In this document: positions 1 to 64,000 of the stretch, piece after piece
Position numbering within the stretch: the first letter of the stretch is position 1
Layout of the letters: every line of letters starts with the position of its first letter
Source of the DNA: Chitinophagales bacterium
GTDB taxonomy: Bacteria > Bacteroidota > Bacteroidia > Chitinophagales > JABDMM01
NCBI GenBank assembly: GCA_013001465.1
Contig: JABDMM010000123.1
Span: 8,845-72,844, forward strand
DNA: 64,000 nucleotides
Direction: 5' to 3'
Position numbers and translations under genes: made by a program
The notes under the pieces: model-generated
Databases searched by the model: none
What the model was told of the DNA's origin: nothing
The model's input: the letters and a program-made list of their open reading frames with translations, nothing else

Positions 1-1
1 C

Positions 2-247
2 AAAGTTTATAATAATCCGGAAGTTTTTACAGGTGTAGTAAAGATCAGAAAAGGACTTACAGCGCTCATGATGCTTCAGCTCAATGATTTTGCTACAGCT
101 AAAAGATATTTCAGGTTTTTCTCAATGGAACTTATGAACAAGCTCGACAGAAATGATCCGAATTATGTTGAAACAAAGGATATACTGATAGAAATCATTG
201 CTGTTTGCAATGCAAAGCCATCATATCGTGCAATGGAAATTGCATAG
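2..247 (+). CDS. 3' end of a gene entering from upstream of the window (C-terminal ~81 aa, helical, function unknown)
   Basis: Frame 2 is open from the window edge to TAG at 245-247 (...KRYFRFFSMELMNKLDRNDPNYVETKDILIEIIAVCNAKPSYRAMEIA*). It is absent from the ORF track because its start lies outside the window. Confidence 0.35.
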   Translation, partial: KVYNNPEVFTGVVKIRKGLTALMMLQLNDFATAKRYFRFFSMELMNKLDRNDPNYVETKDILIEIIAVCNAKPSYRAMEIA

Positions 248-333
248 ATAGCTCCAACCCAATTTCAATTCCACATTAATTCATAGAGCATAGCTCTTAT
301 ATGATGAGCATTTACAGTAAATTCGCCTCCTGA

Positions 334-1104
334 ATGGTGAAAAGTCTTAGTCCAATAATTGAACTCATTGAAGAGGAATACGAGATCCCTCACTTAGGCG
401 CAACGAGAAAGATCTCAGCGCTCCTGCCATATGATTATTATGATCATACTAAGAGGCTACCTGTATTATATCTGCAGGACGGGCAGAATCTGTTCAATCC
501 TCAAGCGCCATTTGGTGATTGGGCTATCGATAAATCTCTGCACAGACTTGCAGCAAAAGGTTTGAAAGATGTGATCATCGTCGCGATCGATCATGGCGAA
601 CGGGAACGTATAAAAGAATACCTTCCTTACTTCCATGGTAGATTGGGTAAAGGTAAAGGAACACACTACATTAGATTCCTGAAAGAGAAACTGATCCCGT
701 ATATAAATAAGCGCTATCGAACCATGACTGATTATGCAAGCACAGGGATCGGAGGGAGTTCAATGGGCGGACTCATAAGTTTATATGCCGGACTAACCGA
801 ACCGTCTGTTTTCGGTAAGACGATGATATTCTCTCCTAGTCTGTGGATCTCAAACCGTATTTATTACAACGCGAAAGTATTTGACACGCTTCCCAATTCA
901 AGAATGTATTTGTATGCCGGGGGAGAAGAAAGCCTCACTCATCTTCCGAATGTTAAAAAACTGGAGTCGATCTTAAAGTCACACACTGCGAAGAATTCAA
1001 ATTTTCATCTAAAGGTTTCAGTAAACATGCGAGGTGTTCATGCTGAAGAATATTGGAGAAGAGAATTTCCAAAAGCTCTTAAGTGGCTGTTTTTTGATAA
1101 ATAA
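334..1104 (+). CDS. alpha/beta-hydrolase, 'putative esterase' family
   Basis: 256-aa ORF. LPVLYLQDGQNLF block typical of the esterase-D/siderophore-esterase-like family. Nucleophile elbow GGSSMGG (GxSxG). Confidence 0.7.
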   Translation: MVKSLSPIIELIEEEYEIPHLGATRKISALLPYDYYDHTKRLPVLYLQDGQNLFNPQAPFGDWAIDKSLHRLAAKGLKDVIIVAIDHGERERIKEYLPYFHGRLGKGKGTHYIRFLKEKLIPYINKRYRTMTDYASTGIGGSSMGGLISLYAGLTEPSVFGKTMIFSPSLWISNRIYYNAKVFDTLPNSRMYLYAGGEESLTHLPNVKKLESILKSHTAKNSNFHLKVSVNMRGVHAEEYWRREFPKALKWLFFDK

Positions 1105-1111
1105 AGATAAA

Positions 1112-2524
1112 ATGAATTACAAACTTTCCAATTCTCTCGATACTGAGGTAGATATTTTGTTAAGTTTTAATAAGGATGAGGTTGATACTGTAATGATCAA
1201 AGATCTAACAGGTCTGCCTGACTTTCAGTTTAATGGTGAGCTCGATGAAAACCTGATGCTTTTTACCGATTCAGGAAACAAAGTATTTCTGTTAGGACTT
1301 GGGGAAAAGAACGAGAAATGCAAACTGCGTTCTGCATTTCAAAAGTTTGCATTCAGACACTTTAAATACTTGCAGAAAGACTTGCAGGTAGATCTGAGAA
1401 ATTTTGGTGATGATCAGATCATAGATGCTCTAACCGGTCTAACAATGGCAAGCTACCAGATGGGCGTTTTTAAAACTGAAAAGAAGGACATACCAGAAGT
1501 AAAATATCATTTTCTTTCCGAAAGATCTATCGACGATCAAATTTCTGAAGGAGTTGCTGTCGGAGAAAGTATTAATAACATTCGTGCACTGATAGATGCA
1601 CCCCCAAATCAGAAGACTCCGGAGTTTTTAGCGTCACACGTAACAGCATCTGCAAAGAAACATGGTTATAAATGTGAGGTAAAAGAAAAGGCAACTTTAG
1701 AGGATGAGGGATTTGGTGCGCTGCTTGCTGTTGGCGCTGGTAGCAAAAATGAACCCAGGCTGATCAAGATGACCTACACTCCAAAGGAAGGAGCAGATAT
1801 AGATATAGCGCTAGTAGGTAAAGGAATCACGTTCGATTCCGGTGGATTATCGATAAAACCATCTCAAAACCTTCATTATTTAAAGAGTGATATGGGAGGA
1901 GCAGCTGCGGTAATTGGTGCTGTTGAGTTAGTTGCTAAACTGAAATTGAAGGTCAACGTGATCGGAATTGTCGCTTCGGCAGAAAACGCTGTAGATGCAG
2001 AAAGTTTCAGACCTGGTGATGTTATAAAATCCTATTCGGGGAAGACGATTGAAATTATAGATACCGATGCAGAGGGAAGATTAGTGCTTGCGGATGGACT
2101 CAGTTATGTTATCAAGAACTACAAACCCAAAAGAGTGATCGACCTCGCAACGCTTACCGGAAGTGTGGTCCGCACGTTAGCCTATTCTGCTGCCGGGATG
2201 TTCACGAACAATGAAGAAATGGCTAATTCTTTAAAGCAGATCGGTGAGAACATCGATGAAAAAGTTTGGCAACTTCCTCTATATAAAGAATTCGAGAGCG
2301 ATCTGCACTCGGATCTAGCGGATATTCGTAATTTCAGCAATAAGCCAATAGCTGGAGCGATCACTGCTGCTAAGTTTTTGGAGGCATTTACAGAAGATCA
2401 CGATAGCTGGCTTCATTTAGATATTGCCGGAGTGTCTTTTGGGGATTCTGAATTTTCTAAAATGAAAAGTGCAAGTGGATATGGAGTTCGCTTGTTGGTT
2501 CAGTATATTAAAACATTAAGCTAA
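1112..2524 (+). CDS. pepA: leucyl aminopeptidase (peptidase M17)
   Basis: M17 hallmarks VGKGITFDSGG and DTDAEGRLVLAD. The ORF-track start at 1034 overlaps the upstream gene. The ATG at 1112 (MNYKLSN...) lies 7 nt after that gene's stop and is preferred. Confidence 0.9.
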   Translation: MNYKLSNSLDTEVDILLSFNKDEVDTVMIKDLTGLPDFQFNGELDENLMLFTDSGNKVFLLGLGEKNEKCKLRSAFQKFAFRHFKYLQKDLQVDLRNFGDDQIIDALTGLTMASYQMGVFKTEKKDIPEVKYHFLSERSIDDQISEGVAVGESINNIRALIDAPPNQKTPEFLASHVTASAKKHGYKCEVKEKATLEDEGFGALLAVGAGSKNEPRLIKMTYTPKEGADIDIALVGKGITFDSGGLSIKPSQNLHYLKSDMGGAAAVIGAVELVAKLKLKVNVIGIVASAENAVDAESFRPGDVIKSYSGKTIEIIDTDAEGRLVLADGLSYVIKNYKPKRVIDLATLTGSVVRTLAYSAAGMFTNNEEMANSLKQIGENIDEKVWQLPLYKEFESDLHSDLADIRNFSNKPIAGAITAAKFLEAFTEDHDSWLHLDIAGVSFGDSEFSKMKSASGYGVRLLVQYIKTLS

Positions 2525-2529
2525 AGATC

Positions 2530-3732
2530 ATGGAAAAGAGACCACTAAACTTTCTATGTATTTCAACCTATTTCAAAGGCGAGGACTTTTTGCGATCGTG
2601 TAAAGCTGAAGGAAACAGGGTTTTCTTGCTGACATTAAAAAGTCTCGAAAATGAGGACTGGCCCTGGGACTCAATCGACGAAACATTATATGTCGATAAA
2701 TGGGTGGATGAACATGTTCAGAATGGAATTGCTTATAAATTCCGCTCAATAAAATTTGATCGCTTTGTAGCCTTGGATGATTTCGACGTTGAAAAGGCAG
2801 CCGGCTTGCGAGAGCATTTCAGAATGCCTGGCATGGGTCAGACCACCGGAAGATTTTTTCGTGATAAACTTGCAATGAGAGTAAAAGCTCATGAAGAAGG
2901 AATAAAAGTACCCCCATTTTCCTCGCTCTTTCATGATGAAGATATAAATTCTTTTGCTGATAGCGTGCAAGCACCATGGTTGGTTAAACCAAGACATGAA
3001 GCTTCTGCGCATGGAATAAAAAAGGTTCATAGCAAGGACGATTTATGGCAACTGATGCATGAACTGGGTGATGATCGTCACAAATTTTTAGTAGAAAAAT
3101 TCGCTCCGGGAGATGTCTATCATGTAGACAGTATTAATTACAATGGAGATGTGGTTTTTGCGAGAGTAAGTAAATATTTAGATACACCTTATGAAGTAGC
3201 ACATGGAGGAGGAATTTTCAGGTCTGTAACTATAGAGTTAAATTCCCAGGAAGAGCAGGATCTAAGAATGACGAATCGATCTGTCATGAAAGCTTTTGGT
3301 ATGCAATTCGGTGCATCGCATACAGAGTTTATAAGATCGCGCCAGACAGGAGAAATATTTTTTCTTGAAACTTCATCCAGAGTTGGAGGAGCAAACCTTT
3401 CCGAGATGGTTGAGGCTGCCACAGGGCTTAATCTTTGGGCTGAATGGGCTAAAGTTGAATCTGTTACTTTTCGAAATGAAAAATATACTGTGCCGAAGCT
3501 GTACAAAGATACATATGCCGGAATAGTAGTGAGTCTAAGTAGGTATGAATATCAGGATCTATCAACATTCACCGATCCGGAGATCGTTTGGCGCATGCAT
3601 AAACCATGGCATATAGGATTGATCGTTTCTGCCAGTTCACAGGAAAGGGTAGAAGAGCTTCTCAATAAGTATACAAGGCGTATTGCTGAAGAGTATCATG
3701 CCAGCGCACCGCCTCCGGAGAAATCAGTTTAG
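2530..3732 (+). CDS. ATP-grasp domain carboxylate-amine ligase (L-amino-acid-ligase-like)
   Basis: 400 aa. PWLVKPRHEASAHGIKKV (ATP-binding Lys region). C-terminal SHTEFIRSRQTGEIFFLETSSRVGGA (E..E/N..R.GG metal/ATP motif of ATP-grasp_4-type enzymes). Starts 5 nt after the pepA stop. Confidence 0.7.
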   Translation: MEKRPLNFLCISTYFKGEDFLRSCKAEGNRVFLLTLKSLENEDWPWDSIDETLYVDKWVDEHVQNGIAYKFRSIKFDRFVALDDFDVEKAAGLREHFRMPGMGQTTGRFFRDKLAMRVKAHEEGIKVPPFSSLFHDEDINSFADSVQAPWLVKPRHEASAHGIKKVHSKDDLWQLMHELGDDRHKFLVEKFAPGDVYHVDSINYNGDVVFARVSKYLDTPYEVAHGGGIFRSVTIELNSQEEQDLRMTNRSVMKAFGMQFGASHTEFIRSRQTGEIFFLETSSRVGGANLSEMVEAATGLNLWAEWAKVESVTFRNEKYTVPKLYKDTYAGIVVSLSRYEYQDLSTFTDPEIVWRMHKPWHIGLIVSASSQERVEELLNKYTRRIAEEYHASAPPPEKSV

Positions 3733-4931
3733 CCTTCATTTTCGAAGAAACCGATACTTCCACCAACCCACACTTTATCTTTATTGTATCTCACTCCAAC
3801 CATTGCACCTTTGCTAAGGCGCATAAGGTTACTCACTACTCGTGTGGTCTTATCTCTGGTATTGTGAAGTGCCATCATTCTGATCTCACCTTTCGCAGGA
3901 ACATCTGGTGTTTCAACAATAGGTTGATAATTTACTTTTTGCTGCAGAATGTAGTTTTCTCTATCTTGAATATCATCGAGTATTTTCTGGTTAATATCAA
4001 GGACAACACCAGACCCTGCAAAGGAATAGAGTGGCTTTAAGACATAGTTTTCCAGATCATCGGGATAGTCCGTGAGCTTATTGAGAAATTGTGAGTGAGG
4101 AACATACTTATTCTGGATAAGTGGCAACGTGTATTTGCTGATCCTGAAGAACCAGTTAGGATGGCCAACCCACTCAACATCTACTTCATCCTTGAAATAG
4201 AACTCTCGTTTAATATCATCACGTTGATTAAGTTCATCAAAGATCACCCGATTATAAATCTTTAGGATCTTTACTTCGGTGCCATTTTCGTCGATATAAA
4301 ATAATTCTTTTCCTCTTTTTTTCATTTGGCTGATGCAAAGTACTTTTAATCCAAGTTCACGCTCAGCGCATAGAAAATCAATTCGTGTAGTTTGCTTTTC
4401 AGGCTCCACTTCGAGAAGAACAACCTGTTTGGGATCTGTATCACCAATAATTTCTGCCCGAAGCATTTCAATGTATTCCTCTCTCTTCAAACCATCCAGA
4501 TGCACCGAAAATCTATCAGGTATATCGTAGTGTTTGATATACATTTGCGATAGAAAGTCCTGATAGAAATAAAGAGAAGGGAAACCCTGGAGCTCTATGA
4601 GTTTTGGAATTGGGTCGCCATTTTCATCTAAACAGATACCAAAATCCAATTGAATGAATCTTGAAGTATAATCTTCTGCAGGAACATGAAGCGTTGGGTG
4701 TTTTATCGCTTCTTGAGTAAGGACTTTAAAATCAGGTTTGACGACGATATCAAGAATATCATTACAAGCTTCTGTTAGTCTTTCCTTCAGCAGTTGGGGT
4801 ATAAATACCGGGGTTTCAGCAATCCTGAACGGAGGCAAGTAATTGAATTGTTGCTCGATATCTTTCAGGAAGGTCTGGTATTTTTCCTGTGTAAAGTGCT
4901 CGTTAAATGCTTTGCGGTATGCGTGGATCAT
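3729..4931 (-). CDS. circularly permuted / glutathionylspermidine-synthetase-like ATP-grasp amidoligase
   Basis: 400 aa. RFIQLDFGICLDENGDPIPKLIELQGFPS (R-x-D...G...lE-x-N/Q..P block, normally C-terminal in ATP-grasp enzymes) lies in the N-terminal third. YVLKPLYSFAGSGVVL (Lys plus Gly-rich loop) lies in the C-terminal third. The start overlaps the upstream stop (TGATG). Confidence 0.55.
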   Translation of the reverse strand: MIHAYRKAFNEHFTQEKYQTFLKDIEQQFNYLPPFRIAETPVFIPQLLKERLTEACNDILDIVVKPDFKVLTQEAIKHPTLHVPAEDYTSRFIQLDFGICLDENGDPIPKLIELQGFPSLYFYQDFLSQMYIKHYDIPDRFSVHLDGLKREEYIEMLRAEIIGDTDPKQVVLLEVEPEKQTTRIDFLCAERELGLKVLCISQMKKRGKELFYIDENGTEVKILKIYNRVIFDELNQRDDIKREFYFKDEVDVEWVGHPNWFFRISKYTLPLIQNKYVPHSQFLNKLTDYPDDLENYVLKPLYSFAGSGVVLDINQKILDDIQDRENYILQQKVNYQPIVETPDVPAKGEIRMMALHNTRDKTTRVVSNLMRLSKGAMVGVRYNKDKVWVGGSIGFFENEG

Positions 4932-5749
4932 CAGTTATTAATATACTCTTCTTTGTTTAATGAAGCTAAAGCTTTTGAAATAAAACTCGGAAGTATAACA
5001 CTATGAGTAAGTTTTATTTTATCAGGATCGCTCAAATGAAGCATCATATCCTCGTATTTGTTCTCATCGAAATTACTGATCACCTTGTCTCGATTTTCTT
5101 TTTTGCTGAAGTGTGACTTCATACCTATTGGATCTGCTTCAGGATGAAATTGCGTCCCTACAAATTCATCAGAGAACCTGACAGCCATTATCGCTCTTTC
5201 ATATTCTACATGGGTTCTAATTTTTTCCAGGCTTAATATGCTTGCACCATGTTCTTCAAAAACCTTTAGCCTCGGTTGCACGAGTTGCCAATCTCTGGAA
5301 TCGACAGCATAGTAAGGATTGTCCAGACCATTTAAAATTGGGTCGGTGAGACCAGCTGCAGTTTTGTGAACAGGGTAGATCCCAAAAGAAGTTCTTTTTC
5401 GTTTGGTGATCGATCCAAGTTGAAAATGTTCACATGCCATCTGGAAGGAATAACAAATAAAGAAGATATGCTTCTTATTCCCTCCTTTAATTTGATTTAG
5501 CTGCCATGCAGAATCTATAAGATTGAAATAACTCTCTGTCCAGGAACCTGCTTCGTGAGGATTTCCAGGACCTCCACTCGAAATAAAAATATCATATGAA
5601 AGATCAGGAATTTCATGTTTAGATCGAACATCAAACACTTTCCAGTCCAAACGATCTTCAAACTCGGTGGCAATATCCCTGATACAACGCAATCCCTGAT
5701 TAGGAATGCTTTTGTTCATGTCTAGGATAGCCAGTTTTACTTTTTTCAT
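4931..5749 (-). CDS. class-I glutamine amidotransferase-like protein (probable amidase/peptidase)
   Basis: 272 aa. Nucleophile context HIFFICYSFQ (Cys) and GTQFHPE (His-x-Glu) give an intact GATase1 triad. No fused synthase domain. Confidence 0.75.
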   Translation of the reverse strand: MKKVKLAILDMNKSIPNQGLRCIRDIATEFEDRLDWKVFDVRSKHEIPDLSYDIFISSGGPGNPHEAGSWTESYFNLIDSAWQLNQIKGGNKKHIFFICYSFQMACEHFQLGSITKRKRTSFGIYPVHKTAAGLTDPILNGLDNPYYAVDSRDWQLVQPRLKVFEEHGASILSLEKIRTHVEYERAIMAVRFSDEFVGTQFHPEADPIGMKSHFSKKENRDKVISNFDENKYEDMMLHLSDPDKIKLTHSVILPSFISKALASLNKEEYINN

Positions 5750-5752
5750 AAT

Positions 5753-6898
5753 TTAACTCAGTCCTTCAGTTGTCTGCTCGATTATATAGTCGACTACTTT
5801 CTTCAAATCGTTGGTCTCATTATAGACAGCTAATTGTCTATCGGCTCCTGTACCGTTTTTCAGCATGTCTTTAATTTTATTCATTTCATTTCTGGATCCA
5901 AGATCATCCACGACCTCATCGACAAACTCAAGCATTTCCTCGATCAGGATTTTTATATCAACCTCAGCCTCCTGACCAAAATCTATCAACTTACCATCAA
6001 GTCCGTACCGCCCAGCCCTCCATTTATTTTCGTTTATCAGTGCCCTGTGATATAGAATGAAATTTAAGTTTTGAGTTCTTAAGAGATAAAGTTTAGCCAC
6101 AAGTGCCTGGATCATTGCAGTGAGGCAAACAGTCTCATCGACTGTCAACGGTATATCGCAAATCCGGATCTCAACTGTTGGAAAGAATGGATGAACTCTG
6201 ATATCCCACCAGATCTTTTTGGCATTGTCGATACATTTCGTCTTGATCAGCAATTCAATGTAACTCTGATATTCTGCAACAGATTGAAAAACATCGGGAA
6301 TCCCGGTACGTGGGAATTTATCGAAAACTTTAGAACGGAAAGATTTGAACCCGGTGTTTCTGCCTTCCCAGAATGGTGAGTTGCTGGACAAAGCGTATAA
6401 ATGAGGTAGAAAATATCGCATGGAATTTGCGATATGCAACGCCATTGCTTTATCCTGAATCCCAACATGAACGTGTAAACCAAAGATCAGATTTGACCGG
6501 GCCGTATCCTGCATCTCCTGAATGATCTCATCATAGCGAGGATTTGGAGTAATAAGTTGTTTTTCCCATTCTGAGAATGGATGAGTACTTGCTGCACCTA
6601 TGCGGAAACCGAGATCGGAAGAGATCTCACAAATGGTTTTGCGAAGCTGAGAAATTTCCTGTCTTGCTTCTACGATATCAGAACAGATCTTTGTTCCAAC
6701 CTCAACCACAGCCTGATGCATTTCTGCTTTTACTTGCTCCTCTAGGTGCTTTTCAGCAACTTCAACAATTTTCTGTTCATGGGAGATCAGTTCACGGGAT
6801 TCAGGGTCAATTACCTGGTATTCTTCTTCGATTCCTAGGGTAAACTGCATTTTAAAAGATTTAGATGATGCAAAATCCGGACTCATCCGGATAAACAT
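5753..6898 (-). CDS. carboxylate-amine ligase, GCS2 / YbdK family (glutamate-cysteine-ligase-like)
   Basis: 381 aa. The N-terminal FTLGIEEEYQVIDP matches the YbdK-type TLGxExE signature. Size is typical. The start overlaps the upstream stop (TAATG at 6896-6900). Confidence 0.85.
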   Translation of the reverse strand: MFIRMSPDFASSKSFKMQFTLGIEEEYQVIDPESRELISHEQKIVEVAEKHLEEQVKAEMHQAVVEVGTKICSDIVEARQEISQLRKTICEISSDLGFRIGAASTHPFSEWEKQLITPNPRYDEIIQEMQDTARSNLIFGLHVHVGIQDKAMALHIANSMRYFLPHLYALSSNSPFWEGRNTGFKSFRSKVFDKFPRTGIPDVFQSVAEYQSYIELLIKTKCIDNAKKIWWDIRVHPFFPTVEIRICDIPLTVDETVCLTAMIQALVAKLYLLRTQNLNFILYHRALINENKWRAGRYGLDGKLIDFGQEAEVDIKILIEEMLEFVDEVVDDLGSRNEMNKIKDMLKNGTGADRQLAVYNETNDLKKVVDYIIEQTTEGLS

Positions 6899-7872
6899 TA
6901 TGCGTTTTGAGCAACCTTTAAATTTTTACTCGCAACAACCTGGTCTTTTATAAAACTTCCCCAAGTCAAGTTCATCTGACCATCTTTATGAGCCATCGCT
7001 CTTTCAATTGCTAAATTTGCTGCGTTTTCAACGATCCAGTCAAAATTTTCCTGGCCAACTGAGTGGTAATCTGCATCTGGTGCGGGATTACAGAAATCTA
7101 TAGCATATGGAATACCATCTCTTATTGCAAATTCAACTGTATTAAAATCATAACCTAATGCTATGTTAAGCTTTATACAGTATTCTTCCACTTTGCTCAG
7201 CAATTCCTTCGCGACAGGACCGCCATCTCTGACATATCTCAAGTGATGAGGATTGCGGGGTTCATATTGCATGATATGGACATTGTTCTGGCCTAAAACA
7301 TAGCAGCGAAAGTATTCTGTAAACTGGATTTCTTCCTGTAACATCATTACCAACTGTTCTGTTTCTGCATGTTTAGTAAACAGATCCTCTCTGTTCTCTA
7401 CTCTGTAAACACTTTTCCAGCCACCACCAGAATGTGGTTTCATATATGCAGGAAAACCGATATACTCAAACATTTCATCCCAACCAAATGGCAATTTCAG
7501 GTTTCTGAAGGAGTTCTCATCTGTATCATCTGGTCTGTGAAAAGATGGTAAGAGAACAGTTTTAGGAACAGGTACACCAACTTTTTCTGAAAGGGCATTA
7601 TTGAAAAATTTCTCATCTGCGCTCCACCAGAATGGATTGTTTATCACAGCTGTTCCGCAAATTGCTGCATTTTTTAGAAAAGATCTGTAAAAGGGAACGT
7701 CCTGTGAGATACGATCAATGATAACCGCATAATCGATTGGCCGGGCTTGTTGAACAATATCAATACCGACAGGTTCAGCTACGATACCATCGATTTTTTT
7801 CTCATTTATCCTGTGTACAAATGCTTCAGGAAATGTAGTTTCTTGTCCGAATAAAATTCCAATTTTCTTCAT
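6898..7872 (-). CDS. ATP-grasp enzyme (RimK / glutathione-synthetase-like)
   Basis: 324 aa. FPAYMKPHSGGGWKSVYRV (Lys plus Gly-rich loop). C-terminal FNTVEFAIRDGIPYAIDFCN (E...D-x-N-type Mg/ATP site). Confidence 0.7.
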   Translation of the reverse strand: MKKIGILFGQETTFPEAFVHRINEKKIDGIVAEPVGIDIVQQARPIDYAVIIDRISQDVPFYRSFLKNAAICGTAVINNPFWWSADEKFFNNALSEKVGVPVPKTVLLPSFHRPDDTDENSFRNLKLPFGWDEMFEYIGFPAYMKPHSGGGWKSVYRVENREDLFTKHAETEQLVMMLQEEIQFTEYFRCYVLGQNNVHIMQYEPRNPHHLRYVRDGGPVAKELLSKVEEYCIKLNIALGYDFNTVEFAIRDGIPYAIDFCNPAPDADYHSVGQENFDWIVENAANLAIERAMAHKDGQMNLTWGSFIKDQVVASKNLKVAQNA

Positions 7873-7891
7873 AACGTTAAAATTTTAGATA

Positions 7892-8596
7892 CTAGAGTGT
7901 CGACAAATAATTTGGGAACATATCTCTCCAAATCGGCCAGTCATGTTTGGCCCAGCGTTTAAGGTCGAACCAGTACGGTATATTCTTCTTTGTAAGTATA
8001 TCCGCCATATCGCGATTTGCATCAAGGCATATATCCCATTCACCTACTCCCAAAGTAATCTTCATATCCCATAATTCTGGATTTTGATTCCCGGGTAGGT
8101 ATTCTACAGGATTATTAAAATAAACATTTTCATCGTGGTAACCGTCTAAAAATGAACTTATATCGAAAGATCCACTCATACTAAACATATGGCTCACTTT
8201 ATCGGGATTTTTAAAGGCAAAGTTTGCTGCGAGATAACCGCCAAAACTAGGTCCTGCAACTGCAACTTTGGAAATTCCCTTTTCGTGACATATTGCATTC
8301 ACCAATTCTTCTCTTACAAAGTTATCATACCAGATATGATTCTGCACTTTTTCTGCAGGATGAATTTCTTTGTTATACCAACTCATATCGTTGATACTGT
8401 CTGGACAATAGATCTGGACTAGTCCATTATCTAAAAACCACTTGGCAGAACTGATCAGGTGGAAATCTCTGCATTCATAATATCTTCCCATCGTGGTAGG
8501 AAAAAGAATGACCGGATAACCTGAATGCCCGAATACAAGCATTTCTATATCCTTGTTTAACGTTGGCGAATGCCACTTATGGTAGTCTTCTTTCAA
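7892..8596 (-). CDS. alpha/beta-hydrolase, 'putative esterase' family
   Basis: 234 aa. Nucleophile elbow AGPSFGG (GxSxG) and overall esterase-family layout. It is the first gene of the minus-strand ligase unit. Confidence 0.7.
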   Translation of the reverse strand: MKEDYHKWHSPTLNKDIEMLVFGHSGYPVILFPTTMGRYYECRDFHLISSAKWFLDNGLVQIYCPDSINDMSWYNKEIHPAEKVQNHIWYDNFVREELVNAICHEKGISKVAVAGPSFGGYLAANFAFKNPDKVSHMFSMSGSFDISSFLDGYHDENVYFNNPVEYLPGNQNPELWDMKITLGVGEWDICLDANRDMADILTKKNIPYWFDLKRWAKHDWPIWRDMFPNYLSTL

Positions 8597-8697
8597 TTTT
8601 TCTATTTATTTAAAACGGAGCGCAAAATTACGGCATACTTTCATCATATAAAAGCATAGAGCAATCTGTTTTAAGAAAGGACAGAGTAGCATAATCA

Positions 8698-9348
8698 TCA
8701 GCAACCACAAAATTCTACCCCAACAACTTTCATGGTTTTTAAACGGTCTATAATTTCCATCAACACTTCGTGGTCATTGATGGAAGGTTTAATTGAGTTT
8801 TTGTATATCAGCTGTAATTCTTCTTCGATCGAAGAAGGTACCCCACCAGTTGAATAATTGTATAGTTCAATTCTACAACCTACTTTGTCCTGCGAAACTT
8901 TTATAGTTGTAAATGGTCGCGACAACCAGCTGCTGTCCTCAATGTTTATCATAGTAAGACAGTTTATATCATACGCTACAGTGGACCACACCTTGATCAT
9001 ACTTATCGGTTCGATTTTTGAAAATTCTAAAGTTTTAACGGAGTTAAAGTCTACTTTAAAAGGATGTATAGGTAGTCGCGAGATTGTTTTTATATTTTCA
9101 AAATCATAAATACGTGTATAGACCTGAAGTTCTGTTTGGCCTTTGTAAAGATTGTAAAGTGCAATTCTAAACGAATCGGGATTACCTAAATAGCGATTGA
9201 AATGATCTACCGGAAATTCAGAGTATATAAATGCTTTTTCTTCCTGTCCATCTTGTGTGTAGTTAAACTCAATTAACCAAATGCCACCAATGGCAAAAGT
9301 ATTTATTGAGAGAAATGTAAGCACACCATATATAAACAGGGCTCTCAT
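8698..9348 (-). CDS. hypothetical secreted/membrane-anchored protein
   Basis: 216-aa ORF with a hydrophobic N-terminus (MRALFIYGVLTFLSINTFAIGGIWLI). I recognise no motif. Confidence 0.45.
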   Translation of the reverse strand: MRALFIYGVLTFLSINTFAIGGIWLIEFNYTQDGQEEKAFIYSEFPVDHFNRYLGNPDSFRIALYNLYKGQTELQVYTRIYDFENIKTISRLPIHPFKVDFNSVKTLEFSKIEPISMIKVWSTVAYDINCLTMINIEDSSWLSRPFTTIKVSQDKVGCRIELYNYSTGGVPSSIEEELQLIYKNSIKPSINDHEVLMEIIDRLKTMKVVGVEFCGC

Positions 9349-9364
9349 GATCGGTCGATCAGAT

Positions 9365-9715
9365 TTATTTCATTTGAGACAATTGCACATAAAAATCCCC
9401 TGGTACTTTGAAGTAAGTTACCCAACCATAACCATGATCTTCGATCTCTCCTTTGAACTCAACACCCTTTGATCTAAGATCGCTTACTGTCTCCTGAATA
9501 TTATCACACATGAATGAGATATCGTGTGTTCCTGAAGGGGAGCCCTGCTGACCGCTTTCATCTGAAGGATGAACACCCATATCTGCTGCAGGCAGATTAA
9601 AAATTAGCCAACCTTCGCCGGCATCGAAATGAGAGAAGCCTAATTTATCTTTAACAAAGTCCCTTAATTCTTCGGCTTTAGCTGTATAGAACATCGTATG
9701 AACTCCGGTAATCAT
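9365..9715 (-). CDS. VOC / glyoxalase-family protein
   Basis: 116 aa. Size and pattern fit (MITGVHTMFYTAKAEELRDFV..., HPSDE, HDISFMCDNI, YGWVTYFKVPGDFYVQLSQ) for the single-domain glyoxalase/bleomycin-resistance fold. Confidence 0.7.
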   Translation of the reverse strand: MITGVHTMFYTAKAEELRDFVKDKLGFSHFDAGEGWLIFNLPAADMGVHPSDESGQQGSPSGTHDISFMCDNIQETVSDLRSKGVEFKGEIEDHGYGWVTYFKVPGDFYVQLSQMK

Positions 9716-9769
9716 AAGCAGTTACATTTTTATGAATTTAATGATTCTTATATATACTATTGAAATTAC

Positions 9770-11080
9770 TTATTCCTCCTCAAAATATTCCTTGCGCAGA
9801 GATTTGATCTCCTGAATATAATAGCCGTCATCGACAGAATTTTCTGCTGCCTTCAGCAATCTTCCTACATGACGCGTTATAGCAATTTTTTGCTCTTCAG
9901 TTTCTGCGAGTTTATTTATAGTCACGAAACTTTGCATCAACTTGGAAAGTACGGCCGGGCTTCCAACAGCAAAATATCGAATCTGATTAAAGGAGGCATC
10001 CATCATGCTTTCGAAAGAAGAAGGAGAAGTGAGCACCCTTATTTCCTGATCATCATCAAGTCTGATCGATTTTGGAAAAGAAACTTTAGTAAGGTATCCC
10101 ATACTCGAAGTAAGCTTATCGATACAAGCTATAGCCGTATACGGATCATTCACACCCGGAGATAAAGCTCGCGCAGCGATCTCAACTAATTGGTGAATAG
10201 CAAACTCAGCATCCTGATGTGGAGTTCTGATATCTCCATAAACAAAGGCATCATGCAAATTTTCTATCGCTTCGTTTTCTACTGGTTTAGATGAGTATAC
10301 CTTTAAAAGTTGAATTCCTTCTACCAGATAGTGTCCCGGTCTGTGATTAAGCTCTACCACCACTTCATTCTTTTTTGCTGAACGAATTAGGGATTCATTA
10401 TCGATAGATTGCAGGTATCCGTCTTTTTTGCAGTTTAGTGAATATTGGTACTCCAGGTTAGTGAGTAGAGCATTTCGATCAAGATCATTTTCATCCTTCC
10501 CTTCTCCCATTTTCACCGGGAATAATCGGCGAATGCCTCTTGACAATTCACTCCCAACGTCAGAAATTACTCGATCTGCTTGTATGCTGATAGAAATATG
10601 ATGTATAAATATTATCAGAAGTATAATATTCCCCAAGGCCAGAAATATCGCCAGTAGAACTGAGAAGTTAGGAGTGAAAGTGAAGGATTCTGATCTAACC
10701 GTTTTTAGTATGATGATGCAGTATGCAAAAGTCGATACATAAGTTCCCAGAACCACCTGATTCAATCGATCATACATGAAGTTTCTAAGCAGTCTGGATC
10801 CAAACTGAGATGACGCTAATGTAAGTGCAACCAGTGTTATCGAAAAAACAGTACCTGCAACGCCTATCATAGCAGCTGCTATGATTGAAAGAACACTCCT
10901 GGCAGAATCTACACTATCGAGAAAAAAGTATCTTATAAAGCCCTCCGGCTGATAGTTAAAAGTCGTATCCAGATATATCATCAACACTGCCGCACCCTGA
11001 CTCAGCCCAATGATCACTATTGGCAGGAACCAAAAGCTGCCTTTTAACAGGAACCAGAAGTATTTTATCTTGCTTTTCAA
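9770..11080 (-). CDS. DUF2254-like integral membrane protein
   Basis: 436 aa. N-terminal half has about 5 TM helices (begins FWFLLKGSFWFLPIVIIGL). Soluble C-terminal half. The layout matches the DUF2254 family as I recall it. Confidence 0.55.
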   Translation of the reverse strand: MKSKIKYFWFLLKGSFWFLPIVIIGLSQGAAVLMIYLDTTFNYQPEGFIRYFFLDSVDSARSVLSIIAAAMIGVAGTVFSITLVALTLASSQFGSRLLRNFMYDRLNQVVLGTYVSTFAYCIIILKTVRSESFTFTPNFSVLLAIFLALGNIILLIIFIHHISISIQADRVISDVGSELSRGIRRLFPVKMGEGKDENDLDRNALLTNLEYQYSLNCKKDGYLQSIDNESLIRSAKKNEVVVELNHRPGHYLVEGIQLLKVYSSKPVENEAIENLHDAFVYGDIRTPHQDAEFAIHQLVEIAARALSPGVNDPYTAIACIDKLTSSMGYLTKVSFPKSIRLDDDQEIRVLTSPSSFESMMDASFNQIRYFAVGSPAVLSKLMQSFVTINKLAETEEQKIAITRHVGRLLKAAENSVDDGYYIQEIKSLRKEYFEEE

Positions 11081-11241
11081 GTTTTACGGATTGAATTCAG
11101 AGGAAAAGATAAGGAATTCTATAGTTCTTCTATTATAGCCATATTGATCTTGAATCTTAATTTGGATTTTACTGATTCTTACTCTACTACAAAGGATGTT
11201 TCCCTTAGATAACCGCTAGATCAAATAACACATCAATATGT

Positions 11242-12519
11242 CTATTTTTTATTTATTAGTTTGAATATTATAGTAGCAAGGAGCCCAACGGCTGCGAATG
11301 AAGCTATCAAAGCAAACACGTGTTGATGTCCGACTTCACCCGGGGAACGATCCAAAAGAAATCCCATAAGTGGTCCCATAAATATATCCGGAGTATAACC
11401 GATAAAAGAGACTATACCAATTGCACTTCCTGTATATAACAGCGGTACTTTTGCTTCTTCGAACAATACAAAATAGACTCCTCTCAACGCATGAATTCCG
11501 ATGCTTGTTGTTACAACCACTGCAACGATCGACACATATACACCACTTCCAAGCAAGCCAAATGTGATAAAAGTGCTTCCAAAAATAATGATCATGAAGC
11601 CCAATAAGAGTACTGTGGATGATTGGATGCGATCTCCGAGAAAACCTGCTGATACCGCTGCAAAAGGCCTTACCCATAATGAGATCGAGGCTATTTTAGC
11701 CGCTTCTACATCATCATAATTAAATGTGTCATACACGTATAGTGAAAAATCATCTGTTCCTTTGTATGCAACATAAGCACACACAACTATTACAGCTTGG
11801 AGCCAGATAGAAGGTCTGCTGAGACCATCTTTTAAGCCTTCGAGAGATATTCTCTTTATCGAACCCACATCATGCGATGCTGGTGTATCCGGAACCAGAA
11901 AGAATACGATAATTGCAATTAATATGACCAGAAAACTGATCATTAGGATAACAGCTCTGAGTGCATATGTTTTCTCTGTTATATTAGCAAAAGCGGGATC
12001 TGGAAGAAGCGATGAAAACACAAAAACGGCAATTGATGCCATCAATGCAGCCATGAGTCCCCTGCCACCATCTAACAAACCGTAAGCTTTCCCTTGACTG
12101 CTGGCACCACCCCAAACTCTTGTTGCTTTGATCAAGGCAGCCCAAAAAAGCAGAATGGTAGTCAAGCCCCAGAAAGCATATAAAACTACAAGGAGATTGA
12201 GATCCGGAACAGAAGCAAAGACAAATCCTCCAATTGCAGTAGACACAAGAGCAAATGACATCAGTTTTCTTGCGGAAAAAATATCTGCTAACGGACCTCC
12301 AAGAAAATATGAACCCATAGCTACCGTTCCATATGCCGAGAATGCCAAGCCAAGCTGAAGATTGTTGATCTCAAAAACATCAAGGATGGTTGGTCTAAAA
12401 ACCCTGACAAGTACAAATGGTAAAAGAAATATACCTTCCCCGGCTGCAACCATCGAGATCATTATGAAAACCTTATGCATCTTTCCGTTTGTGCCTTGTA
12501 AAGGTTGCTTGTCTATCAA
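11242..12519 (-). CDS. MFS transporter
   Basis: 425 aa with about 12 predicted TM segments in a 6+6 layout and a central loop. The true start may be the internal Met (MHKVFIM...). Confidence 0.75.
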   Translation of the reverse strand: MIDKQPLQGTNGKMHKVFIMISMVAAGEGIFLLPFVLVRVFRPTILDVFEINNLQLGLAFSAYGTVAMGSYFLGGPLADIFSARKLMSFALVSTAIGGFVFASVPDLNLLVVLYAFWGLTTILLFWAALIKATRVWGGASSQGKAYGLLDGGRGLMAALMASIAVFVFSSLLPDPAFANITEKTYALRAVILMISFLVILIAIIVFFLVPDTPASHDVGSIKRISLEGLKDGLSRPSIWLQAVIVVCAYVAYKGTDDFSLYVYDTFNYDDVEAAKIASISLWVRPFAAVSAGFLGDRIQSSTVLLLGFMIIIFGSTFITFGLLGSGVYVSIVAVVVTTSIGIHALRGVYFVLFEEAKVPLLYTGSAIGIVSFIGYTPDIFMGPLMGFLLDRSPGEVGHQHVFALIASFAAVGLLATIIFKLINKK

Positions 12520-12537
12520 ATCAATACTCTATGACTT

Positions 12538-13500
12538 TTAAGAATCATATAATGATCGCTTTACAGGATTGTCGATAGGAGGTATGGTTTTTAAGTATTC
12601 GTAAATCGCATTTACTTCGTATTCTTCTAAAGCAGAGTAGGGTAACATTGGATACTGAAGAGGCGCTTCGTTTTCCATGATCCCAAATTTAACCGCACTT
12701 ATAAATTGTTCTTTTGTCCATTTTCCGATACCACTTTCAGGATGTGGCGTAAGATTCGAAGAAAGTACAACACGCCCTTCCCTGTTGTATGGTTTGTTCC
12801 CTCCTGCAAAGTAACCTTTACTCAATTCTGGTTCAAGATAATTGTTGGTTTTAAAATCAGCAGAATGGCATACAAAACAATCGAGATTGTGTGCAAGATA
12901 TTTTCCCAGTTCCAGGGTTTCGCTCGAATCAGGTAACTGGATCTCTTTTTCTGGAAATGGAAATGGCTTCCATTCTATTTTGCAAAGTAACTTAGTTAAA
13001 AAAGAGGGTTCAGATGGTTTGTCAGGAGTTGGATCAGCGGCAACGAGTTTATGACCCGATCTTAAAAATCCAATAATGGCATGAAGATCTTCATCTGCCA
13101 TATGGGGTAACTTAACCATGTATGGCGGTGCATACTGACCATTTTTCTTGACTCCGGTTCTCAATAAAGTATAGATCTCTCCATCTGTCCATTCTCCTAT
13201 TCCATATTTTTTATCCTGGGTGATATTAGGGGAATAAACTACACCGAACTCAGGGGGTGCATCAGGCATTCTAGTTCCTGTCAATTTTCCGGTTGCAGGA
13301 TCTTTATGACAGCTAGCACAAAGCATAGAAACAAGTTTATGCCCGCGCTCGATCGATTCGGCTGTGGGAGTAACCTTAACTTCAATTTTTTCTACCTCAT
13401 ATGTAGGAATATCACTGTTATTAATGACAATAAAACCTACCGCTAATATTATAACTAAAAGCAGTATCAGAGATCCACCAATTTTTAAAATGCGTTTCAT
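12538..13500 (-). CDS. membrane-anchored di-haem c-type cytochrome
   Basis: 320 aa with an N-terminal TM anchor and two CxxCH haem-binding motifs (CASCH and CFVCH), one in each of two similar halves. Confidence 0.8.
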   Translation of the reverse strand: MKRILKIGGSLILLLVIILAVGFIVINNSDIPTYEVEKIEVKVTPTAESIERGHKLVSMLCASCHKDPATGKLTGTRMPDAPPEFGVVYSPNITQDKKYGIGEWTDGEIYTLLRTGVKKNGQYAPPYMVKLPHMADEDLHAIIGFLRSGHKLVAADPTPDKPSEPSFLTKLLCKIEWKPFPFPEKEIQLPDSSETLELGKYLAHNLDCFVCHSADFKTNNYLEPELSKGYFAGGNKPYNREGRVVLSSNLTPHPESGIGKWTKEQFISAVKFGIMENEAPLQYPMLPYSALEEYEVNAIYEYLKTIPPIDNPVKRSLYDS

Positions 13501-13686
13501 ATTACAAAGTTATTTAATAATGAAAATTAATAAAAACAAGATTGAAAAAAAAGCGAGTATCATTACTTGTCAGTTGCAACTATTAAAAAATCAATGTATT
13601 TCTTTTAAATTGATCACTAGAGCAGCTGATTAAAACTTAGCTTTCAGCAGAATTACTTAGTTTTCATCAAAATTCCTTATTAAGAT

Positions 13687-15294
13687 ATGAGTTTTTCAAC
13701 AATAGATCTGATCATCTTTAGCGGCTGGATCATTTTTATGATGGGGTTCGGGATATGGATCTCCAGGTCAAAGCAGGAAACAACACAGGATTATTTTCTT
13801 GCTTCCAAGGCATTACCCTGGTGGGCAGTTGGTGGTTCTTTGATCGCATCGAATATTTCAGCCGAGCAATTTATTGGAATGTCAGGTTCGGGTTATGTCG
13901 TTGGTTTTGCCATTGCTACATATGAACTAATGGCAGCCTTAACTCTATTGATAGTAGCTAAATTTTTTCTTCCGGTGTTTTTAAAAAGAGGAATTTATAC
14001 TATGCCTCAATTCCTCGAAGATAGATTTGATGGCAGAGTTAGAACAGGTTTAGCAATTTTTTGGGTTCTTTTATTCGTCTTTGTAAATATTACCTCAGTA
14101 CTTTATTTAGGAGGCCTTGCTCTTCAAACGATCATGGGTATCCCTCTTATTTACGGAGTTATAGGACTTGCGTTGTTTGCATCCACATTCTCGATTTTCG
14201 GTGGCCTTAAAGCAGTAGTCTGGACTGATGTTGTTCAGGTTGTTGTGCTGATATTTGGTGGTCTCCTTGCTAGCGTCATGGTTTTGAATGCGCTGGGTGG
14301 TAGTTTCCTTGGGGGGCTACAAACTCTCCTCACCGAAGCTCCTGAGAAATTTGATATGATCCTGGATAAAGCGAATCCGGAATATATGAATCTACCTGGG
14401 ATCAGTGTTTTAATAGGTGGTATGTGGATCGCGAATATCTACTATTGGGGGAATAATCAATATATTATTCAAAGAACACTCGCAGCGAAAAGTTTAAAAG
14501 AGGCTCAGAATGGTGCTGCATTCGCTGCTTTTTTAAAGATCTTGTTACCCCTAATTGTCGTCATACCGGGTATAGCAGCATTTGTCTTGCAAGCAGATAT
14601 AGGGAAACCGGATGAGGCTTATCCTTGGGTGCTTAACAACTACGTTGGCGTTGGTTTCAAAGGGTTGGCTTTTGCTGCCCTCATTGCCGCTATCGGTTCT
14701 TCTCTCAGTTCGATGGTAAATAGTGCTTCGACCATTTTTACCTTGGATATTTACCGACCGTTCTTCCTCAGCACCAATTCTAAAAAATCTCTAGATGCTC
14801 ATGAGCACGACAGTGCATCTTTATCTATGGAAGAAGAGTCTAAATTGGTGAAGATCGGAAGAGTGGCTGCCGGTGTTTCATTACTTCTTGGAGTTATAGT
14901 GGCACCGCTTCTTGGAAATCTGGATCAGGCATTTCAATATATTCAGGAGTATACGGGATTTATCAGTCCGGGTGTAGTTGCTGTCTTCTTATTGGGATTA
15001 TTTTGGAAGAAAACTTCAGCGAACGCTGCATTGGTTGCGGTTATTCTTGCAATTCCATTATCCGTCGGTTTTAAGTTGCTGACTCCTCAAATTCCATTTT
15101 TGGACAGAATGGGGCTTAGTTTCTTGATCTTATGTGGAATAATGATCGCTATTTCTCTTATAGAAAATAAGAGTAGTAATGATGCCAAAGGTATTGTCTT
15201 CCCTGATGGTTTGTTTAAGACAGGCAGCGTGTTTAATATATCAGCACTGATCGTTTGCGGCATGCTTGCCGTTATTTATGCCCTGTTCTGGTAG
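13687..15294 (+). CDS. sodium:solute symporter (SSS/SGLT family)
   Basis: 535 aa, about 13-14 TM. GGSLIASNISAEQFIGMSGSGY matches the SGLT-family signature region. Confidence 0.85.
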   Translation: MSFSTIDLIIFSGWIIFMMGFGIWISRSKQETTQDYFLASKALPWWAVGGSLIASNISAEQFIGMSGSGYVVGFAIATYELMAALTLLIVAKFFLPVFLKRGIYTMPQFLEDRFDGRVRTGLAIFWVLLFVFVNITSVLYLGGLALQTIMGIPLIYGVIGLALFASTFSIFGGLKAVVWTDVVQVVVLIFGGLLASVMVLNALGGSFLGGLQTLLTEAPEKFDMILDKANPEYMNLPGISVLIGGMWIANIYYWGNNQYIIQRTLAAKSLKEAQNGAAFAAFLKILLPLIVVIPGIAAFVLQADIGKPDEAYPWVLNNYVGVGFKGLAFAALIAAIGSSLSSMVNSASTIFTLDIYRPFFLSTNSKKSLDAHEHDSASLSMEEESKLVKIGRVAAGVSLLLGVIVAPLLGNLDQAFQYIQEYTGFISPGVVAVFLLGLFWKKTSANAALVAVILAIPLSVGFKLLTPQIPFLDRMGLSFLILCGIMIAISLIENKSSNDAKGIVFPDGLFKTGSVFNISALIVCGMLAVIYALFW

Positions 15295-15297
15295 AAT

Positions 15298-17913
15298 TTA
15301 CTCTTTGAGAATTCTGGCAACAGCAGTTAAACCAGCTTTGTTGCTGATCTCAACGATATATATTCCAACTGGTTGATCAAGGTAGAATTCTACCAGGTCT
15401 GTGTTCTGAAATACTTCCTGCGAAAGTAATCTTCCATTCAAGGCTCTTAGACTAACAGTTATCTCAGCTTCAGTTTCGCCGAGTGCTACATAGAATTTAT
15501 CTTTTGTGGGGTTTGGATATATTTTGAAGCTTTCACCAAAACCATTCTCTACGATACCTACTTTAATAGCCCAAATACAATCTGAAGTATCGATACAGCC
15601 ATTTTCCTCAACTATGACGGAGTAACCTCCACTCGAGGAAATGGTATATGTTTGCTGTTCTTTCCCTTCTATTATACTGAAGCTATCATTGCAGTCCAGC
15701 CATTTATAGATTGCATTTTCAGCAACAGCCATCAACGTATTTCCAATTTGAATAACGGAGTCCTCAACAGTTTTTATCGTTAGCTCAAGGTGTAAAACAC
15801 TATCACAACCTCTTGAATTAGCTATGGTATCGGTGAAAGATCCACTCTTGTTAAATGCTTTTCCACTTGGTCCGATATATTTATGGCAACTCGTATCCAC
15901 AATTGTGTCCGACGTGCTCGACTTAATGGTTAAATTAATAGTGAGTATGCTATCACATCCATATCGGTTACTTATGGTATCGACATATGTTCCATTGCTG
16001 TTATATACGCTTTTCCCGCTCGGAGTAACGTAACTATCACATGAAACCGGATCGATCGTGGCACTGCTATTATAATGGATCACAAGATCGATTGTGATTA
16101 TACTATCGCAACCTTCCAAATTCTGTATTGTGTCTGAATATGTTCCACTGCTATAGTAAGTATGCTTGCCACTGGGCGAAATATATTTGTTACAACTGGT
16201 ATCACTGATCAATCTTGTTGAACTCGACTTTACATTGATAAAGAACATTAAAATACTGTCGCAGCCTTTAGTATTCAAGATGGTATCAGGATAGACACCG
16301 CTGTTAAAAACTGTGTACTTGCCGCTGGGAAGCTCAAAACTATCACATGCGGAAATAGTTTGAGAGTCATAGCTGACATAATTCACAGTAAGGTTGATCG
16401 TGATAAAACTATCACACCCTTTTTGGGTTGCTATGGTATCTTGATAAATACCACTTGTATTATAGAATTTTCCAGAAGGGGATATGTACGATTGGCATAC
16501 AACAGAGAAGATCGTTGCGCTCCCGGAATAATTAACAGTTAGATCTATTGTGATAATACTGTCACAACCTCCTTTGTTGATCAGCGTGTCTTCATAAATG
16601 CCGCTTGTATTATATGTTTCATCTCCGCTAGGGACAGTATAGTTATAGCAAACTTCCGGGTTTATAACAGAGCCTGTTATAAAACAAATGCTGGTTTCAT
16701 AAACTCTGGTATGACCAGATTGCATTGCTCCACCATTGTTGAATGGCGCACCCATAGATACCGTATCACCGTCTGCGTTAAGACTTACAGAAAATCCTGC
16801 CTGATTACTCGCCGCTTCTCCGTTTATGATGTTTGCTGTCCTTCCCCAGTTACCTATGTTATTCTGAAACACTCTTAACTGCCCCGCATCAGCCCCATTT
16901 ACATCGCTTTTAACCGATCCAATTGCGACGACATTTCCTGTGTAATTTAACTCTACTGAGAATCCTGATTGGTCACCAGCAACTTCACCTTCGATATCCT
17001 TTCCAATTCGGACCCAGCTACTTCCATTATATTCTAACACTCTCACAAAACTAGAGTCAGTTCCAAATGGAATTTGAGTTGCACCGGAAGCGATGATGCT
17101 TCCGTCTGCATTTAGACTTACCGATTTACCAAAGTTGTCTAAACTTGACCGACCTTCGAGATTGATCCCTTTCTGAACCCAAACACCTGAGCTGTCCTCA
17201 AAAATTTTAACGAGTCCGGTATTTGATCCAGCAACACCATCATATCCGGGTGCACCAATGGCAACCGTACTTCCATCATTACTGATACTTACAGAAGTGC
17301 CAAAAAGATCATTTGCATTATCGCCATCAATATCAGAACCAATTTTGATCCAATTGCTTCCGTTAAATTCAAAAACTCTTGCAGAACCTTGCAAACTCGC
17401 GCCATTTTGAGGTGATCCCATTATAAGGCGATTCCCGTCACCACTGATGCTTACTGAAGATCCTGCATGGTCACCACCAGCTTCTCCATTAATATCATTT
17501 CCCTGCTTAATCCATGATCCGGAAATTATCTTATACACTCTAACATGACCGGATTCTGCACCGGTACCAAAATTATATGGTGCTCCAATAGCCACGATCC
17601 TGCCGTTATCAGAAAAGCTAACCGAGTATCCTGCTTTATCTCCACTAGCTTCGCCAAGAATATCAGCTCCCATTTGAACCCAGGAACCACTTGCAAAACG
17701 CATTACTTTTACTTTGCCAGATCCGGCATCAGGTGCTCCTATGGCAACTCTTGAGCCGCTTTTATTCAGGCTTACACTGTGTCCAGAATGTTCCGAACTA
17801 ACACTTCCGTTAATGTCAGTCCCAAGCTTATTCCAGTTCTGTGCATTTAAGCTAAGCTGGATAATCAGACTTAGCGCTAATAGATTTGATACTTTAAACC
17901 ACTTCATATGCAT
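15298..17913 (-). CDS. T9SS cargo: 7-bladed FG-GAP-like propeller + six 51-aa Cys repeats + type-A C-terminal sorting domain
   Basis: 871 aa. Signal peptide. Seven repeats built around G.SVS(L/I)..DG..vAIGAP. Six CxxYxxPSGK...GCDSI repeats. C-terminal FKIYPNPTKDKFYV...IYIVEISNKAG... is a type-A T9SS domain. Confidence 0.75.
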   Translation of the reverse strand: MHMKWFKVSNLLALSLIIQLSLNAQNWNKLGTDINGSVSSEHSGHSVSLNKSGSRVAIGAPDAGSGKVKVMRFASGSWVQMGADILGEASGDKAGYSVSFSDNGRIVAIGAPYNFGTGAESGHVRVYKIISGSWIKQGNDINGEAGGDHAGSSVSISGDGNRLIMGSPQNGASLQGSARVFEFNGSNWIKIGSDIDGDNANDLFGTSVSISNDGSTVAIGAPGYDGVAGSNTGLVKIFEDSSGVWVQKGINLEGRSSLDNFGKSVSLNADGSIIASGATQIPFGTDSSFVRVLEYNGSSWVRIGKDIEGEVAGDQSGFSVELNYTGNVVAIGSVKSDVNGADAGQLRVFQNNIGNWGRTANIINGEAASNQAGFSVSLNADGDTVSMGAPFNNGGAMQSGHTRVYETSICFITGSVINPEVCYNYTVPSGDETYNTSGIYEDTLINKGGCDSIITIDLTVNYSGSATIFSVVCQSYISPSGKFYNTSGIYQDTIATQKGCDSFITINLTVNYVSYDSQTISACDSFELPSGKYTVFNSGVYPDTILNTKGCDSILMFFINVKSSSTRLISDTSCNKYISPSGKHTYYSSGTYSDTIQNLEGCDSIITIDLVIHYNSSATIDPVSCDSYVTPSGKSVYNSNGTYVDTISNRYGCDSILTINLTIKSSTSDTIVDTSCHKYIGPSGKAFNKSGSFTDTIANSRGCDSVLHLELTIKTVEDSVIQIGNTLMAVAENAIYKWLDCNDSFSIIEGKEQQTYTISSSGGYSVIVEENGCIDTSDCIWAIKVGIVENGFGESFKIYPNPTKDKFYVALGETEAEITVSLRALNGRLLSQEVFQNTDLVEFYLDQPVGIYIVEISNKAGLTAVARILKE
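15766..16650 (-). repeat. six tandem ~153-nt (51-aa) coding repeats
   Basis: The first Cys of each unit falls at residues 422, 473, 523, 574, 625 and 676. Consensus C-x-x-Y-(I/V)-x-PSGK-x(3-5)-SG-x-Y-x-DTI-x(4)-GCDSI-(I/L)-T-I-(D/N)-L-T-(V/I). Confidence 0.8.
16699..17835 (-). repeat. seven ~55-aa beta-propeller-type coding repeats
   Basis: The G.SVS motif recurs at residues 45, 95, 151, 205, 262, 317 and 373 (spacing 50-57 aa). Each is followed by DG..vAIGAP and ...vrVfe...W.q.G. Confidence 0.7.
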
Positions 17914-17928
17914 TCAATTCAATATGGG

Positions 17929-20900
17929 TCATCTCAATAAAACCATTTTCCCAATTCCCTTCTTAAAGTATTTGTCAGCTTCGGTATTTATATGCTCTAT
18001 TTCTTCATTTGCCATCCTGGTAACCACCCTGTAGAAATAAACACCATTTCCTAGAGGATCTCCATACTGATCTGTTCCATCCCAGGTATAGTCGGTAATG
18101 TTTCGACCGATATGAAGATTGCCGATTTCCGATTGAGTGATCTCTTTAATCACTTTGCCTTTAACAGTCATGATCTGAATTTTAAAGTATTCAGGTAGCT
18201 CGCTTCCGGTCAAAGTAAAAACAAATTGAGTAGAGGTCGTAAATGGATTGGGATAGTTGAGAACATTAGATATCCCGGCTGTGGTGACTATTTCGAATGA
18301 GATTTTAAAAGGTGTCGCTCCACCAGAACGATTGCCACTCTTGTCTTTGTCCCTTACCACAAGTTGATAAATACCATCTTCAAAGAACTCTGGCCTGAGT
18401 TCTACTTTAGCAGAGTTATTACTTCCTCCTCCTGAAGCATCTGCTGGTATGAAATCCATTATCGAGCTTTTATGGAATATCTTTTTTGCACTTCCATCAG
18501 GATAGTTTAACTCTACTTCTATTACAGAAGTATCATCTAATGCAAGATAGCTGTTATCGTCTTTTAGTGTTATCAAAATAAATGGCTTGGCAGAAACGAT
18601 ATCGCCATCGAGAATGTGCTCTCCATCAAAAGTGACATCCAAAAGAGGATTTGTATTATCTCCAAATACCTTATAATTCAAAATTCCGATATTATTGAAA
18701 TGGTATTTTTCTACTTGGTCATTATCCGGGTTCATTTCGATAGTTAAAATGTTATCTCCAATGCCTTCATTATAAGTTTCCAATTTATAAGTCAAATGAA
18801 GCGTATCGTTTGCACTTAATCCCTGGTATCTCACAAAACTTGTATCGAACGATTGTGAAGCATCCAGATGTGAAAATTTGACCAAAACCGGATCGATGTC
18901 CAGATTACTTATGTTTTGAGCTCCAATTTTGATAGCAAGTGATTCACCCAATTGAAGTGTGTCGTTATCAAATAAGTACTTTACTGCTGGATTAATAGCA
19001 ATATCAGGAGCTTCTTCAAACATGACTCTCCAATATTGCAATTGTGATGGGGTACGATTGATATCATCCAATGCATTGAATTGTAATCGTAAGTAAGGAT
19101 AAGTAGCGGCATCTATAAAACTAAGCGTGGTATCCGTTGCATTCTTTATCCTTGATAGTAAAATTTCGGAGTTATCGTTTGATTTAGGTACACCGTAAAT
19201 GTCGATGCTGATATTATCTGTATTTCCTGTTTCTACCGAAGTACTTTTATAAAGTAGGCGATCCCAGTTTTTAGCCGGACCAATTCTATCTGATCTAAAA
19301 AATCCCTCCTTCCAGCTTCCGGTAAAAACAATATTTTCACTGATGGGTGTTGAATAAGAGCTTCCTAATTTTTCTACATGGGGATAGGAGCTGTTTCCTT
19401 TTTGTGTGAAGAAAATGTATGGTGCGGCTGCAAATCCACCTTTACTTAATGGAAGAACAGACATCGCTCCAATTCCTAACAATTTATTTACAAGTGAATT
19501 GTCCCATGATGTATACGGTGGCATGTTATGGCTATACATGAGAATATAACTTCCGGATGGTATTGAATCGATGAAATTGCTGATTACCTGACTCCATGGA
19601 ATACCCAGATCAGGATGAGTTCCAGTGGTGTTAAAATTGAAACCGAATTGCTCAAAGTATTGGAAACTACAATGAAAGTTACCATATGGACCAAAATCTG
19701 ATCCCCCTTGATTGATGCTGGACCAAGGTAAACCTGAATTTTCATCGATCACTGCAAAGGTCAGTCCGTTTAAACCGCCGCATCCTCCCATTCTCCAGCG
19801 ATGCATTTTCACTCCATTCAACAACCATCCCAGGTCGTCATCAGCAAGGTTTCCACCAATACCATTTCCAACTCCGGTAGTAACATCGATTTCTTTTACA
19901 TCATCGACATAATGAAAATTCCTGTCCAGAGAGTCGATATAAATATTGGAGTATGCGTTCTCTTCAAACTGATAATAGTGAGATTGATTCCAGCCTCCAG
20001 TGCTGCCCGGAATATAAACAAAGGAGCTTTCATGCCAGTTTATAGCTGATGGATCGCTGCTGTCTTTTGCAACTCTCCAATAATAAACTGTCGAGTCATA
20101 GTCTAGTAAGTTGACATTCCATTCGATCACACCACCTGGATGAAATACTCTTGCTTCAGTTTTGAAACTGCTGTTAAAGAGTTTAGATGTATCCAATTGC
20201 ATGATATACCATCTGCTATTAGAAAATGGATTTGATGTGCTGGACTTTAGAATGATATTTTTAGATCCTGTAATCCCATAATTATATGGACTCACAGGGA
20301 ATACATCCTCTGCTATTATATTTAAACTGATCTCTTCCGGAAAGTAGGAGTTTGGGATAGAATTGTTCATTTCTGAAAGTTCGCCGATCACTTCATCCGA
20401 AGCATCGATGGAAATTGAAAAGGTCTCGATCGAGTTGCTTGCTTCGTCGCCGTTTTGCTGTCCAGTGATCGTTGGTAATCTGAATCGAACAGTACTCTTG
20501 TATAAAGGTGCTTCGATCCGCTTGGTATAATTGAGCTGAGTACCGTCTTCTTTATTTCTGATCAGTCTTATATCAAAAGAATCCTTTACTGCTTTCCCCA
20601 GATTGTGAATATCCATTATAATATCGAATGAATCTAACACGGCACTCACCACTCGTGGTTCAAAGCGAACATGGTTTGGCTCGATAGCATAATCGGGATC
20701 CTCGTAGAAATTCAACTTCAATGCCGGATCACCATGAAGCGTCATTTCATGGGTCACCAGTTCTGTATATATATCTTGATTGGTAGCGTTGATTTCTGCA
20801 ATTGTTGACTGTATTATCTCACCCAATGGTCTCCCATACAGATCTTTTGACATGTTTTTGATAAACTTTTTTGCAAAAACATCCAGGCTTATTGAAATTG

Positions 20901-23013
20901 ATAACCCTGTAGTGGATAGAAATGCAATTGCTCCTTTGTTTTCATTGATCACAAAGCGCTCGCTGATCCCGGGAGTTGAACCAAATATATACCCTGCAAA
21001 ACAGCCATTGGAGTAGATCAATGGATACTTGCCAAAGTTCGTATAGTTTTCAGGCTCGTCGATACTGATATCAAAACTTCCGGGTGAGGAATGACCGAAG
21101 AAGGTGATCATTGAAACTCCATTTGTTATGAGATCTTTTAAATAATCTGACTGCACATTGGCGATCGGACTTGTTGATTTTTTATAGAATGAATCGATAC
21201 TTGCACCTGTATAAATCTTTTCTAACCTGCCTTTATATGAGTTTAAGTAAGACTTTAAAAGCGCCTGCTCTGCTGCGCTTGTTCCTCCTCCAAAATGAAG
21301 GATTTTCTTCATCCAAAACTTTTCATCTACAGTCTGATAAAAGTCCCCAACTGATTGTTGTACGTTTTCATATTCCTGGATCTTATCCAGGTAGATTCTC
21401 ACTTCATTTGCTGTTCTTGCAGCCAACCTGCCTGTTGGTATCTTTGGAGTGGTGTTGCTATGGTCTGCTGTCAACAAGTTATCAGATGCAGGATTGCCAA
21501 ACGTAGGTATCAGACACTGATCATAGAAGGTCTGCGATACCCGCATTTCGTTATATAAACTACCTTTACCAATGAGAAATAAAAACTCAGGCTGAGTTGT
21601 CCATATATCAACGGCATATTCAGCAAACTTTCGTATTGCTAAAGGGTGTTTCTTGTGACCATATGCAAATTGTTCATAGAGATCATTAACATCGATTGTT
21701 ATAGCATCATATATCGCATCTGGGTTTTCATTTTGGTCTCGATACTTCCTATACTCTTCAACCCAGTTGTTTCCCAAACCATCATTAAACAGATCACGAT
21801 GACTTACTATTATGTAGTTGCCCTGATTCTGTGGACTGCCAAAGTCGATAAAGTCTACCTGCTTTAAAGTGCTTACAATATTCACCTCTGAGTTGTCATC
21901 AGCTCTGATATAGCATTCTCTGCTGTCAAAAGAAATTGGTAATGCCATCGGTATCGGGCTATTACCAGGCGTATGTGTGCTAGTGATCCTTAATCCATTG
22001 GTGAGATCATATAGTATTATTTGTTGGCCATTATCATTAAAATTATTGATTTCCAGGTATTTTCTATTTGAAGGATCACCATCTAGACTGAAGTAGTGTT
22101 CAGATGCATTGAGCATATTCAGGTTCCTTGGGTAAATTACCTCAATATAGCTCACTGCATTTCTATCTGTACCAGGAGCTAATGCTGAAAACTTAAGCGT
22201 ATTGCTAGCCTGAAGGTTGATCGTAGCAGTAGTCTGTTTTACTTTTTGCACTTTATACCCGCTGAAAGCAGTGTCATAAATTAGCAGACCATTCAAATCG
22301 ATATTCATATGGTGGTCTCCTGTAGACCAGGCAGCAACTAGTGTGTTGATGTAGGAAACCGATGCACCGTTCGAAGCGATATTAGGTGTATTAACAGTGT
22401 AGGTTTTAGAAGAAGTATAATCCGCATCGAATAATCCTTCACCTGCTTCGAATACAGAATTGTATAGGTTGGATGAAAAAGTTGCGTAAGGTGTTCCCTG
22501 CAGAAACCGTGTATCATAATTTTTAACAACCCTGTTCCAGACATATTTTTCTTTAGGTGGCAGATTGTTCAGATCATTAATAAAAGCTCCGATCCTTGGA
22601 TTGGAGGAGAGATTGTTCCATGTTAAATAATAGGATGAGGTATCGGTGATCAAACTTGTGAATGGGTTAGAATGCCAGTTTTTTTCCGGGAATAATTCTT
22701 CATCAAACGCACCATCGTTCTTGCGACCATAAAACTCGATGTAATCACTGCTGGAGAGCGTGGAATTGGTCGTTACATAAATTTTAACCTGCTTTCCGTT
22801 CCTGTATAAGGTAAACTGATCGCCATTTATCGAATTTAAAGTTGGGATCGAAGCAGACAATGTTGAATACGGGATCTTATATATTCCATCCTCTGTCACC
22901 TGGATCTTGTGATATTCCTGAGAGTGATTTATCCAATCATTGCTATATACTTGTGCCTCGGCACTTGAGAATGCGATCAGTATAAAGATTATGTATATCA
23001 GCCTCTGAATCAT
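17929..23013 (-). CDS. porU: PorU-like type IX secretion C-terminal signal peptidase/sortase (peptidase C25), unusually long
   Basis: 1694 aa with a signal peptide. Gingipain-type dyad contexts are ITFFGHSSPG (His641, nt 21091-21093) and IYSNGCFAGY (Cys671, nt 21001-21003). C-terminal NVLNYPNPFTTSTQFVF... is a CTD-like domain. The start overlaps the PorV-like stop (ATGA). Confidence 0.8.
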   Translation of the reverse strand: MIQRLIYIIFILIAFSSAEAQVYSNDWINHSQEYHKIQVTEDGIYKIPYSTLSASIPTLNSINGDQFTLYRNGKQVKIYVTTNSTLSSSDYIEFYGRKNDGAFDEELFPEKNWHSNPFTSLITDTSSYYLTWNNLSSNPRIGAFINDLNNLPPKEKYVWNRVVKNYDTRFLQGTPYATFSSNLYNSVFEAGEGLFDADYTSSKTYTVNTPNIASNGASVSYINTLVAAWSTGDHHMNIDLNGLLIYDTAFSGYKVQKVKQTTATINLQASNTLKFSALAPGTDRNAVSYIEVIYPRNLNMLNASEHYFSLDGDPSNRKYLEINNFNDNGQQIILYDLTNGLRITSTHTPGNSPIPMALPISFDSRECYIRADDNSEVNIVSTLKQVDFIDFGSPQNQGNYIIVSHRDLFNDGLGNNWVEEYRKYRDQNENPDAIYDAITIDVNDLYEQFAYGHKKHPLAIRKFAEYAVDIWTTQPEFLFLIGKGSLYNEMRVSQTFYDQCLIPTFGNPASDNLLTADHSNTTPKIPTGRLAARTANEVRIYLDKIQEYENVQQSVGDFYQTVDEKFWMKKILHFGGGTSAAEQALLKSYLNSYKGRLEKIYTGASIDSFYKKSTSPIANVQSDYLKDLITNGVSMITFFGHSSPGSFDISIDEPENYTNFGKYPLIYSNGCFAGYIFGSTPGISERFVINENKGAIAFLSTTGLSISISLDVFAKKFIKNMSKDLYGRPLGEIIQSTIAEINATNQDIYTELVTHEMTLHGDPALKLNFYEDPDYAIEPNHVRFEPRVVSAVLDSFDIIMDIHNLGKAVKDSFDIRLIRNKEDGTQLNYTKRIEAPLYKSTVRFRLPTITGQQNGDEASNSIETFSISIDASDEVIGELSEMNNSIPNSYFPEEISLNIIAEDVFPVSPYNYGITGSKNIILKSSTSNPFSNSRWYIMQLDTSKLFNSSFKTEARVFHPGGVIEWNVNLLDYDSTVYYWRVAKDSSDPSAINWHESSFVYIPGSTGGWNQSHYYQFEENAYSNIYIDSLDRNFHYVDDVKEIDVTTGVGNGIGGNLADDDLGWLLNGVKMHRWRMGGCGGLNGLTFAVIDENSGLPWSSINQGGSDFGPYGNFHCSFQYFEQFGFNFNTTGTHPDLGIPWSQVISNFIDSIPSGSYILMYSHNMPPYTSWDNSLVNKLLGIGAMSVLPLSKGGFAAAPYIFFTQKGNSSYPHVEKLGSSYSTPISENIVFTGSWKEGFFRSDRIGPAKNWDRLLYKSTSVETGNTDNISIDIYGVPKSNDNSEILLSRIKNATDTTLSFIDAATYPYLRLQFNALDDINRTPSQLQYWRVMFEEAPDIAINPAVKYLFDNDTLQLGESLAIKIGAQNISNLDIDPVLVKFSHLDASQSFDTSFVRYQGLSANDTLHLTYKLETYNEGIGDNILTIEMNPDNDQVEKYHFNNIGILNYKVFGDNTNPLLDVTFDGEHILDGDIVSAKPFILITLKDDNSYLALDDTSVIEVELNYPDGSAKKIFHKSSIMDFIPADASGGGSNNSAKVELRPEFFEDGIYQLVVRDKDKSGNRSGGATPFKISFEIVTTAGISNVLNYPNPFTTSTQFVFTLTGSELPEYFKIQIMTVKGKVIKEITQSEIGNLHIGRNITDYTWDGTDQYGDPLGNGVYFYRVVTRMANEEIEHINTEADKYFKKGIGKMVLLR

Positions 23014-24119
23014 TTACCCTGTTTGTTTTTTCTGTTGATGGAGGCGACTATTGAAATCACATGACTATAGAGGGTTTCTGACTGATTTCCGATATCTGAG
23101 AATGCATAATCCACTTTCAGGTTTTCCGCAAAAAGGAAGTTATTAAGCTTGAATCCTAAACCAATGTTAGGTTGAAAGCTATAAGTCTTTTCACCATAAT
23201 CATCCGTCGCTCGTTGAAAATTACCGATACCGCCTCTCAGGAAAATGATTCGCTGGTAGTGTAACTCTAAACCCAGACTAAGATCAATTGAAAGCGGATC
23301 GCTTTGTATCAATGTATTTCTTTTTCCATCAGTTGTGACCGTCATCTTAATTTCTGGTAGTATCCCAAATTTTTCTTTTACCAGGTAGTCATAAGCAGCT
23401 GAAAAATGCAAAGACGGTGCTGTGAGCTCTAAAGAGTTTTCAGGTATTTCGTTATTGGTGACTGCAAGAGTTTGTTTTTCTTCCTCAGTAAAGTGAAAAG
23501 ACCAGGCGTTAAAAGTTGTGGTTATATCTTTTGCTGTAATTGCAAACAACCACTCTTTATGTTGGTACTGACCACCAATATCAATTCCAAATCCAATCGA
23601 GTTGGCAAACGATCCTGCCCGTCGATAGACGATCTTCACATTTCCTCCTACATTGAGATTTTCAATTCCTGTCTTCTGGGCATATGTAAGCAGAAAGGCA
23701 TAATCTCCAACTGAAAATGATTTGATGTTATCATAATTGATCGAACCATCGTCCTCGATCAGATCCAGTGTATTGGGAATGTCATCCACTGCAAATCTAA
23801 TCATAGATAAGGCCAACGATCTCCTTCCATCATCGAATGGAAGCGCAAAAGCGATATAATCATACTTCGAAACACCTGCAAAATATTCTGTGTGAGTAAA
23901 AGCAACCTCAAGATCTGTTTGTAATCGAATTAATCCGGCTGGATTATAAAATGCGGAGCTGACATCGTCTACCGAAGCATTCACTGCTTCAGACATGGCC
24001 ATACCTCTGGCGTTAACAGGGATCGTGAGAAATTCATTGGAAAATTTCCTGACCTGACCAAACGCGGAAAATGTGAAAAAAACTACCGAAATAGTTAATA
24101 ATACCTGAAATCGATTCAT
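23010..24119 (-). CDS. porV: PorV/PorQ-family outer-membrane beta-barrel (T9SS shuttle-like)
   Basis: 369 aa with a signal peptide. FLTIPVNARGMAMSEAVNASVDDVSSAFYNPAGL resembles the N-terminal signature of PorV/LptO-family barrels. Alternating beta-strand pattern. Immediately upstream of, and overlapping, the PorU-like gene. Confidence 0.6.
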   Translation of the reverse strand: MNRFQVLLTISVVFFTFSAFGQVRKFSNEFLTIPVNARGMAMSEAVNASVDDVSSAFYNPAGLIRLQTDLEVAFTHTEYFAGVSKYDYIAFALPFDDGRRSLALSMIRFAVDDIPNTLDLIEDDGSINYDNIKSFSVGDYAFLLTYAQKTGIENLNVGGNVKIVYRRAGSFANSIGFGIDIGGQYQHKEWLFAITAKDITTTFNAWSFHFTEEEKQTLAVTNNEIPENSLELTAPSLHFSAAYDYLVKEKFGILPEIKMTVTTDGKRNTLIQSDPLSIDLSLGLELHYQRIIFLRGGIGNFQRATDDYGEKTYSFQPNIGLGFKLNNFLFAENLKVDYAFSDIGNQSETLYSHVISIVASINRKNKQGK

Positions 24120-24137
24120 TTAATAATACAAAGGATC

Positions 24138-24794
24138 CTAGATATGATTAAACGTATTTCTCCATTTAAGTTTCAAAATTTCGTCCATATCCTCGACTAT
24201 CATTTTAAGCGTATCAAGCGTTTCGAACTCAAGTTTGGAGCCAACTCCTCTCAAATAAACCCTTGAAAATGCCCTGATAAACGTTTCAGTGTCTTGGTAG
24301 CTGTATAAATATTTGAATTTCAAAAAATTATCGAATCTTTCAATGAAGACAGAATCATTTCCAATATCGTTTTCTTGAAAAAACAGTGAGATAGATTCTG
24401 TTTCTGTTTGTGCGAGTTTTTTATAGAATTTATCAGCCCAATGTTCTTCTTCTTTAATGATCTGCCTGTCGAGAAGCATTTCATACAAGATATGGGCAGC
24501 AAAATATGCTCTCCTTAAGGTAGGAATTCTATCTTGCATTTTCCTCTTGATTATTTCCACATTTTCTGCAAAAGCTTTGCTGTTGTGGAAAACAGCATCT
24601 ACCTGATAGTGTCTTAATATACCAAGATGCATATGTCTGAATACAGAGTTTTCCTGCATTTCAGGACTCGATCGCTTGAATTTTTTATTGTAAACTTTGG
24701 AAAATCCTTTTCTTAAGTCAGGCAGAACAGTTCCTAATGTAAAGTAGGGTTCTTCAATATGTTTGTCGATGTAGTAGTGGGATAAATAATTCAT
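24138..24794 (-). CDS. acyl carrier protein phosphodiesterase (AcpH)-like protein
   Basis: From the internal Met the protein starts MNYLSHYYIDKH...LGTVLPDL...GILRHYQVDAVFH. This parallels the E. coli AcpH N-terminus (MNFLAHLHLA...LLADF...GIHMHRRID). The ORF-track start at 24899 would overlap tyrS. Confidence 0.5.
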   Translation of the reverse strand: MNYLSHYYIDKHIEEPYFTLGTVLPDLRKGFSKVYNKKFKRSSPEMQENSVFRHMHLGILRHYQVDAVFHNSKAFAENVEIIKRKMQDRIPTLRRAYFAAHILYEMLLDRQIIKEEEHWADKFYKKLAQTETESISLFFQENDIGNDSVFIERFDNFLKFKYLYSYQDTETFIRAFSRVYLRGVGSKLEFETLDTLKMIVEDMDEILKLKWRNTFNHI

Positions 24795-24852
24795 TAACGG
24801 CTCATCGGCTGGGTTATGCTTATTATATTTGCAGGCAAAAGTACGATAGAAA

Positions 24853-26127
24853 ATGGGATTTATCGAAGAATTAAAGTGGCGTGGAATGCTGCAGGACATG
24901 ATTCCTGAGACGGAAGACTATGTAAATTCTGGCTCGGCTTCAGCATATATAGGTTTCGACCCGACTAGTGATTCGTTACATGTTGGAAACCTCGCGACCA
25001 TCATGCTCCTCGTCCATTTTCAGAGATATGGCAACAAACCCATAGCTCTTGTTGGAGGAGCAACTGGTATGATCGGAGACCCATCCGGAAAATCTGCAGA
25101 AAGAAACTTTCTCGATGAAGGTCAGCTGAGATTAAATCAGAACTGTATAGAAAAACAACTCAGACAATTTCTAGACTTTGATGGCGATGCGGCTGCTGTT
25201 GTTGTGAACAATTATGACTGGATGAAGAAAATTTCTTTTCTTGATTTCATTCGCGATATCGGTAAGCATATTACTGTTAACTACATGATGGCGAAGGATT
25301 CAGTTAAGAACAGGATCGAAGGCCAGGGTATTTCTTTTACGGAATTTTCATATCAGCTCGTTCAGGGTACCGATTTCTATCACTTGTTTTCTGAAATGGA
25401 CTGTAAAATGCAAATGGGCGGTTCCGATCAATGGGGAAACATCACAACCGGAGTTGAATTGATCAGAAGAAAACGTGGGGATAAAGCCTTTGCTCTTACT
25501 TGTCCTCTCGTCACAAAAGCAGACGGAAGCAAATTTGGTAAAACCGAAAGTGGTAATGTTTGGCTCGACCGTGAAAGAACTTCACCTTATAAGTTCTACC
25601 AATATTGGATTAATGCCAGCGATGAAGATGCTGTAAAACTTATTAAGGTATTCTCTCTAAAATCTAAGGAAGAGATCGAATCGATGATCCTTCAGCATGA
25701 AAAAGAACCTCATTTAAGGATTATCCAGAAAGCTCTTGCAGAAGAATTGACAGAAAGAGTGCACTCTAAAAGTGATCTCACCAAAGCTATTGAGGCTACC
25801 AATATTCTATTCGGCAAGTCGACCAAGGATCAACTCGTTGATCTTTCTGAAAGAGATATCCTTGAGGTTTTTGAAGGTGTACCAACCTTCCATATCGGTC
25901 GAGATGATCTTAGCAGTTCACCCGGGATCATCGACTTCCTGGCCGGAACTACGGAAATTCTATCAAGTAAGGGCGAGGCAAGACGAAGTGTAAAGGAAAA
26001 CTCAATAAGCGTAAATAAGGAAAAGGTTGGAGACGCAAAACTTGTCTCAGATTCTGATCTTATCAGTGATAAATATATTGTTGTTCAGAAAGGCAAAAAA
26101 CAATATTTTCTGGTTGTAGTAGATTAA
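24853..26127 (+). CDS. tyrS: tyrosine--tRNA ligase
   Basis: 424 aa. Class-I signature SLHVGNL (HIGH-type) and KFGKTESG (KMSKS-type). C-terminal S4-like domain. Confidence 0.95.
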   Translation: MGFIEELKWRGMLQDMIPETEDYVNSGSASAYIGFDPTSDSLHVGNLATIMLLVHFQRYGNKPIALVGGATGMIGDPSGKSAERNFLDEGQLRLNQNCIEKQLRQFLDFDGDAAAVVVNNYDWMKKISFLDFIRDIGKHITVNYMMAKDSVKNRIEGQGISFTEFSYQLVQGTDFYHLFSEMDCKMQMGGSDQWGNITTGVELIRRKRGDKAFALTCPLVTKADGSKFGKTESGNVWLDRERTSPYKFYQYWINASDEDAVKLIKVFSLKSKEEIESMILQHEKEPHLRIIQKALAEELTERVHSKSDLTKAIEATNILFGKSTKDQLVDLSERDILEVFEGVPTFHIGRDDLSSSPGIIDFLAGTTEILSSKGEARRSVKENSISVNKEKVGDAKLVSDSDLISDKYIVVQKGKKQYFLVVVD

Positions 26128-27398
26128 TCCGTTCTTCTGATCCAATCGCCCAACGCCGAAGCTTTTACAAAACACTCCTCATACTCCTTCTCAGGATCCG
26201 ATAAGTATGTGATAGCTCCACCAACCGTATAGCTCAAGTATTTTTCTTTAGAATTGTAGAGTAGTGTTCTGATTACAACGTTAAAATCGAAGTCATCTTC
26301 TTCAGTAATATAACCGATAGCACCGGAATATAAACCTCGGCTTCCACTTTCATATTTATCGATGAGTTCCATCGCTTTTATTTTTGGCGCTCCGGTCATT
26401 GAACCCATAGGGAATGCATTTTTGATGACATCGATCAGATTGTGATCGTCACTCATTTTAGCAACTACAGTAGAGATCATATGATTGACGGTCTCGAATG
26501 AATAAATACCAAACAATTCTTCGACCTGAATACTTCCGGTGACCGCTGATCTTGTGAGATCATTTCTAACCAGATCGACTATCATTACATTCTCTGCCTG
26601 CTCCTTAGTATCCTCCCGAAGTCGTTTCTTGAGGATTTCATTTTCTTTATTGTTTTTACTTTTTCTAATGGTTCCCTTTATCGGTTGGGAAATGATCTTT
26701 TTGCCTTCTTTTTTTAGGAATCGTTCAGGGCTCATGCTTAAAGCATAGTGAAAATTATTCTTGAAACAAACTGAAAACGGAGACTTTGATCTGCTGTTTA
26801 ACTCAATAAAAGTTAGGATCGGATCTATTTCGGTTTCTTCAGCATAAAACTCCTGACAAAAATTTAACTCATAAACATCGCCTTCCACGATATGCTCCTT
26901 GATCTTATTGACAGATTCGATATAGCTTTCTTTTGAAACTCTAGGGTTCAATCTGATCTCAGAAAGCTTTGAATTTGGAAGTTCCTTTGATTGGATTCTT
27001 TCGAGGATCTGTACCGCCTCGAGATACGGTCTGTCAATAATGACGTGTTCCTTATGAATTTTGATCTGGTACCGTGGTATGAAGAAATACATTTCAGGGA
27101 AATGGCAACGATCGGGATTGTCTGAACTAAGATCTTCGAGTTGATTTTTAAGATCGTAAGAGAAGTATCCCATCATCAGCCCATCATGATTTATTCTGAA
27201 ATTCTGCAATTGTTGAAATGAATTTTCAGATGCTATGATTGACATCTGTGCATCGACACCTAATAGGCATTCGAAACTGTGGTACTTATTTTCTCGATCC
27301 GAATTGTTATCGAGAAAACAAAATGTTGGGAAAGAATTTGCCCAAATGAGCGCTTGTTTTTTGAAAAGTGTTGGGTCGCTTAGTGGGAATTTCGTCAT
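26124..27398 (-). CDS. pabB: chorismate-binding enzyme, probably aminodeoxychorismate synthase component I
   Basis: 424 aa. FPMGSMTGAPK and the C-terminal chorismate-binding layout. No trp genes are adjacent. The start overlaps the purA stop (ATGA). Confidence 0.7.
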   Translation of the reverse strand: MTKFPLSDPTLFKKQALIWANSFPTFCFLDNNSDRENKYHSFECLLGVDAQMSIIASENSFQQLQNFRINHDGLMMGYFSYDLKNQLEDLSSDNPDRCHFPEMYFFIPRYQIKIHKEHVIIDRPYLEAVQILERIQSKELPNSKLSEIRLNPRVSKESYIESVNKIKEHIVEGDVYELNFCQEFYAEETEIDPILTFIELNSRSKSPFSVCFKNNFHYALSMSPERFLKKEGKKIISQPIKGTIRKSKNNKENEILKKRLREDTKEQAENVMIVDLVRNDLTRSAVTGSIQVEELFGIYSFETVNHMISTVVAKMSDDHNLIDVIKNAFPMGSMTGAPKIKAMELIDKYESGSRGLYSGAIGYITEEDDFDFNVVIRTLLYNSKEKYLSYTVGGAITYLSDPEKEYEECFVKASALGDWIRRTD

Positions 27399-28681
27399 AC
27401 AGGATTAAGTGTCATTTTTTTTTCAATGATCTGTTCTCGTCCTGGTCCGTTAGAGATCATTTCAACATTGACACCTAAAAATTCCTCAATAAATTCAACA
27501 TATCTCAATAATGGTTTTGGCAATGCGTCGAAATCCTTTATATGTTCAAGAGAAGTTTGCCAACCACCAAAATTCCTGTATTCCAGATCTATACTAGACC
27601 TGCTCATATCGTAAGGGATGTTTTCGGTTTCATCACCATCATAATTATAGCTGATGCAGGCTTTTATTTCTTCAAAAGTATCTAGTACATCGACCTTTGT
27701 CATTACTAGTGCATCTACGCCATTGATCATCACAGTATACTTTAGAGCAGGTAGGTCGATCCATCCACAGCGTCTGGGTCTGCCTGTTGTAGCTCCAAAT
27801 TCATGACCTGCTTTTCTCAAACGTTCACCATCCTCGTCGAGCAATTCTGTTGGGAATGGGCCTGAGCCAACTCTTGTACAATATGCTTTTGCAATGCCGA
27901 AAACTTTACCAATTTTTTTCGGACTAATTCCAAGTCCTATGCATGCTGCGGCACTAACTGTATTTGAGGATGTAACGTAGGGATAAGTCCCGAAATCTTT
28001 ATCCAGTAGTGAACCTTGAGCTCCTTCAGCGAGAACGTTCCAACCGGCAGCAATCTTCTCATTGATAAAATATTCCCCATCAACGATGTTAAAGGACTTT
28101 AGGAACTCAATACATTCTAAGAACTCTTCCTCTTCAGCATCATCAAAATCAAAGTTATATACCCCTTTCAGGAGCTCTTTGTGTTTGGCTTTTAACTTTT
28201 CATACTTGTGTCTGAAATCATCTTCAAGGATGTCTCCAACTCTAAGGGCATTCCTACCGGTTCTATCCATATAAGCGGGACCTATCCCCCTAAGCGTGGA
28301 TCCAATTTTTTCGCTGCCTTTCGCTTTTTCTGAAGCTGCATCGAGTGCGCGATGTGTGGGTAGAATGAGAGAAGCTTTTTTGGAAATGAGCAAACGATCC
28401 TTACAATCGATGCCATGGGTAACTACATTTTTATATTCTTCCTTGAGCCCGATAGGATTTATCACAACTCCATTACCAATAAGATTCATACAACTCTCAT
28501 ACATCACCCCGGAAGGGATGGTGTGAAGAACGATCTTTTTTCCGTCAATCACCAGAGTATGTCCGGCATTTGGTCCGCCCTGGAACCTTGCAATTAAATC
28601 ATATCTCGGAGCGAGAATGTCAACAATTTTACCTTTGCCTTCATCTCCCCATTGGAGACCTAACAGCACATCAACTGCCAT
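27395..28681 (-). CDS. purA: adenylosuccinate synthase
   Basis: 428 aa. GLQWGDEGKGK P-loop, GGPNAGHT and GTTGRG-type block (GATTGRPRRCGW). Confidence 0.95.
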   Translation of the reverse strand: MAVDVLLGLQWGDEGKGKIVDILAPRYDLIARFQGGPNAGHTLVIDGKKIVLHTIPSGVMYESCMNLIGNGVVINPIGLKEEYKNVVTHGIDCKDRLLISKKASLILPTHRALDAASEKAKGSEKIGSTLRGIGPAYMDRTGRNALRVGDILEDDFRHKYEKLKAKHKELLKGVYNFDFDDAEEEEFLECIEFLKSFNIVDGEYFINEKIAAGWNVLAEGAQGSLLDKDFGTYPYVTSSNTVSAAACIGLGISPKKIGKVFGIAKAYCTRVGSGPFPTELLDEDGERLRKAGHEFGATTGRPRRCGWIDLPALKYTVMINGVDALVMTKVDVLDTFEEIKACISYNYDGDETENIPYDMSRSSIDLEYRNFGGWQTSLEHIKDFDALPKPLLRYVEFIEEFLGVNVEMISNGPGREQIIEKKMTLNPV

Positions 28682-28694
28682 ATTTTGGGTTTTG

Positions 28695-29036
28695 TTATTC
28701 CGTGATCAAAGCTTTTGCATCTGATACGGTATCTACCTGTGTAACTATTCCATCGAGTTTTGTGATCTCGAGTAATTTGCTTACAGAATCCGGAACACAT
28801 GCTAATACCATATTCCCACCTGCTTTTCTGGCTTTTGTCATCGAAGTGATCAAAGCGCCAATGCCTGAACTATTGACAAATCTTGTCTTCGATAGGTCAA
28901 AGATAACGTCATTTTTTCCATCATCAATACTTTCCTGCACTTTTGAAAGAATAACTTTAGAATCTGCATCGCTTAAGACGTTTCCTTCTAATTGAATAAC
29001 TGTAATGTTGTTTTGTACTTCTTGTATTAATTCCAT
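28695..29036 (-). CDS. STAS-domain protein (anti-sigma-factor antagonist family)
   Basis: 113 aa. DLSKTRFVNSSGIGALI carries the conserved phosphorylatable Ser context. Confidence 0.8.
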   Translation of the reverse strand: MELIQEVQNNITVIQLEGNVLSDADSKVILSKVQESIDDGKNDVIFDLSKTRFVNSSGIGALITSMTKARKAGGNMVLACVPDSVSKLLEITKLDGIVTQVDTVSDAKALITE

Positions 29037-29046
29037 TGTGTTAAAA

Positions 29047-29505
29047 TTATTTTTTCAGTTTGAGACAATCCGAACAAATTCCATAAAGGTTTAAAGAATG
29101 ATGCGTGATCTTAAAATGTAATAAATCACCCATCATCGTTTGGATCTGTTGTATTCGCGGGTCACAAAATTCTACTACTTTTTTACATTCTGTACAAATG
29201 ATGTGATCGTGCTGTTTATAACCGAATGATTTCTCGTATTGTGCATGGTTTTTACCAAACTGATGTTTCTTTACAAGATCACACGACACCAACAGGTCCA
29301 ATGTGTTATACACCGTTGCTCTGGAAATGTTCATGTTTTTCGCACGAATTTGTTCGAAAAGTACTTCCGCCTCAAAATGATCAACTCTTTCATATATTTC
29401 TTCAAGTATCGCAAAGCGCTCTGAGGTCTTTCTCAGGTTGTGTTCTTCGAGATAGCTGTTAAACAACTGTTTAACTTCTTGCATCTTATCGTAAATCTCT
29501 ATCAT
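29047..29505 (-). CDS. fur: Fur-family transcriptional regulator
   Basis: 152 aa. Winged-helix N-terminus. HDHIICTECKKVVEFCD and CSDCLK form a CxxC...CxxC structural Zn site. The start overlaps the relA/spoT stop (ATGA). Confidence 0.85.
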   Translation of the reverse strand: MIEIYDKMQEVKQLFNSYLEEHNLRKTSERFAILEEIYERVDHFEAEVLFEQIRAKNMNISRATVYNTLDLLVSCDLVKKHQFGKNHAQYEKSFGYKQHDHIICTECKKVVEFCDPRIQQIQTMMGDLLHFKITHHSLNLYGICSDCLKLKK

Positions 29506-31718
29506 TCAATTCTGTTTACAGATAAGACCCCATCGAGTGCTTTTAGTTTCTCAATGAGATCATCCAATTGACTGGTGTCGTTAACATATACAAAGATATC
29601 TCCTTCAAAGATACCATCTTTACTATCCAGAGACATCGAACGCATATTTACCTTTAACTGGCCTGAAATGATGTTGGTGATCTTATTTATAACTCCCACA
29701 TCATCCAATCCGTTTATCTTTAAACCTGTTAAGAAAGCAATCTCATGTTCGTAGTTCCACTTTGTTTCAACAACTCGATATCCATATTTTGACATCATCT
29801 GTGATGCATTCGGGCAATTGGTCCTATGGATCTTTACTCCTTCGTTGATAGTGATGAATCCAAATACATCGTCTCCCGGAATAGGATTACAGCAATTTGC
29901 AAATTTGTAATCGATAGTGTCGCCCATTTCTCCCATGATCTGCAGCTCAGCATCTTTTCTAAGTTGATTTCCCACCTGACGATCTGTGAGCTCGGTTTTA
30001 CTCATCGGAGACTCTGCTTTTGGGGTTCTGATCTTGTTTCCTATGATCTCAAACTCCTTGAACTCGCTTGTCGATATTTGCTTTTTTGCTATCCTGTAAA
30101 AGAGTTCCAGCTGGTTGTCAACTTTATAATAATTGACAAGGGCATTAATGTTAGACACATTATATTCAACTTTTAACTGTTTGAATTTTCTTTGAACCAT
30201 CGCTCTACCATCTTCCGCAACTTTACGTTTTTCTTCTTTTAAAGACTGTTTTATACTCGTTCGTGCTTTTGCGGTGACTACATAGTTCAACCAATCATCA
30301 TTAGGTCGTTGTTTATTAGATGTCAGGATCTCTATCTGGTCTCCATTTTCAAGCTCATAACTCAGAGGAACAAGTTTGTGGTTCACTTTTGCACCAATAC
30401 ATTTCTGACCTATTTCGCTATGAATTTCAAATGCAAAATCCAGAGCGGTGGCACCCTTTCTCAATCTTCGCAGATCGCCCTTTGGCGTAAAACAAAATAC
30501 CTCATCACTGAAGAGATCCAGTTTGACGTCGTTTAGGAAGTCTAATGCGTTTGAGTCAGGACTGTTCAGAATAGCTTGAATTCTCTGCAACCAATGATCC
30601 AAAGCCGATTCTTCAGACTCTGTATCATCTTTGTATTTCCAGTGGGCCGCAACACCACGTTCTGCAATTTCATGCATTCTTCTGGACCTGATCTGGACTT
30701 CAACCCAACGACCATTCGGGCCCATTACTGTCGTATGTAGTGCTTCGTATCCATTCGCTTTTGGATTTGAAACCCAGTCTCTGAGTCTGTTTGAATTTGG
30801 AATATAAACATCGGTCACAGAGGAATAAACGTCCCAGCAAACGCTCTTTTCCTGATCTTTTTCAACGTCGACAATGATCCTGATAGCAAAGAGATCGTAA
30901 ACCTGCTCGAACTCCACATTTTTCTTCTTCATTTTATTCCAGATCGAAAAGATCGACTTTGGACGACCTAAGATCTCATAGTTTATTTTCTTCTGCTCCA
31001 AAATTACTTTGAGCGGTTTTACAAACTCATTGATGAACCTGTTTCTATCTCTTTTAGTCTGGTTCAGCTTGGTTGCAATGCTTTTGTACTTATCAGCCTC
31101 CATAAATTTCATGGAGAGATCTTCGAGCTCTGTTTTAATTGCATAAAGCCCCATCCGGTGGGCCAGTGGAGCGTAGAGGAAAGAAGTTTCAGAAGCTATC
31201 TTTAACTGCTTTTGCCTCGGCATGGCTTCTAACGTACGCATATTGTGGAGACGATCTGCCATTTTGATCAAGATCACCCGAATATCATCTGTAAGCGTTA
31301 AAAGCAATTTTCTAAAATTCTCCGCTTGTATTGAATTTGTTAATGTAAATACACTGGAGATCTTTGTGAGACCATCGATGATCTTAGCTGTAGGTTTGTT
31401 GAAGGACCTTTCAATATCTTCAAGAGTTAGCTCCGTATCTTCAACAACATCGTGAAGTAAAGCACAAATAACCGATGTGACATCTAAACCGATCTCTCCG
31501 GCAACAATTTGTGCCACAGCGATTGGATGGAGAATATAAGGTTCTCCTGATTTTCGGCGCATATCCTTGTGGGCGTCCATCGCCATCTCAAAAGCCAGAC
31601 GAATATTTTCCTTATCGCCTTTTCCCATTTGAGGCTTGATAGCACGTAACATCGAACGGTAAGCTTTGAGTATCTGCTTACGTTCCAGTTCTGCATTTAT
31701 TAACTGTGTTACGCCCAT
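29502..31718 (-). CDS. relA: bifunctional (p)ppGpp synthetase/hydrolase (RelA/SpoT homologue)
   Basis: 738 aa. HD hydrolase motif (HPIAVAQIV...LLHDVVEDT). Synthetase region (FAIRIIV..., YEALHTTV). TGS and C-terminal ACT-like regions. Confidence 0.95.
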   Translation of the reverse strand: MGVTQLINAELERKQILKAYRSMLRAIKPQMGKGDKENIRLAFEMAMDAHKDMRRKSGEPYILHPIAVAQIVAGEIGLDVTSVICALLHDVVEDTELTLEDIERSFNKPTAKIIDGLTKISSVFTLTNSIQAENFRKLLLTLTDDIRVILIKMADRLHNMRTLEAMPRQKQLKIASETSFLYAPLAHRMGLYAIKTELEDLSMKFMEADKYKSIATKLNQTKRDRNRFINEFVKPLKVILEQKKINYEILGRPKSIFSIWNKMKKKNVEFEQVYDLFAIRIIVDVEKDQEKSVCWDVYSSVTDVYIPNSNRLRDWVSNPKANGYEALHTTVMGPNGRWVEVQIRSRRMHEIAERGVAAHWKYKDDTESEESALDHWLQRIQAILNSPDSNALDFLNDVKLDLFSDEVFCFTPKGDLRRLRKGATALDFAFEIHSEIGQKCIGAKVNHKLVPLSYELENGDQIEILTSNKQRPNDDWLNYVVTAKARTSIKQSLKEEKRKVAEDGRAMVQRKFKQLKVEYNVSNINALVNYYKVDNQLELFYRIAKKQISTSEFKEFEIIGNKIRTPKAESPMSKTELTDRQVGNQLRKDAELQIMGEMGDTIDYKFANCCNPIPGDDVFGFITINEGVKIHRTNCPNASQMMSKYGYRVVETKWNYEHEIAFLTGLKINGLDDVGVINKITNIISGQLKVNMRSMSLDSKDGIFEGDIFVYVNDTSQLDDLIEKLKALDGVLSVNRIE

Positions 31719-31878
31719 TTCAATTTTTCAAGATTCATTTTTTCAAGTTTCAATTCCCACGCCTCACTTTTCACGCAATTATTCAAAAATTCATACTTCA
31801 ACCTTCAAAAATTGAGCCTCACTCCACTTGAATCTATTAAGAAACAAAATTTGCATGAAATTTTCAAGAAAATATAAT

Positions 31879-31886
31879 TAGTTTTG
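31879..31886 (+). promoter_or_regulatory. candidate Bacteroidota -7 promoter box (TAnnTTTG) for tRNA-Leu
   Basis: TAGTTTTG at 31879-31886 lies 11 nt upstream of the mature tRNA 5' end. A TTTG sits at 31850-31853 as a possible -33 element, although its spacing is longer than consensus. Confidence 0.35.
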
Positions 31887-31897
31887 CATGCTTCTTA

Positions 31898-31979
31898 GCG
31901 GATGTGGTGAAATTGGTAGACACGCTAGACTTAGGATCTAGTGCCGCGAGGCTTGGGGGTTCGAGTCCCTCCATCCGCA
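31898..31979 (+). tRNA. tRNA-Leu (anticodon UAG)
   Basis: Hand-folded cloverleaf. Acceptor GCGGATG/CATCCGC. D stem GTG/CAC. Anticodon stem CTAGA/TCTAG with loop CTTAGGA (anticodon TAG). Long variable arm GCC-GCGA-GGC (class II). T loop TTCGAGT. Discriminator A. CCA is not encoded. Confidence 0.85.
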
Positions 31980-32003
31980 CATTTTTCTTAAACCCTCACT
32001 CCC

Positions 32004-33371
32004 ATGCAAATTACACAAGAGAAATTAGGAGATCTCAAAGCACTTGTTAAGATCCAGATCGAAAAGAATGACTACCAGACTAAGGTTGAGAAATCTATAA
32101 AAGATTATAGTCGTAAAGTAACTCTGAAAGGCTTCAGACCAGGGAAGGTCCCTTCCGCTATCGTAAAAAAAATGTATGGTAATCAGATCCTCTTTGATGA
32201 ACTGAATCGGATGTTAAGCGAAGAACTGAACAACTATATTAAAGAAAATGAAATTGATATTCTCGGCAATCCACTTCCTCAGAGAAATGAATCTTTAGTG
32301 ATCGATGTTCTCGAGCCCAAAGATTATGAGTTCGAATATGAACTAGGTCTTGCACCCGACTTTGAGTTATCATTTCTCAAGAAAAAGCCTTCTTTCGAGC
32401 AGTTTAAGATCGTGCCGGACAAAAAAGAACTCGATGAAGAAATTGAAAAATTACAAAAGCGTTTCGGAACTTCTACCAACCCTGATGATATTGAAGAAGA
32501 GGATATCGTTTATGTTCAATTAACAGAAACAGATGAGAACGGAGAGCCTATTGATGACGGAGTTACAAATTCCCCGGCTATTCCTGTGAACATGATCTCT
32601 GATGAGAAAGTGAAGAAACAGTTCATGAAGCTCAAGAAAGATGACGAAATGATGGTCGATATATTTAAATTTATGGATCGGGATAAGTCGGAAATTGCAC
32701 GATTTGTGCTTGGTATCGATGAAGATAAGGTAGATCAGGTCGGAAAAAATTTCAGGTTAAAAGTTGAAAATATAACCAGAATACAACCGGCACCAGTTGA
32801 TAGAGAATTGTTTGATAAAGTATATGGCGAAGGGAAAGTTGAAAATGAGGAAGAATTCAGAAATAAGATCTCTGAGGAATTAGAAAATTATTATCAATCT
32901 CAATCAGAAAGAAAATTAATTGCAGATATCGTTGAGAAGCTGATGGAAAAGACTGAAATCCCATTGCCAGACACGTTTCTAAAGAAGTGGATCCAGGAAA
33001 CAAACGATAAAGAGATCTCTGATGATGAAATTGAAAAAGATTATCCTGCCTTTGCAAAGAACTTGAAATGGAGTTTGATCGTAAATAAAATAGCAGAACA
33101 GAATCAAATTAAAATTGAAGCTGAAGAATTGAAGGAAAGAATGAGGCAAAACGTTCGTAATCAACTGATGCAGTATGGGTATATGGATTTTCCAGACGAT
33201 CAGATGGATGCTTATGTTCAAAATTTATTGAAAGATCAGGAACAAGTTCGGCAAACAAGAGATTTAATACTAGAGGATAAGATCTTCGATCATATTAAGT
33301 CGGAAATTTCGTTAAAGGAAAAAGAGATTTCCGTCGAGAAGTTTAATAAACTTATATCTAAAGAAAAATAA
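32004..33371 (+). CDS. tig: trigger factor
   Basis: 455 aa. N-terminal ribosome-binding region (GFRPGKVP). Acidic and Lys-rich overall. Canonical tig-clpP-clpX synteny. Confidence 0.9.
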   Translation: MQITQEKLGDLKALVKIQIEKNDYQTKVEKSIKDYSRKVTLKGFRPGKVPSAIVKKMYGNQILFDELNRMLSEELNNYIKENEIDILGNPLPQRNESLVIDVLEPKDYEFEYELGLAPDFELSFLKKKPSFEQFKIVPDKKELDEEIEKLQKRFGTSTNPDDIEEEDIVYVQLTETDENGEPIDDGVTNSPAIPVNMISDEKVKKQFMKLKKDDEMMVDIFKFMDRDKSEIARFVLGIDEDKVDQVGKNFRLKVENITRIQPAPVDRELFDKVYGEGKVENEEEFRNKISEELENYYQSQSERKLIADIVEKLMEKTEIPLPDTFLKKWIQETNDKEISDDEIEKDYPAFAKNLKWSLIVNKIAEQNQIKIEAEELKERMRQNVRNQLMQYGYMDFPDDQMDAYVQNLLKDQEQVRQTRDLILEDKIFDHIKSEISLKEKEISVEKFNKLISKEK

Positions 33372-33374
33372 ACA

Positions 33375-34082
33375 ATGGCAAAGCCCGATTTTAAAGAATT
33401 TAGCAAGTATGCAACGCAGCACATGGGAATGAGCAGCATGCATTTAGACAATTATTTTTCTCAACTCAAAATGCCACAGAACCTAACCAGGACTGTAATT
33501 GAGGAACGTCCAACCCGTTTTGCGGAGATCGATGTCTTTTCCAGACTGATCATGGACCGAATTATTTTCCTCGGAACGGATATCAATGACTATATCGCCA
33601 GTATTCTTCAGGCTCAGCTTCTTTTCCTGGAATCGGCTGACGCAAGAAGTGATATTCAGATTTATATAAATTCGCCGGGAGGCTCTGTGTATGCTGGCTT
33701 TGGAATTTATGACACAATGCAGTATATTGCTCCTAATGTCGCAACAATTTGCACAGGTATGGCTGCTTCAATGGCTGCGGTTATCTTATGTGCAGGTGCT
33801 TCAGGAAAAAGAACCGGACTTCCACACAGTAGAGTGATGATTCATCAACCTCTTGGGGGAATCGGCGGTAAAGCAAGCGATGTTGAGATCTCCTATAATG
33901 AGATCGTGAAGATCAAAAGCGAGCTTTATGATATCATCGCTAAACACAGTGGTCAGGATTTCAAAAAAATCGAATCTGATGCTGATAGAGATTACTGGAT
34001 GAAAGCTAATGAAGCTAAAAAATACGGAATGATCGATGAGGTTCTGGAAAGAAATCATGAACCAGTCGAGGAACTAATATAA
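33375..34082 (+). CDS. clpP: ATP-dependent Clp protease proteolytic subunit
   Basis: 235 aa. Active-site Ser context [10 protein letters not shown] and His context [10 protein letters not shown]. Confidence 0.95.
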
Positions 34083-34095
34083 ATCACGGAGTATA

Positions 34096-35328
34096 ATGCG
34101 TGGAGAAAAAGATCAATCTTGCTCGTTTTGTGGGCGGAAGAAAAAGGAAACCAGTATCCTGATTGCAGGAATTGATGGTTATATATGCGAGAACTGCGTT
34201 TCTCAGGCTCAGCAAATTATCGATGAAGAACTTTTTCAGAATTCGAATAGCTTTCAGTTTAAACTTCCTTCTTCTGTTAAGCCAAAGGATATAAATAATT
34301 TCCTCGATCAGTATGTCATCGGGCAGGTCGATGCTAAAAAAATTATCTCCGTTGCTGTTTACAATCACTATAAAAGGCTAAATCAAAAGAGTGAGGATGA
34401 TGTCGAAATTGAAAAGTCGAATATCATTATGGTCGGTAAAACAGGTACCGGTAAAACGTTACTTGCTAAGACGATCGCCAAATTCCTAAATGTACCTTTT
34501 ACCATTGTCGATGCTACAGTTTTTACCGAGGCAGGCTACGTCGGAGAAGATGTAGAAAGCATACTCTCCAGATTGCTTCAGGTTTGTAACTACGATGTCC
34601 AGGCTGCTGAAAAAGGTATTATATACATCGATGAGATCGATAAGATCTCAAGAAAGAGTGATAATCCTTCCATTACACGTGATGTCTCAGGTGAAGGTGT
34701 ACAACAAGCTTTGCTTAAACTTCTAGAGGGTTCAGAGGTCTACGTTCCACCGCAAGGCGGACGAAAACATCCTGAGCAGAAAATGGTGAAAATAGACACG
34801 ACAAATATTCTGTTCATTTGTGGTGGCGCTTTTGATGGTATTGAAAAAATGATCGCCGGTCGTTTGAAAACATCCGTGATCGGATTCTCAAAATCCGGAG
34901 AGAAGGATAGAATAGATACTGACAATTACCTGCAATATATCAGTCCGAGAGATTTGAAATCATTTGGACTTATTCCTGAATTGATCGGTAGGTTACCGGT
35001 ACTCACTTATCTTGAACCTCTTGACGAGGAAGCATTGAGAAATATCCTTACAGAACCACGTAATGCATTAATTAAGCAATATAAGAAGATGTTCAGTTTT
35101 GAAGGAATCGAACTTGATTTTACTGAAGATGCGATCGACTTTATTGTTGAAAAGGCTATCGAATATAATCTCGGCGCAAGAGGTCTTAGGTCAATTTGTG
35201 AAGCTATCGTAACGGATGCAATGTATGAGTTACCATCCAAACAAAATGTTAAATCCCATTCGATTACTGCCGAATATGCTAAAGAAAAACTGAGCAAATC
35301 TCGCATCAGCAAACTTAGAGCTGCATAG
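34096..35328 (+). CDS. clpX: ATP-dependent Clp protease ATP-binding subunit ClpX
   Basis: 410 aa. N-terminal zinc finger CSFCGRKK...CENC. Walker A GKTGTGKT. Walker [10 protein letters not shown]. Confidence 0.95.
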
Positions 35329-35329
35329 A

Positions 35330-35776
35330 CTAGATCATAATTCCAATTCCTTTCGCCATTATTACTGCAGTTAGTGGTATTAATGCAAGTATTATCAATT
35401 CAACCAGAATAAAACTCTGAATACTATTTGGAACATCGATTTTCCCACCGGGCATTATCTTTCTTTTGTTTCGACCAATCCATATGGTAGGTCGTATCGA
35501 TAACAATCCAACAATGATAAACAACGTGATCTTGATCATGAAAATGTAGTTCTTGCTATAAGTTGCTGCAGGTTTGCCAATAAAAAACCATAATGTAAGA
35601 CCGGCAATCAATAAAACCACGGCACTCATTCCATATATCATATCAACTTTCGATAGCAATTTGATCCTTTCGTGATCGATCTTTCCTCTTAATAAAACAA
35701 ACTCGATAGAGACCGTTGCAATAATCACAAAGATTGCGATGAAGTGAATGTATTTAACAATGATCTCAGCTGTCAT
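35330..35776 (-). CDS. small integral membrane protein (4 TM, DUF2214-like)
   Basis: 148 aa, four hydrophobic helices. The family assignment is from memory only. Confidence 0.45.
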   Translation of the reverse strand: MTAEIIVKYIHFIAIFVIIATVSIEFVLLRGKIDHERIKLLSKVDMIYGMSAVVLLIAGLTLWFFIGKPAATYSKNYIFMIKITLFIIVGLLSIRPTIWIGRNKRKIMPGGKIDVPNSIQSFILVELIILALIPLTAVIMAKGIGIMI

Positions 35777-35830
35777 GCTCGTCTATTGTTTATGAGTCAT
35801 AAATATAAACGGAATGTTTTAAATTAGAAT

Positions 35831-36787
35831 ATGGAAACTCTATCTCTGCGACGATATTTGCTAGTATTTTTTCTGTTATTATTGGTTTTTCCTATCAATG
35901 TATTTGCCCAGAAGGCTTTTCACAAGAATGGATTCAATTTGGGGAACCTCTCTGTTCCAATCGAAGAAATTTTAAAAGGTGGCCCTCCTAAAGATGGTAT
36001 TCCTTCGATTGACAATCCACAGTTTATCGAACCTCATGAGGCTTATTATATAAAAGATGATGATAGGGTGATCGGTGTTGAGATCAATGGTGTCGCAAGA
36101 GCTTACCCGATAAATATTATGGATTACCATGAGATCGTGAATGATTCTTTCCCGGATAGCTCTGTATGCGTTACTTATTGTCCTTTATGCGGAAGTGGAA
36201 TGGTGTTCGCATCTGTTTTTGATGGTAAACACCATGATTTTGGCGTGTCCGGGTTAGTCTATTACTCCGATGTTCTCTTGTATGATAAGCAAACAGAATC
36301 CTTATGGTGTCAGCTTTCAATGAAAGCTATTTCAGGGGTAGAAAAGGGAAAAGAGCTTCAACTTATCTACAGTGAGCATACAACCTGGGGAGATTGGAAA
36401 AGGAGACATTCAAATACTGTTGTCTTAAGCAACGAGACGGGTTATAAACGAGACTATTTCAAACATCATTACGAAGAGTACGAGAAAAGCGAAGAGCTGG
36501 CTTTCCCGGTTAAATATACCAATGACAGCTACTTTGCCAAAGAGTGGGTGTTTGGCATTGATTATAATGGGATTCAGAGAGCCTACCCGGCAAGTGAGTT
36601 AACTGAAGCCGAAGATAAATTTGCAGATTCTTTTGGCGATCAGGAATTGATCATTACTTATAACAAAAAGGATAACTTCGTTGAGGTGTTCGATTACCAA
36701 GGAAAACATGTCAATATTCAGCGGATGTTCTGGTTTGCATGGTTTACTTTTCATCCAGATACCGAAATATTTACTGTTAACAAATAG
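35831..36787 (+). CDS. DUF3179 domain protein (secreted)
   Basis: 318 aa with a signal peptide. Hallmark GGPPKDGIPSIDNPQF and CPLCGSG motifs. Confidence 0.75.
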   Translation: METLSLRRYLLVFFLLLLVFPINVFAQKAFHKNGFNLGNLSVPIEEILKGGPPKDGIPSIDNPQFIEPHEAYYIKDDDRVIGVEINGVARAYPINIMDYHEIVNDSFPDSSVCVTYCPLCGSGMVFASVFDGKHHDFGVSGLVYYSDVLLYDKQTESLWCQLSMKAISGVEKGKELQLIYSEHTTWGDWKRRHSNTVVLSNETGYKRDYFKHHYEEYEKSEELAFPVKYTNDSYFAKEWVFGIDYNGIQRAYPASELTEAEDKFADSFGDQELIITYNKKDNFVEVFDYQGKHVNIQRMFWFAWFTFHPDTEIFTVNK

Positions 36788-36842
36788 ATCTTGTCATTAA
36801 CAAATCAAGTAATTAATCGTAATAATATATCATATATTTAAA

Positions 36843-39101
36843 ATGAGATTGTTGTACATATTATGTTTATTACTGTCTGTTAATCTAAGGAGCTTTGCTC
36901 AGCAACCCTTCTTCCCGTCTGATAGTTTAATATTTGATGATCAGGTTGTTTCGGAAGTACAGATCTGGATCGACCAACAGTCATTGGATGCTATCTTGAG
37001 TGATGTTCATAGCGATGTTGAATACCCTGCAACTTTTGTTTTTATTCATCCATCTTTTTCAGATACCATAGTGGATGTTGGATTCAGATTGCGTGGTAAT
37101 ACTAGCAGAGTCTCTGCTAAGAAAAGCTGGAAGATTAGCATGAATACCTTCTTACCCGGAAGGAAATTTATGGGTCTTGAGAAACTTAATATCAATGGTG
37201 AACATAATGATCCCACAGTAATGAGATCGAAATTGTGCTGGGACTTATGCAGAGAGATGCAAATCCCTGCACCGAGATCAAATCATGTTGCTCTTTATAT
37301 CAATGGCCATTATCGGGGAATTCATATTAATGTTGAACATATCGATGAAGAATTTGTAAGAAGCAGGTTTGGGAATCGATCTGGAAATCTATATAAATGC
37401 TACTGGGGTAGCGACCTAACTTACATCGATGATAATCCAGCTAGCTATATGGACAAAAGCTATGAGTTGAAGACGAATACCGATGAAAATGACTTCTCTG
37501 ATCTTGCCGAGTTTATAAAAGTGTTGAACAAATCTTCGCTTTCCACCAGAGCCTGTGAACTCCGGGAGGTTTTTAATGTCGACGACTATCTTCGTTCTAT
37601 GGCGATGGATATTCTCACTGGTAACTGGGATGGTCCACTTATCAATAAAAATAATTTTTACCTCTATCATAATTCAAGTACAGATCAGTTCGAGTACATT
37701 CCATATGATCTGGACAATACCTTTGGTATCGATTGGCTCGGTCAGGATTGGGGTACACGAAGTGTCTATGATTGGACCAGCGATCCAAACAGACCTCTCT
37801 TCACCAAACTAATGGATATACAAGAATTCAGAGATCTGTTGAGTTACTATATGGACGAGATAATATCTACCTACTTCAACTCATCTACTCTGGATCCAAA
37901 AATCGACAATACTGCACAAATGATTAGACCATTTGTTGCAGCAGATTCTTTTTATTCTAAAGACTATGGTTATACGATCACGGATTTTGATCTAAGCCTA
38001 AATGTTGGTTTACCAGGTGGTTCATTTCATGATGATGATTATGGTTTGAAAAGCTATGTCTCAACTCGTTCCTCAACAGCTTCTTCAGAGTTAGTTACCA
38101 ATCCACTTAAGACCGTCGTACACTATCTGGATCATGACTTTGAGTTTGATGAGCAAAGACTTTACATCACAGCGAGTATTTGGGATGATGTATCGGTATC
38201 CAATCCCAAACTTGAATACTTTATAGATAGTGGATCTCCATCTACCACCAATCTTTTGGATGATGGACTTCATAAAGATGGGAAATCCGGTGATGGTAGA
38301 TATGGAAATTATATTTCTCTTCCTCTGGATTTTGAAAGTATATCCTTTCGGATAACTGCAGAGAATTCCGGTGGACCGCTCACTGTTTATCCTTGCGATT
38401 ACAAGACGATCTCCTACAGCGAAAGCCCGGTAAAATTGTTTGTCAACGAGATCATGGCGCTTAATGAAACCACCATTGCGGACGAAGTGGGTGAATTCGA
38501 TGATTGGATCGAAATATATAATGGAGGCACAAACCCAGTTTTTCTTGGCGATAAATTTTTAACCGATAACAAAAGCAATCGTGACAAATGGCAAATGCCT
38601 GCTATTACAATTGACCCTGGAGAATTTTTAGTTTTCTGGGCAGACGAAAACGGTGCACAAGGTGAAATGCATGCGAACTTTAAACTTAGCAGTCAGGGTG
38701 AATATATCGGGATTTTTGACAATAGCGAAAGCGATTTTGCAGTCATCGATGAGTATTTCTATGGTCCTCAAACTACAGACGTAAGCTATGGCTATACTGT
38801 CGATGGATTTGGAAGTCCGGAAAAACTACCACAACCAACTCCGGGTAGATCAAACAACCCTCCGGAATCAGGAAATATCGTCTTATACCCTAATCCTACA
38901 AGTGGTTCGATCAATATCGAAGGGGCTTCTATCGATAGAATGAAATTGATATCTACCGATGGGAAACTGATCTTTGATGAAGCACTTTCTTCTGTTTCAG
39001 AGTTACAACTGCCGGGGGCTGTTCCTAATGGAGTATATATCCTTGAAATAAAAACCAGTAATGATCAGACTTTGCAAAAGTCAATTGTCATAATGAGATG
39101 A
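36843..39101 (+). CDS. CotH-family kinase-like protein with lamin-tail domain and type-A T9SS C-terminal domain
   Basis: 752 aa with a signal peptide. CotH-like core (LRGNTSR..., KLNINGEHNDPTVMRSKL, NFYLYHN...PYDLDNTFG). LTD-like VNEIMALNE...DDWIEIYNGG...FLTDN. C-terminal IVLYPNPTSGSINIE...GVYILEIKT. Confidence 0.8.
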   Translation: MRLLYILCLLLSVNLRSFAQQPFFPSDSLIFDDQVVSEVQIWIDQQSLDAILSDVHSDVEYPATFVFIHPSFSDTIVDVGFRLRGNTSRVSAKKSWKISMNTFLPGRKFMGLEKLNINGEHNDPTVMRSKLCWDLCREMQIPAPRSNHVALYINGHYRGIHINVEHIDEEFVRSRFGNRSGNLYKCYWGSDLTYIDDNPASYMDKSYELKTNTDENDFSDLAEFIKVLNKSSLSTRACELREVFNVDDYLRSMAMDILTGNWDGPLINKNNFYLYHNSSTDQFEYIPYDLDNTFGIDWLGQDWGTRSVYDWTSDPNRPLFTKLMDIQEFRDLLSYYMDEIISTYFNSSTLDPKIDNTAQMIRPFVAADSFYSKDYGYTITDFDLSLNVGLPGGSFHDDDYGLKSYVSTRSSTASSELVTNPLKTVVHYLDHDFEFDEQRLYITASIWDDVSVSNPKLEYFIDSGSPSTTNLLDDGLHKDGKSGDGRYGNYISLPLDFESISFRITAENSGGPLTVYPCDYKTISYSESPVKLFVNEIMALNETTIADEVGEFDDWIEIYNGGTNPVFLGDKFLTDNKSNRDKWQMPAITIDPGEFLVFWADENGAQGEMHANFKLSSQGEYIGIFDNSESDFAVIDEYFYGPQTTDVSYGYTVDGFGSPEKLPQPTPGRSNNPPESGNIVLYPNPTSGSINIEGASIDRMKLISTDGKLIFDEALSSVSELQLPGAVPNGVYILEIKTSNDQTLQKSIVIMR

Positions 39102-42100
39102 TCATCTCAATAAGGTAAGCGTACTGCTGATCACCTGATACTCACTTTCGGCTTTATTATAAAACTGCACAGAAACAGCGTAAACTGCCATTTTCTGAGG
39201 TCTGCCAAAAAAACTTCCATCCCAGCCTTCATCTGGATCATTGGTGTAAAACAGCTCATCTCCTAAGCGATTATAAATCCTGATCTCGATGTCATCAACG
39301 TTAAATGGATAGACGTAGAACTTATCATTAACTCCATCCCCGTTTGGCGAGAAGCCTGTAGGTATATTTACAAACGATGCATTCTCAATGCAGACCTCTT
39401 CAGAATGAACTCCACTGCAACCAAATTCATTTTGAATATCTAGTGATATGTTATATATCCCTGCATCTTCATAATTATATATAGGATTATCAAGTGGGGT
39501 GTAAAAAGCAAAGTTTCCATCACCAAACCCCCAGAAACCAACTGTGCCACCTTCACTTTTATCGACTATTTGGATGGTAGCATCATACAGTATGATGCAT
39601 TCTCTGTCTGGTGTCACTGAAAAATCTGCGATGACCCTGTTGTAAGCAGGCACCTTTACTTGAGCGGTCTCTTCGCAACCGTAGGCTGAAGTCACTGTCA
39701 CAGTATAGAATCTACCTGCCGCAGCCTTGATCAATGCCGTTTCCGAGTTTTTCTCGTCATTCCATCTATAAGTATATGTTCCTATCGGACTTACAAGCGC
39801 CTCAGCGAAGCCATTTTCATCTCCGAAACAAAGTTTGTCGCTGGTATCAAAACTAATAATGAATGGAGCTTCAACATCAACGTCGATAAATGCTGTGTCC
39901 GGTTCAGTGCAGATATCGCTCACTATAACATAATACTGATCACTTACAGGCGGCTGAATCAATATAGAACTACCATTTCCAAGACCATTGCTCCATTCAA
40001 AATTATAATAGCTCGGGAATCCTCCATTGGCATTTACTAAAAGCCGCACAAAATCTCCTTCACACAATGTAGTGTCTGCAAAAGGAACAATAATACTAAG
40101 TGAGTCATTCACCGAAACTAAAGAGGTGGTCGTTACACCACAATAAGTGTAGGAAATAGAATGTATACCCGGACCTGAATTAAATGGATTGAAAAAATTA
40201 CCGCTGAGACCGGTAAAACTACCACCTGCAGGAGCGCCGCTTACTGCGACCAGCGTATCCTGAAAACAATAACTGTTATCCAATCCATTTATAGATAGAG
40301 TAGGAGCAGGGGTGACAGTGACTGTCATCACGTCCCAGCATCCGTTTGTAGTTGCATAACCAATAGTGTGCTGACCTGCTCCGGCAATTCCCGGATCAAA
40401 TTCACCTGTTGAATTATTGATAATACCGGTACCACTCCAGAGACCACCACCTATATCTACTGGCAACAAAGCGGGATCTTCACTTACACAAAATGTGGTG
40501 TCTGTGAGGTTTGGATCTGGGTTGACAGGTATGACCATGCTGTCAATACAAGAATTGACTGAATAATATATCTTGTGATTGCCAGCACCGGCAACAGAAG
40601 GATCAAACTCTCCATTGGTGTTTGGGTTTATTATCCCGGGTCCCGACCAATTCCCTCCCCATGGGTTTCGCATGGTATTATTCCAATTCAGGATAACAAT
40701 AGAATCGGATTCACACATTGCATTGTATACTGAAGTAGCGATATCAGTGATCCGCACAAAAACGGTAATGGTATCAGTGCAGCCTCCGATGCTATAAACC
40801 AGATCAACTGTTGAATTGATATAGCCATTGTAGGATGGATCAAATACTCCATTAACGGGATCTGTAATACCGGGGCCAGACCAGTTACCACCTGGTGGAT
40901 CAAAATTACTCAGTGTTACAGGAGCTTCGCTAGGGCATGCATTGATATTCCAACCGGCAAAGATCTGAACCATATTCATCTCCAGCGTATCTGAGCATCC
41001 ATTAAGTGAGTATACCAGTTCATTTATTCCGGGCGGTGCAGAGGGTGGATCGAAAAGTCCGCTGGATGAATTTAGTATTCCATTCCCACTCCAACTTCCG
41101 CCATACGGTGAAAAAGGCAACTCAAAAGCATTTTGATTCTCACACGAAGTATCTCTCTGCGGAATAATGATGCTATCAACTAAGATCGCCTTTTGCGATG
41201 GAGGGCAACCGCTTACAGTATATTCTACTACATACACTCCCGAAACAGATGGAGTGAATAAACCACCGGGCGAAATGTTTGGTCCACTCCATGTGCCGCC
41301 AGCAGGGTTAAACCCGCTTACCGCAAACGGACCACTTCCGGGGCATGCAGCTTCATCTGGGCCTGCATAGGCTGGATTAACAATTATCGATTCGCTGCTG
41401 CTACATCCATTTACTGAATACATAACATTGTGAATGCCAGGTCCGGAACCGTTCGGGTCAAAGATCCCATTTATTGAATTTACAATACCTGGACCGGACC
41501 AGGTCCCACCAACTGGATTGGCAATGAGCGTTTGAAGGCTATCAGTTTCGCAGAATGGTCCCGCCGGAGCGATAACAGGAAGTGGATTCACATTTATAGT
41601 GATCTGATCCATTGCAGGTGGCGAACCACTTGCATCAGTAACAGTCACAAAATAGGTAGTTGTCGTTGCAGGGCAAACCGTATGATCACCAGGACCCGCC
41701 GGCAATGCTGGTGACCAGGTGTATACATAAGAAACCAGGTCTCCGCCACTGGCATCAGCGAATATGTCGGTGCACTCACCTTCACATATCGTGGTTGAAT
41801 TTGCCAGCAAAACCACTTGAAGGGGACAATCATCAACGGTGAAATTCCCATTGACCATCAGCTCCCATGGATTATCACAAAGATCCAGAAAGGTAGCATT
41901 AATGGTAACTCCATAGACTGCGCTTTGAATAATAGGACCGGAAAACTGAAGTTCGATCACACTAGTGGTATCATTGACACAATTTATCGGTATAATATTT
42001 ACCACAGAAGGAGCAGACGGACCAGACAGGAAAGCGCTTCCAGAAGCCAGAGAATCACAGTTGAGAGGAAAGTCAAATGACATCCTGAGCGTTGTCATAT

Positions 42101-42566
42101 TACAAGTTGGATTGTAAAAGCTATCTATAATTGGATCTGGAGGTTGAGTAACTACAGATGTCCACGATGCATCCCAACCTGAACAGGATACATTCCCATC
42201 AGATTTGAAATGAACTGTGAGGTAACCGCTCTGAGCAACAATTGCAGGAGGTACGTTGGTACCGCTGAATGGAATTCCAACTGAAGGAGATAAGGTATCC
42301 GGTCCATCAAAAAAGCGAAGGATATCAAAATTCAATTCAGTACAAAAACTATTAAAAGTAAGCACAATCGAATCAGCTTGCGGTACACAAATGGTAAAGA
42401 TGAAATTTTCATTATGTCCATAATTACCACCTGGATTACCTGCTTCGCTATCTAGGAAAATAGCATCGCATTCAAATACAATTGCATTGGAAATGGAGTA
42501 GGAGGGCTGTGCTAATAATGGATAAAAAGCTACAAGACTAAAGAATATGAGAATAACGGTCCTCAC
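39102..42566 (-). CDS. giant adhesin-like protein: N-terminal CUB-like domain, 7 GGxWSGxGI repeats, SprB-type and PKD-like modules, type-B (CHU_C / gliding-associated) T9SS C-terminal domain
   Basis: 1154 aa. GTG start overlaps the upstream stop (GTGA). The CUB-like pattern spans residues 33-136. The repeats read GG.WSG.GI....G.FDP...G.G.H.i.Y...C. C-terminal TGFSPNGDGVNDKFYVY...W.G is the type-B signature. Confidence 0.75.
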   Translation of the reverse strand: MRTVILIFFSLVAFYPLLAQPSYSISNAIVFECDAIFLDSEAGNPGGNYGHNENFIFTICVPQADSIVLTFNSFCTELNFDILRFFDGPDTLSPSVGIPFSGTNVPPAIVAQSGYLTVHFKSDGNVSCSGWDASWTSVVTQPPDPIIDSFYNPTCNMTTLRMSFDFPLNCDSLASGSAFLSGPSAPSVVNIIPINCVNDTTSVIELQFSGPIIQSAVYGVTINATFLDLCDNPWELMVNGNFTVDDCPLQVVLLANSTTICEGECTDIFADASGGDLVSYVYTWSPALPAGPGDHTVCPATTTTYFVTVTDASGSPPAMDQITINVNPLPVIAPAGPFCETDSLQTLIANPVGGTWSGPGIVNSINGIFDPNGSGPGIHNVMYSVNGCSSSESIIVNPAYAGPDEAACPGSGPFAVSGFNPAGGTWSGPNISPGGLFTPSVSGVYVVEYTVSGCPPSQKAILVDSIIIPQRDTSCENQNAFELPFSPYGGSWSGNGILNSSSGLFDPPSAPPGINELVYSLNGCSDTLEMNMVQIFAGWNINACPSEAPVTLSNFDPPGGNWSGPGITDPVNGVFDPSYNGYINSTVDLVYSIGGCTDTITVFVRITDIATSVYNAMCESDSIVILNWNNTMRNPWGGNWSGPGIINPNTNGEFDPSVAGAGNHKIYYSVNSCIDSMVIPVNPDPNLTDTTFCVSEDPALLPVDIGGGLWSGTGIINNSTGEFDPGIAGAGQHTIGYATTNGCWDVMTVTVTPAPTLSINGLDNSYCFQDTLVAVSGAPAGGSFTGLSGNFFNPFNSGPGIHSISYTYCGVTTTSLVSVNDSLSIIVPFADTTLCEGDFVRLLVNANGGFPSYYNFEWSNGLGNGSSILIQPPVSDQYYVIVSDICTEPDTAFIDVDVEAPFIISFDTSDKLCFGDENGFAEALVSPIGTYTYRWNDEKNSETALIKAAAGRFYTVTVTSAYGCEETAQVKVPAYNRVIADFSVTPDRECIILYDATIQIVDKSEGGTVGFWGFGDGNFAFYTPLDNPIYNYEDAGIYNISLDIQNEFGCSGVHSEEVCIENASFVNIPTGFSPNGDGVNDKFYVYPFNVDDIEIRIYNRLGDELFYTNDPDEGWDGSFFGRPQKMAVYAVSVQFYNKAESEYQVISSTLTLLR

Positions 42567-43000
42567 TTTCTTACGGTTATAATAGGTGTAACGACTTCAT
42601 TGCTCCAATTGCCTGCTCTGTCTTTCAGGCGAATGGTATATCTTGTAAATTCTTCTCCTCCGCTGCCAATAAGAAAAGTATTGCGTAAACGGATATTTAT
42701 ATCACCTTCAATGGCGATGGATGCATCTTCAGGAGCGAGTTGTGGTATATAGTAAAGGTCCGCTTTTTCGAGTCGATCATCTTTGACCCAAAGTGAATTT
42801 GAATCGGGATCAGAAAAGCCGAGATCTCCATCCCCATCTTCATAGTGGACAGTGATAACAATTGAATCTATGAATTCTACAACTTGCGTTTCACTGATAT
42901 TCTCCAGACTGATCTTTGGTACAGGATCACCGGAACCTGTCTCTCCGCAATTGATCAAAAGGATTCCACAACTTAGATATGTTAAGGCCAGCCTTTTCAT
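42563..43000 (-). CDS. small lipoprotein, unknown function
   Basis: 145 aa. Lipobox LLINC. Acidic YEDGDGDLGFSDPDSN loop. The start overlaps the upstream stop (TAATG). Confidence 0.5.
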   Translation of the reverse strand: MKRLALTYLSCGILLINCGETGSGDPVPKISLENISETQVVEFIDSIVITVHYEDGDGDLGFSDPDSNSLWVKDDRLEKADLYYIPQLAPEDASIAIEGDINIRLRNTFLIGSGGEEFTRYTIRLKDRAGNWSNEVVTPIITVRK

Positions 43001-43950
43001 TACTGAAGTTGAATTGAGAAATATATTTTTAAATGATCCGCACTGAATCTACCCGGGATCATGGTAACATCGTTCTGTAGAGGATCCTGGATTAAGATAC
43101 GTGCAAAAGCAGTTTCACCGAGGTCCCAGATGTTATCTGGATCGTCAACTGTAGCACGAAATTGATAATCAACATTCTGGCCGCTATATCCAATTTCGCT
43201 TGGAGGATTGCTAAGGTAGGTCATGCTATAAACTTGCGCATTTGCAAAATGGTCCCTGGATTTGGAGATCTCAAGACTGATGACAGACAAGTTGGAAATT
43301 GGACTCTCAAGATCTGAAACTCCAAGATAGATCTCTATCGTTGGTTCACCGAAAGGAATTATTATTGAACCGTTTCCAAAGTCTCTGGGATAAATTGGAT
43401 TGGATCCTGGTTTTTTGGCTGCAAATCCTGTCATCTGAGGAGCTCTATCAACAATAGTTGCAGTCTGTCCCATGATATCTTTAGCTCCACCATCGATCCA
43501 ATCAGATATGTTTTTTATGTATTCATCTTTCTTTTCCTCCCAATCGTTACCGGGATCGATCAGCAAAGGCATGATACCTGAATTACCACCCAGGTCTTTC
43601 GTGAGACGGCGATAAAGGATAGAGTTTTGATGATCTCCGGCTTTCACACGATAGTCTATCGGGTCATCGACATCATTTTTGATCAATGGATGATACACGA
43701 GAGTATTGTAAGAACTTTCGATGGTTCTGAAATCGGGTTCGAAACTACCATCGTGACAACCTGAGTTTGCACAAGTTGGTTTAAATATATTCTTGTAAAG
43801 CCCTTCGATTGAAGTCGCTGAAACATCAATTTGGTTTGTGTCTACCGGAATTTGATTGTATACATCAAACGGGTTTGGCGGATCGGTTTCACATGAAAGC
43901 ATCATCAGAGCGATCAGGATGAACAATGTATATGGTAATGCCTTCATCAT
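43000..43950 (-). CDS. lipoprotein, unknown function
   Basis: 316 aa. Lipobox MMLSC. The start overlaps the upstream stop (ATGA). Confidence 0.5.
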   Translation of the reverse strand: MMKALPYTLFILIALMMLSCETDPPNPFDVYNQIPVDTNQIDVSATSIEGLYKNIFKPTCANSGCHDGSFEPDFRTIESSYNTLVYHPLIKNDVDDPIDYRVKAGDHQNSILYRRLTKDLGGNSGIMPLLIDPGNDWEEKKDEYIKNISDWIDGGAKDIMGQTATIVDRAPQMTGFAAKKPGSNPIYPRDFGNGSIIIPFGEPTIEIYLGVSDLESPISNLSVISLEISKSRDHFANAQVYSMTYLSNPPSEIGYSGQNVDYQFRATVDDPDNIWDLGETAFARILIQDPLQNDVTMIPGRFSADHLKIYFSIQLQ

Positions 43951-45302
43951 ATCTGATCAAAAAATGATTGTGCAGCTCCGTCGATCAACCCCTCGCTGAT
44001 CACTTCGTTTTTTATTCCTAAGGCATCAGCGACAGTTAAAAGAGCATCTGATGCATCACCAATTGGATTGCTTTCCGAACCCTTCACGAGATTCGCATCG
44101 ATACCCGGACCTGCCATCATGCTGAAGATCCTTCTTGAGTTTGGATCAGAATCGTGATCAAATGCTTTGAAGTTGTTACCATCGATGATCGGATTTGGAT
44201 CTAAGTTTCTGCCATGTTCAGGAATAATAAGAACCATCGTATTTCCTGACATTGCAGGGATCTGGGTCTGAATATAATTCCAGATATGTCCTACACCATG
44301 ATCACAACGGTGCAAGTTTCTTAAATATGACGTGAAGCTGGAATGGCAGCTGTCGATAGAGTTCATATTGATGACTGTAAGCGTTGGCTCAAACCACTTC
44401 ATGACCTCGCAAGCATAACCCATGGTCGAAAGGTCTCCATTATCGTTAACCGGTGGAAATGCGATAGTACCCGAATCTTTCTTGATAAATGTTGTTTTTA
44501 TAAATTCCTTAATGTCGTGCTTCTCATCATCGGTATTGCTAACGCCATTCAGAGTTCCTGCATTGAATTGAAAAACATTATCCAGGAAAAATTGCATTTC
44601 ATAAATAGGTCCGAGCTCTTCTTCCGGGTGATAAGCTTTTGCATTTTTAATATTATTCTCACCGGGGTTCCCAAATGTTATATTTGGTGCAAGGAAATTT
44701 CCACCGAAGTCGGCACCAAAAAGTTCATGTGTACTATAATTTAAAAGCGGAACAGAGTTTCCAATACCATTTCCGACGAACCAAACTTTTGACGCAGGAA
44801 TTGATCTGTACTTTCGCAAATATTCAAATATTGTGGGATTTACCGGCCTTTCTTTTAAACCCTGAACGAAATTGTAGTTCCCGGTTAACAAGGTGTTCAA
44901 TCCAGAAAAGTGTCCGGTGCCACCTTGGGAATACGCTACTTCAGCAAAAGTGGTTCCTTGTGATTCTAATGATTGTGATAAAATTTTTGGTATAGGTTGA
45001 CCACCTTGAACGCCACCATTTATATCTGTGCCGTAAACGATCTTCTGAGACGGTGCTCCACCGGAGAATAAATTATAAAGGATATTCCCGTCGATATTGG
45101 TTTCACCTTGACTATCCGCGAGATATCTCTGAAGTACGGACTCTTGCTGTCTTACTCCGCCTGCAAAAAGCACAAGGACCACATGATCTACCATAGGTGC
45201 TGCAGAACGAGCAAATGCAGTTTTAGATGACATGAAATAAGGCATGCCAATGCCCGCAGATGCAGCGATCGCCGATGTTTTTATAAATTTTCTCCTTTTC
45301 AT
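43947..45302 (-). CDS. Tat-exported alkaline-phosphatase-superfamily protein (DUF1501-like)
   Basis: 451 aa. Twin-arginine signal MKRRKFIKTSAIAASAGIG. VVLVLFAGGVRQQES near the N-terminus and IIPEHGRN...FDHDSD near the C-terminus resemble the metal-site blocks of DUF1501/sulfatase-fold proteins. Confidence 0.5.
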   Translation of the reverse strand: MKRRKFIKTSAIAASAGIGMPYFMSSKTAFARSAAPMVDHVVLVLFAGGVRQQESVLQRYLADSQGETNIDGNILYNLFSGGAPSQKIVYGTDINGGVQGGQPIPKILSQSLESQGTTFAEVAYSQGGTGHFSGLNTLLTGNYNFVQGLKERPVNPTIFEYLRKYRSIPASKVWFVGNGIGNSVPLLNYSTHELFGADFGGNFLAPNITFGNPGENNIKNAKAYHPEEELGPIYEMQFFLDNVFQFNAGTLNGVSNTDDEKHDIKEFIKTTFIKKDSGTIAFPPVNDNGDLSTMGYACEVMKWFEPTLTVINMNSIDSCHSSFTSYLRNLHRCDHGVGHIWNYIQTQIPAMSGNTMVLIIPEHGRNLDPNPIIDGNNFKAFDHDSDPNSRRIFSMMAGPGIDANLVKGSESNPIGDASDALLTVADALGIKNEVISEGLIDGAAQSFFDQI

Positions 45303-45314
45303 TACTCGATCTTT

Positions 45315-45797
45315 TTAATAGAACATATATTCATCTGAGATCGCAAATGCAAAATAGACTTGTTCTACAGTTACGTTTGGATCGTTATTTATATAATCCC
45401 TGAAAAACTCTTTTTCAATTTCTGTAGGAGGTCTAACATAAAATCTCTTGTAAGTATCGATGACAAACTGGTCAATATCATCTCTCATTTCCGGATCTGA
45501 CGGTAAAATTACCGCAGGGTCATTCATAAAGCTGCTAATGATCAGCTCCCTTGCAAGTCGCTTATCCCCCAATGACTCAATGACACGCTCTAACTCCACA
45601 AGTCTGTTGGATGACAACGCTTTCTGAAATAGATTGGCATACAAAATGGAGACGTATTGCTTATCCGTTTTTTGTTTGCTCTTAACCGCATTCACAGGAA
45701 GAATATCTGTATCGACTATACCATAAGTATATGCGTCCTCTTTGCAAGATGTTGCAAAGAGTGAGAGCGTTATGATCATTATTAAAAATCGTCTCAT
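45315..45797 (-). CDS. lipoprotein, unknown function (helical)
   Basis: 160 aa. Lipobox LFATSC. Helical repeats ending ...FAISDEYMFY. Confidence 0.5.
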   Translation of the reverse strand: MRRFLIMIITLSLFATSCKEDAYTYGIVDTDILPVNAVKSKQKTDKQYVSILYANLFQKALSSNRLVELERVIESLGDKRLARELIISSFMNDPAVILPSDPEMRDDIDQFVIDTYKRFYVRPPTEIEKEFFRDYINNDPNVTVEQVYFAFAISDEYMFY

Positions 45798-45806
45798 GCT
45801 TTGGTG

Positions 45807-46688
45807 TTAAAAGTTTGAATAATCTTCATCGATCATGATGTACTGTTGAAGTTGTTGAAATGTATATCCTTCCTGAAGCAACAATTTCAATAAAGTTAAA
45901 GACTCATCTGCTGTGGCTTCACGACCCATCAATGTTTCAAACTGCCAACGGATCAATCCTTCGTAAAACTCTTCCGAGCTGGTTACTATATCCATGTAAT
46001 CTCCACGATTATGACCGTTCCTTCCAAGAAGTATAACAGAGGAGTTATCCTCTATCATTGTCCATGAATTGTCAAATTCATCTGTTGTAGGAAAACGATA
46101 ATAGAGATTGTCAAAAGTGGCATTGATAAAATTAAATGTATTCATATTGATCTCATCGTAAACCGAATTGTCGATCAATCTTCTAAAGACTTCACTGATG
46201 CTAATTTTATAGCTACGGAATTGATACTGAAGTCTAAGAACCCTTCTTAATTCTTTTATCTCATCACGCCAACGAGCAACCCCCGCTGAGTCTCCGGAAA
46301 GAGAATCCGATTCGAGTTGGAATGAAAATATACCGATACTTGTGTTGAGATCACCATCAGAGATGCCTTCGACCATTCTAACTTTAGAAATATCATAAAG
46401 GCGACGGTTGTATGCAATATGATATGAGGAATCACCTTCAACCCAATTAGAATCAAACTGAAGTTTTTGAACCAATGCAAGTTTTACTGAATCCGCTAGC
46501 CCGCCTTCCTTAATTAAACTGCTTTCTTGAACCATCTCATCGTCAATTGGCTCTCTCCCCAGTAGATCTATAAAACATTTGTTGACATAATTCTCTATGA
46601 TGATCGACGAAACAGCATTACTTCCGGGTGGATTGTTTCCGGGTATTAAAACTTCATCTTGTTTGCATGAAGTTAGAGTAACGATCAT
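45807..46688 (-). CDS. lipoprotein, unknown function (helical; LLGRE-type repeats); true start probably upstream at a non-ATG codon
   Basis: 293 aa from the first ATG, but the frame stays open upstream to 46739 and encodes (I)LLKNNILFVAFL-MIVTLTSC, a complete lipoprotein signal. Repeats FIDLLGREPIDDE and ETLMGREATADE. Confidence 0.5.
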   Translation of the reverse strand: MIVTLTSCKQDEVLIPGNNPPGSNAVSSIIIENYVNKCFIDLLGREPIDDEMVQESSLIKEGGLADSVKLALVQKLQFDSNWVEGDSSYHIAYNRRLYDISKVRMVEGISDGDLNTSIGIFSFQLESDSLSGDSAGVARWRDEIKELRRVLRLQYQFRSYKISISEVFRRLIDNSVYDEINMNTFNFINATFDNLYYRFPTTDEFDNSWTMIEDNSSVILLGRNGHNRGDYMDIVTSSEEFYEGLIRWQFETLMGREATADESLTLLKLLLQEGYTFQQLQQYIMIDEDYSNF

Positions 46689-46784
46689 TAAAAAGGCAAC
46701 GAATAGAATATTGTTCTTTAACAGTATGAGATACGGATTTTAGTATATTATAAATATAAGAAAGTTGGTTCGTAAATCCTTAAA

Positions 46785-46812
46785 CAAAAAAAGGAGGGAT
46801 ACCCCTCCTTTT
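46785..46812 (-). terminator. rho-independent terminator downstream of the 580-aa gene
   Basis: Perfect 7-bp GC-rich stem AGGAGGG (46792-46798) / CCCTCCT (46803-46809) with loop ATAC. On the minus strand it is followed by a run of 8 T. Confidence 0.6.
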
Positions 46813-46839
46813 GAATATATCAATTAGCAATTGGGTTTG

Positions 46840-48582
46840 TTAATCTTCCACCCTGCCAACATAAAACTCAAATGTTTTCTCACTCTTGTTGCCGAGTTTA
46901 TCCGTGGCAACCACCCGAACTTCATACTTCTTACGTTGCCTGAATTTGCTTAACTCCGAAATATCTAATGTTTGAGGAGAAGAATAATCGGTAAGAGCAG
47001 ATCCATCTATCGAGTATTGAAGGCGGTCTGTTCCTACCTTCTTGTCCGTTGCTCCAACGTACATTCTAACATAATTTGGATAGACTTTTAAATTGCCCTT
47101 ACTGCCTATAGGATCTATCGAGAAGTTTACAAAAATGTTTGGTGGTGTATTGTCGACGGTAATTCTGCTTGTCTTTGCGCTTTCCTGATTATTTACATTA
47201 TCTGTTGCATAGAACTTTACAGTATGCGGGCCTTCACCGGGTATCGTAAAAATATTGTACTCGGAAAAGTTGCTGTTGTCTATGGCATATACTAAAGACT
47301 GAACTCCGGCATGAACATCACGTGATCGTAACGTGACCGAAGTTGAGCTGGTGATAAACAATGTATCTCTGTGAAAGAATTGTGGGTTGCCGTAAAATAT
47401 TCCCGTTTCAGGTGCCAGATTATCTAAATAGACATTCAGATATTTATTAGGAGATAAATTCTCCACGTTATCTGTGGCGTCGTACTTAATGCTGTGCTTG
47501 CCTAAAGCATTGGGGAAATAGAAATTATTAGCATAGTCAAAACGCTCGCCTCCATCGATTCTGTAATAGATCTTGTGAACTCCGGCTTTGTTATCTGTAG
47601 CCGATAATCCTACCTGAGTACGTGAAGAAACATAGAGGTAGTTGCTGGTTTGATGTTGGTCTCCGATAACTTCAGAAATAACCGAAGGTGGAATTTTGTC
47701 CAGATAAAATTTAAATGACTGTTGCCCCGCCTCATTTCTGACGTTGTCGACAGAATAGTAATAAAGTGTATGATCCCCATCGACGAGGCTGCTAACACCT
47801 ATCGTAGGAGTATAACCTCTTGAGCTGTTATCATCAAAAGAATAATGCACTGATCTTACACCAGATAGATTATCTGTAGTAGTGATCCTAAAGCGAGTGC
47901 TTGGCGCAATGATGTTCCCATTATGCACGATGCCTTCAATGGCGTGGCTCGATTGTGGTGAGTTAAGATCAACGGTATAATTAACTGGATTGGTTCTCTC
48001 GGCGTTTCCAACCTTATCAGCAGAAAAGAAATACAAATTATTAACGCCCTCTTTAGAAGACTGAAATGGAGAAGAGTACTTTTGATATGCTCCATTTAAT
48101 GCATACTGTGTTTCGCTAACTCCAGATACCGCATCTGAGGCAGAAAGAGTGATATTAAGTCCGGGGCCATAGTAGGTCGTGCCGCCGCTGGTATATCTGC
48201 TGGCACCATCAAATCTAACTGAAGTTAAAGGAGACTTACCATCAGCATAAATTTCCATTTCCACCTCTCTTGGCGGGTAGACCGAATTGCCCGTAGCAGG
48301 GTCAACTGCCCACTTACTTCGTATCAAATTCTGACCCTCAGTATCGAGGTACATAGGATTTGCGTCCGATGGATGAGATGCACTTTTTAATGGATAATTC
48401 TTTCCGTCCGGGGTAACAGAAAACTTTAAATAAACCGGTAACGATTTCTGTATATAGTATCTTCCGTTTTCCTCAATAACCTTGTTTTCATATGTTGGCT
48501 TTGCAGGTTCTTGTGAAATACTGTCAAAAGAAAGTACGCTTATAATAAGTACAAGAACCACGGATTTTGAGTTAACTCTCAT
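46840..48582 (-). CDS. secreted protein with five tandem ~90-aa Ig-like repeats
   Basis: 580 aa with a signal peptide. Each repeat contains D..SGV..(i)Y..dg and ends in (A/S)xD(N/K)xxN.(E/S). Examples: SADKVGNAE, SVDNVRNEA, ATDNVENLS, ATDNVNNQE, ATDKLGNKS. Confidence 0.6.
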   Translation of the reverse strand: MRVNSKSVVLVLIISVLSFDSISQEPAKPTYENKVIEENGRYYIQKSLPVYLKFSVTPDGKNYPLKSASHPSDANPMYLDTEGQNLIRSKWAVDPATGNSVYPPREVEMEIYADGKSPLTSVRFDGASRYTSGGTTYYGPGLNITLSASDAVSGVSETQYALNGAYQKYSSPFQSSKEGVNNLYFFSADKVGNAERTNPVNYTVDLNSPQSSHAIEGIVHNGNIIAPSTRFRITTTDNLSGVRSVHYSFDDNSSRGYTPTIGVSSLVDGDHTLYYYSVDNVRNEAGQQSFKFYLDKIPPSVISEVIGDQHQTSNYLYVSSRTQVGLSATDNKAGVHKIYYRIDGGERFDYANNFYFPNALGKHSIKYDATDNVENLSPNKYLNVYLDNLAPETGIFYGNPQFFHRDTLFITSSTSVTLRSRDVHAGVQSLVYAIDNSNFSEYNIFTIPGEGPHTVKFYATDNVNNQESAKTSRITVDNTPPNIFVNFSIDPIGSKGNLKVYPNYVRMYVGATDKKVGTDRLQYSIDGSALTDYSSPQTLDISELSKFRQRKKYEVRVVATDKLGNKSEKTFEFYVGRVED

Positions 48583-48784
48583 GTTTAGGAGATTTTGTCT
48601 GCGTTAAAAGTAATAAATTATTGTTATTTGCTCTCCTATTCTAGTACGTAGGAATCCCATGCCCGGTTTTAGTTTTAGCACTTCATTATCAGAGTAATAA
48701 ACCGACACGACAAAAAGTAATATCTCGTTTATGTATCATTTCAACATATAAAAACGTAATATATGAAATAGAAATAATATAATT

Positions 48785-49789
48785 ATGAGAACTGCAGTAA
48801 TAATTTGCCTATTAGCCATCATAAGTTTAACAGTAACAGGCGCCGATATCACGTTCAATGTTTTATATCCCGCCGCTGTACAAGTAGATCAAAAGATCAA
48901 GAAAATTGCCCTTATCGACAGATCGCTATCGTCAGATAAGAAATCCAATATTATAGAAGGGATATTAACAGGAGAGGGTATTGGACAAGATAAATTGTCT
49001 TCTCAGATCGCACTCGATGGCATGATGTCCATTTTGCAGTCTTCTGCAAGGTATGAAGTGATCAGAACTCCGGAGGTGATGAAAACAAATGCATCCGGTG
49101 GACAGTTACCTGAGCCTTTGTCATGGCAAGAGATCGTTCGCTTATGTTCTAAGTATAGAGTCGATGCTATCGTAAGTCTCGAGACATTTGATTCAGACTA
49201 TATTATTACCCCTGCAAAGAAAATAGGGGAGAGTGGTTTTTCAGCTAAGGGTTCTGCGGTGATTCATCTTGGTTTCAGAATGTACAATCCGAAGAACAAA
49301 TCTATTGCCGATCAGCTTTATTATGATCACAGAATGAACTGGAGCGCGACGAAACCATCAATAACAGAAGCGGCAGGAGCTCTGATAGATAAGAATAGCG
49401 CGATAAAAGAAGTAAGTTATGCTGCAGGTTGTAAATATGCCAGAAGAATCTCTCCTTCATATTATAAGGTGACTCGAGAGTACTTTAAAAGAGGAAAAAA
49501 GGATGATGATCTTGCTGAAGGAGCGAGAATGATGGAAGCAAACGACTGGAAACAGGCGATAACTGCCTTGGAAAGAAGTATCCTCAATGGGCACAAAAAA
49601 AGTAAAGGTAAAGCTGCTCACAACCTTGCTGTAGTTTATGAAATTATTGGAGATCTGGAAAGATCCAAAAAGTATGCAACTATGGCTTGGGGAAAGTACA
49701 AAAACAAGCCCTCCAAAGACTATGCATACCAAATCACCAAAAGAATGAATCAACAATTCGTTCTCGATGAACAGTTAGGTATGCGATGA
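48785..49789 (+). CDS. secreted/lipoprotein-like protein with C-terminal TPR-like helices
   Basis: 334 aa with a signal peptide. C-terminal AHNLAVVYEIIGDLERSKKYA is a TPR-like segment. Confidence 0.5.
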   Translation: MRTAVIICLLAIISLTVTGADITFNVLYPAAVQVDQKIKKIALIDRSLSSDKKSNIIEGILTGEGIGQDKLSSQIALDGMMSILQSSARYEVIRTPEVMKTNASGGQLPEPLSWQEIVRLCSKYRVDAIVSLETFDSDYIITPAKKIGESGFSAKGSAVIHLGFRMYNPKNKSIADQLYYDHRMNWSATKPSITEAAGALIDKNSAIKEVSYAAGCKYARRISPSYYKVTREYFKRGKKDDDLAEGARMMEANDWKQAITALERSILNGHKKSKGKAAHNLAVVYEIIGDLERSKKYATMAWGKYKNKPSKDYAYQITKRMNQQFVLDEQLGMR

Positions 49790-50179
49790 TCAACTGTAAT
49801 ATCTGATCTGTAGTGTTTTTTGCCTGATATTTACAGCTCTGACTGAATAGATGATCAGGTAGATCAACGAAACTGTCATTAGTACAATGCTGAGAAGAAG
49901 AATCCAAAACTCAGGAGAAACTAAATGAAAGTGATGATCAGATCTTGTGCTGGCAATGATTCCTGATAGAACAAGAAACAGGGCACTGAAATAAAATCCA
50001 ACCATCGCAAGGCTGAGTCGGAGAAGTTGCTTTAACTTAAGGTCGATGATATGCTTGAATGTTTCCATTTCTTTCTCAAGCTCTTTGATCTCGCTATTAA
50101 GCGCTATAAGCATATTAGATGTAGAGATCAATAACAATGCTATACCGGGAAGTATCGTGATCGGTACATACCATTCCAT
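49790..50179 (-). CDS. small membrane protein (DUF2721-like)
   Basis: 129 aa. N-terminal TM helix, coiled segment, then two C-terminal TM helices. The family call is from memory. Confidence 0.45.
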   Translation of the reverse strand: MEWYVPITILPGIALLLISTSNMLIALNSEIKELEKEMETFKHIIDLKLKQLLRLSLAMVGFYFSALFLVLSGIIASTRSDHHFHLVSPEFWILLLSIVLMTVSLIYLIIYSVRAVNIRQKTLQIRYYS

Positions 50180-50204
50180 TTTTATATTGCTTTTGTTCTT
50201 TTCA

Positions 50205-53200
50205 TTAATTCGATGCTACCTTCTTATCCGCAGGTAAAATACGAATAAGTTGTATGAAATCATTGTTGTTTCCGGCAATCAGATAGCGCTCTCCATCAAT
50301 TTCTATTTTTTCCATCGACTTTAAGTCCTTATCAAGATAAAGCCCGGATTCGTAGACCTCTAGTGCCTCCCATTCTCTGTTCCCTTTGTTTAAAACTATT
50401 CTGCCTGTACCTGCATCCGCTCTGCCAGTCTCAATCTCGGCCTGGTAATGGTTTCCTGCAGTGATAATATCGGTTTTGCCATCATTGTCGACATCCAAAA
50501 TTACAATACCATTGATTGGTGATGTCTGACATTCAATTGGTAGTGTCTTTGCTTCAAAACCTTCCGCACTTCCGTAATAAATTGTAGATGCAAATTGATT
50601 CACAGTAAGGTGCAATGCGTCGTTTAATGATTCCCCATATACATCTCCTATCTCCGAGATAGCATACTCATGATAACTTGGAAACTTCTTTTTGATCTCA
50701 GGAAGTTGTTCTGATGAACATGACCTTCCTCTGACCGGGTAAACTTCATCTCCATAATAAGCTCCTAAGACAATGTCAAAAGTTCCGTTTTGATCGATGT
50801 CTTTCGCGTATACCTGAAAAGGTTTTTCATCGCTGGCTTTGTATTTATAGTTATAGCCCAGGTTCCCAGTGAGAAGGTCGGTATAACCATCGTTATCTAT
50901 ATCGGCAACTTTGATGCAGTTCCACCAACCTTTTTGTGGTGTCTTGAAAAACTCATCTGTCTTTTCAACAAGCTTACCTTCGGATTGAACAAACACAGAA
51001 ATCGGCATCCATTCTCCAACAACGATCAGATCTAACTTTTCATCTCGATTTACATCTGTCCAGACCGCATCTTGCACCATTCCAATATTTTCCAGATCAG
51101 CACATATAGTGGCTGTCTCATCGGAAAAGATACCTCTGCCGTTATTGATGAGTAAACTGCTTCTTCCAGGCATTGGATAGCTTTTGGGGTGAAGTCGGCC
51201 TCCCAGGAAAAGATCCATGTCGCCATCACCATCGAAATCAGCTGCTTTTACACATGAACTGCTGTATCTTAAATTTGGAAGAGAAGTTGAAGAACGTATA
51301 AAGTTTCCTTTTCCATCGTTCAAGTATAATCGAGGCTGATATTGCGGACTGCCAATTGGGTATTCATAGCCGGCACTACTTACAAACAGATCCTGATCGC
51401 CGTCATTATCAGCATCGAAAAATGTCGCTTTCCCATCCTCAAAGCCACTGTCTTTCTGAAACAACGTCGTATTGCTTTTTATAAATTTACCGTTAACCTG
51501 TTTGTATAAAACCGAAGGCATTCCTTCAGCCGATCCGATGAAGAGATCACTTTCTCCATTATTATCAATGTCTGCGACCTGAATATTTGGTCCTTGTTCA
51601 GACATTTTGTGCGGAAGCAATATCTGATCTTTGTAGTCATCATACTTATTCTCGACATGCTTGTGTTCTAATCCAAAAGATGATGCATTGACCTCTTCAA
51701 CAATATGTTCGTTTTCTGGTTTTACAAATGACTCGGAGGCATCTTCGTAATCTACGGTGATCAGTTGATCTGCCTTAACGTTTTCCATACTCAACATCTT
51801 TCCGTCAAGCCAAACAACTTTTACTTTGTCTACAGTTTGTTGCTCGCCAAGTCCGAAATGAATAAATGGCTCACAACTCGCCTGATAACCTCTTGTTGTG
51901 ATGAATTCGCGGTACTGTATTTCGTCATTCGACTCTAGAATCACCTTTGCTCCTGCATTTACAACTCCTTTATTGGTCTTGAATCCAATTCTCAGGTAAT
52001 GATTCTCAGCTGATGTTTTGTTTTCATATATCGTTGATGGTTCTCCTAAATTATTTACTACAAGGTCGAGGTCCCCATCGTTATCCAGATCACCATAGGC
52101 AGCTCCGGTCGAAATGGTTTTTTTATCCATTCCGCTAATAAGTGAAAGATTAGTAAAAGTGAGATCTCCGTTATTTTTAAAAATGTAATTGTGAACCTTC
52201 GGTTGCGCGCAGCTTCTGGCATATTCTGATGCGATTTGATTTTTCTTTACCATGTCAGGCCCTAATGTTAGCATTACCGAATCAAACTTCTTGTAAGAGT
52301 CCTGATTATAAATATCTCGATAGTAACCATTCGATACGAAAACATCCTGCCAGCTGTCGTTATCCAAATCCATGAACAGGGGTGACCAACTCCAATCTGT
52401 TTTATGGATTTCTGCAAGTTGCGCTATGTCGCTAAATGTTGAATTTCCATTATTGAGATGTAGAAAATTACGCATCTGGTAATAATTGACGTCGTACTCT
52501 TCGATCAAAAGTTGAAACCTGTCGACGGACTGCATACTCATAGATATCTTTTCCCTATAATGATCTTCACTTAGCATTTCAGCTACCATTAGATCTGGAT
52601 AGATATCATGATTTACATCACCGGCATCTATTCCCATCGAACTTCTGCTAACTTGCTTTACTGCGTGATCTGTTATATCGGTGAATGTCCCATCACCATT
52701 ATTGACAAGAGCAATATCCGGTTCATCATGATCTACTGCAAAGTAAATATCAGGATAGCCGTCCAGGTTGAAGTCAGTGGTTACCAGACCTAAAGTAAAA
52801 CTGTATGTGAGCAAACCGGCTTCCTTAGTTACATCTTTAAATTTACCACCATCATTCTTAAAAAGTCTGTTACTGAATTGTAATATCGGATTTTGCCAGT
52901 AATTGTATACCATTTGAAATGGTAACAATCGATATTGAGGGTGATTGGCTACAACAAGATCTAGATCGCCGTCGAGATCGTAGTCAAAAAATGCAGCAGT
53001 AATACTATAGTTTCCGTCATCAATGCCATATTCTGCAGCTTTTTCTGTGAAAGTCCCGTTTTTATTATTGATATACAGAAGATTACTTCGGTCCTCCATT
53101 TTGTCATGGTATGATCTGCAAATATAAATATCTAGCCAACCATCAGAATTGATGTCTACCATTACCGGTGTGGTCGACCATCCATTCACTAATACACCTG

Positions 53201-53534
53201 CACTCTTACTCACATCTTCAAATTTCCAATTTCCTTTATTCATGAATAAGCGTGAAGAGCGCATGTTTCCTGTGACATAAATATCCTGCAAGCCGTCATT
53301 GTTAACATCTCCGATAGCTACCCCTCCGCCATTGTAAGCATTGATATAATTGAAGGGGTTTTTTAGAATACTTTCATCCAGAATATTGTCAAATTTAAAA
53401 CCACACTTTTCAGGATCATGAGCTACTAGTTTTGACTTGAATTTATCATTCTGAAATGATGGAGATTCTAAGTCTTTCTGGCAAGAACACAAGCATATCA
53501 CTGTTAAAATGATTATAGTCTCTTTGAGTCTCAT
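50205..53534 (-). CDS. CRTAC1-family VCBS/FG-GAP repeat lipoprotein with ASPIC/UnbV domains
   Basis: 1109 aa. Lipobox LCSC. Many D.(N/D).DG..D(I/L)(Y/F/V)v repeats. UnbV/ASPIC-like block GAKVILESNDEIQYREFITTRGYQASCEPFIHFGLG. Confidence 0.8.
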   Translation of the reverse strand: MRLKETIIILTVICLCSCQKDLESPSFQNDKFKSKLVAHDPEKCGFKFDNILDESILKNPFNYINAYNGGGVAIGDVNNDGLQDIYVTGNMRSSRLFMNKGNWKFEDVSKSAGVLVNGWSTTPVMVDINSDGWLDIYICRSYHDKMEDRSNLLYINNKNGTFTEKAAEYGIDDGNYSITAAFFDYDLDGDLDLVVANHPQYRLLPFQMVYNYWQNPILQFSNRLFKNDGGKFKDVTKEAGLLTYSFTLGLVTTDFNLDGYPDIYFAVDHDEPDIALVNNGDGTFTDITDHAVKQVSRSSMGIDAGDVNHDIYPDLMVAEMLSEDHYREKISMSMQSVDRFQLLIEEYDVNYYQMRNFLHLNNGNSTFSDIAQLAEIHKTDWSWSPLFMDLDNDSWQDVFVSNGYYRDIYNQDSYKKFDSVMLTLGPDMVKKNQIASEYARSCAQPKVHNYIFKNNGDLTFTNLSLISGMDKKTISTGAAYGDLDNDGDLDLVVNNLGEPSTIYENKTSAENHYLRIGFKTNKGVVNAGAKVILESNDEIQYREFITTRGYQASCEPFIHFGLGEQQTVDKVKVVWLDGKMLSMENVKADQLITVDYEDASESFVKPENEHIVEEVNASSFGLEHKHVENKYDDYKDQILLPHKMSEQGPNIQVADIDNNGESDLFIGSAEGMPSVLYKQVNGKFIKSNTTLFQKDSGFEDGKATFFDADNDGDQDLFVSSAGYEYPIGSPQYQPRLYLNDGKGNFIRSSTSLPNLRYSSSCVKAADFDGDGDMDLFLGGRLHPKSYPMPGRSSLLINNGRGIFSDETATICADLENIGMVQDAVWTDVNRDEKLDLIVVGEWMPISVFVQSEGKLVEKTDEFFKTPQKGWWNCIKVADIDNDGYTDLLTGNLGYNYKYKASDEKPFQVYAKDIDQNGTFDIVLGAYYGDEVYPVRGRSCSSEQLPEIKKKFPSYHEYAISEIGDVYGESLNDALHLTVNQFASTIYYGSAEGFEAKTLPIECQTSPINGIVILDVDNDGKTDIITAGNHYQAEIETGRADAGTGRIVLNKGNREWEALEVYESGLYLDKDLKSMEKIEIDGERYLIAGNNNDFIQLIRILPADKKVASN

Positions 53535-53585
53535 AGGTCAAATTTTAATGCAACAAATACAAATATCAGAATAATACCTTAGGGT

Positions 53586-53623
53586 AAAAAAAAAAGCAGC
53601 TATGAAAACATAGCTGCCTTTTT
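53586..53623 (-). terminator. rho-independent (bidirectional-looking) terminator after the giant SprB-repeat gene
   Basis: Perfect 9-bp stem GCAGCTATG (53596-53604) / CATAGCTGC (53609-53617) with loop AAAA. Flanked by A10 upstream and CTTTTT downstream, so each strand sees a T-run. Confidence 0.7.
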
Positions 53624-53640
53624 ACTAGGTATTGAAACCT

Positions 53641-56600
53641 TTATTTAGAGATGATCAAGCGACCCCAGTCCTGGACTGCGCCGTTTGACGTAATTCTATA
53701 AACATAAACACCTTCTGACAGATTTCCTCTCTCGATCACGACATTGTATTCAAGTCCGCTTTCGATCGATTGATCCATTAGTTTCTGTACAACCTTGCCA
53801 TTAATGTCGAATAGTTCAACATTGATATCCATATCCTCATCAGACGTCACAACTAAGTTAGCCTGAGTACTGAATGGGTTAGGATAAACGTTGACTTCAA
53901 GATTGCTAGAATGATCAACTGTAGTAGAGCTTATAGTCTTAGCGCCAGCGCCAGGCTTACAAGAATCTGCAACAGTGACTTTCAATGAATTGCTACATCC
54001 TTTACTGTTAGTAACAGTAACTGTGTAAGAACCCGGGCAAACTGCTGTTAGGATCGATCCTGTGATCTTGTTATCCCAAACATAAGTGAATCCACTTCCA
54101 CCGCTTAATGCCGCTACAGTAGCAACACCATTACATTGTGGTGAGCAAATTGTTGCTGGATTAGATCCACCAACCAATAGGATATTAGCAGGCTCATACA
54201 AGTTAACAGCATCTGTATAAGTACAACCAGACTGATCAGTAATAGTAACTGAATAGTGGTTTGCTTGCAGACCTTTTACTACTGGGGTAGTTGCACCACC
54301 AGTGTTTGGAGACCATTGGAACGTGTATGGAGCTGTTCCACCATGAACTTTTGAAACTCCAACTGTACCGTCATTGAGACCGAAACAGCTTACGCTATCT
54401 GTGAACAATGTAGCAGACAATGGAGCTGGCTCAAGGATCTCGAACGTATCGCTGGCAGCACAACCATCAGCATCTGTTATAGTTATGGAGTAAGTTCCTG
54501 CAGCCAATCCAGTTAGCGTACTTGTAGTAGAACCATAGTTAGACCATAGATACTTAATTCCGCCTTTGCTGTTGTTTATAACTATCGCTTTAGCAGAACC
54601 ATCCTGAAGACCGTGACAGCTAACATCAGTTGGGTCAACTTCCACTTTCAGAGGTGGATTCTGTTTGATCTGAACCTTCACAACCTGAATACATTTTGTT
54701 GCTACAAGAGTACCAGAGTTAGTTGCTTTGACAGTTCCTTTATCAGTTACAGTTACGTGGTAGAATCCTGCAGCAAGTCCAGTCGCTTTAGAAGTAGTCT
54801 GACCTTGAGGATCATCCCACTTGAAAGAATAAGGACCACCGTTACCACCAGCACTGCTGGTTTTAGGTGCGGAAGGCTTACCATATTTCAAGATAATCTC
54901 TCCAGTACCTGTAGATGTACCTGTACAAAGGACTTTTGTCGTAATAACATCATCTATCTGGATTGTATCAGGTTCTTCAATATTGATAAAGGTATCAGCA
55001 GGACACTTATTAGCATCGACAACACTTACCTGATATTTACCAGGAGCTAATGAAGTGATCAAGTTTGGACTTGATATCTGCGTACCACCACTCCACCAGT
55101 AAATGAACGGAGGAGTTCCACCAAGAGCTTGTGCAAATGCCGCCCCATCATGAGCACCATAACAACTTACATCTGCCTTGAGAGCATGCCATTTGATTTT
55201 CTTTGGCTGTGTAATAATTGTTGGTGTGTTAGGTGACAATGTACATCCATTCTGATCTGTCACAGTTACCTTGTATTTACCAGCGCCTAAACCTTTAACA
55301 ATAGGTCCGGAATCTCCAGAAGACCAGTCAAAAGTATATGGAGCTTTACCACCAGCAACACTAGTGATCAACAACTCTCCGTCGCTTCCATCATAACAGC
55401 TAACGGGGTTAGATGATGTAGTTACAGACATTGGAGCTGGTTCAGTAAGCGTAATGCTAATTGAATTAGAACATCCATTTTCATCTATAACTGTTACAGT
55501 ATATGTACCAGCGGCTACACCACTAATTGTTTGACCAGGAACTGCAAAATTAGACCAGATGTATTTCAATGGACCTTTATTGCCGGTAACAGTTACAGTT
55601 GCCTCTCCATCTTGTCCACCATTACACGTAATATCCTTTCCAGTAATCGATAACTGAAGATTATTTTGTATGATCTTTATACTATCCACTGTATGGCATA
55701 ATACGTGTGTGATATTTCCAAGATCATCAACGCTTTGTGCACCCTTATCAAAAACGGTTACATAATACCAACCTGCAGCAAGACCGGTTGCAGTAGAGGT
55801 AGTTTGCGCCGCTGGATCACTCCACAAGTATGAATAAGGAGGAGTTTTAAACGGAGCAGGGTTCCCACCTGTAACTTTGCTTACACTGGCTTCACCATCA
55901 GCAAAACCGAAACAACTTGCTTTCAACATATCAATATTAAAGTCGATTCTCTTAGGATCTTTGATCTTGATCGTAGTATCTGTAGTACATTTGTTTGCAT
56001 CTGTTATAGAGACAGTATAGTAACCTGCTTTAAGAGATGTTACCAAACTAGGTTTTACCATTTGAGTACCACCGGACCACCAGTATAGGTAAGGAGGTGT
56101 TCCACCTTTAGGATTAAGATTGATCGCACCATCCTTTGAGTCATGACAACTTGCATTGTATACATCAGGATTGAAGTAGATCTTTCCAGGCTCACTCACG
56201 ATCACAGGAATATTACTTGTAACAGTACAACCTAGCTGGTCTGTAACAGTTACTTTGTATTTACCTGCTGAAACGTTTTTGTGATGAGCTCCCATTCCCG
56301 GACCACCGCTTGGTTGGGGTTGGCTACCACCAAAACTAAAACCAGACCAATAGAAAGTATATGGTGATTTACCACCAGTTACCTGATCTACATGAAGTTC
56401 ACCGTCATTATAACTATAACAACTTGCATCCACTGAACTAGTAACATAGTTAATAGCAGGATTTTCGTTGATAGTAAATGTAAGAGACTCAGAGCAACCG
56501 TTTACATCCGTTACGGTAACTCCGTAGTTACCTGCTTTAAGGTTACTAACTGTATTCGTTATTGAACCAAAGTTAGACCAGATGTATTTGAATGGACCAT

Positions 56601-59295
56601 TTCCACCGGTTACGGTCAAAACCGCTTCACCGGTTTGTTCTCCATTACAATCAACATCGGTAGTTGTCACACTAATGTTAAGATTCTTCTGTTGGATCTG
56701 GAACCTTACAACATTTGTACAAATGTTATTGATAGGATTTCCAAGATTATCGATAGAAGAAGCTCCACCATCAGAGATAGTCACATGATAGATACCAGTT
56801 GTTAAACCAGTTGCTCGTGAAGTAGTCTGTCCTTGAGGATCATCCCACTGGAATGTATAAGGACCGTTACCGGCAAGAACATCTTTCCAATCGTATGGGC
56901 CGTTTCCACCAGAGATTTTAGTTACTTCAGCAAAGCCATCAGCATTACCTGAACAAGTTGCAATTCCATAATACTTATTATAGTCGATAGAATCAACCTT
57001 GTAAATTTTCAAAGATGTATCAGACTGACATTTATTTGCATCAGTAACATCAACTGTGTACCAACCTGGTGCAAGCGACGTGATCGTATTCACATTAAGT
57101 TGTTGCTTACCACCAGACCACTTATAAATAAATGGAGGTGTTCCACCATTAGGTACTGCGATAATCGCACCATCTTTAGCACCATAACAAGTTTCATCAT
57201 ATGCTGTCGTTTTCCAAACAATTTTTGGAGGACTATGAACAACAAGACCAGTATTTGGTGAATAAGTACATCCGTTTTGATCTGTCACTGTAACTTTATA
57301 TTTACCGGCAGCAACATTTTTAACAATAGCACCAGGAGTTCCAGATTGTTTTGGTCCATCCCAGCTGAATGTATAAGGTGCTTTACCACCGGTAACATTG
57401 TCAACTCTGATTTTACCATCTTTAACTCCGTAGCAGCTAACGGTGTCTGAGCTAAGTTGAACACTGAATTTCGCAGGCTCTGTGATTGTAACACAAGCCG
57501 TTTCAGAACAACCGTTTGCATCGATTACTGTAACACAGTATGGGCCTGCAGCAAGGTTATCATTTTTCCTTGTGATCGAACCATTGTTTGACCAAATAAA
57601 CTTGAACGGTTTCTTACCACCATTCACAGTAACTTTAGCAGATCCGTCTTGTCCGTTAGGACATGTTACATTGTCATAATCCATCTTCAATACTATTGGA
57701 TAATCGATAAGATCTATCTCTTTCATGATCATACAACCATTAGCATCAGTAACGATTACTTTATAATGGCCACCTGATAATCCAAATATAGTATCTGTAG
57801 TTCCAACAGTATCTATAGTCGTAACAAGATTGGTGGTTCCCCCCAACTTACTTACGTCTTCTGTTGTTATTTTCAGCCATAAATATTCGTAAGGCTTTGT
57901 TCCACCTGAAGGTGTAACAGTAGCTTTACCATCCATAGGACCGACACATGGAGTTACACCCATGCCTTCTATTTTAGCTTTCAGTCTTGTAGGTTCAGTA
58001 ATGGTATCTGTTGCCATGGCGACACAACCATTATCGTCCACTGCCATCACACTATAGATACCCCACTTTAATTTAGTAGCATTTACAGGTCCGGTATATG
58101 CAAACAGAGGAGAGAATGAACCTCCATTTCTATTGTACTTGTACTCATAATCTGCAGTACCACCTTTAATTATAAGATCTGCAGTACCATCTCTTGCGCC
58201 AAAACAAGTAATATCTGTCGTCGATAAATTCACCTGTAATTGTGTAGGTTCTTCCACTAATACCGTTCCGGCTACAGTACAACCATTTCCGTCTGTAACT
58301 GTCACAGAATGTGATCCGGCACAAAGGTCATCTGCAGTTGCAGAAGATTGTCCATCTCCCCATTTGTAAGAATAAGGTAATGTTCCTCCGGCAGCTGTAG
58401 CAGTAGCTGAACCGTCACAAGAATCAAAACATAACGTTTCAGTTGAAGTTAATCCAACAGTTAATGGATCTGGCTCACCGATGTAAACCGATTCAACAAC
58501 TGAACAACCAGTTGTATTCGTTATTGTAACTGAATACTTTCCTTCGCAAAGACCTAGCGCGATAGGAAGTGTTGATCCGGTACTCCAAACGTAGCTGTAT
58601 GTTCCGGATGGATTTGGTGCAATCGAAGCAGCACCATCACAAAATCCGTCGCAACTCGCATCAATTGTTGTTACTTTAACTGCAAAACATGGAGCGGGAG
58701 GATTTGTATTTTGATCCTGACCGATAAGAACAGAAGAACTTTGTGTACAACCGTTATCGTCTGTCACTGTTAATGAATACGTTCCGGCAGCTTTGCCAAA
58801 AATGTCTTCAGTAATTTCTCCGCTGGACCAAAGATAGCTCAATGGTGGATTCCCTCCACTGATTGTAGCATCTGCCGATCCATTCAAAGCTCCGGGAGCA
58901 GTTTCATTTACAGAAGTAAATGAAATAATGATCTTGGGTGGTTGAATAACTGTAGCAGCTCCGGGAACAAGACATCCGGTTGCATCGGTTACAGTTACAA
59001 AATAAGTACCACCGGTTAGTCCGGTAGCTTTCGAGGTTACTTGTGAACCGGCATTCACATCCCACTGAAAAGTGTAGGGAGGTACTCCGTTTTTCACATT
59101 TACAACTTCCGCATATCCATTGTTGTCACCGTTACAAACCAATGTACTGGCACTCGTGTGCACAGATCTGGCAGGTGTACAAGGATTAGCGATCGCCGCC
59201 TCAGAGGTCAAGGTTTTTGCATTCCCCTCAACTGTGAATGTCAAACACAACATCATTGCGCTTAACATCCAAATCATAATGTTTCGCTTTTTCAT
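53641..59295 (-). CDS. giant SprB-repeat cell-surface protein with type-A T9SS C-terminal domain
   Basis: 1884 aa with a signal peptide. About 21 modules of the form C.G..DG.a.v...GG..PY.y.W....t..tgL.aG.Y.vtvtD.nGC. C-terminal VNVYPNPFSTQANLVV...GVYVYRITS. Confidence 0.85.
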   Translation of the reverse strand: MKKRNIMIWMLSAMMLCLTFTVEGNAKTLTSEAAIANPCTPARSVHTSASTLVCNGDNNGYAEVVNVKNGVPPYTFQWDVNAGSQVTSKATGLTGGTYFVTVTDATGCLVPGAATVIQPPKIIISFTSVNETAPGALNGSADATISGGNPPLSYLWSSGEITEDIFGKAAGTYSLTVTDDNGCTQSSSVLIGQDQNTNPPAPCFAVKVTTIDASCDGFCDGAASIAPNPSGTYSYVWSTGSTLPIALGLCEGKYSVTITNTTGCSVVESVYIGEPDPLTVGLTSTETLCFDSCDGSATATAAGGTLPYSYKWGDGQSSATADDLCAGSHSVTVTDGNGCTVAGTVLVEEPTQLQVNLSTTDITCFGARDGTADLIIKGGTADYEYKYNRNGGSFSPLFAYTGPVNATKLKWGIYSVMAVDDNGCVAMATDTITEPTRLKAKIEGMGVTPCVGPMDGKATVTPSGGTKPYEYLWLKITTEDVSKLGGTTNLVTTIDTVGTTDTIFGLSGGHYKVIVTDANGCMIMKEIDLIDYPIVLKMDYDNVTCPNGQDGSAKVTVNGGKKPFKFIWSNNGSITRKNDNLAAGPYCVTVIDANGCSETACVTITEPAKFSVQLSSDTVSCYGVKDGKIRVDNVTGGKAPYTFSWDGPKQSGTPGAIVKNVAAGKYKVTVTDQNGCTYSPNTGLVVHSPPKIVWKTTAYDETCYGAKDGAIIAVPNGGTPPFIYKWSGGKQQLNVNTITSLAPGWYTVDVTDANKCQSDTSLKIYKVDSIDYNKYYGIATCSGNADGFAEVTKISGGNGPYDWKDVLAGNGPYTFQWDDPQGQTTSRATGLTTGIYHVTISDGGASSIDNLGNPINNICTNVVRFQIQQKNLNISVTTTDVDCNGEQTGEAVLTVTGGNGPFKYIWSNFGSITNTVSNLKAGNYGVTVTDVNGCSESLTFTINENPAINYVTSSVDASCYSYNDGELHVDQVTGGKSPYTFYWSGFSFGGSQPQPSGGPGMGAHHKNVSAGKYKVTVTDQLGCTVTSNIPVIVSEPGKIYFNPDVYNASCHDSKDGAINLNPKGGTPPYLYWWSGGTQMVKPSLVTSLKAGYYTVSITDANKCTTDTTIKIKDPKRIDFNIDMLKASCFGFADGEASVSKVTGGNPAPFKTPPYSYLWSDPAAQTTSTATGLAAGWYYVTVFDKGAQSVDDLGNITHVLCHTVDSIKIIQNNLQLSITGKDITCNGGQDGEATVTVTGNKGPLKYIWSNFAVPGQTISGVAAGTYTVTVIDENGCSNSISITLTEPAPMSVTTSSNPVSCYDGSDGELLITSVAGGKAPYTFDWSSGDSGPIVKGLGAGKYKVTVTDQNGCTLSPNTPTIITQPKKIKWHALKADVSCYGAHDGAAFAQALGGTPPFIYWWSGGTQISSPNLITSLAPGKYQVSVVDANKCPADTFINIEEPDTIQIDDVITTKVLCTGTSTGTGEIILKYGKPSAPKTSSAGGNGGPYSFKWDDPQGQTTSKATGLAAGFYHVTVTDKGTVKATNSGTLVATKCIQVVKVQIKQNPPLKVEVDPTDVSCHGLQDGSAKAIVINNSKGGIKYLWSNYGSTTSTLTGLAAGTYSITITDADGCAASDTFEILEPAPLSATLFTDSVSCFGLNDGTVGVSKVHGGTAPYTFQWSPNTGGATTPVVKGLQANHYSVTITDQSGCTYTDAVNLYEPANILLVGGSNPATICSPQCNGVATVAALSGGSGFTYVWDNKITGSILTAVCPGSYTVTVTNSKGCSNSLKVTVADSCKPGAGAKTISSTTVDHSSNLEVNVYPNPFSTQANLVVTSDEDMDINVELFDINGKVVQKLMDQSIESGLEYNVVIERGNLSEGVYVYRITSNGAVQDWGRLIISK
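54421..57477 (-). repeat. three tandem ~1.02-kb coding super-repeats (each = four SprB-type modules)
   Basis: The units cover residues 607-944, 945-1285 and 1286-1625 (nt 57477-56464, 56463-55441, 55440-54421). Each starts EPA(K/I/P).. and carries the same ordered motifs: GGKxPYTF.W, KYKVTVTDQxGCT, GGTPP(F/Y)xYxWSGG, DANKC, QTTSxATGL, KYIWSN(F/Y). Confidence 0.8.
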
Positions 59296-59328
59296 ACTTA
59301 AGGTTTTTAGTCAAAGATTTCAATAAGT

Positions 59329-59352
59329 GACTTATATATTTAAATATAAGTC
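59329..59352. promoter_or_regulatory. 9-bp inverted repeat in the leader/promoter region of the giant SprB-repeat gene
   Basis: GACTTATAT (59329-59337), spacer ATTTAA, ATATAAGTC (59344-59352). It lies 34 nt upstream of the ATG at 59295. Confidence 0.3.
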
Positions 59353-59787
59353 ATAAATACACTTTAAAATTATGTAAAAAAAATGATAATACAATATAAT
59401 ACAAATAAAAATTTAAATAAATTCTCTTTTTTTTAAATAAGAAACGTAATGCTAAGTTAATCTATTAAATGGTGAAACCATTATTTATATTAATTTAATT
59501 CCTATGAAAGGTGGTGATGTGATTTGCTTTTGCTAATGGCTGAAAACGTAATCGTTAAGAATATTTATTATTAAAATAAATAATTCTCATGTTCAAATTT
59601 CGGAATTCATTTCGTTATATACAAATATAACGTATTAAAAATACAAATAAAATATAAACAATATCGGAAAGCCTTTAAAGATAAGTGCTTCAGCCTTTAA
59701 CTTTCTTTCTACAAAGACCATCTCAATTCTTCGGATCTCAATAAAATTTCAAAGTTTGAAATTATCCCATAATTTGCTAAATTACTG

Positions 59788-60318
59788 GTGATTATGTCGG
59801 AAAACTTCAATTTATCACATTGTATCCAGATTTTATCCCATTCTCCTATGGTTATTAAAGAATTATTATGTGATCTGGATCTCTCCTGGACGAATACTAA
59901 TGAAGGAGAAGAGTCCTGGTCTCCTTCTCAGATCCTGGCACATCTCATTTATGGAGAGAAAACCGATTGGATCCCTCGCGCTCGCATCATACTTAATGGA
60001 GGCGGTGTTTTCGACGCGTTTGATCGCTTTGCGCACCTGGATATGAATCGTTCAGTGGATTTATTGCTTATTGAGTTCGAGGAACTGAGATCTGTTAATA
60101 TCGATACGCTTCAGTCCTGGGATCTTTCTCCAGATGAGCTTCGTCTTAAAGGTAATCATCCCGATTTTGGACCGGTGACTTTACAGGAACTAATCGCAAC
60201 CTGGACAGTTCACGATCTGGTACATATCAACCAAATGACCAGAGTGATGGCAAAATATTATAAAGATGAAATTGGTCCGTTCAAAAACTATATCTCTCTT
60301 TTGAAGTCCGTAGATTGA
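59788..60318 (+). CDS. DinB-family (four-helix bundle) protein
   Basis: 176 aa. WSPSQILAHLIYGE... and TWTVHDLVHINQ carry the His residues typical of the DinB/YfiT fold. The ORF-track start is GTG 59788; ATG at 59794 is an equally plausible start. Confidence 0.7.
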   Translation: MIMSENFNLSHCIQILSHSPMVIKELLCDLDLSWTNTNEGEESWSPSQILAHLIYGEKTDWIPRARIILNGGGVFDAFDRFAHLDMNRSVDLLLIEFEELRSVNIDTLQSWDLSPDELRLKGNHPDFGPVTLQELIATWTVHDLVHINQMTRVMAKYYKDEIGPFKNYISLLKSVD

Positions 60319-61290
60319 TCAGTAGCCAAGGATATATGCAAAAATTAATGGTGCTGCTATTGTAGCATCGGATTCGATTATAAATCGTGGAGTATCAGTA
60401 GCTAATTTACCCCATGTGATCTTCTCATTAGGTACCGCACCGGAATATGAGCCGTAACTGGTGGTTGAGTCGCTGATCTGACAGAAATAAGACCAGACCG
60501 GAATATTATCCTTACCTAGGTCTTGGTGCAACATCGGTACCACACAGATAGGGAAGTCGCCGGCAATTCCTCCTCCAATTTGAAAAAAGCCTATTCCACC
60601 TTCACCGCAGTTATTTTCATACCAGTTTGAAAGTTCGATCATATATTCTATTCCGCTTTTCATTGTAGCCGGACTCAATACTTTCTGGATACAATGCGAA
60701 GCAAAGAAATTACCACAAGTGGAATCTTCCCAACCGGGAACTACGATCGGTAGATCTTTTTCCGCAGCAGCCAGCAACCAACTATCTTTTGGGTCGATCT
60801 GATATTTCTCTTCTAGTTCACCACTTTTCAGAATTTGGTAGAAATATTGGTGAGGAAAATATCGTTCACCACTGCTCTCTGCAGCCTTCCACCGATCCAC
60901 CAAATGCTTCTCAATTTTACGCATCGCCTCTTCTTCCGGAATGCAGGTATCGGTGACTCTGTTAAAATGATTTTTGAGCAGATCATTTTCTTGATCTGGA
61001 GAAAGCTCACGATAGTTTGGGATTCTTTTATAATGCTTATGAGCAACCAGGTTGAAAACATCTTCTTCAAGATTTGCTCCTGTGCAACTGATGATATCGA
61101 CTTTATCCTTCCTGATCATTTCGGCAAGAGATTTCCCCAGTTCTGCAGTACTCATAGCTCCTGCCAGGGTGATCATCATTTTATTCCCATTCACTATCTG
61201 CTGATTATATGCAACAGCAGCATCAACAAGGCTGGCGGCATTGAAATGCTTGAAATGTTTCTCAATAAATTTAGAAATCGTCTTTTCCAT
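60319..61290 (-). CDS. deoxyhypusine synthase-like protein (possible homospermidine-type aminobutyl transferase)
   Basis: 323 aa. Bacterial DHS-family layout (TLAGAMSTAELG, DIISCTGANLEED, FFQIGGGIAGDF). Located 3 nt downstream of the arginine decarboxylase gene. Confidence 0.8.
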   Translation of the reverse strand: MEKTISKFIEKHFKHFNAASLVDAAVAYNQQIVNGNKMMITLAGAMSTAELGKSLAEMIRKDKVDIISCTGANLEEDVFNLVAHKHYKRIPNYRELSPDQENDLLKNHFNRVTDTCIPEEEAMRKIEKHLVDRWKAAESSGERYFPHQYFYQILKSGELEEKYQIDPKDSWLLAAAEKDLPIVVPGWEDSTCGNFFASHCIQKVLSPATMKSGIEYMIELSNWYENNCGEGGIGFFQIGGGIAGDFPICVVPMLHQDLGKDNIPVWSYFCQISDSTTSYGSYSGAVPNEKITWGKLATDTPRFIIESDATIAAPLIFAYILGY

Positions 61291-61293
61291 AAT

Positions 61294-62718
61294 TTATTCC
61301 TCCTTCTTGATCTCATATCCCAGGATCTCCAGCATCTCTTCCACTTTCTGTTCATGGCGGTATACTGTATCGATGAAGTTCCCCTTTTTATCTCTGTCAA
61401 TAATGATATGTTTAGGAGAGGGTATCAGGCAATGCTTGATACCTCCATAGCCACTGATCGCATCTTGATATGCTCCTGTGTGAAAAAACCCAACATACAA
61501 AGGTTCTTTAGCATTGGCTTCATAAACAGGCAGGTTTACTTCCTGATTTAACTCATCTGAATTATAATAATCATGGTGATCACAACTTATCCCACCTATA
61601 TTCACTCTTGTGTATTTGTTCTCCCACTTGTTCACAGGCAATAGTATGAACTTTTCAAAAATCGAATAAGCATCCGGTATGGTATTGATAAGACTGTTGT
61701 CTATCATGTACCAAAGCTCCTTATCGTTTTGCTTTTTTTGTTCTAATACTTTAAAGATATTTGCTCCACTTTCTCCTACGGTGTATTTACCGAACTCCGT
61801 GAATATATTCGGATCCGGGATCTTGTTTTCACTGCAAACCTGCTTAATATTTCCGATGATCTCATTGATCATATAGTTATAGTCATAATCAAATCCCAAA
61901 GTATTCCTGATTGGGAAACCTCCGCCGATATTCAGATCGTTCATTTTTGGGGCGATCTTTTTCAGATCCACATACATTTTTATCGCTTTTTGAAAAATTC
62001 CCCAATAATACATGTTATCCTTGATCCCGGTGTCGACAAAGAAATGCAGCATCTTCAGTTCATACCTGTCGTTATCTACAATAGAATTCTTAACAAACTC
62101 CATCACCTCATTTTGCCTTATCCCTAATCGAGAGGTATAGTATGCAGATTTAGGAGACTCATCGATCGCCATCCGTAAACCAAGCTTGATCTTTTTCTTA
62201 AACCTTCTTGTCTTTTTGGAGATCCTGCTCAGTTCGTTTTTTGAGTCCAATACAATGATGCTATTCTTAAATCCCTCGCGTAACAAGATCAGGATCTTTT
62301 CCAGGTAATCATCTGTTTTATAACCATTGTGAATTATAATAGTGGATTTATTGATATCACCGTCTCTCCAGAGTTTTAATATCAGATCGATATCGAACGA
62401 AGAAGACGTTTCTAAATGTGTCCCTTCTTTTAAAGCTTTTTTGATGACCGGTGAAAAGTGACAACACTTTGTACAATAGCAATAGTAATATTCGCCATTG
62501 TATTTATGCTTTTTGATCGCCCTGTTAAAAAGGTTTTTGGCTTTTTTGATCTGATCCGAGATCCTTGGCAGATAGATCAGCTTAAATGGTGTTTCGTATT
62601 TATCGATCAGATACTTTAATGACACCCCATGAAATGTCAAATATCCATCCTGAATGTCGAATCCATCCTGCGGAAAATAGTAGCTCTGGTCAACCAGATC
62701 GAAGTAGGTGTTCTTCAA
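61294..62718 (-). CDS. speA: arginine decarboxylase-type PLP enzyme (fold-type III, short form)
   Basis: 474 aa. PLP-Lys context YCYCTKCC. Phosphate-binding LNIGGGFPIR. GGISCDHHD active-site Cys region. Confidence 0.75.
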   Translation of the reverse strand: MKNTYFDLVDQSYYFPQDGFDIQDGYLTFHGVSLKYLIDKYETPFKLIYLPRISDQIKKAKNLFNRAIKKHKYNGEYYYCYCTKCCHFSPVIKKALKEGTHLETSSSFDIDLILKLWRDGDINKSTIIIHNGYKTDDYLEKILILLREGFKNSIIVLDSKNELSRISKKTRRFKKKIKLGLRMAIDESPKSAYYTSRLGIRQNEVMEFVKNSIVDNDRYELKMLHFFVDTGIKDNMYYWGIFQKAIKMYVDLKKIAPKMNDLNIGGGFPIRNTLGFDYDYNYMINEIIGNIKQVCSENKIPDPNIFTEFGKYTVGESGANIFKVLEQKKQNDKELWYMIDNSLINTIPDAYSIFEKFILLPVNKWENKYTRVNIGGISCDHHDYYNSDELNQEVNLPVYEANAKEPLYVGFFHTGAYQDAISGYGGIKHCLIPSPKHIIIDRDKKGNFIDTVYRHEQKVEEMLEILGYEIKKEE

Positions 62719-62790
62719 TGTCTTTGTTGAAAAAACAGTTAGTAAAAAATCCGGCTAAAGATAAAAACTTAAGTAAAAAGAAAGGGAGTT

Positions 62791-62820
62791 CCGGTGCCGA
62801 AATTTTGGCTTCGACACCGG
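62791..62820 (-). terminator. candidate terminator hairpin after the partial T9SS cargo gene
   Basis: 11-bp stem CCGGTGCCGAA / TTCGACACCGG with one C-A mismatch and an 8-nt loop. On the minus strand it is followed by CTTTCTTTTT. Confidence 0.4.
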
Positions 62821-62846
62821 CTTAAGTATGAAAATTACACTCTCCT

Positions 62847-64000
62847 TTAATCGATTATCAGTGGCTTACTTGATGCTGAAATTTCATTTGTGACTTTCAA
62901 AATGTAAAAGCCTGAATCCAGCTCGCTGATGTCGAGTGTACTGGTGAATTCAGAACGTATAATTTCTTTACCCTGTGCATCAATTACGCTTACCCATAAT
63001 GGATCCGAAAGTTCAGTTTCTATGGTTACCATATTGGTTGCCGGGTTTGGAAAAACTGTAGTTTTCTCAATTTTGGCTGGTTCTGATCTTTTAGCTGAAA
63101 GGGTTTGGAATGAATTGATCCATGAAGAGGCGGGGTCTGAAAAAACGTTCATTCCGCAGTTTTGCAGGATCATCCAATGATATGATACTGATGCACCCAG
63201 ATCTTTTACAATGTGATCCATTTGTTTAGGATTTGGAATATCAATTAACATTAAATTACTGCTGCCATTGATACTGCCGATAATTCTATAGCCATGATCA
63301 TTGTTAGCTGATGGCGTCCAGTTTAACTGCGCCTGAGATTCCGTGATATCATGAGTAAACGTATTTTGAACGGGCGGACAAATCGTAAAGTCTTTTACCG
63401 CAGACCATGGTCCACTAAGTAATTCATTCTTATCACAATGCGGTCGGATCATCCACTGATATGTGTTATGTGGATCTACATTCTGTATGATATGCGATGT
63501 GGCAGAACTGCTTAAACTGATCTTGACTATTGCACTCTTTGTCGGCGCTATCTGCCTTCCATTTATCTCGTAGTGGTCGACTTCTGGAACCATATCCCAA
63601 TCTAACTGCACTTCGGTAGGAGAGATCATGGTTACATCGAGTGGTATCGCTTGGGCAAACTTATCACATGGCGCCATTTGCTTCACCAATTTAATTTTCA
63701 TCTCGTTTCCACCTTCTTCAATTACCCAATAATTGTTATCTCCCGGAAGATTTATCTCTGAAAGAAGATTGTCGAGAGTACCATTTGAATTTGTATTCTT
63801 GAACAGGATAAATTCATCACCGATGTTAGGGATAAAATTGCCGGCCAGATTAACGTTTAACTTTCCTCTCAGTTTAGAAACCACTCCTTGAAACTCTATA
63901 TAGTCATTTCCATTAAAGAGTCCAGCTCCATTTGTACCGTGAATGTCAAGCTCAAAACTTTTCACCTTCGCTTGTGAAAAATCATCTATTAAAATGATAT
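62847..64000 (-). CDS. T9SS cargo with Fn3-like modules and type-A C-terminal domain (5' end outside window)
   Basis: The frame stays open beyond the ORF-track GTG at 63965 to the window edge. Two Fn3-like segments (EVQLDWD..., QAQLNWTP...). C-terminal TTVFPNPATNMVTIE...GFYILKVTN. Confidence 0.7.
   Translation of the reverse strand, partial: IILIDDFSQAKVKSFELDIHGTNGAGLFNGNDYIEFQGVVSKLRGKLNVNLAGNFIPNIGDEFILFKNTNSNGTLDNLLSEINLPGDNNYWVIEEGGNEMKIKLVKQMAPCDKFAQAIPLDVTMISPTEVQLDWDMVPEVDHYEINGRQIAPTKSAIVKISLSSSATSHIIQNVDPHNTYQWMIRPHCDKNELLSGPWSAVKDFTICPPVQNTFTHDITESQAQLNWTPSANNDHGYRIIGSINGSSNLMLIDIPNPKQMDHIVKDLGASVSYHWMILQNCGMNVFSDPASSWINSFQTLSAKRSEPAKIEKTTVFPNPATNMVTIETELSDPLWVSVIDAQGKEIIRSEFTSTLDISELDSGFYILKVTNEISASSKPLIID

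Follow-up and report, generated by a model that had tools for sequence, protein, structure and literature searches.

A conserved two-module cluster of amide ligases and hydrolases in Bacteroidota, with a candidate role in small-peptide assembly

The window analysed here is a 64 kb stretch of a Bacteroidota chromosome that carries, between positions 334 and 8596, a cluster of eight genes, A to H, encoding four ATP-dependent amide-bond ligases and four hydrolases. All eight open reading frames lie where an earlier sequence-only reading had placed them, and the junctions it gave are exact: gaps of 7 nt (A/B) and 5 nt (B/C), the stops of C and D overlapping as TTAG at 3729-3732, and overlaps of TAATG (G/F) and TGATG (E/D). 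The remaining junctions of the minus-strand operon, which reads H-G-F-E-D with H first, are gaps of 19 nt (H/G) and 3 nt (F/E); the plus-strand operon reads A-B-C. The tally of four hydrolases and four carboxylate-amine ligases, the latter in three architectures, also held, as did the claim that an NRPS and a precursor peptide are absent: no NRPS is present, and the gaps of 3-19 nt within the operons leave no space for a precursor gene. The features are as follows.

294-307, plus strand: promoter-proximal motif CTCTTATATGATGA, lying 27 nt ahead of A, with a Bacteroidota -7-like box, GTAAATTCG, after it
334-1104, plus strand: A, PF00756 serine esterase with a GGSSMGG nucleophile elbow (Pfam Esterase, 8e-32)
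1112-2524, plus strand: B, M17 leucyl aminopeptidase (Pfam Peptidase_M17, 2e-114)
2530-3732, plus strand: C, ATP-grasp ligase of the L-amino-acid-ligase type (Pfam and PDB matches)
3729-4931, minus strand: D, circularly permuted ATP-grasp ligase of the glutathione synthetase/GspS/YgiC fold (predicted structure)
4931-5749, minus strand: E, stand-alone class-I GATase-fold Cys-His-Glu hydrolase (Pfam GATase, 9e-10)
5753-6898, minus strand: F, GCS2/YbdK carboxylate-amine ligase (Pfam GCS2, 1.6e-66)
6898-7872, minus strand: G, divergent ATP-grasp ligase, RimK/LysX-like at a sub-threshold level (HMM and profile searches)
7892-8596, minus strand: H, PF00756 serine esterase with an AGPSFGG nucleophile elbow (Pfam Esterase, 1.7e-9; Abhydrolase_1, 1e-6)
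8641-8654, minus strand: the other copy of this motif, CTTTTATATGATGA, ahead of H, with GTAATTTTG (-7 box TAnnTTTG) after it

The 14-nt motif occurs twice in the 64 kb at up to one mismatch, against 0.11 expected, once ahead of each unit (A and H); other genomes do not conserve it.

Seven of the ORFs fall in the families previously assigned to them, G at sub-threshold scores only, but D has no match to any sequence model in Pfam or NCBIfam. Its AlphaFold model (pLDDT 87, pTM 0.87) retrieved, with Foldseek E-values of 3e-14 to 1e-9, probability 1.0 and TM-scores of 0.46-0.62, yeast and human glutathione synthetase, Mfla_0391, YgiC/YjfC, GspS, trypanothione synthetase and Cp1B (PDB entries 1m0w, 3n6x, 8fbz, 7uk8, 2io7, 2vpm and 9cjn). 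YgiC and YjfC are peptide-spermidine ligases and Cp1B is the E-64 ligase (PMC12568646). This comparison of a predicted fold agrees with the suggestion that D is a permuted or GspS-like ATP-grasp enzyme. At least 8000 close homologues exist, nearly all named "hypothetical protein" or not at all, and 269 representative clusters were recovered at E<=1e-30. Judged by sequence, D is a compact, separate family without a Pfam or NCBIfam model, newly recognised here.

In E, the triad reported as intact (Cys99, His202, Glu204) is invariant across two alignments. The E model (pLDDT 85), which includes a 65-residue helical C-terminal extension, matches SMU.1228c, the Arabidopsis gamma-glutamyl peptidase GGP1, MetA, DnfC and TM1158 (E about 1e-12, TM 0.6-0.69), and it fits the stand-alone GGP1 more fully than it does synthase-docked glutaminase subunits (TM 0.61-0.69 versus about 0.5). 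F scores 547 bits on NCBIfam PRK13515 (cut-off 371) and matches E. coli YbdK (1r8g) at 1e-49; YbdK itself, in work of Lehmann et al. in 2004, was reportedly a merely weak gamma-Glu-Cys ligase. G matches RimK_fam (5e-9), LysX (2e-6) and MptN (1.5e-4), all below cut-offs, reaching 36 bits on RimK against a curated cut-off of 143, with Ddl and biotin carboxylase at about 4e-3 in the profile search. Its identity is 60-81% across Bacteroidota classes and 53% to Acidobacteriota. Orthologues of G in both phyla carry a variable Lys/Ala/Pro-rich C-terminal tail of 9-270 residues (26% K+R versus 5% D+E), a new finding; two of the tails finish in an HhH-like domain, and the tail of the window's own G is short and weakly basic. 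Polycationic tails of this kind typically bind polyanions.

The two esterases share only 22% identity, and neither matches S-formylglutathione hydrolase models; among solved structures, A is closest to feruloyl esterases and IroE-like siderophore esterases (1e-8 to 1e-5), and H has a weak PDB match to 6vh9, an "esterase family protein". B shows the motifs DTDAEGRL and GKGITFDSGG and scores about 411 bits on NCBIfam leucyl aminopeptidase models, slightly below the equivalog cut-offs. C matches ATP-grasp_4, Dala_Dala_lig_C and ATP-grasp (PF02222) at or above the Pfam gathering cut-off, and, in the PDB, the dipeptide-forming L-amino acid ligases RizA (4wd3, 1.4e-20) and BL00235 (3vot, 7e-8).

Synteny was examined in 80 Bacteroidota genomes, at loci centred on D, by an unbiased clustering of every ORF. 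Around D, conservation is confined to these eight families; no oxidoreductase, transporter or small carrier or target gene is conserved in the 80 loci. E adjoins D in 57 of 78 loci, and E-containing loci have G in 47 of 50, F in 25 of 50 and H in 28 of 45 cases. Intergenic medians are 10 nt from F to E and 6 nt from E to D, with 15 overlaps. In 14 of the 20 F-containing loci with enough flank, both C and B are found within 10 kb; this linkage of A-B-C with the core extends over several orders and has withstood inversion and reshuffling (L018, L032, L053, L063). Co-localisation across Bacteroidota is thus strong, and orthologues are not scattered in the way that had been named beforehand as speaking against a pathway. 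The families stay linked as two modules, H-G-F-E-D and A-B-C, rather than as the one fixed eight-gene unit first described: five Cytophagales loci (L072, L073, L075, L079, L080) have no A-B-C within 10 kb of D, and the spacer between D and C varies from -4 to 6097 nt and sometimes holds unrelated genes. In about a quarter of loci D stands alone among housekeeping genes, with C near none of 11 such loci. Many Saprospiraceae clusters retain G-E-D and lack F, and an opening gamma-glutamyl step is therefore not shared by all clusters. The VOC/DUF2254/MFS genes at 9365-12519, previously offered as a source of export, are conserved in 0 of the 80 loci. The window has SSF transporters close to the cluster (13687-15294), as does one further locus (L090).

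The minus-strand operon also occurs in a second phylum, a new finding. An H-G-GCS2-x-D operon is present in 6 of 8 distinct Acidobacteriota contexts, and GCS2-x-D in all 8, with proteins 40-59% identical to those of the window; an orthologue of H heads the operon. The slot of the GATase-like E is occupied there by an M29/NicX-fold metalloenzyme, which among solved structures matches only the dioxygenase NicX (1e-5) and may be something other than a peptidase. A-B-C was absent within 10 kb of D in every Acidobacteriota context examined. In one lineage cysK lies directly upstream of GCS2 (TIGR01139, 455 bits, cut-off 351), an adjacency that did not recur in the other contexts examined, and one operon contains inserted ABM and SnoaL-type small-molecule tailoring genes. 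On the reading favoured below, the H-G-F-E-D operon would be the ancient core of the system.

The eight genes stay together in many genomes, and partly in two phyla, which makes it likely that their products assemble and trim a small peptide-like compound. The specific reading we favour, at about an even chance, is an NRPS- and ribosome-independent pathway in which successive ATP-dependent amide ligations and dedicated hydrolases yield a small gamma-glutamyl-type peptide or pseudopeptide. Families, folds, catalytic residues, operon structure and synteny are taken from the data; from them we infer substrates, step order and product. F would couple the gamma-carboxylate of glutamate to an amino acid, possibly cysteine; D would convert the C-terminal carboxylate of this intermediate into an acyl phosphate and attach an amino acid or amine; and G, with its basic tail, would attach another residue, probably acidic, or work on an acidic acceptor. 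E, as a gamma-glutamyl-peptidase-like enzyme, would then take off the N-terminal gamma-glutamyl group, either setting a steady-state level, like the amidase of Gsp synthetase/amidase, or deprotecting the product, like EgtC in ergothioneine synthesis. H might cleave an ester or thioester form, and A-B-C may be an accessory module that makes and cleaves a dipeptide, feeding or draining the same pool.

The glutathione-like logic proposed from sequence still gives the simplest ordering of the enzymes, with F a YbdK/GCS2 protein, D best matched by glutathione synthetase and E resembling GGP1, but it leaves the tail of G unexplained. Besides the enzyme classes, the operon structure and the synteny, we count the cysK neighbour of GCS2 and the motif common to both units in favour of a peptide pathway. 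Against it we count the weak YbdK activity, the loss of F from many Saprospiraceae clusters, the D-alone loci, the NicX-like E-slot protein, the non-recurrent cysK and the lack of an adjacent A-B-C in Cytophagales and Acidobacteriota. The polycationic tail of G, which better suits a macromolecular or polyanionic partner, speaks against a tripeptide product. That the product is a thiol is a guess, weakly supported by the cysK adjacency in one lineage. Polaribacter carries the cluster (L009, L077), its dominant bimane-labelled thiol is N-methyl-bacillithiol (PMC6282198), and this counts against the peptide/thiol reading. No published product of the cluster was found in the literature.

Protein or acidic-peptide tagging is a live rival, if an improbable one. 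Here G, perhaps with F and D, would ligate amino acids to an acidic tail or side chain, and E, B and the esterases would erase or trim them. Precedents are RimK on ribosomal protein S6, LysX on LysW and PafA on Pup. The basic tails in both phyla, two with an HhH-like domain, are consistent with tagging, as are RimK, LysX and MptN as the top family matches of G and the unusually high conservation of G, which suits a macromolecular partner. Control by a ligase plus a protease also has precedent in S6 glutamylation, which, according to two reports, is controlled by RimK and the retropepsin-like Rim protease (PMC11957791, PMC10092738). However, the 80 neighbourhoods hold no conserved small carrier or target gene, G scores well under the RimK cut-off, the window's G tail is short and weakly basic, the characterised structural relatives of D and C all use small molecules, and tailoring genes sit inside one Acidobacteriota operon.

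It is somewhat less probable still that two unrelated operons merely abut, H-G-F-E-D forming one system and A-B-C an independent peptide salvage route of aminopeptidase, dipeptide ligase and esterase. The five Cytophagales loci and all Acidobacteriota contexts without a nearby A-B-C, together with the variable D-C spacer, fit such independence. Against it stand the adjacency in 14 of 20 F-containing loci across several orders despite rearrangement, the absence of C near all 11 D-alone loci, the motif shared by both units and found nowhere else in the 64 kb, and the Acidobacteriota core, which itself includes an M29-fold, aminopeptidase-family gene.

We regard as doubtful a glutamine-dependent amidoligase, in which E would be a true glutaminase subunit passing ammonia to D (or G) to give a carboxamide-ended product; a glutathione-amide-like or NAGGN-like molecule would be an example. 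Ammonia is channelled in this way from CarA to CarB and from GatD to MurT, and the textbook case of a class-I GATase working with ATP-grasp domains is carbamoyl-phosphate synthetase. E does carry motifs typical of class-I glutaminases (the SGGPGxP oxyanion strand, the Cys-x-Ser-x-Gln nucleophile and QFHPE) and adjoins D, often with translational coupling. Yet the metalloenzyme in the E slot of Acidobacteriota, where F, G, H and D are orthologous, cannot supply ammonia; the structures closest to E (GGP1, SMU.1228c, TM1158, MetA) stand alone and are not docked subunits; and E has a helical C-terminal extension of its own. It is very improbable that the cluster gamma-glutamylates an imported amine or amino acid in order to capture or catabolise it, the ligases trapping the solute and the hydrolases later releasing it as in the PuuA/PuuD logic that F and E parallel: one D homologue (P0245, 870 aa) is fused to a sodium:solute symporter and SSF transporters lie near the cluster, but the fusion is a single representative with a transporter part 25% identical to the window's SSF transporter, no transporter is conserved in the 80 loci, and neither are the oxidoreductases that gamma-glutamyl catabolic routes require.

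Among known systems, the cluster recalls glutathione synthesis and turnover: F belongs to the family of GCS2-type gamma-Glu-Cys ligases, the glutathione synthetases of yeast and human are the best structural matches of D, GGP1 resembles E, B is of the M17 class that cleaves Cys-Gly, and PF00756 (A, H) also includes S-formylglutathione hydrolase. It differs in that D matches no glutathione synthetase sequence model, G and C are extra ligases without counterpart, Saprospiraceae can do without F, neither A nor H matches S-formylglutathione hydrolase models, and carriers such as Polaribacter have N-methyl-bacillithiol as main thiol. GspS/amidase, trypanothione synthetase and YgiC/YjfC share the permuted ATP-grasp fold of D, and the pairing of synthetase with CHAP amidase resembles D with the cysteine-nucleophile E; however, that amidase is a fused CHAP domain and E a separate GATase-fold protein, and D has neither a GSP_synth Pfam match nor any sign of a polyamine substrate. 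In ergothioneine synthesis, the GCS2 ligase EgtA installs a gamma-glutamyl group that the amidotransferase-like hydrolase EgtC later removes, and F with E likewise place a GCS2-family ligase and a glutamine-amidotransferase-fold hydrolase in one operon, although EgtC has the class-II (Ntn) fold and E the class-I fold, and the cluster holds no homologue of EgtB, EgtD or EgtE. RimK, LysX and MptN, alpha-L-glutamate ligases binding acidic protein tails or cofactors, would suit the basic tail of G, but G lies far under the RimK and LysX cut-offs and the neighbourhood encodes neither S6 nor a LysW-like partner. RizA aligns with C over about 270 residues and is of the same size (about 400 aa); the known L-amino-acid ligases (RizA, BacD, BL00235, TabS) belong to narrowly distributed antibiotic clusters, whereas the chromosomal module that holds C, together with an M17 aminopeptidase and an esterase, is widely conserved. 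Finally, Iyer, Aravind and colleagues reportedly predicted in 2009 that amidoligase neighbourhoods make peptide metabolites or tags; these are said to link ATP-grasp and GCS2-type ligases, a general theme that the cluster shares.

The eight genes at 334-8596 of the window encode four ligases of three architectures together with four hydrolases, a count first put forward in the sequence-only reading and now borne out by family and fold assignment. All eight open reading frames were recovered at exactly the positions proposed in that reading, in two units facing each other:

334-1104, plus strand: A, esterase
1112-2524, plus strand: B, M17 aminopeptidase
2530-3732, plus strand: C, ATP-grasp protein
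3729-4931, minus strand: D, permuted ATP-grasp protein
4931-5749, minus strand: E, class-I GATase-like protein
5753-6898, minus strand: F, GCS2/YbdK-type protein
6898-7872, minus strand: G, ATP-grasp protein
7892-8596, minus strand: H, esterase

The junctions described there also proved correct, namely the gaps of 7 nt between A and B and 5 nt between B and C, the TAATG and TGATG overlaps at G/F and E/D, and the 4-nt TTAG stop-stop overlap of C and D at 3729-3732; the F/E and H/G gaps are 3 nt and 19 nt. Because no terminator fits between the converging D and C genes, the 3' ends of both operons' transcripts must overlap. This convergence takes the form of the 4-nt stop-stop overlap in the window and of 9-11 nt spacers between the called ORFs in four other loci (the loci listed for the arrangement being L008, L011, L013, L015 and L017). 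The G+C content of the cluster (0.37-0.42) is the same as that of its flanks and the remaining window is ordinary chromosome, carrying genes for T9SS cargo, TyrRS, PurA, RelA/SpoT, trigger factor and ClpX; thus the cluster is not an obvious island. Several very large T9SS-sorted surface proteins, unrelated to the cluster, are encoded at 15298-24119 and 36843-59295, among them a 1694-aa Peptidase_C25 (gingipain-family) protein beside a PorV-like gene, a CotH kinase with a Por_Secre_tail, a 1154-aa CUB/PKD/CHU_C protein and an 1884-aa SprB-repeat protein.

For F, scores of 225 bits against GCS2 (cut-off 21), 547 against PRK13515 (cut-off 371) and 313 against TIGR02050 (cut-off 176), as well as a match to E. 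coli YbdK (1r8g) at 1e-49, make it a predicted YbdK/GCS2 carboxylate-amine ligase, above the curated cut-offs. GCS2 enzymes produce gamma-Glu-Cys in haloarchaea, in cyanobacteria and in the ergothioneine pathway; for the YbdK-type members, no physiological role was found in the literature searched. C scores 29.5 bits against ATP-grasp_4 (cut-off 27), and the solved structures nearest to it are those of L-amino-acid ligases that form dipeptides (RizA, 4wd3, at 1.4e-20; 30vh at 3e-8; BL00235 at 7e-8); by its ATP-grasp domain and homology to characterised members, C is a putative ligase of the L-amino-acid type. B is an M17 leucyl aminopeptidase (Peptidase_M17, 382 bits, 2e-114) with the DTDAEGRL motif present. 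A and H both belong to the serine esterases of PF00756 (8e-32 and 2e-9, respectively) but share only 22% identity, and their nearest solved relatives are generic feruloyl, IroE-like and FphF-like esterases. The only NCBIfam matches of A are to GTNG_0744, enterochelin esterase and feruloyl esterase-type models, those of H are weak and generic, and neither protein matches the NCBIfam equivalog model for S-formylglutathione hydrolase/esterase D.

D, which is 100% identical to NCBI HKN92_10690 of a Chitinophagales bacterium MAG, has no Pfam or NCBIfam match at E<=0.01, including the GSH_synth_ATP, GSP_synth and CP_ATPgrasp models, and a profile search of the PDB returned only YgiC, at E=1.2. Its predicted structure (pLDDT 87, pTM 0.87) nevertheless matches 1m0w, 8fbz, 3n6x, 7uk8, 2io7, 2vpm and 9cjn at Foldseek probability 1.0 (E 3e-14 to 1e-9, TM 0.46-0.62), with no other fold below E=0.02. 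These matches comprise the yeast, human and soybean glutathione synthetases, Mfla_0391, YgiC/YjfC, GspS, trypanothione synthetase and the fungal E-64 ligase Cp1B. The earlier description of D as GspS-like therefore stands at the level of fold but not of sequence family. In an exhaustive profile search, the D family was compact (269 representative clusters at E<=1e-30, 1466 at E<=1e-3) and extended to Acidobacteriota (Terriglobales, Sulfotelmatobacter) and Ignavibacteria. Rare among the relatives are four divergent homologues from GC-rich organisms (representative proteins P0270, P0276, P0312 and P0314, 549-586 aa) with an Ala-rich extension of ~150 aa and signal-peptide-like N-termini, an odd combination for an ATP-dependent ligase.

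Relatives of D were sought in one genome per species and found in at least 595 species, from which the best 80 loci were taken with 10-kb flanks. These span Flavobacteriaceae, Cryomorphaceae, Cytophagales (Algoriphagus, Belliella, Spirosoma, Larkinella), Saprospiraceae/Lewinellaceae and Chitinophagales; all counts derive from loci around D, and positional counts use only loci whose contig reaches the expected position. When the window proteins were mapped on these best 80 of at least 595 loci, E adjoined D in 57/78; given E, G was found in 47/50, F in 25/50 and H in 28/45, with the order invariably H-G-F-E-D. Saprospiraceae typically lack F, and G then lies directly against E. An unbiased all-against-all clustering that took in each ORF of these loci recovered D in all 80, E in 56, G in 53, A/H in 39, F in 28, C in 25 and B in 23. 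No other family was conserved; the next, UppS, occurs in 11 loci and reflects lineage synteny. Conservation within the phylum is high, with identities of 60-81% for G and 59-82% for F. The VOC, DUF2254 and MFS genes once proposed as an extension of the cluster dropped out, having zero counterparts in the 80 loci. The next ORF upstream of H, also on the minus strand (8698-9348), codes for 216 aa with a hydrophobic segment at the N-terminus; it has no Pfam or NCBIfam match and no counterpart in these loci. Where D stands alone, its neighbours (UppS, RsmE, flotillin, NUDIX, MscS) are uninformative.

The analysis shows four ATP-dependent amide ligases whose family signatures are intact, four hydrolases whose catalytic residues are conserved, tight operon packing and deep conservation, with no NRPS and no space for a ribosomal precursor. 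From these we infer small-peptide assembly and trimming as the general model for the cluster, and give it roughly an even chance of being correct; its gamma-Glu-Cys version we regard as unlikely. The ordering of steps, the simplest one, is taken from the characterised relatives of each enzyme. By analogy, F would put a gamma-glutamyl amide on an amino acid, and D would add an amino acid or amine to a free carboxylate; the characterised members of the D fold all extend a small acid or peptide (PMC12568646 and the fold matches). G may add one or more residues, or work on an acidic acceptor. E would form a gamma-glutamyl thioester and free glutamate, either as pool control, like the amidase of Gsp synthetase/amidase, or as product deprotection, like EgtC. 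A-B-C, in which a candidate dipeptide ligase is accompanied by an aminopeptidase and an esterase of its own, would probably feed or drain the same pool.

The properties of G bear on an alternative, in which the cluster tags proteins or acidic peptides. G lies above no curated threshold (RimK, TIGR00768, 35.9 bits, cut-off 143.4; LysX, TIGR02144, 27.2 bits, cut-off 275.6), and its consistent weak matches, to RimK_fam (5e-9), LysX (2e-6), MptN, Ddl and biotin carboxylase, place it as a divergent ATP-grasp at superfamily level only. Beyond the conserved NLTWG core, its orthologues carry a Lys/Ala/Pro/Thr-rich low-complexity C-terminal tail of 9-270 residues (51 orthologues), with 22 tails of at least 20 residues; in these longer tails K+R amounts to 26% vs 5% for D+E. 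An HhH-like domain closes two of the tails, in the Bacteroidota loci L016 and L060, and orthologues from Acidobacteriota likewise finish with short basic tails. The tail of the window's own G (6898-7872, minus strand) is short and weakly basic, and no other cluster family has a comparable one. Examples of G orthologues with tails, by locus, are:

L014, 6321-8048
L011, 1760-3187
L016, 6522-7898
L060, 7562-9013
L082 (Acidobacteriota), 5491-6477

The tail suggests binding to a polyanion, such as an acidic peptide or protein tail, nucleic acid, the ribosome or the membrane. Together with the RimK/LysX affinity of G and its extreme conservation, this favors tagging; on the other hand, no target or carrier gene is conserved, and the relatives of D and C act on small molecules.

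A second alternative is that E is a glutaminase giving ammonia to D. E has the class-I glutamine amidotransferase fold (Pfam GATase, 39 bits, cut-off 22.8; no Peptidase_C26 match in Pfam), and its Cys-His-Glu triad (Cys99, His202, Glu204) does not vary across two independent alignments, of 19 and 23 sequences. Its canonical glutaminase motifs speak for this proposal, as does its constant adjacency to D, which E always adjoins where it is present. However, the nearest structures are stand-alone enzymes: the fold of E matches GGP1 at E 3e-12 (TM up to 0.68) and gamma-glutamyl hydrolase at E about 1e-8, and its model covers the stand-alone gamma-glutamyl peptidase GGP1, SMU.1228c and TM1158 more fully (TM 0.61-0.69) than docked glutaminase subunits (about 0.5). 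Furthermore, in the otherwise orthologous operon of Acidobacteriota, E is replaced by a protein unable to supply ammonia.

In Acidobacteriota, GCS2-x-D was found in 8/8 distinct contexts and the complete operon (Esterase, G-like, GCS2, x and D) in 6/8, at identities to the window proteins of 42-43% for H, 53-54% for G, 58-59% for F and 40-42% for D; in contexts of the Ignavibacteria type, D stands by itself. The slot of E (Acidobacteriota loci L082, L083 and L086-L094) is filled by an M29/NicX-fold metalloenzyme of 335-363 aa whose start overlaps the GCS2 stop. It matches Pfam Peptidase_M29 at 1e-12, and among solved structures its sole sequence relative is NicX, a 2,5-dihydroxypyridine dioxygenase, at 1e-5, so that it may not be a peptidase and its reading as a plain aminopeptidase is weakened. 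Going by position alone, E and the M29-fold protein may be functionally equivalent. In one Acidobacteriota lineage (L086/L087, 5089-6054), a genuine cysK (TIGR01139, 455 bits, cut-off 351) lies just upstream of GCS2-M29-D; it was not seen in the other seven contexts, and we rejected it as a recurrent link. A homocysteine S-methyltransferase gene and a rubrerythrin gene lie near this cysK. Downstream of D in L083, L086, L089 and L091/L092 are a Ser/Thr protein kinase gene and a gene for a PIG-L-domain protein of 867-986 aa, followed in the first three by an amino-acid permease and an MFS transporter; the L091/L092 loci end within the PIG-L gene. BshB, MshB and Mca are members of the PIG-L family of deacetylases/amidases, and the kinase/PIG-L recurrence may be mere lineage synteny.

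A third possibility is that the core and A-B-C are two unrelated operons. This is favored by A-B-C not being near the core in Cytophagales or Acidobacteriota. Against it, C was near D in 0/11 of the D-alone loci, and adjacency is repeated elsewhere: in loci containing F, C and B occur within 10 kb in 14/20 and A in 13/20, usually convergent on D with a D-to-C spacer of -4 to about 6100 nt, and the linkage survives inversions and reshuffling in four Bacteroidota loci (L018, L032, L053 and L063). A promoter motif is also common to both units in the window. The 14-nt motif CTYTTATATGATGA has two copies in 64 kb, with 0.11 expected by chance, one upstream of A (294-307, plus strand) and one upstream of H (8641-8654, minus strand), each with a Bacteroidota -7-type box just after it. 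None of the 80 related loci conserves it; we therefore discarded it as a conserved operator, specific though it is within the window, and take it as a weak hint of co-regulation. No relevant Rfam match to a riboswitch or cis-regulatory RNA was found in the window and four loci.

A further alternative, in which an imported amine is captured by gamma-glutamylation, finds a hint in a rare symporter fusion, P0245 (a representative protein of 870 aa), a D homologue with an N-terminal sodium:solute symporter (SSF) domain, from which D may act on an imported solute, but no oxidoreductase or transporter is conserved; as a clue to the window itself we set aside this single case, the P0245 transporter not being orthologous to the window's SSF. 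A RiPP graspetide or microviridin-type cluster was rejected for want of a precursor peptide gene beside the ATP-grasp ligase, genes within both operons of the window overlapping or lying 3-19 nt apart, and no conserved small ORF family occurring in the 80 loci. A defence system was likewise rejected, in that no PADLOC model matches any of the eight proteins.

Within the small-peptide model, one specific version is that H-G-F-E-D makes a hitherto unknown but widely distributed gamma-Glu-Cys-based metabolite across Bacteroidota and Acidobacteriota, which G would extend or, by way of its basic tail, tether to a partner that is acidic or polyanionic; it would be either a second low-molecular-weight thiol or the outcome of a route losing glutamate later. 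We consider this version improbable. To our knowledge, both phyla are thought to lack glutathione. Polaribacter species carry the cluster (Bacteroidota loci L009 and L077), and bimane profiling of Polaribacter sp. MED152 identified N-methyl-bacillithiol as its main thiol (PMC6282198), which makes the cluster an unlikely source of the thiol that dominates in these cells; it might still make one that is minor or conditional. Genes bshA-C occur widely among Bacteroidetes and Acidobacteria (PMC6282198).

Across two major environmental phyla, the core operon recurs in reference species numbering in the hundreds and in thousands of metagenomic contigs, and its ligases F and G are unusually conserved between phyla, yet no product, phenotype or publication was found, and D has no sequence family model at all. 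Literature searches, which also covered YbdK function and Bacteroidota thiols, returned no study of the cluster, the gene combination or the product, and related Aravind-lab papers do not describe this neighbourhood. A 2009 Iyer/Aravind survey may have listed such a neighbourhood, and we therefore do not rate the cluster as categorically new. Knowing the product would bring a primary or stress metabolite, or else a protein modification, into the biochemistry of Bacteroidota and Acidobacteriota from sea and soil and, going by the literature searched, give YbdK-type GCS2 ligases their first physiological role. The system is directly testable: its eight enzymes are soluble, carriers exist in culture, such as Gelidibacter algens ACAM 536 (L006), Algoriphagus sp. 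A40 (L072), Spirosoma terrae (L073) and Polaribacter species, and ATPase and LC-MS assays give simple read-outs.

Among known systems, the cluster differs from glutathione synthetase and GspS systems in that D fails all their sequence models, from RimK/LysX systems in that G falls below both cut-offs, from esterase D systems in that A and H are not equivalogs, and from graspetide clusters in having no precursor peptide. By the tests run here, it belongs to none of the glutathione, glutathionylspermidine and ergothioneine-type schemes, but it resembles their combinations of ligase and amidase through the common families or folds of F, D, E and B.

Follow-up and report, generated by a model that had tools for sequence, protein, structure and literature searches.

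In a 64,000-nt stretch of DNA from a Chitinophagales bacterium (the window), six adjacent genes, here called g1 to g6, may be best understood as an envelope module of the DUF1800/PSCyt-type plus DUF1501 kind, in a split form specific to Bacteroidota and extended by a surface protein that is secreted by T9SS; we give this reading about an even chance. The genes and the features discussed below are as follows.

46789..46812, minus strand: intrinsic terminator of the upstream OmpL47-like gene, marking the 5' boundary of the operon (10-bp stem with 5 GC pairs, 4-nt loop, T tail)
45807..46727, minus strand: g1, lipoprotein of ~306 aa with three DUF4214/phycobilisome-linker-like helical units (motifs, Pfam and PDB profile matches)
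45315..45797, minus strand: g2, 160-aa lipoprotein with two DUF4214-like units and C-terminal SDEYMFY (DUF4214 matches, hhalign)
43947..45302, minus strand: g3, 451-aa Tat-signal protein of AlkP-superfamily fold, DUF1501-like (profile, AF2 model, conservation)
45291..45296, minus strand: twin-arginine codons (R3, R4) in the g3 signal peptide MKRRKFIK
43000..43950, minus strand: g4, lipoprotein of 316 aa whose N-terminal domain (about residues 48-153) is helical and whose C-terminal domain (172-315) is an Ig-like beta-sandwich (AF2 model, pLDDT 84)
43753..43773, minus strand: CX4CH of g4 (C60-A-N-S-G-C65-H66), candidate heme-c attachment site (invariance)
42563..43000, minus strand: g5, 145-aa lipoprotein, probably a single beta-sandwich (conserved YEDGDGDLG loop, RLxDRAGNWSN motif)
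39102..42566, minus strand: g6, 1154-aa Sec-signal T9SS cargo (domain matches, conserved length)
42165..42425, minus strand: CUB domain of g6, residues 48-134 (PF00431, E 3.5e-8, 34.2 bits against a cut-off of 21.4)
39111..39368, minus strand: type-B T9SS C-terminal sorting domain of g6, residues 1067-1152 (PF13585 CHU_C, 47.2 bits, cut-off 27; TIGR04131, 40.4 bits, cut-off 35)

Layout and synteny of the six genes

An earlier, sequence-only reading of this DNA had described six tightly packed minus-strand genes behind a strong upstream terminator, and both parts of that description are borne out. The coordinates of the six ORFs were verified, as were the junctions, which consist of TAA, 9 nt and ATG between g1 and g2, TAA, 12 nt and ATG between g2 and g3, and overlaps of ATGA (g3/g4), TAATG (g4/g5) and GTGA (g5/g6). 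No terminator comparable to the one at 46789..46812 was found within the operon, the other minus-strand terminator-like sites having 5-6 pairs, and the total number of such sites found equals that expected from shuffles.

The same reading had proposed a single, self-contained unit, and a synteny check across Bacteroidota agrees with it. Of the 80 genome loci that were fetched, 62 carry all six genes in this order; in 13 more the cluster is cut by contig ends and is otherwise consistent, and the remaining five are exceptions. Since this order recurs so often, the arrangement is far beyond chance and, judged from the sequences, g1-g6 is a genuine operon that has stayed intact in dozens of uncultured Bacteroidota, all carriers of the six-gene cluster among the fetched loci being Bacteroidota represented by MAGs or single-cell genomes. 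No family of flanking genes is common to more than 12 of 63 loci. Literature searches yielded no paper on this six-gene system, which the sequence-only reading had likewise not recognised as a described one.

The core genes and their distant relatives

The predicted Tat signal and AlkP fold of g3 are both upheld. In 20 homologues, R3, R4 and F6 of the RRKF twin-arginine motif are invariant (a TAT_signal match is found in 6 of the 20; TIGR01409 gives E 0.07), and a Foldseek search with the AF2 model retrieves sulfatases, LtaS-type enzymes, alkaline phosphatase and phosphonate monoester hydrolase at E values of about 1e-8. Within the family, 8 of 20 members match the Pfam Sulfatase model and 4 match Phosphodiest, while the 60 distant relatives reached with the g3 profile include 23 with Sulfatase, 21 with Phosphodiest and 8 with DUF1501 matches (best 1.1e-6). 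One protein reached by the profile, at E 2.9e-39, passes the PF07394 (DUF1501) cut-off; the link is transitive, because no member of the g3 family matches PF07394 directly. By these matches g3 is a Tat-signal, AlkP-fold protein and a homologue of DUF1501. Its invariant residues include H40, R51, Q53, E54, H131, D317, C319, H320, H331, D334, H335, E362, R365, D382 and H383. The canonical beta-1 Asp, an AlkP metal ligand, is replaced by Gly-Gly and there is no conserved Ser/Thr nucleophile, so that hydrolase chemistry is uncertain for g3.

These features bear on the possibility that the system scavenges phosphate or sulfate esters, in which g6, g5 and the Ig domains would bind organic polymers on the cell surface and g3, exported by Tat, would free phosphate or sulfate from them. 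The fold and the Sulfatase and Phosphodiest matches would fit, as would the mostly aquatic origin of the carriers (MAGs and SAGs) and the observation that in Verrucomicrobia PSCyt genes adjoin sulfatases and carry CBMs (He 2017, PMC5615132). We nevertheless regard this possibility as unlikely: besides the missing nucleophile and metal ligand, the conserved unit contains no TonB-dependent transporter, Pho-type or sulfatase-maturase gene, and the heme-like g4 and linker-like g1 and g2 would be left unexplained.

The sequence-only reading had found none of the four lipoproteins recognizable. This stands for g5, which matches no Pfam family, and fails for g1 and g2 (DUF4214/PBS-linker/DUF1800-like) and for g4 (a PSCyt-like CX4CH domain); that all four are lipoproteins is corroborated by lipobox cysteines kept in nearly all homologues. 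In g1 the listed ATG (46688) leaves just MIVTLTSC ahead of the cysteine. The true start probably lies near 46727 (ATA/CTG), as a non-canonical start or a base error, because reading in frame from that position (ATA CTG TTA ...) yields a complete lipoprotein signal, LLKNNILFVAFLMIVTLTSC. The g1 protein carries the motifs FIDLLGREP, FDNLYYRFPT and TLMGREAT, and ends in DEDYSNF where the family consensus has TDEYANF. Its 28 family members give Pfam matches, all sub-threshold, to DUF4214 (18), PBS_linker (8), PSD1/DUF1553 (4), PSCyt2/DUF1549 (3) and DUF1800 (1). DUF4214 is matched by 20 of 24 g2 members, and g2 aligns with g1 in hhalign at 94%. The helical units of both proteins resemble DUF4214 and PBS_linker_poly (the REP/PF00427 domain of phycobilisome linkers), with scores just below the cut-offs; their matches to ApcE/ApcH/LR chains of the PDB are weak (E 0.007-0.04 for g1). 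The carrier organisms are not described as phototrophs, however, and no phycobiliproteins are encoded near g1/g2; a scaffold or docking role borrowed from phycobilisome linkers would be only an analogy.

A link to DUF1800 is provided by a single locus, L089, in which a 902-aa protein is followed by a 398-aa DUF1501 protein (28.6 bits against the 27-bit cut-off; the g3 profile match at E 2.9e-39) and then by a multiheme cytochrome. The 902-aa protein has PKD and DUF1800 (25.5 bits) matches, DUF4214, and weaker matches to PSCyt2 and PSD1. In hhalign, g2 aligns with its residues 777-902 (96.5%, E 8e-10), the C-terminal part of g1 with residues 695-779 (31%, E 5e-4), collinear with the g2 match, and the N-domain of g4, including CX4CH, with residues 28-79 (47%, E 2e-4); the last two matches are weak. 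At the level of profile alignment, then, g2 clearly and g1 weakly match consecutive C-terminal parts of one DUF1800-like protein that adjoins a DUF1501 gene, and the CX4CH segment of g4 resembles the N-terminus of the same protein.

In g4 the two Cys, the His and a downstream M127-P128 pair are invariant in 120 sequences, whereas the four spacer residues differ between clades; CX4CH and Met-Pro are retained in every divergent variant examined. Because of this invariance g4 may bind heme c. Foldseek matches are to the beta-sandwich only, with no cytochrome match for the N-domain; PSCyt1, the only domain family to recur in more than two members, is matched sub-threshold by 6 of 120 (best E 0.019) and is not matched by the consensus sequence. 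It is conceivable that the operon serves extracytoplasmic electron transfer, a role that Kamneva et al. proposed for PSCyt/DUF1501 modules (PMC3542564): electrons would pass between the heme-c lipoprotein g4 and a redox-active metal centre of g3, and g6 would contact an external donor or acceptor. The invariant CX4CH...MP of g4, the His/Cys/Asp-rich invariant set of g3, which together with Tat export suggests a cofactor, and the multiheme cytochrome of L089 are in keeping with such a role. We think it improbable, since heme binding by g4 is a prediction, none of the AlkP-fold matches that the fold search gave for g3 is a redox enzyme, and the operon encodes no partner linked to quinol or to the membrane.

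The surface protein and loci that do without it

The CUB domain and type-B sorting domain claimed for g6 both exceed curated cut-offs, as does a PKD domain. Between CUB and sorting domain lie, in this order, a Big_5/CopC-like Ig domain, some eight Ig-like repeats that contain cysteines (GGxWSGPGI...FDP), an SprB-like repeat and the PKD; the protein varies little in length (median 1171 aa in 61 homologues), and the CUB is the best-conserved region (mean column conservation 0.59-0.65 vs 0.41-0.57 elsewhere). The operon had been taken for a module that matures, anchors or modifies one adhesin, with, for example, g3 modifying g6 in the periplasm and the lipoproteins anchoring it. In the main clade g6 is strictly present and translationally coupled, and PorP/SprF, the anchoring partner that usually adjoins type-B cargo, is missing in the window and at all loci but two (L082 and L086, directly after g6), so that another anchor could be needed. 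This proposal is weakened, and to our minds has a small chance of being right, because large related clades keep some or all of the other genes in the absence of g6: g1-g5 (L090/L091, L092 and the P0272 contig), g1-g4 (L093) or g1-g3 (L088). The core is also homologous to the DUF1800-like and DUF1501 pairs of Proteobacteria and PVC phyla (PMC3542564, PMC5122149), which, by published accounts, occur in phyla that lack T9SS. Since related clades retain the core g1-g2-g3, alone or together with g4 and g5, where g6 is absent, g6 is probably a later addition and not the operon's reason for being.

A proposed split envelope module and its known counterparts

Under the split-module reading, g3 would fold before export, in the cytoplasm, where its invariant His/Asp/Glu/Cys cluster probably binds a metal, and would leave through Tat; g1 and g2 would dock it at the outer membrane, a role that fused or adjacent counterparts would have in other phyla. 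On an Ig stalk, g4 would present a mono-heme c (CX4CH...Met) or some other domain that binds a ligand in a comparable way, and g5 and g6 would carry the complex to the cell surface, the N-terminal CUB being the likely point of contact. One point of topology tells against this picture: all four lipoprotein families have a C-x-K-(D/E)-(D/E) motif resembling the Bacteroidota signal for surface export, by which g1, g2, g4 and g5 would lie on the outer side of the outer membrane, away from the periplasmic g3. Our best guess is that the system captures and processes a polymer, extracellular or on the cell surface, that is either a glycan or an ester-bearing substrate.

With T9SS type-B cargo and PorP/SprF systems such as SprB/SprF (PMC9143113, PMC12618676) the operon shares a bona fide sorting domain and, at L082 and L086, the adjacent PorP_SprF gene; it differs in that most loci have no such neighbour and in that the operon partners of g6 are a Tat enzyme and four lipoproteins, with no homologue of SprC, SprD or SprF among them. 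The PSCyt1/PSCyt2(DUF1549)/PSD1(DUF1553) modules of Planctomycetes and Verrucomicrobia, uncharacterised partners of the Tat protein DUF1501 (Kamneva 2012, PMC3542564; He 2017, PMC5615132), likewise combine a cytochrome-c-motif domain, Ig-like domains, a DUF1549/1553-type helical region and a Tat DUF1501 enzyme, a likeness echoed by the sub-threshold matches in the g1 and g4 families. Here, however, the motif is CX4CH rather than CXXCH, the domains are distributed over separate lipoproteins below Pfam thresholds, and the module is confined among the fetched loci to Bacteroidota and tied to a T9SS cargo. Uncharacterised pairs of DUF1800 (PF08811) and DUF1501 (PF07394), known from Proteobacteria and others (PMC5122149), also set a Tat AlkP-fold gene beside that of an LLGR/phycobilisome-linker-like helical protein, and at L089 the g3 and g2 matches fall on just such neighbours. 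In our operon two small lipoproteins stand in place of the single helical partner, g1, g2 and g3 all score below Pfam cut-offs, and three genes are extra (the CX4CH lipoprotein, the beta-sandwich lipoprotein and the T9SS cargo); its core would thus be a lipoprotein-anchored, split relative of this long-uncharacterised gene pair.

Gene order, boundaries and distribution of the operon

The six minus-strand open reading frames that the sequence-only reading had described, running from 46727 to 39102 and termed g1 to g6, were confirmed by inspecting the ORFs of the window, and direct reading of the junction sequences bore out their tight spacing and overlaps.

Junctions between adjacent genes of the operon
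g1/g2, minus strand: TAA, 9 nt, ATG
g2/g3, minus strand: TAA, 12 nt, ATG
g3/g4, minus strand: ATGA overlap
g4/g5, minus strand: TAATG overlap
g5/g6, minus strand: GTGA overlap

The terminator said to separate g1 from the upstream 580-aa gene is present as well (46812-46789; stem of 10 bp, then a T tail), and none equal to it was found inside the operon; an Rfam search of 38-49 kb of the window returned no RNA element, and no second copy of the six-gene cluster was found in the window. For g1, a lipoprotein gene, the listed ATG at 46688 gives just MIVTLTSC ahead of the lipobox Cys. In-frame codons further upstream, as far as 46727, spell out a textbook lipoprotein signal (LLKNNILFVAFLMIVTLTSC), but no ATG, GTG or TTG is among them.

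46689-46727, minus strand: g1 signal-peptide codons upstream of the listed ATG, ATA CTG TTA AAG AAC AAT ATT CTA TTC GTT GCC TTT TTA

Since the listed ATG leaves the signal too short and the g1 homologues all begin with a normal Met and a complete signal, the true start is either non-canonical (ATA or CTG) or masked by a base error in the metagenome-assembled genome (MAG).

At 39099-39104 the stop of the plus-strand CotH/LTD/Por_Secre_tail gene (TGA 39099-39101) abuts that of minus-strand g6 (TGA 39104-39102) as the palindrome TGATCA, with zero intergenic bases and no terminator between these convergent stops. The neighbourhood of the operon (15298-23013, 36843-39101 and 46840-59295) abounds in large secreted or T9SS proteins.

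Large proteins encoded around the operon
15298-17913: 871-aa protein, FG-GAP and Por_Secre_tail
17929-23013: 1694-aa Peptidase_C25 protein
36843-39101, plus strand: CotH kinase-like, lamin-tail and Por_Secre_tail protein
46840-48582: 580-aa protein upstream of g1, five OmpL47-type beta-barrel domains
50205-53534: 1109-aa FG-GAP/ASPIC protein
53641-59295: 1884-aa protein, 16 SprB repeats and Por_Secre_tail

The product of g3, a 451-aa Tat-signal protein, is 100% identical to P0001 (locus tag HKN92_10845) of a Chitinophagales MAG; its homologues form more than 1,280 clusters, of which the best 120 share 56-62% identity with g3. A survey that took a single genome for each species picked up a g3 relative in about 450 of 185,579 representative genomes, and the best 80 of these ~450 made up our synteny sample (by record title, 27 Saprospiraceae/Lewinellaceae, 14 Chitinophagales-type, 18 Flavobacteriales-type, 2 Sphingobacteriales and 19 unclassified Bacteroidota or unlabelled). 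All best 80 genome matches and all named protein matches are MAGs or single-cell genomes; the best 80 carriers are uncultured Bacteroidota, many of them from lakes, the sea or wastewater, and every fetched locus with the cluster belongs to the Bacteroidota. The synteny across genomes that would be expected of a single unit is present: by tblastn with the six proteins, g1-g2-g3-g4-g5-g6 occur in order on a single strand in 62 of the 80 loci, another 13 are interrupted by contig ends with an order compatible with g1-g6, and five are true exceptions (L007, L016, L020, L023 and L025), g3 being isolated among unrelated genes in L020. A seventh conserved gene was sought by clustering the ORFs within 5 kb on each side and was rejected, as the commonest flanking families reach at most 12 of 63 loci; the neighbours in the window, the OmpL47-like and CotH genes, are likewise not conserved across loci, which leaves the six genes themselves as the conserved unit.

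Genomic context was also examined for several of the more distant relatives reached with the g3 profile. The sister clade that includes the five-gene loci comprises more than 1,300 clusters.

Gene content of selected loci
L086: all six genes, PorP_SprF gene immediately after g6
L090/L091, L092 and the P0272 contig: g1-g5, without g6
L093: g1, g2, g3 and a 165-aa g4 (CX4CH domain only), in a surface-polysaccharide biosynthesis region
L088: g1-g3
L094: g3 only

These variants show that the core of the module is independent of g6. The proposal that g1-g5 form a dedicated maturation, anchoring or modification module serving the adhesin g6 is weakened by the loci that lack g6 (L088, L090-L093 and the P0272 contig), and we now regard it as quite improbable. 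A Chitinophagaceae MAG with the locus-tag prefix EA412 encodes both a six-gene-clade g3 (P0020) and a sister-clade g3 (P0483), so that paralogous modules coexist in that genome.

The Tat-signal protein and its proposed helical partners

Both features first proposed for g3 hold. Its Tat signal has R3, R4 and F6 invariant among homologues (RRxF), with a TAT_signal match in 6 of 20 members, and its AlkP fold is supported by Foldseek (prob 1.0 against structures of alkaline phosphatase, sulfatases and LtaS-type enzymes). For the AF2 model (pTM 0.79), the matches at E ~1e-8 comprise these three groups and phosphonate monoester hydrolase, though TM is only ~0.4 and identity 12%. In Pfam, Sulfatase is matched by 8 and Phosphodiest by 4 of 20 family members, and DUF1501 (PF07394) finds no match at E<=10 in g3 or 19 homologues. 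Where the canonical beta-1 Asp ligand would be expected there is an invariant A-G-G-V-R-x-Q-E, no conserved Ser/Thr nucleophile was found in the family, and the invariant or near-invariant residues are D317-x-C319-H320, H331, D334-H335, E362-(H)-G-R365 and D382-H383. On this evidence g3 belongs to the AlkP superfamily but has an unusual centre, which probably binds metal. Were the module to scavenge esters, the missing nucleophile and the lack of a transporter would be hard to accommodate, and we give that role a small chance. Thr129 was considered as an NPP-type nucleophile (T-G-H...TG pattern) and rejected, being conserved in 45 of 81 sequences only. Just past the Tat hydrophobic core, residues 21-31 of g3 (window 45210-45242; consensus PYILPSGRLFA) are invariant or near-invariant in homologues, which is unusual for a plainly cleaved signal; the segment may remain on the protein or serve as a recognition site for a partner.

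The lipoproteins g1 and g2 consist of helical units with a DUF4214 signature (..Y/F-x-x-L-L/I-G/A-R-x-P-x-x-x-E.. ending in S/T-x-E-Y), and hhalign relates one to the other (94%). At E<=1, DUF4214 is matched by 20 of 24 g2 members and 18 of 28 g1 members; the g2 of the window scores 22.9 bits against PF13946, slightly below the 23.2-bit cut-off. Within the g1 family there are further matches, all sub-threshold, to PBS_linker (8/28), DUF1553/PSD1 (4/28, best 0.009), DUF1549/PSCyt2 (3/28, 0.0016) and DUF1800 (1/28, 0.018), and neither the g1 nor the g2 family has PF08811, PF07583 or PF07587 above cut-off. Encoded beside g3, g1 and g2 are remotely DUF1800/DUF1549/DUF1553-like, every such Pfam match lying below cut-off. 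Against PDB sequences the g1 profile gave weak matches to phycobilisome linker chains only, and the g2, g3 and g4 profiles gave nothing useful.

The most telling locus for the link to named families is L089, where cytochrome and EF-hand genes lie beside a bona fide DUF1800-like/DUF1501 pair in an uncharacterised four-gene arrangement (7197-11281; GCA_044225365.1).

Genes of locus L089
Gene 1: 902-aa protein with PKD, DUF1800 (25.5 bits vs 26.1 cut-off), DUF4214 and weaker DUF1549 and DUF1553
Gene 2: 398-aa protein (P0284), DUF1501 (PF07394) at 28.6 bits vs 27 cut-off
Gene 3: 1026-aa multiheme cytochrome with LVIVD repeat
Gene 4: 335-aa EF-hand protein, about eight EF-hands

A g3 profile search of 1.84 billion cluster representatives, in which the close family collapsed to few entries, reached 962 relatives and matched P0284, which passes the DUF1501 cut-off, at E 2.9e-39. 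Among 60 full-length distant relatives, 8 matched DUF1501 in Pfam, 23 Sulfatase and 21 Phosphodiest. Profile comparison shows g3 to be homologous to DUF1501, though only transitively, as through P0284. Alignment of the lipoprotein profiles with the 902-aa protein likewise shows parts of a single DUF1800-like chain that correspond to g2 clearly (residues 777-902, to the extreme C-terminus; hhalign 96.5%, E 8e-10), to the C-terminal part of g1 weakly (residues 695-779, just ahead of the g2 match; 31%, E 5e-4) and to the g4 N-domain weakly (residues 28-79, IQPIFAANCGTSGCHG aligned with IFKPTCANSGCHDG; 47%, E 2e-4). A g4-like N-terminus and weakly g1-like and clearly g2-like C-terminal parts on one chain beside a DUF1501 gene suggest, by a Rosetta-stone argument from a single locus with one clear match and two weak ones, that g1, g2 and g4 work with g3.

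The CX4CH lipoprotein, putative surface-export signals and the T9SS cargo

The AF2 model of g4 (316 aa; pLDDT 84) comprises a four-helix N-domain (48-153) and an Ig-like sandwich (172-315). A C-x4-C-H motif and a downstream M-P are invariant in 120 sequences, the spacer residues of the motif vary, and model confidence falls exactly at these two sites. CX4CH heme sites occur in cytochrome c3, and the order of the modelled N-domain (N-terminal helix, motif, Met, C-terminal helix) fits a class I cytochrome c. PSCyt1 (PF07635) is the sole domain family to recur in more than two g4 members (6/120, best E 0.019); the g4 consensus had no PSCyt1 match in Pfam, a structure search gave no cytochrome fold match, and the motif in g4 is CX4CH rather than the CXXCH of heme attachment in PSCyt1 and c-type cytochromes. 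Electron transfer as the role of the module hinges on heme binding by g4, for which this is a candidate motif, and we think it a doubtful reading. In several Saprospiraceae (L001, L014, L019, L035, L043-L045 and L066) g4 is only ~160 aa long, a CX4CH helical domain with no Ig-like sandwich. Judged from sequence, the part that g4 cannot dispense with is the domain bearing the candidate heme motif. The remaining lipoprotein, g5 (145 aa), is small, has a DGDGD loop and is probably a single beta-sandwich; it matched no family in Pfam, consensus scan included.

Past the lipobox Cys, position +3 is mostly K and position +4 mostly D/E in all four lipoprotein families; at +5, D/E prevails in g5 alone, accounts for ~40% in g2 and is the less common state in g1 and g4. 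The experimentally defined signal for surface-exposed lipoproteins (LES) of Bacteroidota is C-X-K-(D/E)2-X (PMC5080379), to which the four families appear close, whereas the copies in the window, with looser contexts (g1 CKQDE, g2 CKEDA, g4 CETDP, g5 CGETG), fit it more poorly. If the motif is functional, the lipoproteins would lie beyond the outer membrane and g3 in the periplasm, which would be a puzzle of topology.

The last gene, g6, encodes a protein with a hydrophobic N-terminus and Sec signal (MRTVILIFFSLVAFYPLLAQ), followed by CUB, Ig-like and PKD domains and the type-B CTD that had been recognised from sequence alone, here placed at residues 1067-1152 (TIGR04131, 40.4 bits vs cut-off 35; CHU_C/PF13585, 47.2 bits vs cut-off 27). 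The length of g6 is conserved among homologues (median 1171 aa), and the CUB domain is the most conserved region. An adjacent cognate PorP/SprF-like gene is frequent, though not obligatory, for type-B cargo. By tblastn with the PorP_SprF protein of L086, no copy was found anywhere in the 64-kb window, L023 gave an unrelated match, and one lies downstream of g6 in two loci only.

PorP_SprF genes directly after g6
L086, 14666-15685: PF11751, E 8e-41
L082, 14284-15222: tblastn with the L086 protein

These two loci share the classical arrangement of type-B cargo, whereas the window and the other loci are without it.

A proposed surface module and its known relatives

Proteins with DUF1501 (and a Tat signal) are paired with PSCyt1/PSCyt2/PSD1 proteins (PMC3542564; PMC5615132) or with DUF1800 (PMC5122149), and a 2026 paper notes that DUF1800 resembles the phycobilisome linker (PMC12981691). 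Since g1-g5 reach no Pfam cut-off, they are not filed as members of DUF1800, DUF1549, DUF1553, PSCyt1 or DUF1501; NCBIfam gave no match for them, and the links to PSCyt1 and DUF1501 grew no stronger when the family consensuses were scanned with Pfam. The earlier remark that none of the four lipoproteins was recognised is borne out in part: all four fall below the cut-offs of these families and g5 matches none, but g1 and g2 are remotely DUF1800/DUF1549/DUF1553-like and the g4 family bears a sub-threshold resemblance to PSCyt1. By transitive and profile-profile homology, g1-g5 are a divergent branch of the DUF1800/DUF1501/PSCyt superfamily.

As to architecture and evolution, we give an even chance to the view that the operon is a Bacteroidota envelope module of DUF1800/PSCyt type with DUF1501, split into separate proteins, to which a T9SS surface protein was added; any specific chemistry is a good deal less probable. 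Under such a scheme g3 would gain its cofactor in the cytoplasm before Tat export, g1 and g2 would serve as its dock at the outer membrane, g4 would give a mono-heme c or equivalent ligand-binding domain, and g5 and g6 would carry the assembly outward to the surface, the CUB domain being the probable point of contact. Such an assembly may act on an external or cell-surface polymer, because PSCyt proteins bear CBMs and neighbour sulfatases (PMC5615132), DUF1800/DUF1501 genes travel with bacterial chitin synthases (PMC5122149) and L093 lies among polysaccharide-biosynthesis genes. In its fullest form, which we consider unlikely, three export routes would feed one outer-membrane or surface machine for redox or ester transfer on an external polymer: Tat would deliver a DUF1501-like enzyme loaded with its cofactor, the lipoprotein pathway, by means of a surface-export signal, would bring a CX4CH heme protein and a split scaffold of DUF1800/PSCyt-like type, and T9SS would add an Ig-repeat protein headed by a CUB domain. 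If true, this would be the first functional handle on a superfamily unexplained since its first description.

The combination of DUF1501 with DUF1800 or PSCyt/PSD is among the larger unexplained bacterial envelope modules, in print since at least 2012 and present in many copies in Planctomycetes and Verrucomicrobia. The operon is a minimal, single-copy, domain-split version that reveals constant parts (g1-g2-g3, usually with the CX4CH domain) and optional ones (the g4 Ig stalk, g5 and g6), and clear constructs can be drawn from it to test for heme, metals and interactions. Its lipoprotein anchors and T9SS cargo tie the module to the cell surface, and for T9SS biology it places a type-B cargo inside a non-PorP operon. 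No description of this six-gene cluster was found in the literature searches run. Compared with the known DUF1800/PSCyt and DUF1501 modules, the partner protein is here split into separate lipoproteins, these carry motifs resembling a surface-export signal, the motif is CX4CH, and the operon is coupled to a length-conserved type-B T9SS cargo with no adjacent PorP/SprF.
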